A stretch of DNA of 64,000 bases from Catajapyx aquilonaris (lineage: Eukaryota): positions 1 to 64,000 of the forward strand of contig JYFJ02001747.1 of assembly GCA_000934665.2 (NCBI GenBank), read 5' to 3'. How positions within the stretch are numbered: position 1 is the stretch's first letter; every line of letters starts with the position of its first letter. The notes below the pieces were generated by a model. The model was not told the origin of the DNA, ran no database searches, and saw only the letters and a list, made by a program, of their open reading frames with translations. Both the position numbers and the translations under genes were made by a program. Positions 1-64,000 of the stretch are shown piece after piece.

Positions 1-118
1 CCTCCGCGAGAGGACCTGAAAATACCCGATTTTACCCGCATTTTCAATTTTACCCGCACCATTACCCGCAAGCGTCCGAAATACGGCACCGAAATACCCG
101 AACATTGGCATATCACTG
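1..118. mobile_element. Right end of a probable non-autonomous hAT-like element (truncated by window edge)
   Basis: Five TACCCG subterminal motifs within 100 bp, ending in TTGGCATATCACTG (reverse complement CAGTGATATGCCAA), a CAGTG...GCCAA hAT-type terminus. The partner terminal inverted repeat (TIR) is outside the window. Confidence 0.45.
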
Positions 119-276
119 GGATGCAGCACAGGCGGGTAGGGGGGTCTCTCAGTTCGGCCGTTCGGCAATAATCTTCTGAGGGGCAGGGCTAACAACTCAG
201 ATATCACGTGACCCATCTCAGAAAAATCTGCCGAATACGTCTATTATTCCCAACTTTGTCTGTCTTGTTCTGAAAG

Positions 277-1822
277 GTGTGCCGTGAGCTGGTGGAAGTC
301 CTGAAGCCATTTGAGGAAGTTACAGGCCAGATGGGTGGAGACAACTATGTGCCAGGATCACAAGTAATTGTGCTGACCCAAGGACTCTTGGCTGTGTGTG
401 CTGAGCTACGCACAATGGAATTTGAGACCATTGTTCTGTCTGTGGTGGCACAGCTGGAAGACGAGTTACGCTCACGTCTACCAAACATAGAGTTCAATGA
501 AACCCTGGCTCTTTGTACTTTCCTAGACCCACGTTTTAAGCTCATGGCTTTCTCAGAGGACGGGGCTACTGACAACATTGTGGAACAAGTTCATGCTCTG
601 CTATCAGCTGTGTCGTGTACACCATCAACACAATCCAGCTCACAACAATCCATCCCATCATCTAGTGGGTTATCAGCATTGGCAAGGTTTAAGGCCAAAG
701 TTACTGCATCTAAGCCAGCCGTGGCAGCTTCAGCAAGTGCCACAGCAGAGTTACAACGGTGTGTGCAACAATATTTTTCTTTTACAAGTTTTCATTTCAC
801 ATTTAGACTGTCTTCTTGATCATTCATTCTTGATGATGAATAGCTCATCCTGTCTTGGAAGTTCAAGTCAATAGGTGAATTCGTTTATGGCTGAGTGTAG
901 CAATAGTGTAGCTCCAACGAGAGTTCTGCATTCGTTTATGACGAGTGCTGCTCTAAAGGGGCGGGGCTTGGCGTAGCACTGCATTCGTTTATCCCAGAAC
1001 AAGGGTCGGGTGTAGCGCGAGTGTAGCTCTGGCCTGCACGCTCGTTCGGGAGGGTGCAAGTGGTGTAGCAGTGGGTGTAGCTCCTCTTCCACTGTGACGT
1101 TTCACACACGTGACCAGGCTGCGCTAGAGCTACACTCCAGTGCTACACTCAGCCATAAACGAATTCACCTAATAGTTAGAGAAGTTAGAGAGTTTAAGAA
1201 ATGCTTGATGGCAGATTCAAGTAATTTGATTTTATGGTGTTGATATGGTGATTGGACCACATGCTTGAAAATTTTGTTGACACTTATATCCATTCCTTTT
1301 ATTACCTCTCCCTCAAGTATGTCAAGAAATTAAACACTGTGGTTCTGCAGGGATGGTACATTACTTAGGGAAATTCTGCTTATTTAGCTGATTGCCAGGA
1401 AGCATTTTAAAATGTACCATCCCAAGGCTGCACTTGCCAATCTGTGCATGTTAGTGTGGTTTTCCAGCCTAAAATTTTACTGTTAATAAAATCTATGGGC
1501 CTCAGAAATGCCTGTATTATATTGCCAACAATTTATTGCGTCAATGTAAAATCATACTTTATTGGTTTTTCATCTTTTTAGTTACCTGGACGAGCCAATA
1601 CTGGAGCTGTCGGACGATCCCCTGCAATGGTGGAAGGACCGTCAGACAATTTTTCCACACCTGACCAAGATGGCAAGGGAGAAAATGTGTGTGGTGGCCA
1701 CAGCTATCCCTTGTGAGCTCACCTTTTCCAAGGAGGGCCTTTTAGTCGCAGACAGAAGAAGCAAACTGGCTGCTGATAAGGTCAAGAAGCTTGTCTTTCT
1801 CAATGCCAACTGCAAGGCATAA
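277..1822 (+). CDS. hAT transposase-like / ZBED-like protein, last two exons (277-758, 1582-1822), including the C-terminal hAT dimerisation domain
   Basis: Exon 1 has the LKPFEEVT and TFLDPRFK motifs. The GT(759)-AG(1581) intron joins CG|T in frame to give AELQRYLDEP..DPLQWW..FPHLTKMAR..ATAIPCELTFS..RRSKL..LVFLNAN*, the typical hATC domain. The N-terminus lies upstream of the window. Confidence 0.85.
873..1170. mobile_element. MITE with perfect 30-bp TIRs in the intron of the hAT-like gene
   Basis: AGGTGAATTCGTTTATGGCTGAGTGTAGCA at 873-902 and its exact reverse complement at 1141-1170. Flanked by AAT/AAT (3-bp TSD, PIF/Harbinger-group-like), or TA/TA if the TIR starts one base in. Internal GTGTAGC and CATTCGTTTAT repeats. 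Confidence 0.9.
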
Positions 1823-2159
1823 GCATTCGTTTTGATACTACTGTACACACAAGTAGCCCCTGTTTTATGACAAGGTTAAATTGGCAGCAAAATTGGGTGG
1901 TAAAAAGAGAATCGAAGTTAAAATGCACATGAGAAACAAAAGAAGCACCTACGCTTGTTTGGACTCAGGTGTTGCGGAAATGTGTTACTGTTTTGATTTT
2001 TTTTTTGTGGTTTTCGGGTTTTTACTTTTTTGAAACAATTTTCCCTTTTTGGGGGTAATTTTGAAAAGGTTGTTAATATGAACTGTTAACCTTCATAAAA
2101 ATAGGGGCTACCTGTGCATTATTAGTATGTAAGGCACCACCTGCATATTCACTTGTCCT

Positions 2160-2300
2160 ACCCAGGTGGCCTGGTGTGTTGTTGGGCATTCCAGCTATCA
2201 CTCAGGAGGTTTTGGGTTCAAATCCCATGGCTGATCAACCAGACTCAAGGCTTTCTACATTTCTCAGGATAATTGAAAGATGGCATCCTTTCGAAATATT
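2160..2300 (+). mobile_element. Degenerate tRNA-derived SINE head
   Basis: A-box-like GGTGGCCTGGTG and B-box GGTTCAAATCCC (2215-2226). No intact cloverleaf and no TSD seen. Confidence 0.5.
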
Positions 2301-2448
2301 GCCATGACAATTAATTACCTTTCCTTGCAATGTGGTTTCACTCTTGTGGAGTATATGAACATGACCTTTGTAATTATTAGTAGTACTGTATTACTTCTCA
2401 TAAAGTGGCATGCCAGTGTAGTCGAAGAGGAAAAAGAAGAGAGGAAAG

Positions 2449-2637
2449 ACTGGTATCTCTCTTAGTCTGTCTCCTATCCCAAAGACCTGTCCGACTTGGG
2501 TGGCCCTGCCAGTAGACGAAGCTACCGCCGGCATAGCTCTTGGGGTCACAGGAGAACGCAAACCCCACCACCACGATAAGGTGGAGATACCAGTAGGCCT
2601 CAGTAGGCCTATCACGGGGTACACAATAATTAAATTA
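2449..2637. mobile_element. RTE/BovB-like 5'UTR-derived segment (- strand) followed by a SINE-type 3' tail (+ strand)
   Basis: The minus strand CCTTATCGTGGTGGTGGGGTTTGCG...AGCTATGCCGGCGG...GCAGGGCCACCCAAGTCGGACAGGTC resembles the RTE/Bov-A 5' region as recalled. GGCCTATCACGGGGTA (2607-2621 region) is identical to the tail of the SINEs at 26511 and 26865. Confidence 0.55.
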
Positions 2638-2750
2638 TCACCGTATTTATTTCCAGTCCCGTCAATTGGACAGTCGTGGCCTTTAAACTATTTTTTAAAT
2701 GGGTAAGTGAAGGAGAGAATTATTCAAGAAAGGCGTTGAAAATAAAAATA

Positions 2751-3040
2751 CAGTTTAATCCGAATATAACAGCCTCGCTATTACTGACTCGAAAGGCAGG
2801 TCCCGCCATACTTCCATGTATGTCTTGTGTATTCGGCTATAACAGACCTTGGTTTTAACATACTGATTTCTACGGTCTCTTGAAGTGTGTTATATCAGGA
2901 TTCAACTGTAGCAGAAATCAGTCTGTTATAACCAAGGTCTGTTACAGCAGAAAACACAAACCATATATTGCAGTATGCTGGGACCAGCCTTTCAAGTCTG
3001 TTATAATTATAACCAAGGCTATTATATCCAGATTCAACAG
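2751..3040. mobile_element. pogo/Tigger-like MITE (2751-2908) plus an adjacent inverted truncated copy (2911-3040)
   Basis: TA|CAGTTTAATCCGAATATAAC ... GTTATATCAGGATTCAACTG|TA. The following 130 bp are the reverse complement of the first copy (ATAACAGACCTTGGTT vs AACCAAGGTCTGTTA) and end in ATATCCAGATTCAACAG|TA. Confidence 0.7.
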
Positions 3041-3183
3041 TAATTTATAACCATCCCAAGTCACCTGGTCGTTCCCCTTTGCCCAGAGCAGCGATTAGTT
3101 TGGTGGTTGGTTGGAGGAGCCAAAGAAACTGAGCAGCTATGTTTTCACTTCAGGAGACACCTCACTTTTACTACTTTCCTAAG

Positions 3184-3474
3184 ACCGAAGCAGTAGTGGT
3201 GTAGTGGTATGGTGTCCGACTGCTAATCGGGAGGTCCTGGGTTCGAATCCCGGAGGCCGGCGACCCTGACCATGGTTTTCTGTGGTTTCCCATGGTCCTT
3301 GCAGGATAATTCCGGGGTCGTTACCGTAATATAGGCCACAGCCGCCTCCTTCCTACCCTTTCCCTGCTTCATTCCGGTGATGAGAAAAATAGTAAAAAAT
3401 GGAAGAGTTCCAGACAAAAAATTGGGAGAAATCCCCCCCCTAGGAAAGCCCGTAGGCTGATAATGGGGTATCAA

Positions 3475-3562
<88 letters not shown>
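3184..3562 (+). mobile_element. Young full-length tRNA-derived SINE with (ATT)n tail
   Basis: A box TGGTGTAGTGG, B box GGTTCGAATCCC, a 3' stem-loop, and an (ATT)~30 tail. Perfect 16-bp TSD TTACTACTTTCCTAAG at 3168-3183 and 3563-3578. Confidence 0.92.

Positions 3563-3564
<2 letters not shown>
3475..3564 (+). repeat. (ATT)n microsatellite, the SINE tail
   Basis: About 30 uninterrupted ATT units. Confidence 0.95.
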
Positions 3565-3566
<2 letters not shown>

Positions 3567-4315
3567 TACTTTCCTAAGCTTGTATCTGCTGAAGGACAGG
3601 TGTGTATCTGCTGGGAAGGAAAGTTAGGTCATGGATGATGCTGGTACAGTGTGCCCCTACCCCTGCCACATTCAGTCTCCCGATATGAAAGTCTTTCCAA
3701 CTGAGCTATCTGGTGTAGGGGAGGGTGAGAGGGGAAGATATTTTTGGGCTGTGGGAGGAAATGGAAGAACCCCAAGAAAACAAACACAAAGAGAACCCCT
3801 CGAAATTATTTTTATTCAGAGAATGGAGTACAAGTAGACTGGACATCCAGGTATGGTAGTGATTGACCTCATTGCAAGGTATGTATCATGGACCTTTACT
3901 TATCCATATGGAAATACACCGGATCTTTAATTCATTAAACAAAATGCCTGGTATACATGCAGGGGAGAGTGGGTTTAGGTTTATTAGAAAGGAGCCTAAG
4001 CAACTATGGCTATCTGGAAAATACCTCCCTAAGCCAGGGTGACAGTGATGGGATTCTTAACTCTGACCTCCTGCTTGGCTGGCTGGATGCAAAGCACTAG
4101 ACCATGGTTTCCCCCAGTGATCATAATTACCAGATTTCATGATGAAAGGCTGTATCTAGTCTGTACCCTTGTGAACCAACAAATATTTTGTCACCTCATG
4201 CTCCTCACAATGGTAGTGTAGAAACTTTCCCTTCCTCCTCTTTGAACTTCAGGTGGTAAACTTTATCCCTCCCATTTCTGGATGGCGTGCTATATGGACG
4301 ACCACTAAAAGTCTA

Positions 4316-4620
4316 CACTGTACTGCTGATTATCCGGGTGAATGACTTCACGGCTGTCGCTGGATAATCAGAAAACACAGATAATCTGGAAATGGTTTTA
4401 GATACAGTACCATAAAAGTGAGCTGTTCAGTGGTTTTAAATGACCTACTGTACATACTGCATGCTGCTTTAAATTAGGTGTAATCACAATGATTAAACTT
4501 TCCACACATTTTTAGTTTGTCTTCTGGAAAATGTTTTTCTGTTTTCAAGACAGACATTTTGTCAGACTATTATTTATTTTCCTTTGTTTTGGCGATGCCT
4601 GGATAATTGGGAGTACAGTG
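4316..4620. mobile_element. Degenerate Tigger/pogo-like MITE
   Basis: TA|CACTGTACTGCTGATTATCCGGG ... CCTGGATAATTGGGAGTACAGTG|TA: imperfect TIRs with TA TSD and internal GATAATC repeats. Confidence 0.65.
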
Positions 4621-5347
4621 TATTTGTGTTTTCTTAGCCTCTTCTGCAGGGATGTTAAGGTAACATGTTAATTTGTAATATCTGGATGTGTAGAAAATAA
4701 ACATACGTAGGCAGCTGGAGCATCATGGTTAATGAATATTATTTTCAATAGGAGGATGTGACCCTTTTTAATTTCTAGATACTGTACGTTGGAATGACAT
4801 CATTAGCCAAGAAGCGATAGTGGGCCTGGATTAAAAGCAAAACCTCGGGAGTGCCCAAGTATGATTTTAGGTTGACGGGCACGATCAACCCCAAATATTT
4901 TAAATAATACTGTGCAAAGTAATTGTTTAATAACAAGCCACTTTGTAACAACAAGAAAATTCAGTTGAACCACATTACATATCAATAAGTTTCCATAAAA
5001 TGTGAATTTGAAGAGGTTTTTTCTTATCTGGGCAGCATTCCAGGAGCTTCGAAATTTGGAATAAAATTGCAATACAGAGCTGCATTGTGATGCACGTATA
5101 CATACATACACAACAAAATAACAACAGAGTTTCAAAATTTCTGTTCACACAGTTCCTTGCTTTCATTATGAGTACACTACTGAAAAGCAGCCCACAGATT
5201 TTCACAATGTGTGCACTTACCAGTTGTACAGACCTGCTTGCAGTAGAACTTCCAGTAATGTACATTCTACCTGGACAAGACCGCAACAGGTGGGTAGTTG
5301 TCTCTCTCATGCCCTGGTTCTGTTCCTTTGTGTATAGTAATAATTGA

Positions 5348-5588
5348 GGCACTTAGAACAAAAGTGGCCCAAGTCCATTTTTACTACTTTCGAGATATGA
5401 CCACCATCACGTTAAGAAGTACTCCCAAGTTGGTGCAAAATTAGTGCAAGTCCTAAGTTTGACATTTGGCCAATAGTTGGCATAATCTTATGTTTGCTCC
5501 AAGGAGAATTTCCTATGCCATGGAGCATTGCAGGTCAATTTTCGTAGCTTTATTTTTTGGGACTTTTGCCACTCTTGTTCTAAGGACC
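5348..5588. mobile_element. Degenerate MITE (Harbinger-like termini)
   Basis: GGCACTTAGAACAAAAGTGGCCCAAGTCC vs the right-end reverse complement GGTCCTTAGAACAAGAGTGGCAAAAGTCC. Confidence 0.6.
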
Positions 5589-5931
5589 TAAATTTCTACA
5601 ATGAAAAGACTGCTGCCGCTGTGGATAGGTGCGCATAAAAACCCAGAAGTAAAAACTTGTGTTTGTTTATTTGCAATATCACAGTGTCGACTAGAAAAAT
5701 CAGGTGCACAGAATGGACGGAAATTTGCGGTGATGTTTGATTTAAGTTGTGCAATAAATTTGTACGGACAACAGATAATACAATTAGTGATAATATTAAG
5801 CCATCTTGGTCCAGTCTCCCTTCAGTTCTCACAGTGTCCAAGGCAACAAACTCACAAGCAGAAAATGTGAAAATGTATTGGTGAAATAATATTACCTTAA
5901 ATGTTGGATTCAATTTGATCTATGAACCTCC

Positions 5932-8310
5932 TCATGATCCAATCACAGCCTCACTGACAGGCATGTTAATAATGGCAGTCAGCACTGGATGTGGACAGCT
6001 TTCCCTTATCAGCATAACCTTTATGTGATCTGAAATGCCCAGATCAGACACACACTCGACTCTGACTGAAAACTGGTAGAGTGCACCAGGGACCAGCAGT
6101 GGCAGTGGCAGAAGTGGAGTGAGTACCTTGTACAGCTTTTCATCACATGAAAAGACCACAGAGAGGCCCCTGGCAGCCTGGCTTCCTGCTGACATGTTCT
6201 GAAGGTTGAGCACCACCTTGAAAGACGGGCCCAGTCCCAGCACTTGAGCAGCGAGACGGAGGGGTTCAGTGGAGCTAGTGGACAGCGGGCTGCTCTTGGA
6301 CTGGAGAGCCTGGACATATGCACGGGCCATTTGCAGACGCAGATGGTACAAGTCATGCTGGAACAATGTGTGCATCACTGGGGAGGTGAAAAGAAGGAAC
6401 ATTACTAAAATCTGAATTCCGGTATGAATAATAGATATGGACTGAAGTGCTACTCACACACACAACTATCCCTTTCCCTCATAGTTTGGTCAACAAATAG
6501 CTTGGTCTTCTTGGGCACTTGCAGCTTACCAGATGCAGCAGATGATCTTCCCCCACAACTTGTTCCCATTGCCCCAGATGCGGTTCCTCCTTCCTTCTCC
6601 TCAAAATGCGCAGTCCTTTTGAGTATCTTGACCCCAAGGCCTCCCCCAGCCGTAACAAGCACCATGGCATTCTCCTCTCTCCCAAAGCGACCAAACCTGA
6701 GGGCAGACACGACCTCATCTGTCACCATAGTGTCCACCAGATGTTGTCCCTTATACATTCGGATGGTGCAGTCTGACAAGGAAACTGCCACTAAATGAAG
6801 GCCCAGTTGGCGAACATATACAGGCTGAATACTTGTTATGGATGAAGGGAGCCGGACCTGCCACTGGCGCTTACCCTGTGAAAGATGTTAAATCTTGTGG
6901 GATTCATTCTATGGGGGATAGTGATGTGGTCAATATTGAGTGATTTGCTCATACCTTATTAGAGTAGCTGTTGAGGGTATCATCCATAAGGCCGACAAGC
7001 ATGCTCTTGTCTCTTTGAAGTAGCCCCACCACTTGGGAGTCCAGCTTTACCAATGTTCGGGCAGTCTTCCATGCTCGCTTGAGCAGGCAGAGGTGCCCAT
7101 TCCTGCAGGCTATCACCAAGCGAAACTCCACATCGTACAGCCCGCAAGCTGTCAGGAACACCGGCACTCCTGGTAGTGACATCTGCCAGATGAGGAACAA
7201 CATGAAAAGCTGGACCCCTCAATTTGATGAATTTGCAACTCACCGTATCCAAAATAGTAAAAGCCTGTGGGTCGAGGACGTACACACTCTGGCTTTCTGT
7301 GCCAAGAACAAGGCAAGAGACAGCATCCTCTTCACTCATAGACTTCTTCAAGGCACACATGCATGTTACCACAGTCTGAAAGCACACATTAAATTCACTC
7401 ACTCTTAAGTTTTTTAGAATTATGATATTAATTCACACTTTTAAAAAAGACACATTTCAGCCATAATGTCTCATTTAGAAACTGGTAAGCTTTTCAATTT
7501 GAGGACACAGCACCTTGCATATTCTCTGACCTGTCTCTTTAACGGATGCCCCTTGTGCTGCTGCACAAATTCAGACCACTGGTCTCTTTCTGCTGCCAAG
7601 AACCTTTGCGACCTGGTGGTGAGTGAGGAGTCCCCAGCAGTATGTCTTAGGTTGTGCAGCATCTCATAGAGAACATCTACTTGCAGGTTCTCCTCTCTCG
7701 CTTGGCTCCACAGGTCCTTCTCTACCGGATTCACTTCCAGCGATGGAAGTGTGAACTTGAAGTAAGGCCGCATGTTCTTATAAACATAAATGTGGGATCC
7801 CGATGCTACTGCAACAGCAGGAATTCTAGGCTCGTTGGCATCCATGTAGAAGTCCACCACAGCTGTCGGGAGGTCCAGCACCGTGTTTTCTGACACCAGA
7901 GCAGTCCCACGGAACACCTTCAGCTTGATGCTAGCTGTTCCTGTGCCCAAGTCGGCCAGTACCAGCTTGTAGTCCCCATCACCACTCAAGTCAGCCAGGG
8001 CCATACACCCACTGAAGGTGTAGAGGGTGGCCAGAGGGTCCCAGTGTGCGGAAAGCCATCGAGATGAGGACAACGGAGGGGCAGGGGTTGCCGTCCTGAA
8101 TGAATCAATTAAAATGTGGACACTAAATTACCTAAATTAAAATCAGTCTGAAAGACACGATTCTACAGACAATATCCTTATTTTGGTAATAATAAGCCAA
8201 GATGTATGGAGCGCAGGATTCTACACGGTGCTGCAATGACTTCACCATTCTTGTCAACTTAATTCCTTCAAGCTTGCTTCTACTATTTACCTGATAGCTC
8301 CGGCCGACAT
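5932..8310 (-). CDS. BBS1: Bardet-Biedl syndrome 1 protein (BBSome subunit), 6 exons: 8310-8291, 8095-7531, 7375-7244, 7182-6955, 6875-6458, 6377-5932
   Basis: Spliced product MSAGAIRTATPAPPLSSSRWLSAHWDPLA..LADLSGDGDYKLVLADLG..YVYKNMRPYFKFTLP..SCLVLGTES..RFGRFGREEN..PKKTKLFVDQTMRER..GLGPSFK..AIINMPVSE. All introns are GT-AG and phase-consistent. Confidence 0.95.
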
Positions 8311-8599
8311 GTTCAGGTCCACCAGGGTTAGGGCACAGAACGAATCGTGCTCCTACAAAAGTAATCAATGGAAAACTCAGGTCGCGGCCTCCATCAAATA
8401 TTCGATTCCCACCACATTCGAGAAATGTGGCAACACCGCACCATTTTGGCCTCACAACAATTGGCCAAAATAAGGACGCGCAATGATTAAAAATTCAAAG
8501 CAAATTGTGAGTAAATAGAGTCGGTTGTTAAACATCAATCGGGTTCAATGACATTTGATCTGGAGGTGGCTGGGGGAGGGAGGGCAACACTCGAAGAAG
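8311..8599. promoter_or_regulatory. Probable bidirectional promoter BBS1 / MOB4
   Basis: Only 289 bp separate the divergent start codons (8310 on -, 8600 on +). No TATA box seen; GGCAACAC motifs at about 8429 and 8583. Confidence 0.6.
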
Positions 8600-9993
8600 A
8601 TGGCGGACGGAGCGGCGATCATCCGAAGAAACAGACCTGGAACCAAGGCAAAGGTGCGGCTGCTGGCGTGAGAAACTGGCGATTTGTGCTCACAATTATT
8701 GTCGAGCACCAGGGACTTGTTTTAATTAGGTTCAATGCCTGTGGGATGGGTCCACTGTCTTAGAATGGAATTGAATAAGGATGGGCCTGGGCCACTTCAT
8801 CATTTCTAGGGGTCTGTTAAAACTATTGTCGTGGTTCACAGCAGTCTTACCTGAGCTAAAGCCATACCATGCATGTGCAGGTACATCAGTTGACGGTGAG
8901 ATCAGGACACTTGCTGTAACCGGCACATGTTGCAGAATCATGCTACTATTTATTTACAATTACTCTTCTGCATGGTGGTTGCAAAAGGGCGTGAACAAGT
9001 AGCACAAGGCACATGTGAGCGGATGAACCTGCCTACTAGTTGGTAACAAGCGTTGATGACAATATGCACCATGTATGTCACAGAAACTGCAAAACGTTTT
9101 GCTTTAGTTCATAAGTTATCCGCTGGCATCCCAATCTTTTGGGAATTGCCTTGATGGATGATTGTAATGTTGAGTTTGTAAGTCAAATGTGAATTCTTGC
9201 CTGAAGGATTTTTGCCGGTGGCCGGATGAACCCTTTGAAGAGATGGACAGCACGCTTGCAGTGCAGCAGTACATACAGCAGCAAATACGAGTTGATGTGT
9301 CCAACATTGATAGCATCCTTACCTCTCCCGAGACCCAGGATGAAGGAGTGTGGAAATATGAGCATCTGAGGTATGATGAATAAACCATTTCTAATCGACC
9401 CTCTGTGACCCTGTTTTTGTCCTGGCAGGCAGTTCTGCATGGAACTGAATGGCCTGGCAGTGAAGCTACAAAATGAGTGTTTTCCCGAAACCTGTACCCA
9501 AATGACTGCCACGGAGCAGTGGATATTTTTGTGTGCGGCTCACAAGACCCCGAAGGAGTGCCCCGCCATTGACTACACGCGACACACATTGGATGGGGCA
9601 GCTTGCCTTCTTAACAGTAACAAGTACTTTCCCAGCAGGTTGGTGTTACTGCAAGTGGCCAATTTTTAAACTGTGTGATTCGTACTCTGCCTACTTTCAG
9701 AGTAAGCATCAAAGAGTCGTCTGTGGCTAAGCTGGGTTCGGTGTGTCGTCGGGTCTACCGCATCTTCTCTCATGCCTACTTCCACCATAGAACCATCTTT
9801 GATGAATTTGAGGTACGAATCCAGCTGTTAACAAGCATTTGTTATATTTTAAATGCTGCTTTTATTGTAGAATGAGACCCATTTATGTCGACGATTCACC
9901 TCGTTTGTGACCAAATACAACCTAATGTCCAAGGACAATTTGATTGTTCCTATCACGGAGGAAGAAGGTACTCCAGCTGAATCAGAGGCATAA
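8600..9993 (+). CDS. MOB4: MOB kinase activator-like 4 (phocein), 5 exons: 8600-8653, 9207-9370, 9429-9638, 9701-9812, 9871-9993
   Basis: [142 protein letters not shown]. Canonical splice sites. Confidence 0.97.
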
Positions 9994-10427
9994 GGGAGAA
10001 GACATGGTGAAGGATTTTAGTGTGGTGTGTCCTATTTACTGTTTGTACTGCCTTCAGTTTGATCTGATTACTTACTCAAGTGTTTAGAGGTATGTGTATA
10101 GTTAATGCAAATTGTAATTTTTTTCTACGCACATTAAAATATACAGCTACATGTCATCCATGAATAATTTTATTAGTGTACTCAAATCACCTTAACTTCT
10201 TTCATTTTCTGTTGCTTGATTTTCGCTTGTTCTGCACAGTCATGCTGCAGACTGTCAGTGACCCAGCTCTATAATTTTACGGTTTACTCCAGCTTTCTCT
10301 ACCCTTGACATGATGAATATCCCAAAATAAAAGTCAGGTCATGTAGCTTCTATTTACATAGCATTTTATTTGCACTTGATTCCTTGGATTGCTTTACATT
10401 TTTGCATCTTGTTTTCACACCATTGTC

Positions 10428-11720
10428 TCAGGCCATATCCATGTCTGTCTTTTCCTGAGACGTGTCAGCAGGTGCAAATCCTTTCTCCTTGTGGTTGTCC
10501 ATGTTCTTTCGCCGCTTCTGCTCAGCTCTCTTTCCATATTGGAGGACTGCCGGGGAGTACTGGTCGGAGGTTGCACGGGGTCTGCTGCGACCAGGAAGAC
10601 GCTGCTTCTCCTCCTTCATTTGTGATTTCCACAACGCATCAAATGAGCCTGGTGGCTGGTACCTGCTTGATGCAATAACACTTCATAAAATCATATTCAT
10701 GAGATGCTGCTATAGTATAGTGGTTATTCAGATGGTACAGTGCCGGACATAATAGCCGTCGCTGAATGTTTTTTTCCGGCGGAGGCGGCGGCGGCGTTAC
10801 CTGGCAATCCCGTCCGGCGGGCCAATTCAAACATCAGCCCATGGAGAGCGCTTCCATTGTTGCCCCGGCGGGCCAATTCAAACATCAGCCCATGGAGTGC
10901 GCTTCCATTGTTGCCCCGGCGGGCCAATTCAAACATCAGCCCATGGAGAGCGCTTCCATTGTTGCCACTGTTTACAAATCGAGTGAGTGAGTGCGGAGGC
11001 AGAAGAGACCCGTCGCTGGGTCGTCCGCGTCACTCGTTCGATTTGTAAACAGTGGCAACAATGGAAGCAGTCTCCATGGGGTGATGTTTGAATTGGCCCG
11101 CCGGACGGGGTTGCCAGGTAACGCGGCCGCCGCCGCTGCCGGAAAAAAACATTCAGCGACGGCTATTATGTCCAGCACTGTATAACAGATTACAATTGAT
11201 TACATTTGTGAGATTGAAAAAATTAATTCAAGAGTTATAGCTCACCCTGGCTCCTGTGGATCAAGTGGATCTTTGGACAGAAGAATATGAATGGCTGGTA
11301 TCTTCCTCTCAACCTTCAAGTCATCCAACCCTTCCACCTTGGGCACCCAATACTCGTCCACCCTTCCAATAAAACCAATGAATGTAGTAAATCTCTCATA
11401 CAAGTCCCTGAAAAACCATTCTGCAAGATGACCAACTGACTTTTTGTAGCAAACTTTGGTGATCTGGTGCATCCCCTTGTTCCTCCTCTTGAGTATTTCT
11501 GCGCAACTGATGGCCTTGGCCAAGGAGGGGCCAGCCCCACTCCACACCACACTCCTCTTCTGCTGTTCCTTCAGGCTTTTCAGTGCAAACCCAAGCAGGT
11601 TCTTCATCTTGCTTCCAGGCTTCACATGCATCCACACAAAGTCAACAGGGAGGTTCTTAATTGGAATGCTGCTGCGGTCAAGCTCTTCCTCCACATTCTT
11701 TCCCTTTGTGTAATTCTCCA
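10428..11720 (-). CDS. RPP25L: Alba-domain RNase P/MRP subunit p25-like protein; coding exons 11720-11441, 11362-11246, 10662-10428; the A of the ATG is supplied by an upstream exon
   Basis: (M)ENYTKGKNVEE..MHVKPGSKMKNLLGFAL..VVWSGAGPSLAKAISCAEILKRR..MHQITKV..EYWVPKVEGLDDLKVERKIPAIHILLSKDPLDPQEPGYQPP are RPP25/RPP25L family motifs. Introns are phase-consistent. Confidence 0.85.
10738..11180. mobile_element. Foldback-type Tc1/mariner-pogo MITE in the RPP25L intron
   Basis: TA|CAGTGCCGGACATAATAGCCGTCGCTGAATG ... CATTCAGCGACGGCTATTATGTCCAGCACTG|TA. The arms are complementary almost to the centre. Confidence 0.92.
10815..10967 (+). repeat. Three tandem 51-bp units inside the MITE left arm
   Basis: GCCAATTCAAACATCAGCCCATGGAG recurs at 10821, 10872 and 10923 (period 51). 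Confidence 0.95.
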
Positions 11721-12429
11721 CTGAAATGGCACAAAAATGCTGATCTAAATTCAATTTTCAATGTGATGGCAAATTGCTTTTAACGAAAGTGAAATCAGTT
11801 TATCATGTTAATGACACTCACAGAATATACCATTTTTCTTGTAGCTTATGGTGTGGTCCATTTAGTATTTAGCAAACCAATAATGCCCTGCAAAATGCAG
11901 ATGGGATGGCAGAAATGCCTCCTATACATCACCATAACATTTCTATGTGAGAGGTGTAGTCAGCAACAAGTGTCACAATAATTTAATTACATTAACCTAC
12001 AAACACAGAGCACATTATTAGGCAGCATGCATTGCAATAAAATTAATTGTAATCAAAATGTCCCAGTAAATCTGTCTGGAAATCTGCAATTTCTTATATC
12101 CGCATTCGAGGAAGCTGCAGTGGTATTCGAACAATATTGCGAATTGTCTCGGGTGCTACATTATTATGCCATTGTGCCGTGATGCCAGTGAACATTTGGG
12201 TACGAATGTTTACTAATTAGCTTACTTTTTTGCTAATTATGCTCTCATATTATGCCAGGACACTTTCCTGTTATTCTAGCCACTCTTCCAATCCACAATG
12301 TAAATCAGTTTCTGTTAACAATACATGCAAAACCTCAGTTTAAAAATATGTCTACAGACACGCTGCATCCAGCAATGCCAGCAATTGTAAATCTAAAGAC
12401 ATACAAAGCACGTGAAACGACCTTACTTT

Positions 12430-12690
12430 CATTACACCTTGGCCAAGCAGTAATGAGACAACGACTCTATCGATTCACAAACACTGCTATCGTTTCGTAC
12501 TACCCGCCACTTTCCCCCATTAATCCTACACTTTATTGCCAATTAATTTTGCTACCGGAGGCATGCAGCAAATTCATTACAGGCGAATTAACACGAAATG
12601 ACAAATTGGCTGCAACAGTTTTCCGAACTTCGAGTCCAGTTTGGCCGCTTTGTTTTCCCGACCTGGCAACCCTGCGCCATCTACGCCAAA
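12430..12690. promoter_or_regulatory. Probable bidirectional promoter RPP25L / TRRAP
   Basis: Divergent genes. DRE-like TATCGATT at 12468-12475 and CTGGCAACCCTG at 12663. The TRRAP first exon ends at the AG|GTGAGG donor (12706/12707) and is followed by a GC-rich intron start. Confidence 0.5.
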
Positions 12691-13272
12691 TGAAGAAGAA
12701 AAAAAGGTGAGGCTTGCCCGGGTATGGACTCCCGTGGGCTCGACCCAGGTTCATTCGGCCCCATCTGCCCTCCGTCCCCGGGCTCAGGCCTTCCCCGAGG
12801 CCCCGAGCAGGCGCTAGGTCCATCCGCGGGCTTCTAGCGGGCAACCGGCACCGCCAGGCGTGGGTAGGGGGCAGGGCTTGCCGCGTCCGGATTCAAGTTC
12901 GCACAGAGCACATGACTTGAGCTTATAGGAATTCTGGTCCATAGGCCTAGGAGAAAAGGCCGCTGCCTGCTCTGCAGGGTCAAGGTCACAGTGCAGGTCG
13001 GGCTGGGAGGGCAGATCAGCCTTGCACACACCTGTTGTCGAGGCAGTTCAGCTTCAGGCGGCCCTGAACTGAACATCCTATGGGATAGGCTGAGGGTATA
13101 TTCCGATGGGGAAGAAAGTTACATGTAAATTTACTGTTTCAAAAATTGATGTTGCCAACCTAACTGTTTCTATTAATTTTTCAGGTGTCATCATGTCCAA
13201 TAATACATAACGTTATTCCTTCCGATGGGCCGCCACATTTTAAACCTGTGCCAACCTTTTTAAAATACCAAA

Positions 13273-15785
13273 ATGATGGCCCTACCGTTGACCCATCCCC
13301 TCCCGACTGGGGTCCCAACCGACCCTGTGGCCCAGATGAATACGTACCGCTCCTTTGTGACTATGCTGGCTGATCCGGGAGCAAAGGATGAGAACAAGCT
13401 GAAGGCAGCGCAGGAACTCAGCGAGAATTTTGAGCTGATTGTCACCTCAGCACAGTATCCGAGCTTTCTGGACCATGCAATGACTATTTTTGTGCGGATT
13501 TTGCAAGATGGAGACCCACATTTTGTAGCAGAATATAATATACAGGTTGGAGGCATGAAGTTGTTGTCTGTGACTGTAAAAGGTCTAACAGTGGACTTTA
13601 TGACTAATTGGTCATGGTTAAATTGCTCTAAAAGAAAGATGCAATGTCTTGATTTGTGGAGCATTTGTAACACAGTAGGGTTTGTAGATGAAATTTTGAA
13701 AAAATATGAGCCATGTCAGTGATAAAAGAGCAATTTTTAAATGAAACTCTGCGCTAATGTACAATTTTGGTTTTCATTTGGCAGCAAGTCAGAAAACTAA
13801 TATTAGAAATGATTCATCGCTTTCCTATCAATGAGCACATGAGGCCATATGTGAGACAGATTCTGACGCTTACGTTCAAACTTCTGGAGGTCGAGAATGA
13901 GGAGAATGTGCTGGTGTGTCTCAGAATTATTATTGAAATGCACAAGCAGTACCGACCCCAGTTCAACCAGGAGGTGAGTGAAAATTTAAATTCAGTTGTT
14001 TTCCCTGACGCAGTATGAGGTGGTAGTTTCAATGGTACTTTGAACAAGAAGCATTTTACTTCAGCATATTTTAAGTACATGCATTTAACTTCAGATCCAG
14101 GATTTTCTTCAGTTTGTCAAGTCAATTTATCGGCAGTTGCCCACTCACCTGAACAAGATATTTGAACCTAAGCCACCCATAAAGGTGAAAGACCTGAGTG
14201 AGGTTAATATTGATGTCTTGTTGAATGAGACATACACGGTAACCCCAATACAGACTGAGAAAAAGGCAGCCGAGAATGCCTTGATCACGGTGAGCACCGT
14301 GTCTGTAAGTATTTATGCGTGGCTGAATCTTTGGGTCAGTCACCATTGAACAACTACATGCCATTTATTTCTTTGCAGTACAACCTGATCCCAAAAGCAG
14401 TATTGTCTCTGAAAGTCCTTCAAGAGTTACCAATCATTGTGGTGCTCATGTATCAACTGTACAAGCAAGCAGTGCAGCAGGATGTTGCAGATTTTATTCC
14501 ACTGATAATGACCACTATCACACTCCAGCCATCTCTACAGCACCGGTGAGTTAGGCTTGAAAGCAAAGGAGCTAGAGAGAAAGTGGTGAAGCGTATTTTA
14601 AAAATAGTATGAAGAGTTTTTGAATTTTTTGTCTATGTTTTGTATGTATATCCAGATTGTGATTTGTTCTAGTCAAATTACTGTTTGACAGCATGTTAAT
14701 GTGTATTTCTCCATCAGTTCAAGCCCTACCTTCAACAAGGAGGTATTTGTTGACTTCATGGGTGCCCAGATCAAGACCCTCTCCTTTCTGGCTTACATAA
14801 TCAAGATCTACATGGACAATGTGACTCAGCACAGTAACATGATGGTTAAGGGAATGCTTGGTCTTCTAACCCTCTGCCCAATGGAGGTGACGCACCTCAG
14901 GAAGGAACTGCTCATTGCTGCCAGGCACATCCTGGCAACCGATCTGCGCATTAGTGAGTTTGAGGGCTGCTATATTTGGAGAGCAAGCTCTAAACGGCAA
15001 ATAATTTCAGAGTTTGTTCCGTACATGGACAAGCTGTTTGATGAAAACATCCTGCTTGGAAAGGGTTGGACCACTCATGAGTCACTCCGACCACTAGCCT
15101 ACAGCACACTGGCTGACCTGGTGCATCATGTGAGGCAAAACCTTCCATTGACACAGCTGTCCTGTGCTGTACATCTCTTTTCCAAGAATGTACATGATGA
15201 GACTCTACCTACCAGGTGAGTTAACCTGTCATCCAAGGGAACAGCAGCTTTTAATGCTGCCTTAAGCTGGGTATCCATGTAAAAGATTCTCGTGCCAGAG
15301 TCCTCTTGTGCGGGAAAACTTGTCTGTTGAGACGGTCTCTATTTTGACTCATGGCCCCTCTGAAAGGGGATTAAAGTTGACAATTTTTTACTGTTTCTCT
15401 TTCTTCCAATACGGGCAAGTTCGCTCCTCTTGGCTCGAGAAAACTCTAGTGTCGATACCCGGCTTTACACTATGTTTGCATTGTTCAGGCTGCCGGAACC
15501 ATTTGTCTATGTATGAAAAGAGGTTAAGTGCTACCTTCAGAATAATATTATACTTGGTACACGGTGAAATTAATTGTCTACGTTACTTCTTAACCGTGCT
15601 GTTCTTTCCAGCATTCAGACAATGTCATGCAAACTATTGCTGAATTTGGTGGAGTGCATCCGCCAGAAGAGCGAGTCTGAAAAAGGGAGTGGAAAGGAGC
15701 TGTTGATGATGATGCTGGAGGTGTTTGTTCTCAAATTTAAAACTATTGCTAAGCTCCACCTTCCGATCTTGATCAACAAGTGTAA

Positions 15786-15818
<33 letters not shown>

Positions 15819-18800
15819 GCAAATGTCACAACCAGTAAATCCGCCTGGGACTCCGCAGCAGCTGTCTGCAATGGGGATACCTCCAAGTGCCATACCAACA
15901 ACCCCAACTCAGCCTGGGACTCCCACTCCATCAAATTCATACCCATTGTCGAATACCACTCCAATGCAGGTTGAAATCAAGACTGAAGATGGTGTGTCAA
16001 CTCCAAAACCCACAATTTCAGCTGATTCAAAGGAGGACAAGGAGAAGGACAAGTCCAAGTTTGGCTTTCCAGTGTCTCAAGCTGGGAATTACACGGTTCC
16101 AGATTGTCGTAGCTTGGTGAAAACTCTTGTCTGTGGAGTAAAAACAATCACCTGGGGATGCACCTCATGCAAAGTTGGCGTAAGTCCATTTAAGCATACT
16201 ACACAATCCAAACTTGAGCATGCGTATTTTTTATTTTTTTTGCAACTATCACTGTATTTTTGTAAGATAAAATGGACAATAACCATATTGTTAGCTTTGT
16301 AATGCAATGATTGACATGTGCTTTATTGGTGCACCGACATTTTTTTTTTTTTTTAACTGAGAAAAGAAAATTGGGAAATTCATAATACAGCATGTTATAG
16401 ACACATATTTGCATGTAGCTCAACACTTACACAACTTTCCAAGCATGCACATCTGTTACTTGTAGACAACAATGGACCCATCTATAGCACAATACAAACA
16501 GTTCCAGCCCAAGGAGACCCTGGTGTTTATCCGCCTAGTGAAGTGGGCCATGCAGGCGCTGGACATCTACACCATCAATGTGACTCCTGCTGGTCAGCTG
16601 CAGCCCCCCAGGCCACCTGCAGTGCAGACCTTTCGCTCAAAGGAAGAGAAGGAAGTCCTGGAGCATTTTGCTGGAGTGGTATGAAAACTTTGTTGGTCTT
16701 TAAAAAGTTGTTGGGAAATCTTGACGAATAAAATATTTCAAAGCTGAAGGGAAGCAAAGTTGATACATTTCAAGTGGCAGTTTTAGCCCATCATATTTTA
16801 AGGGACTTTTTTTGTTTTTTTTTTTACCCAGTGATAAGGCTGAGCCTTTTTAGGGGGGTGGAATACCACCATTTCACTCCATTTTTCCTATTATCTTCAT
16901 TCACCGGTGCAAGGAGTCAAGGATGTAGGGTAGGGATAGGGATTTTTGGGGACGTTGGTGCAAGTGTGAAGTCGGTAAAGGGGTCATGTGCTGTTCCCCA
17001 GGAGGTTAGGTTGCCAGACACCTCATTGGTGCAGGTGAGAGACCCTCCTGACGCAGGTGAAAGGAAAGTTCCCCAGGCGGGGATCGAACCTGGGGCCTTT
17101 CACTCAGCAAGCCGAGATGTTACCATCTCGGCCATCTACACCTCCCCTAGGGACATTTTTAGGGACATTATTTATTATTTAAATTTTTCAGTGCCAAGTA
17201 AAGCTTGAATACAGCTTCTACAAAGTGTCCAACTTTGGTGTGCCACTTTTAAACATGCCTGTAATCATACGGTAGTAAGTTGGTAGATGATGGGATAAAT
17301 TTGTAATTTTGAGAAATCACTGATGTGTCTTAGGCCGCGTTTCCATGTGAGCGATTTGCTCAGGGATGAAACCAATTGTTTTGGGTGAAAGTAACGTTTC
17401 GCTCCCAAACAATTGCTCATTCCTGCACATCGCTGATAAAATTGCTCACATGTAAACGCGGCCTTATACTATGCTAAAGACAGTGGTTACATGTCAGGAA
17501 GTTGAGTTACTGGCTTGTGTTTCTACAAACATTGTTTTGTTCTCTCCTACAGTTTGGAATGATGAACCCACACACATTCAAGGAGATATTCTCTACTACT
17601 ATTGATTACATGGTGGAGCGTATCTACAAGAACACAGCCCTGCAGATTGTGGCCAACTCATTCCTTGCCAATCCAACCACTTCCCCAATATTTGCCACTA
17701 TTCTAGTGGAGTATCTGCTAGAGAGAATGGAGGAGATGGGTAGCAACCTCGATCGAAGTAATCTGTACCTGAAACTGTTCAAGCTTGTGTTTGGGAGTGT
17801 CTCGCTTTTCGCTGCCGAGAATGAACAGATGCTAAAACCACATCTGCACCAAATTGTGAACAGGTAGGCTTGTTTCACTTAGGTTACTGTTGTATTATGT
17901 CCAAAAAGTGCTGGACGAAAAAATAAATCTGTTTGAAATTTCTGCAACAGGTCAATGGAACTGGCCCGAAGTGCCAAGGAGCCCTACAACTACTTCCTCC
18001 TGCTGCGTGCCTTGTTCCGATCAATTGGTGGCGGCAGCCATGACTTGCTCTACCAAGAGTTTCTTCCTCTCCTGCCCAATCTTCTTCAAGGATTGAACAG
18101 CCTCCAATCTGGATTGCACAAGCAGCACATGAAGGATCTTTTCGTTGAGCTCTGCCTCACTGTCCCAGTCCGTCTTAGCTCTCTTCTTCCATACCTACCC
18201 ATGCTCATGGACCCTCTGGTCTCTGCCTTGAATGGATCTCAGACCCTAATTAGTCAGGGACTGCGCACACTGGAGCTGTGTGTTGACAATCTGCAGCCAG
18301 ACTTCTTGTATGAGCATATACAGCCTGTGAGGGCAGAGTTGATGCAGGCTCTGTGGAAGACCCTGCGCAATCCCAATGACCAGATTGCACATGTGGCCTT
18401 CCGGGTATTGGGCAAGTTTGGAGGGGGAAATCGGAAGATGATGATTGAGCCACAGAGGCTGGAGTACAATGAGAGAGAGACACCAGGACCAAGTCTGACT
18501 GTCTACTTCCCAGAGCATAGGGATCCTGTGGCTCTTCCAGTTGAAAAGGTAAATGGGTCTGGTGTGAAGAGGCTTTGCAAAAGTGCTTACTTGGGGGGCA
18601 TCAGTGCAAAAAGCTACACGAACAAAATTTCTTTTCAAGAGAGGCAAAAAACTTCTCATGGAATTATTTATTGTCAAATACAATTTTATGAATGGCTTTA
18701 GTTAAATTATGTTGCATGCAGAGTCGTGTTCCTAAATTATAAAATGCATTATATACTATGGCAATAATTTTAAAAACCATTTTGGATCAGTTATGTGTTA

Positions 18801-21800
18801 CACTGATTGGACCAACTGCATTTTGATTCAGACAAGGGACTGCAAAATTAGGCATGATTCTTTTTTGGGTTAGTGATTAACTTTTTTTTTCCGAGTACCT
18901 TTTAAATGTTGATATTCACACTTCTGGAAAAAATCACCTGGAATGCAGTTCACAATTTTTGGGCGTGTTGGTATTTTTCAGTCAGGTATTGCTTTGGCAT
19001 TGCCCTCATCATGTTTGGTCAGGCTCGTAACATCGTCGATAAATGTCCCATGGACTGAAATGGGCATGTTTCACTTTGACCCAACACCCCACTTTCAAAG
19101 AATCATGAAGATCAAAAATTGCACTTGGACACAACCTTGTCTTTAAGATATATATACATGGAGAGTCTGGTAACAAGAATATTCTGCCCCTTTTAGCTGA
19201 AATCACAATGTGTATCTGTACCTTTTTCCCATGACATGCCTCGCTTTATCTTACTCTTTTAGGTGATAGAAACTGCATTTGGAGCCCTGAAGTCCAGCAC
19301 TACTGAGCCTTTCTACCGCAAACAGTGCTGGGAGGTCATAAAGTGCTTCTTGGTGGCTTCCATGCATCTGGACGATGACAAGGCCACTATGCAGGGTCTC
19401 TTGATGCACCCCAGCTTCTATGAGAGCGATGTCTCTCCAGTGCAGGGAGGATGTGCGAACCTCTACAAGTGCGCAGACAAGCAGGCCCGCCATGTCCATC
19501 AGATGGCTGTCACAGGCATGTTCGTAGCTGCAGCAATTAAGGAACTGCGACAGGCCGTCCTCCCAACAATGGTGTCACTAGTGCGACACTACACCATTGT
19601 TGCCATTACCCAGCAGGCCGGTCCATTTCCTATGATCACCAAGCAAGGGAAATTGCAAGGAATGGATCCACTAGTCATAATTGATTCTTTGGCTGTCATT
19701 ATGGGCCACGAAGAAAAGGAGCTCTGCAAGCCAGGCCATCTGAGTCTGGTGCTGATTTTGGACACAGCAACAAACATACTTGGGTCTAAATCAAGGGCAT
19801 GCAGGCTTCCTCTCATGGAGTACTTGGCTGACAGAATGTGCAGCTTGTGTTATGACAGGGCCTGGTATGCAAAGCTGGGTGGATGCATAGCCATTAAATT
19901 TTTGTTCGACAAGATGGACCTTAAGTGGGTCTTCGAGCATCAGTTTGTCTTCCTCAAGGCATTGCTGTTTGTCATGATGGATCTCACTGGGGAGGTAAGG
20001 TTCTTTTTGTGCCTTTTTTGGAATATCTTGTTCATTTTCTAATATGACATCCCAGATTTTTCTAATCCACATCTTATTGCCACCTAACTAAAGATACTCA
20101 TCCCAGTTTTGCTAATCCCATTTGTGTGACTTTGTACCCTGCAATTTTTATTTTTTTACTTTGTCCTTGGGAGTTGGTTGAAAGAGAGTGACTCGAATTT
20201 TCTGTTTCCCCAGGTATCAAGTGGTGCAGTGGACATGGCAAAATCCAACTTGGAGAAGATGCTGATGCTCTGTGCCACAGTTCTCCCCTCAGATAGTAGC
20301 TGTGACCCATCCCTTGCCATGGCCCAGAAGAAGAGCCTTCATGATGTGACCCATGAACTTGTGCGCCAGGTGACCAGCCCAAACACTTTGGTTCGCGAGC
20401 AAGCCATGCACTCTCTTCAAGTGCTAGCTAAGATTCAGGGCAAGAATGTGACTGAGGTGATGGAACCACACAAGGAAGTCCTGGCTGACATGATCCCTCC
20501 CAAAAAACACCTACTAAGGCACCAGCCTGCCAATGCGCAGATTGGACTGATGGAGGGAAACACATTCTGCACCACCCTCCAGCCCCGTCTCTTCACCATC
20601 GATGTGACTATTCCAGAGCACAAGGTCTTCTTCATGGAGCTCATATCAGTTGCAGAGGGGGATGAGGACTTCTTTAACAAAACTCCATGCTACAAGGGCA
20701 TAACAGACTTCATTCCACTAAAGAAGGCTGCTCTCAAGGCTTTGGCTGCATGCCATTATGTTGTATTAGGGAGGGACAGAATTCTCAAGGCACTCTTCAA
20801 GGTAAGGATTTCTCGGAACAAATACCAGGATAAAAATATCAGAGGTAAAGTCATGATAATTTGGACATCAATTAACCAGACTTCTTTATTACCTGTTTAT
20901 GTATTGCATTGTGACTACAACTTTATGACTCTTGGAATAAGAATTGCTATGACAAATTACTAATAATTACTTTCTTTACTTTTGAAGGCTCTGAGCCAGA
21001 CCACGCTGGAGCTCCAAAAGGCAGCATTTGAGTGTATGCAGCGCTTTATCAGTGGGGCTCACACTGATATTGAGATCATACACACACAGATGCGTCCATT
21101 GTTGTCTGTGTTGGCTGATTTTCGGGGTCTTAACCTCAATGTCCTCCAGCAGTTGGCTTACCTTACTCAGCTATTCCCCAACACTTTCAATGAGAAGTTG
21201 TGTGACCAGCTCATCCAGCATTACAAGAAGTGGCTTGAAGTTGCAATTGTTTCACACAAGGGAGGTACACGGGGCAATGGAAGTGACCTGAAGATTGCTG
21301 CAGCCATTGTTGGGATTTTTCACCTCATACCTGCTGCCTCCACCAGATTCATTGAATCTCTCTGCAAACTGAGCCTGCAGGTGGAGAAGGCATTGATGAT
21401 GGAAGCTGGTAGTCCCATACGCGAGCCACTCATGAAGTTTTTGTTGCGATATCCAGAGCAAACTATTGAGTTGTTCTTGGCAGAATCAAATGTACGTGAT
21501 CCCCAGTGGAGTCGTTACCTGCACTATCTCCTAAAGCACAAGGATGGCCATCCATTTCATGAGGTCCTGCAGGCCAACAGCCACCGTTTGTTGGGGATGG
21601 CTCTGGGAGGAAATGTGCCGCAAGTGACACAACTTGGTTCACACCTACAGTCAGCAGAAGTGGGAGAGATCAAGTTTCAGAGCATTCGCATAACTTCAAT
21701 TATGATAAAACATGATGATCAGTGGTTGAGTGGGCAGCATCAGCTGGTGGCTGCCTTCAAGAATATGTGGTGCACTGATAGTTATCAGGAACGACACCGA

Positions 21801-24800
21801 CACACTGATACTGTTGACTACTCGCACTGGAAGGAACCAAAACTGTTGGTCAAGATTCTACTCCAGTACTTCTGTCACCACACTTCCGAGATTGACCTCT
21901 TGTTTCAGCTTCTTAGAGTCTTAACAGACCGATTCCTGACAGACTTTCAGTTTTTGAAGGACTTTTTAGAGGTGACAGTGGCACAGAACTACACTGTGGA
22001 ATGGAAACGACAAGCATTTGCAAGATTTGTGGAGAAATTCTCTGATCCCAATGTGTCACAGGAACTTAAAGCAAAAATATTGCAGTATGTGCTCATTCCA
22101 TGTTTTGCCACAAGCTTTGAGAAAGGTGAAGGTGAACGACTTATTGGTAGTCCTCCAGCCCCTGAGCATGACAACCAGGAAAATATTGTGAGCGTGTTCA
22201 TCAGCCGTGTGATTGATCCTGAGAACCCATTTGGTACCTCTGACTCGATCAGGATACTGCTTCTGCAGTTCTCGTGTCTCTTAGTAGAGCAGGCATCACC
22301 TCACATTCATGATGCAGCCAACAAAAGACAAGGCAACAAGCTTCGGCGTTTGATGACATTTGCCTGGCCATGCTTACTGGGGAAAAACTGTGTGGATCCC
22401 ACCACTAGATACCATGGACATCTCCTCCTCAGCCACATCATTGCCAAGTTTGCCATACACAAGCGCATTGTGCTGCAGGTTGGTGCTCTTTCATGTGCAC
22501 TTTTTGCATTGTAACTTGCACCCAATTCTTCATGTCATAGAATGTAGACTGATATTTTAAAGGTTGTGGTCTCGTTGATTTAGAAATGTGATTGATGAAA
22601 AGGGGAAGGCCAATGTGATGAGAATATTTTTCCTTGGTATAGGTGTTCCACTCACTTCTGAAGGCTCATGCAGTGGAGGCACGCACAGTAGTCCGCCAGG
22701 CTTTAGAAATCCTAACCCCTTCAATGCCTGTGCGCATGGAGGATGGTAATACAATGCTGACCCACTGGACAAAGAAGATCATAGTGGAGGAGGGCCACTC
22801 CATGGCCCAGTTGGTTCACATCCTCCAGCTGGTGGTTAGACACTCAAAGGTGTACTACCCAGTCAGGCATCACCTAGTCCAGCACATGGTTACCTCTGTA
22901 CAAAGGCTAGGATTCACTCCGACTGCCACAATAGAGCACAAGAAGCTGGCTGTTGAGTTGGCCGAGGTTATCATCAAATGGGAGCTGCAGAGGATCAAGG
23001 ATGAGGCAGACTTGCAGGAGGTTCGGATGATTTTTAGTTGCATGCTGAGGTTTGCAAGTCCTAAATACTAAGGCATTGTAGTATTGAATTGTTTGGATGC
23101 TATGTGTTCTGTTTGTACATTGAAGTCAATATGTGATGTAGGTTACATTCCTGTGGATATCTTAGATTTTCATGACTCATTATAAAACAAGCATTATATT
23201 GTACTCTTTCTTTGAGTCTCTTGAGATATGTTTTATTTTTAGAAGTTTACTTTTGTAGTTGTTTCTGAATTTTTTTCAATTATTTTTACTGATCAGCTCA
23301 ATTGCTTTACTTTAGCATGCTAGATAGTTGCATGTAGGTAGAACCAATGCATGTATAGAGCTGGTTCATTTATCCATCTAGAGCCAGAGAGAAGTGACCC
23401 AGGGTTTAGCCCACGGCATAAAGCGCCTGGCCATTGACCCCCAGACGGACATGAAGAAAATACGCCAACATCCTGCCGCTGTCCCCAAGTTGACTGAAGC
23501 CACCAAGCCCATTGAGAAGATACATGCCGAAGCCATTGTCAACTGCCTGCTTCGCCTAGCTTGTCAGGTTGGTGTTCATAATGGGGTTACAATTTTTAGT
23601 TTCAATACTTGAAAATTGTGTGGCATTCTTCAAATCAGCTTGCTTAATCAGAAATTGAACACAAGAAAATTTTATAAGTGTGAAACTGTTAAACTCCTGG
23701 ATAAGCAACCTTTGATGTCCAGAGTAGGGCCCTGTATATTTTTGTAATCGTTCGTGAAATTCAATCCTAGGTGAATGAGGCGACTGTGACAATTGGCGCA
23801 CCTGGTGAGGTCCTGTCTCGTCGATGCGTGGCTTTGTTGAAGACCGCCCTCAAACCAGATGTGTGGAGCAACTGCGAAGTGAAGTTGGGTTGGTTTGAGA
23901 AGATGTTCAACAACATGGAGAGCAGCCAGCCGAACATTGCCAACCTGTGCACTGCCCTCGAGCTTCTGACCTTCCTGCTGGGAATCTTACGCAAGGAGCA
24001 GATCCTTGCTAGCTTCAAGCCACTTCAGAAGGGAATTGCCTCTTGCATGACCAGTGCCAACTCAAAGGTCAATTTTTAGAGATATATTTTCGGTGTCAGT
24101 AAAAAACAACTAAAAATCATTATCTTCCAAGGTGATTCGGGGTGTCCATGGCTTGCTGACTCGCCTGATGAGTATCTTCCCAACTGAGCCCACCAATTCA
24201 ACAGTGGCTTCCAAGCATGAAGAGCTAGAGACACTCTACGCAAGTGTTGGCAAAGCTGTGTATGAGGGCCTGGCTGCATATGAGAAGAACCCGACTGCCA
24301 CTCCATCTACTCTCTTTGGGACTCTGATGCTTCTGAAAGCAGCCTGTGTGAACAACCAATGTTACATTGACCGTCTAATCACCTCCTTCATGCGTGTGCT
24401 GCAGAGGATGGCTAGAGAGCATTTAAGCCAGCCCTCTCCAGAGGCAGGGGCAGTGGCCAATGAGCTGCTCATCCTTAGTCTTGACTTGGTCAAGAACAGG
24501 GTTGGCGTCATGGGGCTTGAGATGAGGAAGCTGTTTATTGGGACTATTCTGGTGTCGCTCATTGAGAAGTCTCCTGATGTCAAGGTCATGAAGGCCATCA
24601 ATAAGGTAATGGGAGTTGATTTGCAATAATTGTAATTTGTAAGATTAGATTTACACATTTAATTTTTTCCATAAAAATAAATAATGTTACCTGCCTCATT
24701 TGTAGATGTTGGAGGATTGGATGAAAAACAAGAACCTGATTGCCATCAACCAAGGTCCTAGTCTGCGGGAGAAGTCCATCTTGTTGGCCAAAATGATGCA

Positions 24801-27800
24801 GTATGTCGAAAAGCGCTTCCCATCTGACCCGGAGCTAAATGCTCAATTCTTGGAACTGGTCAACTACATCTACCGTGATGAGCAGTTCAAAGGGTCAGAC
24901 TTGACTGCCAAACTTGAACCTGCTTTTCTGGCTGGGTTGCGATGTGTGCAGCCTCACATACGTGCCAAATTTTTTGAAGTGTTTGATGCCAGTGTGCCTC
25001 GCCGTTTGTATGATCGCCTGCTATATGTGGCCTGCTCTCAAAACTGGGAGTCAGTGGGACCTCATTATTGGATCAAACAGTGCATTGAGCTGCTGATAGT
25101 GACTGCAGTTCCAACTGCATCCATCCAGAGCCAATGCCCAGGCTCTCTCTTGCCATCAGTGGGGTCTGTGGTGCAGTGGGCAGAACCATCTGACAGGGCA
25201 GCCTTCTCCAACTTTGCCAACTTGGAAACATGCAGCAACGCCAGCCTGGATGCAGAAAGTTTGGAGCAGCATGTGAAGGAGGATGACCTGGATATTGACC
25301 TGCCGGAGTCAGCCACTAAGCAGGAGGAAGTTGATCCAAAGGCCAATCTCAAGCTAATCATCACTAGACAGGCAAAGTTTCTGGAAAGTGTCAGAGAGGT
25401 GAAGACTGTTCATTTTCTGCAGTCTATGGCCCAGTTATGCCACATGGACACCCCATTAGCAGAGAGGGTCTGGCTTGATATATTCCCGCAGATGTGGCGT
25501 ATCCTGAAGGAGAGGCAACAACATGTAAGTAATAGTCCCTGCTTATTGAGTTACCACTTTCCATGGAAGAGTAATTGATTGCTGTACAATTGTTGGGTGG
25601 GTATTCAACCAGTAGTGGGAATTTTATTCATATGTTGTTATTATCTGTTGGATTCCATAGGCTCTCCTCATGTGCTACACTTTAAAGTTAATCTAAAGTG
25701 GCCATCAGGAAATGATGAGAATAAATAGGATGAGTCTGCTCCTGCTTTGCAGTTTGAGCGTCTCATGATTATTAAAACAAAAAAGCTGATAAGATCTGAT
25801 CCAGTCTCTAGGTGGCCATTGCTAGTTTTGTGATGTAGGGCTTTGGGATGTACAACAATAAGGGCTAATAGATATATCCAGATTGTTCATTTGAAGGGCC
25901 TGCATTTTTGGAGTAGCAGTTACTGACTAGGGTCATTTTTATTTGTAGGCTCTGGCAGGTGAGCTGTCCACATTTGTGTGCAGTGGCTCACATGTAATAC
26001 AGAAGGATTGCCACCTGAGTGCAATGTGCACATTTGTGGAGTCCATGTCCCAGTGTGTTCCAGCCATCCCAATGAAACCGTGCGTGGTGAAATACCTGGG
26101 CAAGTCGCACAACCTGTGGCATCGGATGACTCTTTTGCTGGAGCAGTCTGCTTTTGACACCAATGCTGCCCCCGGTCATTTGAAAGCCCGAAGTGATGCA
26201 GCCGACTGCTATGAGTTTGAACCGGTCACCTCTCCACTGCAGGAAACCATGGATGCACTGTCAGAGATGTATTCCCTGCTCAGAGAAGAGGACATGTGGG
26301 CAGGCTTGTGGCAGAGAAGGGCGAAATATAATGACACTAATGCAGCCATTGCTTATGAGCAGCAAGGGTTTTTTGAACAAGCTCTTGCTTCATATGAGCT
26401 CTGCATGATGAAAGCCAAGACAGAGTTCTCAACCATCGCTGCACCGGTTAGTAATGACCATTCTATGGTGACTGAAAATTCAGTAGTCATCCCCACATTT
26501 TAAAATCACAGGGCGACATGGTGGCGGAGTGGTTAGCACCACAGCCTTCCACCTCTGATCCTCCACCTGTGAGGTCCCGAGTTCGATCCCTGGGTTGGAC
26601 GGATGATACTTATGTGGATAGAGTTTCGATGGGTTCTCTCCGTGTTTGCGTGGGTTTTCTCGGGGCTCTCCCGTTTCCTCCTGCAATGAAAATCCATCGC
26701 AGCACAAGCAATGATTAAAGACGGTTTACAAAAAGGTGATCCCCTAAGAGGCCCAAGGAGGCCTATCACGGGGTATCCATTATTATTATTTTAAAATCAC
26801 AAAGTTGGTATAGTACAACATGACTATATCTGAACCCTATTGTAGTGAAAACTTGCAGTGAGATGGCCGACACGGTGGCTGAGTGGTTAGTGCCATGGCC
26901 TTCCACCTCTAAGGTCCAGAGTTCGATCCCCAGGTTGGATAGAGTTTCGATGGGTTCTCTCTGTGTTCGCGTGGGTTTTCCAGTTTCCCCCCCGCAATTA
27001 AAATCCATCACAGCGCAGGCAATGATTAAAGTCAGATATTTAAAAGATGATCCCCTAAGAGGCCCAAGGAGGCCTATCACGGGGTATCCACTATTATTAT
27101 TAACTTGCAGTGAGATACCTGACGTAGCTAATTCCTCAAATTGAATTCAGGCATTATTCCCTATTCCCATAAATATGAAGTGAATAGAGAAATTCATAAT
27201 ATGCGTTCTTCAATTCATATTGCAGCAATACTGTATAGTCAAACCTTGTTGCAATGATATGCTCTTCTTGGTTAGGTGAGCATGCAGTCTGAGATGCGAC
27301 TGTGGGAGGACCACTGGGTGCGGTGCTCAAAGGAGATGAACCAGTGGGATGTGCTGCTTGAGTATGCCACCAGTAAGGACTGCCGCAACCCAATGCTAAT
27401 TATGGAAAGTGCTTGGAGAGTTCCTAATTGGATCCTGATGAAGGAAGTGTGCAAGGAGGCTGAACAGTTTTACCCCAAGGAGCTTGGCTGGAAGTATCAT
27501 CTGCATTCGGGCTTTCTGGACATTTTCAAGCCAGATCAGCCAGACTTGGCAGCAGTGGAGAAGCATGTGGAACAGGCCAGCAGTGTCTGCATGAAGGAGT
27601 GGAGGCGCCTTCCACATGTGGTCTCGCACATCCACCTGCCATACCTACAGGCTGCCCAGCAGATCATGGAGCTGCAGGAGGCAACCCAGATTCATCAGGG
27701 ACTCAGTCATGGGAGGGCCAATGCCCTTCATGATATGAAGGCAATTGTCAAGACCTGGAGGAACCGCCTTCCTGTGCTCGCTGATGACCTTAGCCACTGG

Positions 27801-30800
27801 AGCGATATATTCTTCTGGAGGCAGCACCACTACCAGGTCCGATGAGACATTTTCAATTATCAGTTATGCTCATACTACACAGTAAGCTCAAAACAGGTGT
27901 GGGAATTCCATTCACTATCAATGAATTTACCATTTTAAGTAGTGGCGATACAGTGCATTAATTGGTGTTTGGGAACATTACACGTGTAGTACAAGTTTTG
28001 AGTGTCCTATCGTAAGCTTGCATCTATTCATGGCAAGTTTACATGCACAGTATACAGGGTGTTCAGAAAGTATGCAGGATTCTGAATTTTAAAATCCTGT
28101 GAAATTTTGTTAGAGAATTTATTCTTGAAACACAAGCCTTGCAAGGTTAGGATGCACAGTTCTGTGAGTTAAAATTTTATTAAATGTGATACAATTAAAA
28201 ACTGGGAAATGACCACTGTCACACCTTGGCACATGGTTGTGGATCAGTTGCCTGCTCTCATGATAGTAATGCAGAGTGTTTAGTATACAAGTGTCCATTG
28301 GCAGGTCCTTTGACTAAATGTTGTACAATTTTCACTTCATAATGGTGTTCTGTACATCTGGTATCAAACTCAGATTATATTTTCCAAACATCATGCTTGT
28401 CATAAAAGACGTTTGGAACAACTAGTCAAATGAACAATCAAGGTGCCAACAAAATGTAGTGTATGCCTTCAACAACATGCCGTAACTCTTTGACCTGCCT
28501 TTTCAGGTGATATCATCCCACTATGATTCTCATGACCAGGCTACAAATCACAGCATGCTTGGGGTGCATGCGTCAGCCCAGGCCATCATCCACTTTGGGA
28601 AGATTGCTCGCAAGCACAATTTGACAGGGGTGTGCCTGGACTCCCTGTCGCGCATCTACTCCATTCCCAGTGTGCCCATAGTCGACTGCTTTCAGAAGAT
28701 CCGACAGCAAGTCAAGTGCTACCTGCAGATGGCACAGGTCATGGGGAAGAATGAGCTGCAGGAGGTGAGCAAATGTGTTGTCCCTGGCATGCCCAGGATC
28801 AAAATCTGTCTGGTTTGCTTGTGGTAAGGATATTAGTTGCCACACTATATTATCAGATCATACTCATTCACGCAGAATTAAAATTGCACATTAAATGAGA
28901 AAAATATTCTGTGTAAGGACTAGCCCTTAGTGTGAATAGCCACTGCACTATGTTGGCTTAAAAGGTGCAACCAGTTGTCCTGAGCTTTCTGGTTGGTATA
29001 ATGCTGACCAATCATGACACTTTTCATTAATCCAACATTGTTCCAACAGGGCTTGGAAGTGATTGAATCAACCAACCTGAAATACTTCAGCAAAGAAATG
29101 ACAGCTGAATTTTATGCACTCAAGGGAATGCTCCTGGCTCAGATTGGCCGATCAGATGAAGCCAATAAGGCCTTCTCAGCAGCAGTGCAGATGCTGGATA
29201 CCCTAGTTAAAGCCTGGGCTCTCTGGGGAGAGTATCTGGAGCATATATTCTCAAAGGATTCTAAGCAAATGAACTGGGGTGTTTCAGCTGTCACTTGCTA
29301 CCTGCATGCCTGCCGCCACCAAAATGAGTCCAAATCCAGGAAATACCTGGCCAAAGTTTTGTGGTTGCTGACCTATGATGATGAGAAGTCATCTCTGGCA
29401 GAGAGTGTGGACAAATATTGCATTGGTGTGCCACCCATTCACTGGCTGCCTTGGGTGCCCCAACTACTGACCTGCCTTGTGAGGAGTGAAGGGAAACACA
29501 TCATGAATTTGCTGGGACAGGTTGGACGACTATTTCCACAGGCAGTCTATTTCCCCATACGTACCCTCTACCTCACCCTCAAGATTGAGCAGAGAGAGAG
29601 GTATAAGAGTGCAGAGATGGCTGCTGCACTGGGAAAGCAGATGTCCCTGTCTCAGTCTCCACAGGTAAAAGATTATATCCTTTTATGTCACAAAATATTT
29701 TTTGAATGAGTATTAAATGAACTTATTTGTAGTACATTAAGCTCTGCAGATTTTTAGCAACTAATTCGATTCTTTAGAAGCATACAGGCCGAATTTCAAT
29801 TGTGTTATGCACTGTGATTCCACTTATAAGTGGGCAGTTTCTAAAATTATGCACTGGTCGTGGGTTATTTCAGGTGGTCGCCAGTGGTAGCTCCACTACA
29901 TCAGCTGATTCTACAACTCCGGGCACCCCAATGACACCTGTCACTGCTGAAAGCTTGGCACAGAGTGCTCAGCAACAAGGTACGTTAAGAAGGAGAAGAG
30001 TAACCATTATTGTGGAGCAAAGGATCACTTTTTTTTGAGTACTGAATTCTTTGCAAGTTTGGTTTTAAAATGTCTTGTTGTGTATTCTTGGAACCAAAGC
30101 ATGGGATAGGAGACAGTTTTTATGTCACTATGACCATCAGCATTCGATACATGCAAGACAGAGACATAAATATTTTAAAAAACAGTCTTTCCTTTCTTCT
30201 TTTTCCTCTTCGTTTCTGTCTCCATTTGTCCCACCTTTGCATCTTCTACAGTCAGATAGCCATAGTTGCTTTGGCTCCTTCCAAATAAACCTGACCTAAA
30301 CCTAAGCAACTGGTCCCAGTGATTGCAACATAGCATGTGACTATGATGACAACTGCAAACTACGAACATCCTAACTATAGTCACAAATTTTTTGTGCAGG
30401 TCAAATGCCATCATCGCAGCCCTCTGCTCAAACATCCAGCCAGGCAGAGAGTGGGGGTGCCCCCATTCGTGCCACTCCTCCAATGTGGATGTGCTCCCGC
30501 ATCATGCACACACAGCGAGATGCTCATCCAACAGTCCTCTCTTCCTTGGAAGGGATAGTGGATCAGATGGTTTGGTTCCGTGAAAACTGGTACGAAGAGG
30601 TCCTCCGCCAGTTGCGTCAGGGCCTGGCCAAGTGCTATGCCATTGCATTTGAGAACAGAGGCGCAGTTGCTGAGGCCACCATCACCCCTCACCTGCTCAA
30701 CTTCGTCAAGAAGCTGGTATCTACCTTTGGGATTGGGATAGAGAACATTTCTAGCTCTGTTAGTGCTAATTTTGGAAGCACAGCATCGGAGAGTCTTGCC

Positions 30801-33800
30801 AGAAGAGCCCAGGCCACAGTCCAGGATCCAGTGTTTCAGAGGATGAAGGGGCAGTTTAGCAGTGACTTTGACTTTGGTGTTGCTGGTGCCCTCAAGCTGC
30901 AAAGTCTTATCTACAAGCTCAAAAAGTGGATTAAGGTTCTTGAGAACAGGACAAAGTTGCTGCCCACGTGAGTTGCCCCTCCAACAGTAAATGTCTAGGC
31001 TCATGTTTTTCTTTGGCTGACTACTTATGCTAGCAGTCACCAATGTCGAAGTGCACTTGATTTTATCTATGCCAGGTTGATCGAGTTACACCAGGACGGA
31101 GTTTACATTCATATGAAAACCAATCCCATGCCCTTGGGAAGTTATGTGACACATCCCTTCTTGCCAATCCTATTTCCTTCGTAATCTTAGCACTCTTTTA
31201 ATCATTGTTGTTTCAGCTGAAACGTGTGTGTTTCAGAAAACTTTTGCAGGTATTCCTGGAGTAATTTAAGAAAGTGCCTCCTTGTGAACTTCCTGAGGTA
31301 GATATTCATGGACTCCTTTTTTCCCCCACAGGTCATTCCTTATTGAGGAGAAGTGCCGGTTCTTAAGCAACTTCAACCTGCACACAGCAGAAGTGGAACT
31401 TCCAGGGGAGTTCTTACTCCCTAAGGTAAAGGTAGTAACCGTTTCCTGTCCATACCGTGTTGTCTACCCTGAGTTTGTGTGTGCCTATCAAACCTGCTCA
31501 TTACCAGGGAAAAGGTCAAGTCCTTCTTGTGTGTTTGTAACTCAACCACCCTATTTACCACCTGGTTTTACATTGTAGTGCTGTAACAGTGTCTCATTTT
31601 TGTCTCCGAGATTTTGCTCTGCCTTGGTTTTTTAGATTATAAGCCCCTGTACAATGATGCTGAAATGACCCTCCCTATCATGCTTGTAAGTGTAATACTT
31701 GGTGTCATATGTTCATGAAAAAGTAATGATTGAAAGCTTACTTGTCAACCCAGTAAAATGAGTGGATTTTTTGAGTTTCTTAGTCACAAGTATTCTTGGA
31801 GTCACTTTTCATTTAGTTGTGATTCCTTTGTCATGATTTGTATGTATGCATATATCTGGCTCTGCTTGAAATCATTTTCAGCACACACACTACTACGTGC
31901 GAATAGCCCGGTTTATGCCCCGAGTGGAGATTGTCCAGAAGCACAACACTGCTGCACGAAGGCTGTATATCCGCGGCCACAATGGGAAGATTTATCCATA
32001 TTTGGTTGTGAATGACTCTGGTCTTGGGGATGCCAGGAGAGAGGAGAGGGTTCTGCAGCTCCTGAGAATGCTCAATGGATATCTTGGAAAGCAAAAGGCA
32101 TGTCTTCTCTCGGATCTGATTCTCAGGAGTGTTACACTCAAATCTTATGCTATTACAGGAGACGTCCCGTCGCTTCCTGAACTTCACTGTTCCTCGAGTG
32201 GTGGCTGTTTCCCCGCAGATGCGCTTGGTGGAGGACAACCCATCCTCTGTGTCACTCTTAGATATCTTCAAGCAGAGGTGCTCCCGTCGGGCGGTGGAGC
32301 ATGACATGCCTATATCCAAGTACTACGACCGTTTGGCTACTGTACAGGGGAGAGGGTCACAGGCCAGCCACCAGGTCTTGAGGGACATCCTCAGGGACGT
32401 CCAATCCAACATGGTTCCTCGCTCAATGCTAAGGGAGTGGGGGGCACATGCTTTCCCATCTGCCACCGATTACTGGACTTTCAGGAAAATGGTCAGTCTG
32501 AGAAGGGTGTTTCAGTGATAAGCTGTAGTGGAATGCATGCCTGCCTTGAGCTTGCTGTGAAAGAGGGTGCTATTATTGCTTTCAGTGGGGTGGTTTTGGT
32601 GGGAGATATTGCATCAAGTGATAGTTGTTGATGTAATTCATCATGCACAAACAGGACAGCACCATTTCCTCTCTTTCATGCATAATCCTTAATTACTGCA
32701 GTGGTGAATAAGAAGAAGCACTATTTTTTAGGAACAACTGCTTGTGTGAGGATAGTGTGAAAAGAACCTTCTTATAATATAATCCGTTGGATGGTCCATG
32801 CTAAGTAGACTTCTTTTTCTTTGCAGTTAACCCTTCAGCTGTCCTTAGCGGGGCTGGCGGAGTATGTCCTCCACCTGACTCGACTGAACCCAGATATGAT
32901 GTACCTGCACCAAGATTCAGGCATGATGAATGTGTCTTACTACAAGTTTGATGTGGATGATGGCTCAGGAGAGCTGGATGCCAACCGCCCAGTCCCGTTC
33001 AGGCTCACTCCAAATGTGTCGGAATTCCTCACGCCGATAGGTGTGGGGGGACCTTTCACTGCAAGCATGGTAGCTGTGTCAAGGTGTCTAGTGCAGCCCT
33101 CCTTCAAGGTGCAGGCCATCCTCAGGGCTGTGCTACGGGATGAAATGATTGCGTGGCACAAAAAGGTAAGGGGAGTCAGTACGCTTGGTCTAGAACAGGG
33201 GTGGCCAAACCGCGGCACTTTGACATTACATGTGTGGTTCTCGGACATATGCTGACTGGGCTTATTCCTTTGCTGGTCAGTAAAAAAGTTAATGCTGACT
33301 ATGACACGGTTTTTTAAAGGTAATACGAAGCAACAATTGTGAAAAAGAAAAAGTATGTGTAATTTTGTAATATTTGTTTATGTCTCGCGGCTCTTCAGTG
33401 CCTGAAGTTTATCGCATTTGGCTCTCACGTTAAGCAAGTTTGGCAACCCCTGGTCTAGAATATGTTGTACATCTTAATTTTTTTCTGCAGAAGCAAGATG
33501 ACAGGGAAAGTGTGACAGGTCAACCAGCAGACATGGAAGGAGACCTCTTAATCAGCATGGTCAGTAAGGCTGTTAGTGCCATCATGAACAGGCTTCAGTC
33601 ACTTTCCACGTTGGACGGGAACGATAGTAAGGTAAGACATACATTATTTTAGTACAGTTAATGTGTATTATAAACACATGTAGGAGCTGAACCCAATGTG
33701 ATCAAAAAATTCGTAAGAAGCTTACAATTTTCCAGTTGAGCATCGTCTACAAATAATTTCTTTTGCAGGTGAGCACTCTTGTCACTGCTGCCAACAGCCA

Positions 33801-33846
33801 CGATAACTTGTGTCGAATGGACCCTGCCTGGCATCCTTGGCTGTGA
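13273..33846 (+). CDS. TRRAP: Transformation/transcription domain-associated protein (TRRAP / Nipped-A / Tra1), PIKK pseudokinase, 30 coding exons
   Basis: Exons: 13273-13545, 13785-13973, 14095-14289, 14379-14545, 14718-14953, 15011-15215, 15612-16179, 16466-16678, 17553-17863, 17951-18548, 19263-19994, 20214-20801, 20988-22478, 22643-23020, 23382-23567, 23771-24067, 24132-24605, 24706-25524, 25949-26446, 27276-27836, 28507-28764, 29050-29664, 29874-29979, 30400-30967, 31332-31425, 31882-32097, 32159-32491, 32827-33165, 33491-33631, 33769-33846. Hallmarks: LRPLAYSTLADLVHHVR, LFRSIGGGSHDLLYQEFLPLL, LFVELCLTVPVRLSSLLPYLP, FAT domain WRNRLP..DDLSHWSD, kinase-dead LTRLNPD/VPFRLTPN, and FATC end NLCRMDPAWHPWL*. 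Confidence 0.97.
15787..15822 (+). repeat. CAG/CAA repeat encoding Q12 in TRRAP
   Basis: (CAG)7 CAA CAA CAG CAG CAA, in frame in exon 15612-16179. Confidence 0.95.
16807..17147 (-). mobile_element. tRNA-derived SINE with poly(A) tail in a TRRAP intron
   Basis: Minus strand: A box TGGCCGAGATGG, B box GGTTCGATCCC, 3' CCCCCTAAAAAGGCTCAGCCTTATCACTGGGTA followed by an A-tract. AGGGAC occurs on both flanks (probable TSD). Confidence 0.85.
17333..17463. mobile_element. PIF/Harbinger MITE (131 bp)
   Basis: TTA|GGCCGCGTTTCCATGTGAGCGATTT ... AAATTGCTCACATGTAAACGCGGCC|TTA: 25-bp TIR with 2 mismatches and a TTA TSD. Confidence 0.88.
25708..25802 (+). ncRNA. Intronic box C/D guide RNA (scaRNA) predicted to 2'-O-methylate U2 snRNA U47 (human numbering; U48 in Drosophila); mgU2-47/SCARNA28-like
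   Basis: C box ATGATGA 25712-25718, D box CTGA 25796-25799, terminal GGA/TCC pairing plus an outer TGGCCA/TGGCCA stem. D'-like TTGA at 25754 and C'-like ATGATTA at 25765. The D-guide AAGCTGATAAGA (25783-25794) is the reverse complement of insect U2 UCUUAUCAGCUU as recalled. Confidence 0.75.
26511..26787 (+). mobile_element. tRNA-derived SINE (copy A) in a TRRAP intron
   Basis: A box TGGCGGAGTGG, B box AGTTCGATCCC, tail GATCCCCTAAGAGGCCCAAGGAGGCCTATCACGGGGTATCC plus (ATT)n. 14-bp TSD ATTTTAAAATCACA (26497-26510 / 26788-26801). Confidence 0.92.
26865..27101 (+). mobile_element. tRNA-derived SINE (copy B, same family as copy A)
   Basis: Same head, body and tail as 26511-26787. 15-bp TSD AACTTGCAGTGAGAT (26850-26864 / 27102-27116). 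Confidence 0.92.
33196..33452. mobile_element. hAT (Charlie-like) MITE in a TRRAP intron
   Basis: TIR CAGGGGTGGCCAAAC / GTTTGGCAACCCCTG with a perfect 8-bp TSD GTCTAGAA (33188-33195 / 33453-33460). Confidence 0.93.
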
Positions 33847-34157
33847 ATTGAAAACAGAGACAGGTGGAATTATCAAGAGAAACAAATAATCAATATTGAA
33901 ATCATGAATAATTATAAGATCTCAGCTAGCTTTAATGGCTGGATGTATGTCAAGAGATTGTGTTTTAAATCTCAGCCAGGTTTTTTTAAAAAATGTAAGA
34001 CTGTGTATGTTTTGTATTACCTTTACCTATCATGCATGTAAGGTGGACAGGTTGTCATTCTTGTAAATGAGGAAAGTTCATTAAAATATTTGATTAAGAA
34101 ATTGTATTTTTTTTTCCTTTCTTTGCATCTGATTGACAAGGTAAATGAATGGTGAAG

Positions 34158-34163
34158 AATAAA
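34158..34163 (+). terminator. Candidate TRRAP polyadenylation signal
   Basis: AATAAA about 310 nt downstream of the TRRAP stop codon. Confidence 0.4.
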
Positions 34164-35462
34164 CCTGTGGTGACAGTGAATTACATCAGAAGAATGTGGC
34201 ATGAGTGAATTAATTGCTCTAAGCCTGTGTAACATTTAACTGAAAATAATGTGGACTTCTTTTTACTTCAACCATTTTCAGAGAGTGCGGGGAAAGATGA
34301 GGGTGTATCAACACAGTTCTTGAATGATTTACAACAGCATAGTGATGAAAAGTGGGCAGGACTCAATTATTCTCTTCATATTCCCTGTCCTCTTAGAAAA
34401 TTATACGTAGTTTCCATGATGAATAAATTCTTCGCAAGTCGAATGTAGACACAATCTTGATCTACACATGAAGCCCTCTAGACTGGCTTGGCAGCATGCC
34501 AGATTGGAATTTTCAAAGATCTGATCACCTATTTTACTGCCCTGCTGTTTTATGTGTTAAAAATGAAGACATGCATGTGTTAAATTCGCACATTGTAGGT
34601 GTGGCAAAGTACAGAGCAATTATTCAGGAGGAATGATACATGATTCATCTGACATCACACCAGGATGAGTATAGTTGGATAGTCGATCTTGTACATACGG
34701 TATTATACTGTTTAGCTGTTGAGGCAAGATTAGAAAATAATAACCCAATTTATGCAATTATTGTCTCATACCTGTGTTTATTGTAGGCTCTAGTGTAGGG
34801 AGCGTAGAATGGCGTGATATTGCAGACGATGACAAGAAAAATTATAAAATCATCCAGAATTCACCACATGTAAAAGTAGGGGTTGGTAACAGCTTGATCA
34901 TCCATTGCATTGTAATTTCAAAGCAGTGAAAGCACCAATTACTGTAGGCCTATAATTATTATTTCAAATATCGGTATATGAACATTGTGTAATAACACGT
35001 AGGGCTACTGCAGTCGAGTTATTATCCATCCCGATTTTTCTCGCAATATTCGATGAATCTGAAGGAAACCTTTCCTGATCGCACATCACTGCACATTACA
35101 TCGCAGAGATTAGATTGTGTGAATTGCTGTGCTCTGTCTGCATCGACTTCCCGGTGCATTTATTGCGCGCGCTTTGTTGATTCCCGCCTCCGCATCTCCA
35201 AGGCAACCCCCACAAGAGTCATAAAGAGTGAAAAAATTAAATTAAAAAAAAACAACCCTGATGCAGGATAGGTACCGTACAGAGACGTGACTCCGCACCC
35301 AGCAGGGATTAGTGAACAGTTAGCATCTCCCGGACCCACCTTGGGCACGGAGTAAGTTCATGCATCTTATTCGCATTATTCATCTAACTGGCATGCTGAA
35401 GCAATATGTGACATTTCACATGTTGTCCACTACGACTTTTATTTTTCAGATAAGGAGCAATC

Positions 35463-38400
35463 ATGGACGATCGCACCATCGACAGAATATTTGCTGGAAG
35501 CTTAGATTTCCTTCCTCCAGTGAGCTCCAAAATCGTCAGGATTTTTACCAGCTCAACATTCACAGGTACTGTATAATTATGATGTAAATCATGGGAAGAG
35601 TTGAAGATATTTACATTGCGTTGTCCCACACAGACACCGGTTTGGAGCGAAACACGCTCATGGCTGACGTGTATCCAAAAATCAAAGAATACTGCAGGGA
35701 AAAACATGGACTGGAATTCCAGGTCTGCTGACTCACAGTTGCACATTTTTCTAGAATAATAAATGAGTAACATTGTTGGCGTTTACTTAAGGTGGTGGAC
35801 ATGAGATGGGGTGTAAGAGACGAGGCCACTGATGATCACATGACGACTGAGCTGTGCATGAGGGAGATTGAAAACTGCCAAAGGCTCTCGATGGGTCCCA
35901 ACTTTGTGGTAAGTAACATATACTGCTAACCTGGAAAGGTCATGAAGAACTGCGACATTGGTGAAATCGATCGTAACAACGGGTGTCGAGAATCAAGCTG
36001 TGCCAGGCGCGTAATTGTACCAATAGAGCTATTTTGATCCCCTTCCACTCGACCTTTTCTCCCAAAATATCAGTGTTGACAAGGCACATTACCCCAATTA
36101 GTATCCCCAGTTTCTTATCTCCAAATTGTAGGTATTTCTGGCCCAGAAGTATGGTTACAGACCAATTCCGACGTACATTGTGTCAACCGAACTGCAGTTG
36201 CTGAGAGACACGGTGGCGGCAATGGGAACAGACGTGCACCTCTTGGACCTTTGGTACAAGAAGGATTCAAACGCGGTCCCTGCTGTTTCTATCCTTCAGC
36301 CGATTTCTTCAATTCTGGTCAACTTTAATAACAAGGTGAGGGTCATCTCGCGGCCATATTGCTGCTTATACATACCTAACAGCAGATGATTTTTCGCAGA
36401 GAGTTCCGAAGCTTCAGCAACAGGACCAAGCAACATGGTGGGAAACGCTAGGGAAGATGCAGAAGTTGCTGAGGAAGGCGGCTTCAACTTGCTTGCAAAA
36501 TGAAACAATGACCAAGGATGCTGTGCACAGTTATTTCATGTCAGGTATGGCCATCTGAATGTCCAGATGTTCACAGCTGACTCACGGGCTGTCATTTACG
36601 ACAGTGACGGAGAGAGAGGTGATCAACGGTGTTCTGAACGTAAAGAACACCAAGAACCACTGCCTGGCCTACGTGCGGTATATCAACAACATCAACCTCC
36701 AGAACGTCCAGAGGGCCGGACTGTACATAGACATCATCAACCGCAGCATCGACAGCGAAGCTTCCAAGTTGCTGTCCAACCTTCGTGACGAGCGTCTTCC
36801 GAACAAGATCGAATCCACAAACCTTCAGAGGTGCAATATCACATACTACAACGTGTAACAGACTACGCAATACCTCTCTTTTGCAGATATACTGTAGAAT
36901 GGCTGGGAAGAGAGGGTCTGGCCAAAGAAACTCACGAGGAATACCTCCAGCACTTTCTGGCCCATTTTTACAAGAACATACTCAAGCTGGTGGATCGAGC
37001 CATGAGAAAGGAAGACTCCAGCGCTCAGGGACAGATTGTGACCGAAATCCTGCAGCACTTGCACGCCTGCAACAATTCGGTGAAGGTGTTTTACGGCCGG
37101 GAGGAAGAGCTGGTGAGGATGCGAACCTACATCACTGGGGAGGCAGAGAAGCCTCTGGTCCTGCACGGGGCTGGAGGCTGCGGGAAGACGTCTCTTCTGG
37201 CCAGGGGAGCCAGCTTGACCAACGATTGGTTGTCTGGAGCTACACCCATACTCATCTTGAGGTTCATGGGCACCACGCCTGACAGCAGTGCCCTTACGCC
37301 CATGCTCATCTCCTTGTGCCAGCAGGTATCTGAAAAATCATGAGTCGCTTGTGACACACGTGGAATAACTGCATGTCCTGCGCAGATTTCATACAACTAC
37401 ATGCTGCCACTTGAGGACATCCCTGACGATATTGTGCCGTTGACGGCCCATTTCAAGCACATGTTGACCTTTGCGACCGCGGAGCAGCCACTGGTGGTCT
37501 ACCTAGATTCTGTCGATCAGGTCACTGGGGCTCAAGGAGCGAATAAACTGACATGGTTGCCTACAAACCTTCCTAAGCACTGCAAGGTAATGTGCACACG
37601 CATACGTCGATACCTGACCGTAAAATGATGCAAGTTGGTTTCAGATTGTGGTTTCCTGTGTGTCGGAAGAGGACAACCCGGAAATATCTCGAGACTACAA
37701 CTTACTCCGTAGGATCATTGACATCGACGAAAACTTCATTGAAGTGGACTCTCTAGGCAGCGAACTGGCCATGGATGTCATGAAGTATGTTTCTTCAACA
37801 TGTGTTTGACGGAAGTTGCACCAATATGTGCTGGTCGTTGCAGGAAATGGATGGTATCAGCATGCAGGGACTTGAGTAACTTCCAATGGCGCCTGGTGTC
37901 CAACGCCTTGGCCAACTGCTCCTTGCCCATCTTCGTCAAACTGGTGTTTGCGGAAGTGTGTCGCTGGAAGAGCTACACCAAACCACAAGACACCCACTTG
38001 GCATCCAACGTCACCGATAGCATCATGATGCTTTTTGAGAGGATTGAGAAGCAGCACGGGAAGCTGCTTGTCTTCCACGCTCTGGCATACATCACAGCCT
38101 CCAAGAGCGGTCTGTCCGAATCTGAACTGGAGGACTTGATATCTCTGGACGACAAAGTGCTGGACGACGTGTACCAATACCACATGCCTCCAGTGCGACG
38201 TATCCCACCGTTGCTCTGGACTCGTATCAGAAACGATCTTCCCAATTATCTTTCCGAGAGAGATGCTGATGGAGTCAGCGTCTTGAACTGGTACCACAGG
38301 TAAGGTAACCGACAGTTCAAATGTGTGGAGCATCCGAGCGAAACGGCACATGTGCTCTGCACAGGTGTGATAATTATACTCTTAGGATGCTCTTCGAATA

Positions 38401-41400
38401 TTTCAAACGTTGCACAAGTCTCACTTTTCAGGCAATTCACAGAGGCTGCGATGGAGAGATACTTTCAGAATATGAACCTGGCCATGTATTTCCACTCCTC
38501 AATTGCTGACTACTTCCTTGGTATCTGGGGAGGTGGTACGCCCAAGCCGTTCCGGTACACAGAAATTCAGCGGCACAGATTCGGACTGAAAGACAAGGAG
38601 GGTTCGGCCGACAGAAAAGTGCCCTTGCAGCCTCTGGTATTTTACACCAAGGATGGAAAAGTATCCAGATATAACCTTAGAAAGGTACAGTATAACAAAA
38701 ATAGTTTTTAAATGTACGAGTATTTTCAAATTATTCCGTATGTGCTCTGTCATATCAGTTTGGAGAACTTCCGTATCACTTGGTGCGGTCTCGCCGCTTT
38801 GGAAACCTGTACGAAAACGTCCTGTTCAACTACCAGTGGCTGCATGCAAAGATGGCTTCTTGTCCTCTCCAGGCAGTCCTTAGTGACTTCGAGGATGCCT
38901 GCAACAACATTGAGGACAGAGAAGCAACCAGGTGAGACGCGATTGCCATGGGGGTTGCCCCATTTAATCCCATTTATTTCAGGTCGCTCTGGAACAAGAG
39001 TCCTCAACATGCACGTACAAAATAGAATTTAGCAATATTTTTAACGTCTAGTGTAAACTATTGTTTATGTAATATTTTGTTTTGTTTTATCCGACAGTGA
39101 ACAGGTACGCAAAAAGAGGAGGTAAGTCAGTTCTTCGGTGAGACAATTTTTTTTATCTTCACTATCGTCTGGATTCTACTGGACCCTGTACTTCCACGCC
39201 TTCGTGTGTGTGCATCAATGTACTTTTCCTTCCTTAACTCATACCAGACTCGCACCGAAACGGGTGTGATGTAAACCCCGAAGAACGGGATACATCTGGA
39301 TACTATGTCTTCTTTTGCACGGTATACATAACTCCTCAGGACAAAAATAACAAAGCGTTGTCCTGCTGGACACTCCACGAGGTTCTTCTGCATCATCTTC
39401 CTCGTCTATTGCTTTCGATGCATGAGTGTGGTTTTCCAGCCCGATTTCCAGTTTCAGCTTCTGGAGCGAGGTTGATCCCTGGGTCGCACACACTTTCTTC
39501 ATTATTTTTCTCATCGTATTCAGCACCTTCTTCCGATTGTAAGTCTCACTTGAAAAGCATGGCAAATGTATTTTTCCCACAGAGAGATCATGCTAGTGGC
39601 CGACGCTCTCCGTCTGGGTGGGGCAACCCTCAGTGTCTTTCCGGACATGTTAGCCCCACAACTGGTAGGACGACTGTTGCCCGAAGCCCACACCAATGCA
39701 AATGTCCTGAAATTACTTGAGCAGTGTGACACAGAAGGCCCCAACGAGTGCGCCTTGTTGCCGACGTACCATTGTCTTCATACTCCAGGAGGGCCGTTGA
39801 AGGTAAGACTCTACACACAGCCATGGAGAAACTCAAACATGTGCATTTTCAGTACTCTCTGGAAGGACATCAGTTTGCAGTGTTTGGCTTTTGTCTCACT
39901 GCGGACTACCGATACATAGTGTCGGTTTCCAACAAGTTCATCACTTGGGACTTATCCACAAGCGACTTGTGTCGAGAAGTGACTCCAGGGATTGAGGGGG
40001 TTATGCATGATTTGGTAATCAGTCCGGATAATAGATTTGCCGCTACATACACCAGCAATAACCAGGTACGGCCGCAATTGCTGGAATATGAAATATCTGC
40101 TCATGAATGTATTTTTTCAGGCAGTACTTGTAAACATGCTCACCAGCGATTTTGAGATAATCGACAATCCATTGGAAGAATTTGAGACTGTTCGGGGCGT
40201 GATGCTTTTGAACACCCACCTCTTCATTTACGGATACAAAAGTTGGTGCGTGTTCAAGTAAGTACAGGGACAGCAATTACTATAGATGGTACACTGTCCA
40301 AGCCGACACCTTATTATCACAACATTGCTTTATTTTAAAGCATGCGAGGTGTGCTGCTGGAAAAGGGCACAAACGATCAGGCCAGGCCAATTCTGACTAT
40401 GAACTACACCACTCTGGAAGACCACTACACAATATACTGGAGCGGCGTTCAGGAAGACAAGTCCATGGTTCTGATCAACACAGTAGGAGGCACCGCCATG
40501 AGGTCATTCGAGTACCACAGCGCCCTGGCCATGTCCAAGTCCAAGAAGAAGATATTCTGCTGCAATGACCCAGACTACACAGTGGTCGAAGCTGACCTGG
40601 GCGACACGGGTTGGGAAGTCCAACGGACATTGTCAGTCAGTCCTTACCCGCTGCTGCAACTAGAGCTGAGCAAAGAGGAGTCCTTCTTGGTCGGCACCTT
40701 CAAGACTGGCTTCCAAATGTGGGAGCTGGCTACAGGTCGAGAGGTCACACTGGAGTTTCCACACGGAGTGCGAAACATCTCGATTAGGCTGATGAAGTCC
40801 ACGTCCTGCGTCCTGTCCAGAGACAACGTCTACGCGGTCACGGGCGTCCGGAAGAACTTGTACGTTTGGGACATGTCCAACGGGAAGCTGCTGAAGGAAC
40901 TGGACGCTCACTTTGGCCGCATCATCTCCATCGCTCTCCTCACAATCGGGAACTGGAATTCGGTCATTACATCGTCAATCGACCGCACCGTCAAAGTCTG
41001 GAACATCAACAACATTTTTGAGCAGGTCCACGTCATCGACAGGCATGAAATGCAGATCGATGGCATCAGGTATGTCGCATCATGATGGACTGATCGCGAT
41101 AATTTTGAGCTCTTCTTTTCCCCACAGTCTATCCACAACGGGCTTGGCAATCACCGTGACCAGAAACTGCATCGGAGTCTGGGACATCATCACTGGAAAG
41201 TTGACCGTCAAGTTGGCGGACAGTCCTCTAGGAGCAATTGTTACTCACGCTGTAGTCACGCAGGATGGAAAGTACGCAAGTTTGACATGTTCCAACCGAT
41301 TTTCTCGTGGTACCTGACGTACTAAATTGCCTTCCAGGTACATTGTGTCGGCTGAATCAGGAAACATAATCTTATGGAACTTACCCGAAAAAACCGTGGT

Positions 41401-44400
41401 GTTCAAGGAGGAACACCAAAACGTGAAGCAGATAATACTGACCGGCCAAGACAAGAAGTTTCTCACAGTGTCTCGAGTTGGAGCTGCTGCCGAATGTCGC
41501 TGTCAGATCACCTGTCGCTCTGTACCGGACGGCGAGAAGCTGTACGAATTCGAATACATCATCAGGAATTTTCGGTCCGTGGTGCTGACTTCGGACGAAC
41601 AGTTCCTTGTCCTTCCTGGGTATGAGAAGCTGAAGGACACGCTGTTCATCCATCAGTCTGAAACTGGGATGCTGCATCACAAGATCATCTTGAAATATCC
41701 GAATTACAAGGACTTCCACACCATGGTGACCATGCCACACAGGCCGACACAGATAGCGCTCATCGACACGGACAAGGGAAACATTCTGGACGTCAGAACC
41801 AAGAAATTCATCAGGTCCGTTCAGAAGTGGGGTGGCAAGTGCACCAAGGACGGAAAGTACGGACTGTACGCTCCGGCCAGAGGAGGACTGGACCTACTGG
41901 AGCTACGACACGGGTCAACTGTCCGGACTTTTATACCCAGGGTGGCCGAAGGTGTCTTCAGCGTCACTTGTATGTTCAATCAGACGGACGAGTACGTCAT
42001 GTACTACCACACGGGCAGAAAGACGCTTCGAATTTTCAGGTAAAGATAGGTTCACACGGGCGTCACGATGCCAGTGTGAACCCAGCTGTCCCAAAGGTCA
42101 AGTCCTTCATGTATGTTTCTGGGGGACAGGACGCAAGACGCGGTGATGTTGGCCAACTACCGCGTCCCGGCTGAACTAGGCTCCATCAACAGCACTGCGG
42201 ATGGGAAGGCTGTCCTCCTGGGCACCATGGACGGCTGCCTGGCCTCGCTGACCATCGCTGATCCAAAGAAGCCCAAGATGCAGGAGTACTTGAAGAGTCT
42301 TCCGTCCCGCATAATGGAGGTGAGGCAGCCCGTACAGCCCACCACCCAAAAGGGCAGGTTGCGTCAGGCTCGCCTCAGGAATAAGACCCCGAAGGACACT
42401 CCGACCTCTTCTCGTTCTCCTTCCGGGGCAGTGTCCGGTGAAGGAGGTGGTGGGTCAGAATGGATCATTTCCAATCGTTTGCATGATGGGCCAAGCGCTG
42501 CAGCTCATGCCGTTGTTGCTGTTGTCGTTGTCGTCGCCACTGTCGTTGCGGGTGGACTCCAGCTGTGCCAGAAGCATTTGGTCAATTGTGCTTCGGCACC
42601 TTTGTTTCAGTGCTGTTACACTTGATGGCAAATATTCAGTCCAGGCCAAGTTCTTCTGCAAGCTGTTGTTCACCTTGCGTGTAAAACTGTCTTCTTCTCT
42701 TTTCTGTCTCTGACCTGTCGACCTATCATGCTGCGATCAAATATCAGATTTCAGTATAGGGACATTTACGTAGCTGAAGTTAACAAGATGCACAAAATTG
42801 ATGATAAGGACAGACTGCGACCTTTTTCCTGCACTGTAGGTTGTGTCAGTCTTATGTCACTCACTGTACAGAGTATAGTAGAAACTGTACTATTTGCTAT
42901 GCAGTGGGCTATATGCTACCTCGTGCGCAGCCAGAAAGTTCCACAATATTGAATTTCATTAAAATAGCTGACATGTCCATCCGTCCTATAATGTAGGGCT
43001 TATGTGAACACTGAATTTCGCTCTGAAATAGTTGTTTGACACGTCGAATCACATAATTTAGGCTGCCTATTAACAAACGGACTATTTCTGAAAAGCGGTA
43101 GCTTATCAGCCAACATTATTACGCTTCCAGAATATTGAAAAGATGTATAGGAGGTTAGGAGCACATGGACTATAAGGTACAGTACGTGGTGCACCAGTGT
43201 TGTCATATTGTGCGATATCCAACAGTTATATTCCACCCCTCGGGTTACTTCAGGACCACCTGGCCTGGTAAAATTTAGTTACAGGTTGACATGGTGCATT
43301 ATCTCACACTTTATATACTCAGGAGCTCCTTTTGTGGCGTCTCATTCTTAATAAGGACTTGATATTAATAATCGAGATCTGTACATCTTTTGCCGAAGTT
43401 ACGGACAATTTCTCGCTTGTCGAATTATAATTCTGCCAAAAGAGAAGGGAAAGGGGATTGGCCATTGGCCATGTCAATATGGCAAAAATGTTGTATCACA
43501 GAAACATTTCTGGAATGTTGTTGATGTTTGAAAGTTGAATTCCTCGCCGGTTGCAACTGATAATGAGGCTCTCATCTCTAGCCACGTCAGTCGTTTCTTA
43601 GGTTGAGGTACGCGATCGATAGTAAACATCGAACGAGGGGTTGACCCTTGATATTAATTTAATGTTTATAATATTGTCACCAACCAATAAATGACAAGAG
43701 TCAACCACTTGTTCTGGATTTGCAATTGATCACCACGCACCACAGCCTTAATAAGGTCAAACACTACCGTACTTCACTCTACTGTTTTTCTCGTACATGT
43801 AGACTAGACGCCTACAAGCTATGTAAGGTTTGTGTGCACAAGAAGTCATTCCTTCAAGTATATAGGGTGTTGAGGAGAAAAATGAATATTTTGTAACTTA
43901 TATATCTGGAGTCGTCTGGAGTAGAATGAATGACTTCTTATGTTCAGTAGATAGTCGTGTTCTGGTTATGTGACTATAACCTCGCACTAAATTGTAAAGC
44001 AGTTGTTTGTAGGCTACACAATCACGTTATCATACATAACAGCCTCTTCTAGAGACACATATGAAGTGGTGTGGGGCACAGTAGACATTTGGGCTTTACA
44101 TGTTGGCTGCACCAAATTGTTGCATAATTTACAATGTGCGTAGTTTGTACCTTAACCCCATGTACTCTAGGTGTACGTTGCAGGCACCATGAATGACACA
44201 TTGACGGTGTGACTGGGTACACGTGTGAAAGAGACAAGAGTGCACTGATACACATTAATTATATTGTTTTCCCCCCTCTCTTTCCCCTTACCTCTTCACC
44301 TTTCCCCTTGAACGCAGAAAGAGGCTGATGTGCACGTCACCTTCAAAACGGCTGCCAAAGTGGCTAGACTGGCTGTGCGTCACCGAGGAAGTTCCAAGGA

Positions 44401-44425
44401 TATGGTCGAAAAGGGAGGTTCTTGA
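35463..44425 (+). CDS. NACHT and WD40 repeat domain-containing protein (NWD1/NWD2-like), 20 exons plus a candidate microexon
   Basis: Exons: 35463-35565, 35634-35722, 35792-35908, 36132-36335, 36400-36544, 36605-36830, 36887-37325, 37386-37586, 37645-37784, 37844-38299, 38432-38684, 38759-38931, [39098-39121], 39583-39802, 39853-40065, 40121-40257, 40341-41069, 41128-41271, 41338-42039, 42130-42319, 44318-44425. N-terminal VRIFTSSTFTD..ERN..FQVVDMRWGV, Walker A GAGGCGKTS, Walker B VVYLDSVD, GLSESELEDLISLDD..RRIPPLLWTRIRNDL, and WD40 repeats (SSIDRTVKVWNI). The last exon is the least certain. Confidence 0.9.
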
Positions 44426-47400
44426 ATGCCATGTTTTCTTGCTCTCTAGAATTTTCACTTCTAATGCCTTTAGTTCCCGTAGGCCTATTTTTAACCAAGT
44501 TTGTCTGCGCAGGCCATTCTTGTACTTGATGTAACATGTGCGGCTTCTATTAATTTATATTATTTGCCTTCAGTGTTAATGCCCAAACTAAGTAGTGGAA
44601 TATTCATTGACGAAAATCGGGGGACTTTTCGCCCAGGAAAACGAAGATGTCAATCCAGGAACAGTTGTTACGGATGCATGAGGTAAACAGGGTGGTCTGT
44701 TACATCGCATGTTCACAATCCACTCATCTTAACTACTAGTTGTCTTGTTGTATTTTATTTATATGTAACGAATCATAATTCTATTATGTGAGTATGAGGT
44801 AAAGTTTTGTGGTAATGAGATGGTGATATGTATGAGTGTCGATACCTGAGGATTATGCATTTGGGCAGCATTTAGATGGGAATTGTGACGTGTGAGTTGC
44901 TTCTCATTGAACAGCTAAAAAGAATATTTTCCTAGTATATATATCCAGAAGAAATTTTTTGATTTGTTGAATTCTATATAAGTTCAGTATAGTTGAAAAA
45001 CCGCGATTTTGTTTCCTCTTTTTTTTAAAGAAAACTGTCTTTATTAATAGCTCTGCTATTGTTAGTTGGTTCTCATAGAGAACAGAGGTTACGGCTCCGC
45101 AAATTGTCTCGCCTATGAAATGCTTTTGTTACGTAAATATTAGCAGAAAATTTCGATTATTTCATACGGCGGGGCATACACATGATGGTGGATAAAATGC
45201 GCATTACTCTCGGATATTGTCTCATAGCTAATTAATTAATTAAACACAAAATTTCCCAGTGTCGGAAAAAAATGGGAAAATTCGCGAGCACAATAACTCG
45301 TGATGATTTGACGTGGAATGACATTTGACAATGGGGAAAGTGCTCACCTTTTCCACCAATACCGCGTACAGAACTGTGTAGGTTATACTTGAGGTTATAA
45401 CATGGCAGGTGAGTGGGACTGTTATACAGTAGTTTAAAATTAACATTACAGCCGCAATAGTTTCATTGGAATATTTCTAATTTAACGCCACACGCCAAAT
45501 CTGACGTTTAGTTATGTGCAGTGATCAATCATAAATTTTAAAAATGACTCTTCAGTCTATGATTCCTGTAGAAACTATTGCATAGACTCTCTTGAGGAAC
45601 CAAACAGTATACAGAACAGTATTAATCAGATCATGTACCACATTGAATCAAGAGTATTAAACTGACGGATGTTAATGTTATTTTTATAGAAGACGGTAAA
45701 AGAGTGTGAATGTAAAAATTGGTCTTCCTATTATACAGACTGTTGGGGAAAAAAAATGGACGGAAGAAATGTTTCCTGTTGTAGGAGTTGCCATACATGT
45801 TGCAGTACGGTATGTAAGTGTCGTAAAATAAGATGCAAGCCGTTCGAGCAAATAAGAAAACTCAAAGCACAGTTTAAAATCTCCGTTAATGCATAGGTTA
45901 CTACAACGATAATCCGAATTTTTCTCTCAATTATAACTGATACAACCGGGCTTCAAAGAATAACAATAAAATGTATCCTGCCACGCTCATTCGGATCTGC
46001 TCCAATCAAATATTCCAATGCCGTTTATTAATTTTTAAACAACAAATGTAAAGAATGCATCTAATGTCTCTCAGACAAGTGGATACCGTGCCCTAAACAT
46101 AATGACATAAACATTTCTTCTCCCTATATACTGTACACCCCCGACAACATACTTATGAATGCCGTTAACGAAATCGGGACTTGGGTACTGACGTTACAGC
46201 AGCAACTGGTTATTTTTAATTGAAACGACATGTTGTCATTAGATTACAACAGCAGTGGTAATGTAGGTGATGTTGACCACCCCCGCCTGTACCATTCCAA
46301 TAAAACTCAACTTCCCCGTATGTAACGCATCAACGAAATCTCAGTTCCTATAGATGACTGTAAACGACTGAACTAATCGGCAATAAACGCTCGATGTCAA
46401 CCAATCCAGTAGTAACTTGACCTGCACCTCCCCTTGAACTACATCCGACACCTGTTTCCTTCCTGAAGTAGTTATCCCACCACGGGAAGCCAGTGACCAC
46501 CCCCAGGGCACTCGGCCATGCCCCTGACCCCCCAGCTTCTCCCAGTAAATTCCCAACCCATAAATCCATCACTCTCCACTCCCTTATCGGGGGTTGACCA
46601 ACCTCTTTTGAACAAAGACGGCATCCAGACCCAGCCAAGCCACGTGTTCCGCAATGACCAGCTGACCAATTAAGCTCTCCCCTTACATATAGTAGACTTT
46701 ATCGTCCCTTGATGCGACGGAATGAGCCCTAACAGCGACGTGTATATGTCATTAGTGGCGTCCGGCTCCAAGGGGACCCCATCCGGATAATTAAATTATG
46801 GATTTCGTTTATGGGGCATGGGGAGACCACCAAGTGGTGGGAATTTGTGCAGAAAATGGTTGTTGGACCCGTCGTCACTTTGCCCACCCAAAAATCGGTG
46901 GCATGCAAAAGAGGGGCAGCTGTAGAAGCAGGAGGAGGAACCACCACCTCCTTCGGCATCTGGGTAAATAGGCTTGAGTTCCGCAGCTGGGACTCATTCA
47001 TCTCCGGGCCTGTCACACCCTCTACTTCTTTTTCAGCAACCTGCCATGCTACTGGGGGTCCACTACATGTGTTCTCCGGTGACCACCCATGCACCTTGCA
47101 TTTTCAGAACCGGAAGGACTGTCCCGTGGAACTCGTTTTGGCTAAAATCACAACCCGGTTCAGCTTGTTTCCAAGGCGTGGGAGAAAATGTAATTCTCCA
47201 GCGGTCTTTCTTTCATCTCATTTGGGCAATTCGCATCTAGATGACAATGAAGGGTCCTCTCCACCAACCCAAGGTCATCTTGGAGTCAAAAATCAGTCGG
47301 CGCGCCGCCTATTTAAGCTAGGCGCCAACTTTCATTTACTAGGGCAATTCCAGAAATCAGCAAAAGTTAGCCCCCACAAGATTTATCACCCTACACTATT

Positions 47401-50400
47401 TGTTGTTATTATTATTTATGTCCTGAACTTGCTCTAGGAAGAAATCTGAGCTGTAGACATATGAGCACACAAAAATTTTTCTCCCCCACGGACCAACAAC
47501 TGCTGATGATAGAAAAAAAAGCTAAAAATGGGCAGCCGGTTGTTTCCGTTGCAGGCAGTCAGCCTATGTTATGCTAACCGGGGATGGGTGTAAAAAGATC
47601 CTTCTCGGGAGGCCGAATTATGTGCGTCGGTCGGTGTTTGACTCATCATACTCTGGAGAAGGGGAGGACCTCGTGGCGGAAAAAGGGGTTAGTGGTTATG
47701 CCATTTGTCTCCGGCTCATCACCCAAGGAAAGAGGACGATATCGTCCTGTTTTAGTTCAGCAACTTAAAAATAACAGGACCTCAAAAAAAAATGTTCAAT
47801 GGTAGGTCTTAATTCTTGGCACGATTCCAGGCACATTATTTTATACTGTGGTTGATGGCCCCTCATAAATTGTCTAAATATGACACGTGATTATCGGTGT
47901 AATCTTTGCGGAATATTCTAGACGTCCGCTTGTAATGACTTTAATAGTTGCAAATTTTCTTTATAGCCCGTCATTGCCGAAATGTTCAAATTACGTGGCC
48001 GAGTATGCTTTGTGCATATTCAGAGGATTGATATATTCATCACCAGCCTGTAACATATGATTTGGAAGCCGCCTTTGTTGCGTAAAAAAATCGATGTGCA
48101 CTTTTTTTCTTCGGATATCTAATGATGGGAAGGATTATGGCATGAGAACTGGCGTTGTTGAAGTCGAGCTCACAATTAGTGCTTATCAATAGGTTAATTG
48201 CTGCAGTTATCGGTATGGTCAGCCTAATGTGTATACAATTTTGCTAGAACAAAGCATTCTAGAGGCAATCGTAATGCCTTGAATTACTAACATTAATAGC
48301 GTGTTATTGCGTAACTAACTGTTCCTTACTTGCTTTTTGGGGAAATAATCCATCACTATATTCCTACTCTTTAAACTGGGAGTTGGGCATTATGTAACGT
48401 ACCGTCTACGTAATCTGAATAGGCGCTATATTTAGCCCCGAGTTTATTGTGCATCATGTCTATACCTGTATGGTAGCCTGTAGGCGGACGGCAACTGATT
48501 CAGAGATCAAATAAAAAGCTTTAAAAAAATGAAAAGAGAGCGGAGAAGTCTCAATTGAAAAGCAGACCTCAATATCCCGGCCAATAACAGACGAACCTCA
48601 TCAACTTCATCTCTCTCTTTGAATCAGTCTACAGTACACGTTTGGTAAGAAAAAGGCCTGGCAATGCATGCAGTCTTCAAAGACCCAAATCCATTCCACA
48701 GACATTTGCGATATGCTCCACATAAAGGGCAGGCATTAGGGCCAATACCACCAAAAGAGATTGCTGATTCATCTAATCATTCTAATGGATAGGGGCATCG
48801 GTACCAGCCACTACCACCCACCAGACCATCCACAAAAATATTTCTTCTGAAACAAAGAGAATACGCGCTCAATTTATGCAATGAAGTCACTTATATGGGA
48901 TCTACTGATTGTTTCGTCCTCGTGCCCCGGGATCCAAATAATTGTGATATCATCGCTCTACAAATCTCAACTTTTCCTCCCAGTTGGCCCTCACTTTACT
49001 ACGCTAAGTGAGCAGTCGAGTGTTGTCCACCTGCAAGTACGTCTCATTTTAAACGGAAATTACCCGCAAAAAAATTAGTATCCGGGTTAGAGTCGGTCCC
49101 ACAAACCTTGAACTTCAGGCCACCAGCCGATTATATACGCATAAAGCTCCTGGAGTTAAGATAACAACCAAACAAGGCACCACAAAACATACCCTGCAGT
49201 TCCAAGCTAAACGAGGTTATCTCTTCCACCCATAAGAAAATGTAGAAAAATAAGAATTGTTATGAAATAACTAGGGGTCGTTGGCACTGGGTCGGGGGTT
49301 ATATTGGTTGGGAACTGAACTGAGGGGGGGTTGAATAGGGGAGATTGTGTGTACACTTGCGCGCCTAGTGGAGTTGGCGATGACAGGAGGAGAGGTGGGA
49401 CCCAGTGGTGTTGTGACTGAGTGTGCAGTTGGCTGGCAGCATTCGCCAGCCGATGACGGACACGGTTCCATGGGTGAAGGAGCTACTCTTGTACACGCCG
49501 CAGATACACCAGCTGGAAGACAAGGATATGTCAACGATGCTCAGTTCGGGTAAGGTGGGGACATTTACAGGTTGGACCTGTTGCTTTTGGGACGTTTGAA
49601 TTTGGCGGGAGTCGGTCACGGTAATCGATGCGTGGTTACAGGTTATCGTTTCTGGCGGAGGGTGTTGAATATGTATTGGTCGTTGCGGTCGGATGGGACG
49701 TGTTTAGTGTAGGGTATTGCATGGGTAGTGGTCGTGTCAAGGTGCAATTGTGGGACGACTGGTGGGGGAAAATTCTTAGAAACAACCAAAAAGTACCGTA
49801 CCTAAAATATAGCTAATAATATAATACACTTATTTGGAAATTCTACCTAAGTGCTATATGCAGATGCGACTTTCTCGAAATTACTTTTATAACAATACCA
49901 TTGGTAATTGATTTTATTCATCTTTCCATCACTTGTGTCTCCCGGCCCATACAATTTGTGGAAAGGGGGTTCACTCTGTTCACATAGTTTCTGTATTGTA
50001 TAGGTCAGTTAAATATTCGTGTACCACTGCATTGGTAAGAAGCAAGATTCCAGTTTTCCAAATATTGATAACTACATCAGGTACAGAGTATTGTGTGGTG
50101 CATTGGGTGTAAAACGAATCCAAAATGGTATAGAACACAGGGAGATGACAACTGATATTCAGCTCAAAACATATGCATCAATTAATTACTTCAATGCTGA
50201 ATCTTCATGGCTGAGGTGAAGGATTGTGTAACTGTGTCATGAGCTGCTATACTAATTGCCTTATCTCTATTCTCACAAGGACAGCGGCACTAATTTTGTT
50301 ATGACACGATAGCATGTAAGCTTATTGGCACTTATTAGTGTTTGGTTCGGCTGCTGTGATATTAGTCAAAGCTACCGCAATTTATCATTTACTAATAAAC

Positions 50401-52110
50401 ATGTTTTTAATTTGCATAACGCTCACAAAAATAGTATCGCCATTTAAACTGCTCTTAAACACAATTAGTTGTTTACAGGTAACGAAAAGACAGATTACGC
50501 GAATAATGATCACCACTAGTGTTACGGTATATTTTCAAAGACATGAGCTCGTGAAATTGGAGCTACACGTAGACGTCATTGCCGTATTATAAAGGTCACG
50601 GTACACTATAAAAGCATAATGTATTTTCCAGGCATAACATAGGGCAGTATTCACATCTTGTTTGCGCATGAGTATATTGATCGGTGATTGTTATTATAAT
50701 GTCTTTGAGACTTTTCCGATAAACAAAGTTCGAAACGCCGTGTGCCTGCTTCTGTTCTCATTTTCAAAGTACAGTATATAGCAGTGTTCATATACGATAC
50801 AGGTTAATTGGCAAACTAACTCACCAGTTCACGGTGGAACTATACAAACCTGAACACCACGAACGTCGTTGTTTCACCGCCTCAGACCTCCAAGTGCATT
50901 AGTCATTAGGCCATTAAGATTAATGAACGAACAAGGAGGCGTAATTACTTTTAATTTGCCGACACAAGAGGAGGGTCAGCACGCTTTGAAATGCACACTT
51001 GAACCTCACATTTTCTGCAAAATCATGCTGATGACTGGAACACTTCGGAGTCATTCTACTGCGGGTAATAAAAGAAATAGTCTCATTCACTCGATGTGAG
51101 AAGCACGTGCGGATGAAAGACATTTGTAAACAGCAACAATAACAACTGATTAGTTGCTTTCCCCCGTGCCCATTGGTAGAGATATGAAGAGTCGTTACAT
51201 CTGCAACTGGAAGAAGCAACTGACTCTTATCCAGATTCAGGTGGTTTTAATAACGCGATGGGTGACAGTATGGTAATCTTGACCCTCAAATGGAACTCCT
51301 GACTCCACTATTACATTACAAACTAAATCAATACATGGGCAATGTAATATTTCATACACTTGAACAAACTCAGCCTTTTATTAATTTCAAACAGTTGACG
51401 ACCAATATGAGTCAGTAAATTCTCCTGAAACTAATTTGTCTGGGACAACATCTGATAACATCTCAGGTCCCACGTGCACTGTACCCTTTCAGGTGTCAAA
51501 CTGGTGAAAGGCACCATTTAAAGTGCAAACTAATCATCTTAACTGAATGCACCGGAACCACTAGCAGGGACTGGGTGTCGAATTTCAAGAGGTCAGAAAT
51601 TTGTAACGGGACAGCAAAGGGTCATTAGGTTTGCCTTTTCTCGCCCCTCTGGCACCATGCTATGCGCAGCTGAGTCCTATATATACTGTTCACACTATAC
51701 AAAATTAATCACATTCTTGCATATGAACACCTGAAATACACAGCGATCAGAGTCACTATTTCTGGATGCAATTGTTTGAAGGTTGAATGTAGAATTATTC
51801 CAAATTGATAGTTTGCTGATAATTAAATTTAATTGTACTTGCTCATAACCCAATTTCGACACAGGTCGTGTAATCAGAATTTCGCATAATTTTTGCCATG
51901 GTTAAGATAAATATTTTGCCCGCCCATAAAAAATAACTGCTTACTCTCATAAGGCCACAAAGCTCGTTTGTTACCCACCACCCTAGATGGAAAAAAAAGT
52001 CCTCGCCAAAATAAACAGCTAAAAAACCGAAACAGGATCGTGGTTTCTTTTCAGCCGTGTCGAGAAATGAATCAAGCTACGATCCTCCGGAGAGCTTTGT
52101 GGGCGTGGGC

Positions 52111-54582
52111 ATGATGGAACCTTTCGCCAGCAGCCCATCATCCCTGCTGCTGAAGGAAAAGGACGCAGTATCAGAGGCCAGTCTGGTGGCCTTGCTCTCG
52201 GTCCCGGTCTTACACCAGGAGACTTCCTTGTCGGAACACAATCACCAGGAACCCAACAACCGAAAGAGGAGAAAGACCGGTGGGAACAGGACGACCTGCT
52301 GGTACGACCAGGATTCGCCGCCACCGGTGACCATGAGTACGCTGACTGGGGCAGCCCCTGGAAAGAACGGGGGGCAGAGGTGCACCAACGGGAAGGACGT
52401 GCAGTCTGGGAGGTACAGGTCACAGGCCAACGCCAGGGAGAGAGACAGGACACACAGGTAAATACAGGGTGGCGGATTGCCCAGGTACACTAGTTCAATA
52501 ATGCTGGAGACTTGGGCACTGCACCATCCTGTATGTGAAGCACATTGTAATGCATGTTCCGACCTTGTGGGTTCAAGCAAATGTCGTTGCCTTTGACTGT
52601 GTAGAAACGACGATGATCGGCGCTGATACGTTGATCCAACCACAACGATACAAAGACAACGATGCTTGTGTGTACCACAATATTTCAAAAGAGCAGCACG
52701 CACCGCAAATTCGTTCTTAGAGTCATGTTTTTGCAGTTGTCCAGGTTGGATTTAAAAAAATTAAAAACAGGCGTTGTTGACGGGCATATCATACGTAATT
52801 ACGGGCAGTAAACAATCAGAGTGCCGTCAGCGCCATTGGACGCTCCTAACCATCCCCGAGGGCCTTGTTCAATTCAATCCGTTCTGTTGGAAAAGCCCCA
52901 CGTTGTCATATAAACCGCATGTTTTTTCATTTATAATTTTTGCCAGCGAATTTGCCCGGGGTTAATGTTATACTGTCATATTGACTGATTCCATAGAGTT
53001 TTGGCCTTTTCAAAATCATGTGCTGTGTTTGGGCAAAAATATTGTATCAGTAGCATATAGTTGTTGACAAAAATTTGGGAGGCTGGACATTTGCCCCCCA
53101 CCCCCTTTGGCGTGGTTTTTCCTGTGCGGTCACTACGCAGCCCTCCTCGTGGCCTCCGCAGCGTGAACAGCGCCTTCACCACCTTGAGAACTTTAATCCC
53201 AACCGAACCAGCTGACCGGAAGCTCTCCAAAATCGAGACCCTTCGGTTGGCATCCAGCTACATCTCACATTTGGGTGCACAGCTTTTGGCAGGTTAGTTA
53301 CTTCTTGCATTTCTCAAATTGTTGTGGTCAGGGATCAATCGTTGACTAGCATTATTAATTAAGTTGGAGGAAAATACACAGTATTAATATCGGGTTAGAT
53401 TAAATTTTCTTACTGCTAGTATATATCCATGTTTGTGAAAGACAAAAAAATGTGAAGGGCCTGTTGAAACGTTTGATATGTGGCATATAATTATCCTTGG
53501 TAGGGGGACAGTGGAAAGGGTTGGTTCAGAAAGTGTCTGTATAGCGTCAGTTGACAAGTGGAAGGGATCGAGTGAGGCTCATGTGCGGCGTGAAGTGAGA
53601 TGGCCCACAATTCTTTAAAAAAAACTGACCCCCCCCCCCCCCAAGCCTTTGCATATCATCTNTACAACTTGTGCACGTTTTAACGCCTTTCCTGTTTCCC
53701 ATCTGTTGGCCATTTTGCGCTACGTAACACTCAACATGATCCAGTTCCGAAAATATTTTCACAGCAATGCCTTAGGTCAAAACCTGTTGAGATTTATTCT
53801 TCACATGCAGACCAACTGTGTTCGCATTTTATTGGCTAGCAGTCTGAGAGAAACAGATTTTTTTGTGTAAAAAAATCACGAAGCACGTGTGTGATGCGGA
53901 ACAAAGAGTCCATTTATGAAATTCTCAGTGGCATATTCCTCTGCATTACAGGACATGTAGACCAACCATGTCTTCGTCCTGGGCAAGTTGGTTATTCGAA
54001 TGAATCACCACGCCCTGTTTGTACCTTCTGTTTGTCAAGTATGAAGAAGATGGTAAGTACACTATTTTTCTAGCACTCACTCCCATCTCGTAACTTTACT
54101 CCAACAATATGAAATTTTGTGGCACGAATTGTAATGTAAGGCTTGATTTTTGCTAATGATAAACGCTAATATGAACTGTCAGAAATTGGAGAATTATCTG
54201 TTTTATTATTTACACGGTGCTATAGTTATTTACATGAATGTTCGTCGGCGGTAAAGCGTTTTTTCTGCCTGCTTTTCCTCCACTGACAATGAAACCTACT
54301 GTACTTGTAACCATTTACAGCACAAAAGTCTGGGTTCTCAGACTTCACTTTTTTTTCTACCAAAGAATGCCATGGAGCATTATAGTGGTAGAGCTTTGTC
54401 CAGAGACTCGTGACTGACTGAATCTAAATCCTTCTTTTCAGAAGACAAGTCCTGATCCCTTCGCTTCGTATCACTCGCAGCCAATCCCTGTTTCCCAGGG
54501 AAACACTCTTCCTCCGCTGGCTTACGTCAAGCAGCAGCAGAGCAACAAAACGACAGAAAAGCTGTGCACATATTTTTATTGA
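52111..54582 (+). CDS. Paraxis/scleraxis (TCF15/SCX)-class bHLH transcription factor; exons 52111-52457, 53162-53292, 53952-54052, 54442-54582 (N-terminus may extend via the acceptor at 52054)
   Basis: [51 protein letters not shown] plus the C-terminal [10 protein letters not shown] motif characteristic of TCF15/SCX. Phase-consistent GT-AG introns. Confidence 0.92.
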
Positions 54583-57500
54583 CTCTTGTTCATCTCATGT
54601 TTTTTTGTATATAAAGTACCTGCACAGTCGTTGTACTTCAATTCCACGCACCGTTATGCCCTTCCAGATCAGAGTTTGTGACTGTGTAATATTATTGCAT
54701 GGGAAATTTTTTATTTGGAACTTGGATGTTGCAGTATTACTAGGTTGAAAATCATGTTGTTTCACTATACGTATGAGGAAGAAATGTTTTGAGAAAATGT
54801 TGTTTCGCAGACTACCTACTGAAACTTGTATTTGGACTGAAAGGCATGGTGTAATTCATATTGCAGATCTCTTGATGCGACTTTAATGTTTATTCTTGGG
54901 ACCACCAAAGGAATGATAACTTATCATTGTTATTATATGTAAGTGTACTGTGCATGTGACTCCAACAAACATCTCCACGTGGCATTATCACTTAAATGTG
55001 TAAATAAATCATTATGCGTGAAGCGTAATTAGAAAAGGTGACTGTCCAATTGGGCAAAAAATGGCATTAATGCAACCTTCACAGAAAGCTGGCATGTGTG
55101 AAATATTAGTTGAGAACCTGCATCGCTTGTCAAGAGGAGTATGTCTGTGAGCAGTGGTAAGTACTGTATGCACTATCCGTGATAGATGCAGTAGAAGGGA
55201 AAATAGCATGTTATTGATAGTTTAATGCCTGTTTAACAAAGGCGAACACTGGTATTTAAAAAAAATGTTGACTCAAAATTGGCACTTTGGTATAAAGTCA
55301 GGCGATGATGTGTAATTATTAGAATCTGCTCCATCACCAAGGTTCAAAATGAATGCTCTATACAGCATAGGTACCATTAGAGAGCCCTTGGGCTGGAAAA
55401 GAAGGTACAGTACTACACTTACATTCGACTTGAACAAGCCGAAATGAGTTTTTTTTTTTGGTATTTTCCAGTTTTGGCCTTACATTCAGTAGAAGGGTAG
55501 AGCAATTGACGTTGAATGAGGAAGTAGCTAAAACGGCAAATTGTAAAATTTAGGAGAGAGTCAAGATCGATCATTTCGTATCAAAATGTGGCTGTCCTGA
55601 TTCTCCTGAAAGTTACGCCACATGACATTTGATAGAAAATATCAGACTATGTACCCTACCCTACCCGAGGGGCAGTTGTGTCGTGCAGCGTCCAGACGTA
55701 GTCACGAATGTAAGGCTACGCACTAATTTCTGACATATAGACCTATCAGAATCAAAATGATTTCGATACGTGACATTTTGGCCCTATAGGAAATTTTTCA
55801 TTCACTTTTAAAATAGGGGAGCGTAAATAGACTGAAATTAATTTGACCGTCAAAAAACATAAACCAAGCTGCAAGAAAACAGGTATGCAAAGAAATGGCT
55901 ATGCGGTATATATATATTTTTAAATGCTTTTCGCCTGTATAATATACTGCAATCTGTACCGTGTACGTACCAGGTACGTACAGTACAGTCATGGCAGTGC
56001 AGAGAGTATCAATTTGGACACCAGGTGGTACTATAGCCTTCCTCAGGGACCATAGTTCAAGAAACATCCCACAGATGCTGCCATCATACCAGCAGGAGCT
56101 TCACAGGCTGGGTCCCTGGAACAAAACCAACCCCAGCAAGGCGCCCATAATGCCGTGTCCACAAGTTTTCCACGCACAGGTGCATACACGCATATATTTG
56201 ATAGCGCCGTTTAATCCGTCGACCGTGAGAACCAGAGACCCCTGCTGCGTGACAGGCGTCCCTTTTTTTAAAAATGTCACTGTTGGTTTGCCGGAGATGT
56301 TGGCAGCTCCATTGGATTATTTCTGGTTGTCATTTGTCTGGGGAGGATCCCTTCCACTTTCGTCCGAGACAAAAGGGCCCTGCATCGGATGTTTCAATTA
56401 GGCCCGCTCTTGTGGCACGTCCATTCATCAAGCCTCCCCACCACCACTGATACCACCGCAGATCTTCTCTGGGATAGACTCCCAGTGATTTATTTTGCCT
56501 AATGGCGGGCGTCCAATACCTTGTAATTACCTCCGACCTCTGATGGGACCTTTTTTTTTATCCACAAAACAACTCGAGATATATCTTGGATTCCGGGACT
56601 CGTCCTTTTTTTTGTACACATTTGGACTGGTAAAATTCCGAGATGGAAAAGCCTAATATGAAGGCATGACTAATTTCCCCCCAACACATCATCAGTTGTC
56701 ATCTCAACTGGAATAATTCCCCGACAATGTCACGAAGTGGGCCCAGCTGCCTCTCTCAGCTATGATGGATGAGGGTCATCCAGGATGTCATTTGGGTGAC
56801 CTCCGACCAACTCTCGGAGATGAGTTTCCCCCTGTGGGTCACCGTGTCTCAACTTTCTGTGACAACAGGATTACGCGACCAGACAACACCATAAAGTGCT
56901 AGCCAACCGCCATAACTCGCATCGAGTGGCTCATATACGCACAGTACATCGTAATGAGTCTAATTACAAAGAGAATGTTGCAAAAATGCTATATAACTGA
57001 TGGTTCAGGTGAGTCATAACGTGCTCAAATTATGTACCGAGCAATATGGGCAACGTGTCGCAAGAAGTCGTGTGAATTCGCTTGACACGTGGACAGAAAG
57101 AGTGTCAAGGAAGAGGAGACTTCGTGATTGGCCGGCCAATTAAAGGTGTTCTGTGCAAAAAGCGGCCAGGTCTCCCGGTGGCACATGATTATAATTCAAA
57201 CAATTTCATTTTACGACAATGGAAGCCCCTGCATTATACGACATAAAGAATTGGAGGACCATAAAACTGCTATACCAGACAAGCTTATTAAGACATGGTC
57301 ACATCTTAATAAGAAGACTCTAGACATGAAATATGAGCGATAACGATAGGGTTACCCCCTCACCAAGTAAGCCATTGCTCAGGTGTTTGGATCTAATGAG
57401 CCCCGAACCGCATTGTGGGTCACCACTCTAGAGGGCATAATTCACCAATCAGCCGAACATAAATCCATTGGTGCATGTATGTATTTGAACCAAGGAATCC

Positions 57501-60500
57501 GGAGGTAGGAATGTGACGGCTCCCGACTGAATACTAATTGAAGAGTAATTATCCACGTTACCGGTTTATAGCCCGGTTTTACGAGACGATCGTGGCCGTC
57601 AACGTCGCGGGTTTGTACGAATCAAAACCTGTGCAGCTCCCTACTTTTGCTCGATATTAACTGAAATCGAGCGGGGAAACAGCTGGGGATGGAATCGATA
57701 ACGGTAATCAAGTCGTTAAATGACTTTTGTCTAAAGGTTGCCGCCACTTTGTGTTTTATATTCCTTTCCTCTGCCATTCGCTCCTTCATATCTCCCACAG
57801 CTGCCAGACCTCTATAAAGAATTTTTATTTCCCCTCCCTACGCGACATAAACCCGCTCTTTATCCGCACTTTGGACACGCTTTAACAGCCTTACGACACA
57901 TCCTTACACTTACGACACACACAAAAAGAGGCGACGAGACATCGGCAAGGTCTGCCAGAAGCAACACGAGGCACATTGCTCGTGCGATAATTTTTTAAAC
58001 AAAATTTCTACTTGGCTGTTTCCTGTTTGAGTAGGAAGTTTGTGCTCTCTGCAGACACATTTTAAGCGTGTCAATATTGACCCAGAGTCGGTCAGTACAG
58101 CAAACATGGCGCTGAGAGAAAGATTTTCCCGCTGCTTAAATAAATGGGGGACGACTCTGGGAATGGACGAGTTGTGTCTGAAAGGAATTAAACAAGCTCG
58201 TAAAAACCGCGACACATTCTTCTTCTTGGGAACAGAAAATGAAAACCAAATGTTGCCAATTAGACCTACTTCTAAATGACGTTTTATACCTAATGCAACC
58301 GATAGTGAAATTGTTCCATAATCCTGTGTAGTCCCTATTAATTCTTGGTCGTAATCCTATCAAGTTGGAATTGGATACCATTAATATTACGACACAGTGC
58401 TTAGTAATAAATCTGAGCTTGTTTCCTCGGCATTATATTGCCAGCAGCAGGCACGTAAATCGCAGCTGGAGGAAGCTGCTGGATGGACCTCCCATCTGCC
58501 CTATTATCTCGCTTCAACGGCGGCTTCTTCCTATACGTGAGGTTACTCCAGGGTGAATGAGGAATGCTCGTGGCATTCTTCCTCCACAGCAGCATGTGAG
58601 CTGGTTGGCTCCCATTATTACAATGCCCAAAGTTATGCAAGGGCGCCTTGTGTTTCAACTCCGAAGCTAATGAATCAATATTTGGTTAGTGTATCTTGGA
58701 CCGGAAAAAATGTACATCCGTTTGATGCACTGTACAACGAAAACGAATTATATAGACTGTTCACTCTAGCAACCAGTGAGACGTAATAATCACAACAAGT
58801 GGACGTTCCTGATTGTTCCTTCCAGACTGGACATAATTTCCTTTCTCTAGACTTTGGACTGGGAAATTGGACAGTGAATCACAGCATATGTTGTAATTTC
58901 TTTACAGTATATTGTGGATAAAATATTGAGGTGCCAACCGAGGGTAGTAATGTGTAAGATGCTTGGAATTAATGTCTAAGAGAAAGTAACGAGGTGTCAC
59001 CCTTCTTTGCGGTGAAAAAGTCACTTGATTGGAGGAGTTTAATACATTGTGCTCTCCAGCATTTCTGGAGGGCAAATAACAATTTCCGTACCGAATTTAT
59101 AAGAATTATTTAATAAGTATGGTATTTCCAAACTGTATAGGACATAATTATCTACTCTTAGAACTACCGTTGTTGAGAGTCTTTCTCGGCCGTGGTCATC
59201 ATTGTCACTGTACCTTCAGCAGTCCCCATGTCTTATACAGTAGTTTCTTATAAATACAATATTCTGAAATAAATCGATATTTGCTCACACTTTCTGTTCA
59301 AATGTCTTTGACATCGCTATGTAAAATAATTGTTCGCAATTTTCTGAATTGCACACTTTCATGCTTACGGGAGCATTATGTATTATAAATCAATGCATAC
59401 GTCCGTGGGAATTGTAATAAATTGCAATAAGTATAGGTTTACTTTTCAAAAAATTACCCGCGCGGTAAGAACGTTTCACATTTTACAGCCCCTTCAAAAC
59501 TTCGTGTCTACATGCGTGGGTGGTTTTAACTTCAAGAAAGTGTGGAGCATATATACCCACAATTGGCTGCACGCCTTGGCTCCAAGTTATGATGCCGATG
59601 CATGCGCATTCCTATCCGGAGTACATTTCGATGTCAACGTCAAAAACCACAAGTTTTCACCAATGCAGAACGATCGACACCTAACAGTTACCCCCCAGTG
59701 ATATTTGGTGCCCCTTAAACCACGCAATGATATAATCCTTCGAGTTCCAGGGAGGATTTATGGCTTTACCTTGGCGACAAGTGGGTCGAGCAGGGCGAGG
59801 TGGACAGTTGCAGTTATGTCCACTTTACTACTTACTACTGCCGAATGCGACAGCGACCTCAATCGCGACAATTTATTCCGTACCGATTTCACTGTTAATG
59901 CCCACCATTTCCTTTCCTAATGGAGGAAAATCTACACTTATACGCTATTGGACTTGAAACGATCACTTTCTTGCCCGTATATATTATTGGTTGTGTCATG
60001 CTGACCAGAAGATGATGACGTAGGAGAAAATATTGATATGTAACTGGTACCTCCCCCTCTCATGAATATGCATCTAGCAATGCTACAACATGTCAATGCA
60101 GTGAATGTAGTCTGATTAAGGACGTTATTAACTCAGAGAAAAATAATCATCAGCATGTAAAAGAGCCACCTAATGGATTCCACTAATGATAAATATTCCG
60201 CAGCATTGCAAATCATTCTGACAGTAAATTCATCTCTAATTATTTGCAAGTATGCACCATCGCAATTATAAAACCAGTTAGCGGATGCCATTACACATTT
60301 CTTTAAAATTCCACGACCATGACACCACATTTTAGACAATTTTTCCCCCAGTGTCCTCCTTTCACCCATATTGTCACATTCTGGACCACACATACCCACC
60401 GAAAATGTCGTTCATAAAGTTTCGATAGAAGGATAGAGAGAGAGAGCTAACAGACAGATGAAGCGGGTGGGGACACATAGGAGGGGATATATGTTGATAA

Positions 60501-63500
60501 GGAGAGAGAAAAAGAAAAGGACAAGATCATATCACACTTGACTACCCCCACCTTATCTCCCCTGATCATCTGGAATTGCCAGTTTTTTTTTCATTCGATT
60601 CGCCCCCTCTCCCACCCCCCAGCTTCTGCCCTCCCTTGTGTGTATACCCTGCGGTAGCATCAAGATTTGGCTTCTTCCTCCTTTTCCCCGGGTTTTGGGT
60701 CCCCGCCCTGAAGTGGCCCAAACCTGCTGGCCCAGGTAGGCAGGCATTCCAGGAGTTGAGGCTGCTGGCTGTTCAGCCAAGAGTGGATTCGAGCCAGTAT
60801 GACCAAACTGCGTCATGAGAACAAATCATTTCCTATTAGTCCGGCCGCAGTTTAAGGAGACAGGGCGTGGGCAGGAAGAAAGTTTCATTAATTAACCCCC
60901 ATCTGAGAGAGCACCATTCCCCTCTAAGCAGGCCATCGGTAAAGGGCAGACCTGGAGGCCTGTTCTCAATGGGCAGACCGATTAATATAACACCACCACC
61001 AACCACCACAGGCTTTATGTGTGTACTCCAGAAAGCTCGTAATGCTTGCTGGCAGGTGTTGGCCATTTATCACCTCTGATTGCATCTACGTGACTCTGCA
61101 AATGCCGTATGGGAAGTGTCCTCCGACAGTGTTGCTCTCTCATTAGCCCACATTTTTTGAACAATGGGGATTCGGACACGATTTTGCGCGTGTGTAACCA
61201 GGTTTACGAAATTGCTTTTTGATAGCTGAGGAAACTGGCAATGTTTCGCCTTACATTTTGTAACATTCCAATCAGCTGCTACACAGGATCTTATCTGTTG
61301 GAAGAACTTAAGTGAGTAACGTATGCAAATGCAGGAAATGTTATGATTGGATTATCATAATGTAGCAGGAGGACATGAGAACTAATGGTTATACCACAGG
61401 TTAGCCGGTAAGCGGTAGATTTCAAAGACACGAATTATTTCAAGTTTTTCTGCCTACATGTCCTGGAAGATTTGCACTCTCTTGCCAGCCCAGGGCCATA
61501 GATGGTCAGATTACAAGCGGATGTAATTGTGTCCGAAATGACTCCGATTATTATCGACTCAAAATAAAAATTCGTTCAGTGACGAATAGTCTGCTAGATT
61601 TAATACGTGACTATATGGCTAGCTTACAATTGCATGCTTATTGTGAACTGTGTGTTGGAATAACAGTTGGGCTGTGCATCTTCCACGGAACATGTTGCTT
61701 GCCAACTTCCCAAGTCAACGCACAGCAGTGACCAAGCCCATGTAACAGGCAATGTGCTTGGCAAGGTCAGAAAAATAGGCTATTATCATGGGCACTCCCA
61801 ATATCCGTAACCGATCGTTATAAGCCCAGTTTAAGTCGCACTTAATAGGCGATCCGGCCTTTGAGAAAACAATTGTTAAGCCCCTCCTGAAACCCGTTCT
61901 CTCCAGCATTCAGGAGCCATGTGCACACAGTCCGGATGCAAATTTGAATCAATTCCCTGGTTGTGTAATAAGTGAAATGGAGGTTATCACCGGTTCGATC
62001 AATCCCGTGCTGAGCAATTAGGCGCGATTACGACCCGCCAGCAAATACGGGGCCAGCCAAAGTGCTTGTTGAAGATAACCATCTCCGTTCACCGCACAAT
62101 CTGCAGGGTATATGCTACCCCCACACCAAATTTTTGGCTTCAAGAATTAGCCTACTTCTACCCTCAAGGCGCGGTTTCACAAACAGTTCGCTTCTGGCAT
62201 GAAGAAAATTAAGTTTCATTTTTTTTAAACATTTTGGAAGACGCGATATAAATTAGCAGCCTCCGACCCTTCTCGCCCAATTTGAGCAACCTTCACAATT
62301 TGCCCATTTGGGTCAGGCCATAATGAGTGTGGCAGCCAGGAAAGAGAAGGCCTTGCCCTAGGGTGTTTCATATGAGCTTTCTCCTCAATCATGTTCCCTC
62401 CTTTTCTTTCTCACCCAAATGTTAGATATATGAGGCATCGATTACATCGGAAGTGATAGGCACTGATTAGGTCGATGGGTGGGAGGCTGTTTTTTTTCGC
62501 TTGGCCAATTTCTCTCTCATGCAGCATGCTAATGGTTATCCCTGGCATGAAACACTTCGTGCCAGCAGATTGATTATCAGAAACTGAGGGGAAGTTCTGC
62601 TTCGTTATTAATAAAGTTCGAAGGGGGAACTGATCAACTATTCGTGTGCTCTACTGTGTTACCTACTATCGTATAGAATCGTGCGAGCTTGATGAAATAA
62701 AGCTTGCGTAATATTTCCCGAACACACAAATGCTTATGCACTTAAATTTTCAACCAAAGGTCTCAAAAATTTTCGCCCACTTTCATGCGGTTAATAAGGA
62801 CGTGATACTTCTGCCCTACCAGAAATTATCCCGTCATGAAACGCAATTTACAAGCAAATTCCAGTAATCAAGCAGTCGTATGAATCAAACGTTTCCATAC
62901 CATCAATCTTTGAAAAACTTTTATCCCGATTAAAACTGACTCACCTTATCTGAAATCAGTCCAGGTCGTGATTTACTAATAGCCCTTTTCTACTGAAAAT
63001 AATAATGGAGGTGCGATTAGCCATCTTTTCAGACCAAGGTTGCTTAGTCGAAATCAATCTCATAACCTGGGGGCCAGCAGCAGCCCTCCTTCGTTTGAAA
63101 TTCAGGAAAAGTGGTGTACACAAAGCGATGACAGTGACATATCAACTGTGGAGAAGGGGTTTGCAGCAGAGGAAGACAAGATGGAAAAGATTCGGTCCAT
63201 CGCGCATAACAAGGCGGCGCCAAAGTAAAGCCAGACACTCCAGTTGGAGACATGAAGGGACCTCCCTGGCACAGTAGCGATGCCTTCTGAATACATAAGT
63301 TGCACACATTGCATGGATTTAGGTGGGTGTGTGTATGGGGGGTGGAGGTGGAGGCCTCTCATCAGCCTATATCAAGGAGGCGGTCACCTTTAGCGGCTGT
63401 CTGATCAAGTTCATATTATTCGTCTGGACATGCATAGAGACGCTATCTCTACGAACGAGTCCACGAAGATTTTTACATGGACTTACTACCGTGGACTGGA

Positions 63501-64000
63501 CCGTTTTTTCCCCCCAGATGGCTAATTGGAGGCTACATGTGTAGATTAGCTTATAGGTCTGAGACTGGATATCGGTTACATATATCTAATGCGAAAGATG
63601 TTGAGCTTGGCAGAGGTCGGGGAGGGAAAGAGAGAGATACAAGGTTGTGTAGCCTTTATCTCTCATCGTGTGACGGCTTAGCAGCTGCAGGAAATCTCGA
63701 GGACCTGACGGGAAGAAGTAGTGAACATGGCGTACAGTATTTCTTATTGCCACGGACATAACGTTATATGCAAAGTCCTACTTTGCAACTGTCGTGTTCT
63801 TTAACACTAGTGATTGCGGGGATTTATGCTGTGGACATGAAACTTCAATGTAAAATCGTTTTTTAAATCGTCAATTAAATCTTAATGTCGCTTTTACGAG
63901 GTTAGAATACATAATTGAATTTAGTATAGTCGCTTATTTATAGCCCCGTATATTTTTAGTGAAATCAGCATTTTTGGATGGACTAAAACTTTCCAAGCAA

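Follow-up and report, generated by a model that had tools for sequence, protein, structure and literature searches.

The element at 25708-25802 of the window (the whole 64,000-nucleotide stretch of DNA analysed here) is probably a working, intron-borne box C/D guide RNA for the equivalent of Um47 in U2, processed from an intron of the TRRAP gene, a reading that we draw from sequence and to which we give a probability of about 0.8. It is best read as doing the same job as mgU2-47/SCARNA28 in vertebrates and scaRNA:MeU2-48 in Drosophila, and so belongs to a kind of system already known. [quoted passage not shown] The candidate would extend this set by a guide of arthropod type that shares its host gene, though not its host intron, with vertebrates, and that is compact and lacks the vertebrate Cajal-body signal.

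The whole TRRAP gene lies inside the window on the forward strand, with a coding region at 13273..33843 that begins with a first coding exon at 13273-13545 and has its last exon end near 33843. The element sits about two thirds along this gene, in a 424-nt intron (25525..25948, forward strand, GT..AG, phase 0) that was not found in a second copy within the window. The upstream exon (24706..25524, forward strand, ending in KERQQH) corresponds to human TRRAP residues 2371-2646 (E 1.4e-92), and the downstream exon (25949..26455, forward strand, starting with ALAGELS, 3′ end approximate) corresponds to residues 2647-2805 (E 2e-59), which bears out the original prediction that the element is inside a TRRAP intron. 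The intron is real and spliced, since a transcript contig of run X1 joins 25524 to 25949 and skips exactly the intervening GT..AG gap. The contigs of this run (kind unknown) cover the exons and the splice joint and leave the intron uncovered, a pattern that has no bearing on small-RNA expression. Within its intron the element runs in the same direction as TRRAP and lies 149 nt short of the 3′ splice site.

The boxes of the candidate RNA were read directly from the sequence. Near the 5′ end of the predicted mature RNA (25708..25802, forward strand, about 95 nt, ends inferred from the boxes), the C box AUGAUGA (25712-25718) fits the RUGAUGA consensus, and near the 3′ end there is a D box CUGA (25796-25799), as in other box C/D RNAs; the starts of the two boxes are 84 nt apart, in line with the roughly 85 nt originally described. 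Immediately upstream of the D box, and separated from it by the single base T25795, lies the 12-nt antisense element AAGCUGAUAAGA (25783-25794, forward strand; AAGCTGATAAGA in DNA letters), which is complementary to U2 UCUUAUCAG(C/U)UU. Counted back from the D box, the fifth base is A25791, and it faces the second U of the UU in UCUUAUCAG. This second U we take to be U47 in human U2 numbering, in agreement with the papers cited below. The stretch 25783-25794 would thus have what is expected of a guide, namely at least 10 nt of complementarity that ends one base short of a D or D′ box, with a known 2′-O-methyl site opposite the fifth base. Both the one-base spacing and the register at U47 under the D+5 rule had been part of the original prediction and held on re-examination, the register with reliance on the human guide, as described in excerpts from PMC4041459, and on the usual numbering of U2.

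Internal boxes are also plausible, as had been suggested: a possible D′ box UUGA (25754-25757, forward strand) agrees with the consensus at three of four positions, and a possible C′ box AUGAUUA (25765-25771, forward strand) at six of seven. Directly 5′ of the D′-like UUGA is the stretch GTCTGCTCCTGCTTTGCAGT (25734-25753, forward strand), a putative D′ guide. It overlaps a predicted internal hairpin of standard pairs (25730-25766, forward strand, AUGAG...CUCAU; -14.5 kcal/mol, z -1.73, with 13 of 200 shuffles as good), and may simply be one arm of that hairpin. We also observed that the C box region (25711-25720) and the C′-like region (25761-25770) are 90% complementary over 10 nt; this pairing could be an alternative that competes with kink-turn formation, or could be incidental.

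The ends of the candidate RNA are held together by 3 contiguous base pairs (25708-25710 with 25800-25802), the short terminal pairing already recognised in the original prediction and less than the 4-5 bp usual for box C/D RNAs, with a stem of 7 bp just outside. External stems can stand in for the terminal stem of a box C/D RNA. In the minimum-energy fold of the 121-nt stretch 25700-25820 (forward strand), GGCCAUC at 25700-25706 pairs with GGUGGCC at 25811-25817 to form this external stem, and the fold as a whole reaches -34.4 kcal/mol (z -2.39), a value equalled by 3 of 200 shuffles. Taken without its flanks, the candidate RNA was not unusually stable relative to shuffles (z -0.89).

Mechanistically, the guide would be transcribed within the TRRAP pre-mRNA and released with the 424-nt intron on splicing, the step that the transcript contig documents. 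With the C and D boxes drawn together by the 7-bp external and 3-bp terminal stems, a kink-turn would form as the platform for the core proteins, which in box C/D RNAs are fibrillarin, Nop56, Nop58, and Snu13, and exonucleases would trim the intron to a protected RNA of about 95 nt. In the mature particle AAGCUGAUAAGA would pair with U2 UCUUAUCAG(C/U)UU, and the base opposite the fifth nucleotide upstream of the D box would be methylated. The uridine so targeted, numbered Um47 in vertebrates and Um48 in the fly, would be the one that directly follows the branch-point recognition region on its 3′ side.

The closest published parallel is human mgU2-47, which excerpts from PMC4041459 describe as a 189-nt box C/D scaRNA equivalent to SCARNA28, located in TRRAP intron 2 in the sense orientation and with the “evolutionarily conserved Um47” in U2 as its predicted target; the name SCARNA28, the intron 2 location, and the U47 target are confirmed in the portions of PMC12150615 consulted. 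The statement in the original prediction that this vertebrate guide is hosted by TRRAP was therefore correct. Since the FISH probe for mgU2-47 given in the same excerpts begins with TCTTATCAGTTT (PMC4041459), the human guide must end in AAACUGAUAAGA, and this probe-implied guide matches that of the window at 11 of 12 positions, the sole difference being G for A. At this variable position the window's G can still pair with U or C in U2; were the U2 base a C in this species, the G in place of the human A would be a compensatory change. A literature search for a U2 motif with C at that position returned nothing relevant. The two RNAs are thus alike, as far as the excerpted human description goes, in directing one antisense element, next to the D box, at U2 U47, with an identical guide core CUGAUAAGA, and in register, host gene, and sense orientation. 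They are unlike in length (189 nt compared with about 95 nt here) and in host intron: the window's guide is not in the 5′-most TRRAP intron, as mgU2-47/SCARNA28 is, but in one that falls between human residues 2646 and 2647, and no guide is present in the window's own first coding intron (13546-13783). With a host intron other than that of vertebrates, the pairing of host and guide holds at the level of the gene only. The human RNA is also reported to have its own MYC-dependent promoter (excerpts of PMC4041459 and PMC12150615). In chicken, a table entry for GGgCD76 lists a predicted 160-nt guide for U2-U-47 in TRRAP intron 1 with a 3′ antisense element (PMC2653536); compared by that entry, it resembles the window's candidate in predicted target, in the 3′ position of the antisense element, and in host gene, and differs in its length of 160 nt and in its location in intron 1.

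A further difference concerns the Cajal-body signal. Localisation of human mgU2-47 to Cajal bodies depends on a UG-repeat terminal stem in a long apical hairpin (excerpts of PMC4041459), whereas 25708-25802 contains no UG or GU repeat, and hence no UG stem of this kind in an apical hairpin; the compact form lacking an obvious UG repeat, as originally proposed, is in accord with this, its length of about 95 nt being inferred from the boxes. The Drosophila C/D CAB box has the consensus cgaGUUAnUg (as quoted in the excerpted text of PMC4041459), and comparison by eye found only a partial resemblance to it in the candidate, GCAGUUUGAG at 25749-25758. In the predicted fold, the UGAG of the candidate falls partly in a stem, with its U in a bulge, and not in a terminal loop. 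We therefore use “scaRNA” for the window's element as a functional label only, as we saw neither a UG repeat nor a clear CAB box.

Drosophila provides an arthropod guide for the equivalent uridine. According to excerpts from PMC3884663, fly mgU2-48 (scaRNA:MeU2-48) is intron-derived, concentrates in Cajal bodies, has a reported CAB box, and methylates position 48 of fly U2, as demonstrated in yeast; Um48 of the fly is described as positionally conserved with the human site in the part of PMC13228274 consulted. The supplement to the latter lists scaRNA:MeU2-48 as a 125-nt RNA at chr3L:1498871-1498996, and Nipped-A, the fly TRRAP, is placed at the 2R heterochromatin boundary (excerpt of PMC13434574). 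With one on 3L and the other on 2R, the fly guide is not in TRRAP, so arthropods include a case in which the guide has left this gene. A literature search pairing Nipped-A with scaRNA found nothing. On these partial sources, the fly and window RNAs share an arthropod setting, a box C/D architecture, the equivalent U2 uridine, an intronic origin, and a similar size class (125 nt in the fly), whereas the fly RNA is on chr3L outside Nipped-A and has a reported CAB box and Cajal-body concentration.

How much of this could arise by chance differs between the boxes and the guide. In our own scan, pairs of C and D boxes closed by 4 bp or more of terminal stem occurred about 1.8 times per shuffled window, so that box pairs alone are not significant, and with its 3-bp stem the candidate itself fails this filter. 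The exact pattern CTGATAAGA-N-CTGA occurs a single time on both strands of the 64 kb, against an expectation, calculated from base composition, of about 4e-5 per window for the 16 fixed bases of guide and D box. The significance lies in the guide, not in the boxes. Covariance models, proposed as a check in the original prediction, lent it no support: a search of the whole window against Rfam gave no match at the gathering score, leaving the element unrecognised. At E-values of up to 10, the intron yielded three generic C/D alignments only, the best being snR61 with 20.7 bits, where the gathering score is 45, and these weak alignments anchor on the C box at 25712-25718. The same E-value scans of the whole TRRAP gene and of the intron of a metagenomic TRRAP locus described below (L005) gave weak generic or irrelevant matches only.

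The original prediction had also called for mapping the intron position across TRRAP orthologues. After alignment of the downstream-exon region with 15 homologues, metagenome contigs were scanned, which gave a set of 62 metagenomic TRRAP loci (262,751 bases, about 4 kb on either side of one exon per locus) that was searched for the 12-mer with at most two changes, followed by N and CTGA. The position of the window's host intron is occupied by an intron in 19 of these loci (75-875 nt), contiguous in 15, and uncovered in 28, and none of the 19 loci with an intron at this position carries the guide there. Conservation at the intron level is therefore not shown, and the gene is what recurs. The position is thus shared, the guide at that position is not, and the survey returned a guide in another TRRAP intron.

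This guide was the only match among the 62 loci, where chance alone would give 0.15 matches to the loose pattern and about 0.003 to its 14 fixed bases without any change. It belongs to L005, a metagenome contig from an animal, in which GCUGAUAAGA-U-CUGA lies in the sense orientation within a 292-nt TRRAP intron (7786-8077). This intron, which interrupts the kinase-like domain after …ELPGEFLIPK and before HAHYYVKIARF…, gives the U2 guide a third position among TRRAP introns. The guide occupies 7977-7986 and the D box 7988-7991, the latter 86 nt from the 3′ splice site, and about 129 nt before the D box lies a variant C-like box, GUGAUGU (7859-7865), which keeps the four bases that pair with a D box. 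Even so, this candidate is weaker than that of the window, as it gave no Rfam C/D alignment and folds no better than shuffles. Shared with the window's RNA is a single 16-nt stretch, which runs from the last ten bases of the guide through the spacer base and the D box to one base beyond. Thus the guide and D box, the sense orientation, and the TRRAP host are alike, whereas the kinase-domain intron, the GUGAUGU box, and the box spacing of about 129 nt set L005 apart, with nothing else similar. Reciprocally, L005 has an intron of about 86 nt, free of the guide, at the position of the window's host intron, and the window intron at the position of the L005 host intron (31426-31881, 456 nt) was read and has no guide. 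The latter intron contains ATGATGCTGAAATGA, a C-like box abutting CUGA, with neither a guide nor a plausible box spacing.

Two other accounts of the window's element seem very improbable to us. One is that C- and D-like boxes have come together by accident with a 12-mer complementary to U2, in an ordinary intron that gives rise to no stable RNA, and this would fit with the frequency of short-stem box pairs (about 1.8 per window by chance), the 3-bp terminal stem, the lack of an Rfam match at the gathering score, and the missing guide in the homologous intron of 19 other loci. It would, however, have to accommodate 16 fixed bases, with an expectation of about 4e-5 per window, whose register fits a known and conserved site of methylation exactly and which lie in sense orientation in the same gene as the vertebrate guide, as well as the return of guide and D box in a TRRAP intron of another animal (L005), where 0.003 was expected; of all the readings considered, we regard it as the least probable. 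Scarcely more credible is that the RNA is a real box C/D RNA but a decaying or redundant copy, with the working U2 guide elsewhere in the genome. Drosophila offers a precedent, as D. melanogaster has its guide on 3L and Nipped-A at the 2R boundary, yet the C box, the D box, and all 12 bases of the window's guide are intact, the external stem flanks them, and the sequence bears no marks of decay.

A separate question is whether such a guide was inherited with its host. It could have been captured by TRRAP independently, which we consider unlikely, albeit clearly less so than the two accounts above. As a long gene that has many introns and is widely required, TRRAP would be a large target, the host intron differs from that of vertebrates while the first coding intron (13546-13783) lacks a guide, and the window and L005 RNAs share nothing beyond the 16-nt stretch. 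Set against this is the TRRAP location of the guide in vertebrates, in the window's animal, and in the L005 animal, as repeated landing in one gene would be very unlikely. The alternative, which we put forward tentatively and at slightly less than even odds, is that TRRAP has hosted the U2-Um47 guide since before the arthropod/vertebrate split, and that the guide moved between TRRAP introns and left the gene in the Drosophila lineage. The guide is found in the 5′-most intron in vertebrates, in a FAT-region intron in the window, and in a kinase-domain intron in L005, and these three lineages, two of them represented by sequence predictions, would support an ancient TRRAP host with changes of intron. 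The ancient host-gene/guide pairing originally proposed would apply to the gene and not to a particular intron, and the fly equivalent lies outside Nipped-A altogether. If an ancient host were confirmed, host-gene fidelity without intron fidelity would suggest selection for co-expression of the U2 modification with TRRAP, and the window and L005 together offer a testable case of a guide RNA that may have been faithful to one host gene for a long time while switching introns.

The surroundings of TRRAP in the window bear on the kind of animal. About 1.5 kb upstream of the TRRAP start, a single open frame on the opposite strand (11242-11757, reverse strand) encodes an Rpp25-like/Alba-domain protein (PF01918) whose best named matches are all insects, at no more than 55% identity. 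The designation “arthropod” in the original prediction is supported by these matches. A tree of TRRAP fragments (103 rows) left the window's animal in an open polytomy, so that it is not placed there. Similar peptide-like strings recur in the ORF translations at 26476-27146, ~2077-2706, and 16732-17208, in several introns and in intergenic DNA, which suggests a dispersed short repeat family. A long trinucleotide microsatellite at ~3223-3627 appears in the ORF lists as a run of some 30 codons for Asn or Ile, and upstream of the Rpp25-like gene several long open frames, which may be exons of another gene, occupy ~5930-8130 on the reverse strand.

What the first reader, a model, noticed from the sequence alone, without database searches (positions are those of the whole stretch)
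39098..39121. 24-nt symmetric microexon that would insert an RKKRR NLS-like motif into the NACHT-WD40 protein
Seen in sequence: inside the 38932-39582 intron, a strong U-rich tract and CAG acceptor (TTTTGTTTTGTTTTATCCGACAG) precede TGAACAGGTACGCAAAAAGAGGAG, followed by a perfect GTAAGT donor. It is phase 2-2 like the host intron and stop-free. Inclusion converts ...EATREIML into ...EATSEQVRKKRREIML. Inference: an alternatively spliced switch that adds a monopartite basic NLS or polybasic patch to a STAND-class signalling protein between its helical and WD40 regions.
Basis: partly seen in the sequence, partly recalled or inferred. Interest (0 to 1): 0.7.

Follow-up and report, generated by a model that had tools for sequence, protein, structure and literature searches.

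The report
Conserved 24-nt NWD2 alternative microexon
The 24-base segment is very probably a real cassette microexon of an arthropod NWD2 gene, also found in termites, bugs, water fleas and a barnacle, but its basic "NLS-like" motif is not the conserved part.

Summary
At 39098-39121 a U-rich tract and CAG acceptor precede 24 stop-free bases, followed by GTAAGT, inside the phase-2 intron 38932-39582.

The host gene is an arthropod NWD2 orthologue. The segment is not a chance pseudo-exon:
- In 12 named species, annotated isoforms exist with and without an insert at exactly this junction. It is 8 residues (9 in Daktulosphaira). In 8 of 9 pairs compared residue by residue, the insert is the only difference.
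- The termite insert is S/R-EQIRKKL-R. The window encodes S-EQVRKKR-R.
- Genomic contigs of relatives carry the same 24-nt exon with AG/GT sites. It is 71% identical to the window, against 36% in the flanking intron, and 3 of 7 differences are synonymous.

The NLS reading is weak. A K-K/R-x-K/R core occurs only in the window and the termite group (5 of 25 rows). The conserved pattern is acidic/polar, x, I/V/L, R/K, x, x, x, R.

An AlphaFold model of an insert-free homologue places the junction one turn into a confident helix of the Apaf-1-like helical arm. A helix or hairpin extension is therefore the likelier effect.

No RNA run was listed for this organism, so inclusion here is untested.

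The parts
35463..42370 (+). Host gene: arthropod NWD2 orthologue (DUF4062, NACHT, winged helix, helical arm, WD40 propellers); extent as covered by tblastn
   Evidence: tblastn of Zootermopsis NWD2 X1 (P0263) covers residues 1-1677 of 1722. Pfam gives Beta-prop_NWD2_C 4.5e-104 and HTH_NWD1 7.4e-13. The best 120 hits listed that carry a descriptive name are called NWD2, its older KIAA1239-type name or a NACHT-domain protein; the rest are unnamed or 'hypothetical'.
38759..38931 (+). Upstream constitutive exon, ending ...EDREAT + AG (phase 2)
   Evidence: Sequence. Its translation is 88% identical to Zootermopsis and Anabrus NWD2. It gives a weak APAF1_C helical-domain hit.
38932..39097 (+). Intron part A: donor GTGAGA, 44-nt AG-free zone, U-rich tract ttttgttttgttttatcc, acceptor cAG
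   Evidence: The tract from -23 to -4 is 15/20 pyrimidine.
39098..39121 (+). 24-nt cassette microexon, phase 2-2, encoding (S)EQVRKKR(R)
   Evidence: It is orthologous to the 8-residue inserts in annotated isoforms of termites, Hemiptera, Daphnia and Amphibalanus and to 24-nt exons in loci L003, L005, L006, L009 and L017.
39122..39582 (+). Intron part B: consensus donor GTAAGT at 39122-39127, acceptor tttttcccacAG at 39571-39582
39583..39802 (+). Downstream constitutive exon, starting (R)EIMLVADALRLGG..., ending ...HTPGGPLK
   Evidence: The same exon boundaries are seen in exon-sized ORF fragments of many species.

Best explanation
39098-39121 is the local copy of an ancient, frame-preserving alternative microexon of arthropod NWD2, an Apaf-1-like STAND ATPase with WD40 propellers. 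When both its splice sites are used, 8 residues are inserted between ...EDREAT and REIMLVADALRL. The first residue comes from the split codon, and the downstream split codon remains R. When the exon is skipped, the 651-nt intron is removed as one piece. Shown here: the sequence anatomy, the orthology of the insert, and the existence of both forms in relatives. Inferred: the insert extends the N-terminal end of a helix at the tip of a helical hairpin in the arm between the winged helix and the propellers. This would lengthen or re-register that hairpin and so change a surface or the geometry between the nucleotide-binding module and the sensor propellers. The strongly basic RKKRR version is a feature of the window; the termite group carries the weaker RKKLR with the same K-K/R-x-K/R core.
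For: Anatomy: see the observation check. Orthology: across 516 fetched proteins, the spacing from the DFED motif to the ELxLVAD motif falls mainly into two classes. It is 16 residues in 253 proteins, 24 in 35 and 25 in 2; 22 have other spacings and 204 do not span the junction. Isoform pairs of one species differ only by the insert in Cryptotermes, Cimex, Rhopalosiphum, Myzus, Bemisia, Daphnia pulex, D. magna and Amphibalanus. Daktulosphaira has a 9-residue insert plus one other residue. Both forms also occur in Zootermopsis, Rhodnius and Planococcus. A 5.9-kb contig encodes an uninterrupted 1897-residue Daphnia-type protein with the insert, so it is a spliced transcript. Relatives' genomic DNA carries AG + 24 nt + GT exons encoding SEQIRKKLR (L003, L005, L006), SKQIRKKLR (L009) and RETVRLITR (L017). 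Window versus L003: 17/24 identical in the exon against 36% in both aligned flanks; 3 of the 7 differences are synonymous. Structure: in the model of insert-free P0113 (mean pLDDT 86, local blocks 93-97) the junction lies between residues 328 and 329. That is one turn into helix 325-340, which follows helix 308-321 and a 3-residue loop. The best fold matches are Apaf-1 structures 5juy and 3sfz, E 2e-12 to 2e-10. In distant NWD relatives the linker at this hairpin tip varies from 0 to about 16 residues, so extra length is tolerated.
Against: There is no transcript evidence from this organism. The isoforms of relatives are mostly automated RefSeq models. I could not inspect the reads behind them. 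No insert was seen in any listed holometabolan, decapod or copepod-type protein. It is also absent from ant-like loci L011-L013 (191-nt intron), L016 (100 nt) and L019 (66 nt), and L010 has no intron at all, so the exon is dispensable in many lineages. The structural effect is inferred from an insert-free model; no insert-bearing protein of 1200 residues or fewer was available to fold. Peptide conservation outside the termite group is a pattern, not identity.
Confidence: 0.82

Rival explanations
1. One reading: inclusion adds a monopartite NLS or polybasic patch that relocalises the protein, for example to the nucleus or to acidic membranes.
For: The window's insert plus the next codon reads RKKRR, net charge +4, with a KKRR match to K-K/R-x-K/R. 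Termite versions read RKKLR. All inserts but one are net positive.
Against: The core motif is present in only 5 of 25 rows. Hemipteran, Daphnia and other versions read RLLQR, RLTTR or KSKQR, with basic runs of 1-2. The site is inside a confidently predicted helix. Importin-alpha binds NLS peptides in extended form (established knowledge, recalled). No NLS predictor or localisation data were available.
Confidence: 0.15
2. The exon is constitutive, or nearly so, in this organism rather than a regulated switch.
For: Both splice sites are strong: a perfect GTAAGT donor and a 15/20 pyrimidine tract. Some relatives are represented only by the insert-bearing form in the lists (Homalodisca, Diaphorina, Kerria).
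Against: In 12 named species both forms are annotated. Strong flanking sites are usual for very short exons, which cannot rely on exon definition (established knowledge, recalled).
Confidence: 0.15
3. It belongs to the neuron-specific, Srrm234 (eMIC)-dependent microexon programme.
For: The fly orthologue CG10185 is listed among antenna-enriched and Johnston's-organ genes (PMC6829134 and PMC7198581, one table passage read in each). The AG-free zone upstream is 44 nt. Long AG exclusion zones are a feature of eMIC exons (PMC8797185, passage read).
Against: There is no UGC near the 3' splice site (nearest TGC at -88), and no UCUC or CUAAY within the 80 nt before the exon (nearest TCTC or CTCT at -111, no CTAAY in the 120 nt scanned). 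The 5' splice site is consensus rather than weak (against the features quoted). CG10185 does not occur in the main text of PMC8797185, and flies lack this exon. Supplements were not read.
Confidence: 0.25
4. It is a chance pseudo-exon or decayed relic that is never spliced in.
For: A second AG...GTAAGT pair, 15 nt at 39524-39538, occurs in the same intron with no support from homologues, so such pairs can arise there.
Against: The open frame, intact sites and peptide match to termites are described under the observation check and the best explanation.
Confidence: 0.04

Closest known systems
Annotated NWD2 isoform pairs of Cryptotermes secundus (XP_033606207.1 X1 / XP_023701873.1 X2) and Zootermopsis nevadensis (XP_021941905.1 X1 / XP_021941906.1 X2)
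   Same: Same junction, same 8-residue length, same phase, near-identical peptide (SEQIRKKLR or REQIRKKLR against SEQVRKKRR).
   Different: The window has V for I and R for L, which gives a five-residue basic run. The window organism is not close to any named hit (propeller exons 49-60% identical to the nearest named proteins). Its transcripts were not available.
Bilaterian microexon programmes (Srrm3/4 in vertebrates, Srrm234 eMIC in Drosophila; PMC8797185)
   Same: A very short, frame-preserving, deeply conserved cassette exon that changes a few surface residues of a structured protein, in a gene whose fly orthologue is expressed in sensory organs.
   Different: The cis features quoted for eMIC exons (UGC near the 3' splice site, UCUC tract, CUAAY, weak sites) are not seen here. 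Tissue specificity is unknown. The exon is absent from flies.
Apaf-1 (PDB 5juy, 3sfz): helical arm between winged helix and WD40 propellers
   Same: The modelled NWD2 fragment aligns to Apaf-1 over about 550 columns (E 2e-12 to 2e-10). The insert site lies in the equivalent helical arm.
   Different: Only 13-14% sequence identity. NWD2 has a DUF4062 N-terminus instead of CARD. Small alternative inserts in Apaf-1 isoforms are recalled from memory and lie elsewhere in that protein.
Classical monopartite NLS (K-K/R-x-K/R)
   Same: KKRR in the window and KKLR in termites fit the core.
   Different: It is not conserved in the orthologous exons of other lineages and is predicted helical. The consensus itself is recalled, not taken from a tool.

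Membership tests
Animal NWD2 orthologue group | NWD2 C-terminal beta-propeller (PF23586) | tested here: met
   Window exon 41318-42043: E 4.5e-104, 348.7 bits against a cut-off of 33.
Animal NWD2 orthologue group | NWD1/2-type winged helix (PF25469) | tested here: met
   Window exon 37824-38303: E 7.4e-13, 48.9 bits against a cut-off of 27.
Animal NWD2 orthologue group | NACHT/STAND P-loop NTPase | tested here: met
   Walker A GAGGCGKTS is in the exon translation. The single exon gives only sub-threshold AAA_16, ATPase_2 and nSTAND1 hits. The full termite orthologue passes NACHT, 31.1 bits against 26.7.
Conserved alternative microexon (cassette exon of 27 nt or less) | Length of 27 nt or less, multiple of three, stop-free in the host phase | tested here: met
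   24 nt, phase 2-2, no stop.
Conserved alternative microexon (cassette exon of 27 nt or less) | Functional-looking 3' and 5' splice sites | tested here: met
   cAG acceptor after a 15/20 pyrimidine tract; GAG|GTAAGT donor.
Conserved alternative microexon (cassette exon of 27 nt or less) | Orthologous exon at the same junction in other species, at protein and DNA level | tested here: met
   37 of 312 junction-spanning proteins carry the +8 or +9 insert. 24-nt exons with AG/GT sites occur in L003, L005, L006, L009 and L017.
Conserved alternative microexon (cassette exon of 27 nt or less) | Both inclusion and skipping forms exist | tested here: met
   Met in 12 named relatives. For this organism see the next row.
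Conserved alternative microexon (cassette exon of 27 nt or less) | Inclusion in this organism's mRNA | not testable with these tools
   No RNA run was listed, so no reads could be laid.
eMIC/Srrm234-dependent neuronal microexons | UGC motif close to the 3' splice site | tested here: not met
   Nearest TGC is at -88. Feature as quoted from PMC8797185.
eMIC/Srrm234-dependent neuronal microexons | Long AG exclusion zone, UCUC-rich tract, CUAAY branch site | tested here: inconclusive
   AG-free zone of 44 nt, but no UCUC or CUAAY within the 80 nt before the exon (nearest TCTC or CTCT at -111); only GTAAT at -29 and TTAAC at -57.
eMIC/Srrm234-dependent neuronal microexons | Neuron-restricted inclusion dependent on Srrm234 | not testable with these tools
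   No expression data.
Classical monopartite NLS | K-K/R-x-K/R basic core | tested here: met
   KKRR in the window's hypothetical inclusion form.
Classical monopartite NLS | Core conserved among orthologous inserts | tested here: not met
   5 of 25 rows (window and termite group only).
Classical monopartite NLS | Accessible, extended segment | tested here: inconclusive
   The insertion point is one turn into a helix with pLDDT 93-97 in the insert-free model. The insert itself was not modelled.
Classical monopartite NLS | Importin-dependent nuclear import | not testable with these tools
   Needs experiment.

The most novel reading that the evidence does not exclude
The exon is a pre-pancrustacean splice switch, shared by barnacle, water fleas and insects and repeatedly lost (for example in Holometabola). 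It toggles the length of one hairpin in the Apaf-1-like arm of NWD2 and thereby sets the activation threshold, oligomeric state or partner choice of this uncharacterised STAND ATPase. In the window's lineage and in termites it has additionally gained an NLS-like KK[RL]R core, which would make localisation isoform-specific.
Probability: 0.2. Interest if true: 0.6.

Novelty: new member of a known kind. Interest (0 to 1): 0.38.

Why it matters
NWD2 is a conserved but functionally uncharacterised Apaf-1-like ATPase. Its fly orthologue turns up in lists of sensory-organ genes. An 8-residue cassette kept at one position of its helical arm from barnacles to termites marks a spot where length matters. 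It also offers a natural pair of isoforms with which to probe how this protein is switched. For annotation, the gene model of this organism should carry two isoforms. The exon appears in automated isoform models of relatives, but three full-text searches found no paper describing it.

Tried and rejected
- RNA evidence: the look-up of sequencing runs listed no RNA holder, so read laying could not be used.
- No whole genome is held for the window.
- Earlier scan notes: none for this place. One unrelated note on a bacterial NLR.
- Short insert-bearing protein for folding: the 'shorter' homologue search returned 120 proteins. Of the 90 new ones, 77 span the junction by alignment and 0 carry the insert. 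All insert-bearing proteins exceed 1200 residues (P0030 has 1217), so no with-insert model was made.
- Non-coding RNA in the intron: Rfam had 0 matches at E up to 1.
- ORFs inside the intron on either strand: no Pfam family beyond one E 0.074 hit.
- Wide representative search: 56 of the 150 listed proteins have 45 or more residues upstream of the downstream-exon match, and about 50 of these truly span the junction. They show variable constitutive linkers but no recognisable 8-residue cassette outside arthropods.
- Other inserts at the junction look like retained introns in gene models, not microexons: P0059 (20 residues), P0138 and P0240.
- A recursive-splicing reading was considered and dropped. 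The intron is only 651 nt, and the AG and GTAAGT are 24 nt apart, not juxtaposed.

Full report
**Observation.** The sequence ttttgttttgttttatccgacAG precedes TGAACAGGTACGCAAAAAGAGGAG (39098-39121), which is followed by GTAAGT. This lies inside an intron that opens at 38932 (GTGAGA) and closes at 39582 (cccacAG). The upstream exon ends with two bases of a codon (…ACC AG) and the downstream exon supplies the third (A GAG ATC…). Skipping therefore reads …EDREAT-R-EIML…, and inclusion reads …EDREAT-S-EQVRKKR-R-EIML…, with no stop.

**Host gene.** Exon translations hit Beta-prop_NWD2_C (E 4.5e-104) and the NWD1-type winged helix (E 7.4e-13), and carry a GAGGCGKTS P-loop. The upstream exon's best homologues are arthropod proteins named NWD2, at most 88% identical (Zootermopsis, Anabrus). 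A termite NWD2 maps over 35463-42370 on the + strand. The organism is not close to any named hit. Its propeller exons are only 49-60% identical to the nearest proteins, which are malacostracan crustaceans, while the NACHT and winged-helix exons are nearest to insects and an ostracod. No whole genome is held.

**Is it chance?**
- In 64 kb on both strands, four AG…GTAAGT pairs are spaced 3-51 nt with at least 75% pyrimidine in the 20-nt tract from -23 to -4. Two are multiples of three, and both lie in this intron.
- Of 127,958 translated 7-mers, two reach the score of EQVRKKR against the termite peptide EQIRKKL. Only the one at 39099 has AG before and GT after.

**Orthology, protein level.**
- Aligning both flanking exons to the 120 proteins showed five with exactly eight extra residues at the junction: Amphibalanus, Homalodisca, Diaphorina, Kerria and a Daphnia-type transcript.
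- Cluster look-ups then showed that the 90%-identity clusters hide isoform pairs.
- In 8 of 9 pairs compared residue by residue, the insert is the only difference: Cryptotermes SEQIRKKL, Cimex, Rhopalosiphum, Myzus, Bemisia, Daphnia pulex, D. magna and Amphibalanus. Daktulosphaira has a 9-residue insert plus one other residue.
- Zootermopsis (REQIRKKLR), Rhodnius (REEIRLLRR) and Planococcus (RNQIKQMKR) also have both forms.
- Over all 516 proteins fetched, the DFED-to-ELxLVAD spacing is 16 in 253, 24 in 35 and 25 in 2. Twenty-two have other spacings and 204 do not span the junction.
- A 5.9-kb contig encodes an uninterrupted 1897-residue Daphnia-type protein with the insert. It must be a spliced transcript, because the Daphnia-like genomic locus L017 has an intron here.

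**Orthology, DNA level.** A scan of metagenome contigs with the downstream-exon alignment gave 22 loci.
- Four termite-like loci (96-97% to Coptotermes in the downstream exon) carry …tttcattgttAG + [C][G/A]AACAGATCCGAAAGAAGTTGAG + GTGAGT (L003, L005, L006, L009).
- The Daphnia-like L017 carries AG + AGAGACTGTCCGCCTAATAACGAG + GTAAAG.
- Plausible but unconfirmed 24-nt candidates occur in L001, L014, L002 and L022.
- Against L003 the window exon is 17/24 identical, while the aligned flanks are 36% identical on each side. Three of the seven differences are synonymous (AGT/AGC, CGC/CGA, AAA/AAG). That pattern fits selection on the peptide.

**Where it is absent.**
- No insert was seen in the bees, beetles, flies, sawfly, decapods or copepod-type fragments that were listed.
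- Ant-like loci have a 191-nt intron without a convincing candidate.
- L016 and L019 have 100- and 66-nt introns without one.
- The tephritid-like L010 has no intron.
- The simplest reading is an exon older than the barnacle, Daphnia and insect splits, with repeated loss. That ordering is an inference without a tree test.

**What is conserved.** Twenty-five insert rows were tabulated.
- The common pattern is [S/R]-[E/D/N]-x-[I/V/L]-[R/K]-x-x-x-R.
- A K-K/R-x-K/R core occurs in 5 rows, the window and four termite-type rows.
- The longest basic run is 1-2 in 18 of the other 20 rows. The two exceptions are the 4-residue run of Amphibalanus and the 3-residue run formed with the upstream R in Bemisia.

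**Structural context.**
- An AlphaFold2 model of the insert-free 544-residue homologue P0113, built with 56 aligned sequences, has mean pLDDT 86.1.
- The junction falls between residues 328 and 329, one turn into helix 325-340. That helix follows helix 308-321 and a three-residue loop; local pLDDT blocks are 93-97.
- The first propeller strand starts at 412.
- The model's best fold matches are Apaf-1 structures, E 2e-12 to 2e-10.
- In distant NWD relatives the linker at this hairpin tip varies from 0 to about 16 residues.
- I infer that the helix-prone insert lengthens the second helix of the hairpin in the Apaf-1-like arm. I could not model an insert-bearing form.

**Regulation.** The cis features quoted for Drosophila eMIC exons are weak sites, UGC near the 3' splice site, UCUC tracts and CUAAY (PMC8797185, passage read). 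They are mostly not seen here. The nearest TGC is at -88, there is no UCUC or CUAAY within the 80 nt before the exon, and the donor is consensus, although the AG-free zone is 44 nt. The fly orthologue CG10185 appears in tables of antenna-enriched and Johnston's-organ genes (PMC6829134, PMC7198581, one passage each). Flies lack this exon, however.

**Literature.**
- 'NWD2' plus 'microexon' returned three papers, all on the unrelated fungal nwd2.
- 'CG10185' found seven papers, five of which were listed.
- 'NWD2', 'NACHT and WD repeat' and 'alternative splicing' (any two) found 33 papers, ten of which were listed.
- None of the listed titles or abstracts describes this exon.
- Supplements were not read and could list it.

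**Verdict.** The segment is a real, orthologous cassette microexon (confidence about 0.8). Its inclusion in this organism is untested. The NLS reading is at best a lineage-specific add-on.

Noticed in passing
window 39524-39538 (+): A second AG...GTAAGT pair lies in the same intron: 15 nt (CACCTTCTTCCGATT) after a pyrimidine-rich tract. It would leave only a 44-nt intron before 39583. No homologue shows a matching 5-residue insert. It is probably a decoy or chance.
   Followed up: partly
window 39102-39110 (+): The microexon contains an internal CAG|GTACGC. If used as a donor it would make a 7-nt, frame-breaking exon.
   Followed up: no
window 32809-33255 (+): The upstream neighbour on the same strand ends with an exon giving a weak PI3_PI4_kinase C-terminal hit (E 0.0037, below cut-off). 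From memory it resembles the C-terminus of a PIKK such as TRRAP.
   Followed up: partly
P0276 versus L001:542-565: Schistocerca serialis cubense is annotated with a divergent 8-residue insert (SDASYYVDR), while four other Schistocerca species have none. The orthopteran-like locus L001 instead holds a better-fitting candidate (RESVKKQQR, donor GTAAGT). One of the two may be a mis-called exon.
   Followed up: partly
P0138, P0141, P0240, P0059: Several deposited gene models carry long odd inserts at this junction. They read like retained intron sequence; the Daphnia magna one ends in the true microexon peptide.
   Followed up: partly
L010, L011-L013, L016, L019: Intron length at this junction ranges from 0 (tephritid-like) through 66-191 nt without a microexon to about 3.5-3.7 kb in termite-like loci with it.
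   Followed up: partly
window 36789-38711 (+): Several short introns of the gene are multiples of three and keep the frame, so tblastn reads one 1.8-kb HSP straight through them. Gene callers could mistake them for coding sequence.
   Followed up: no
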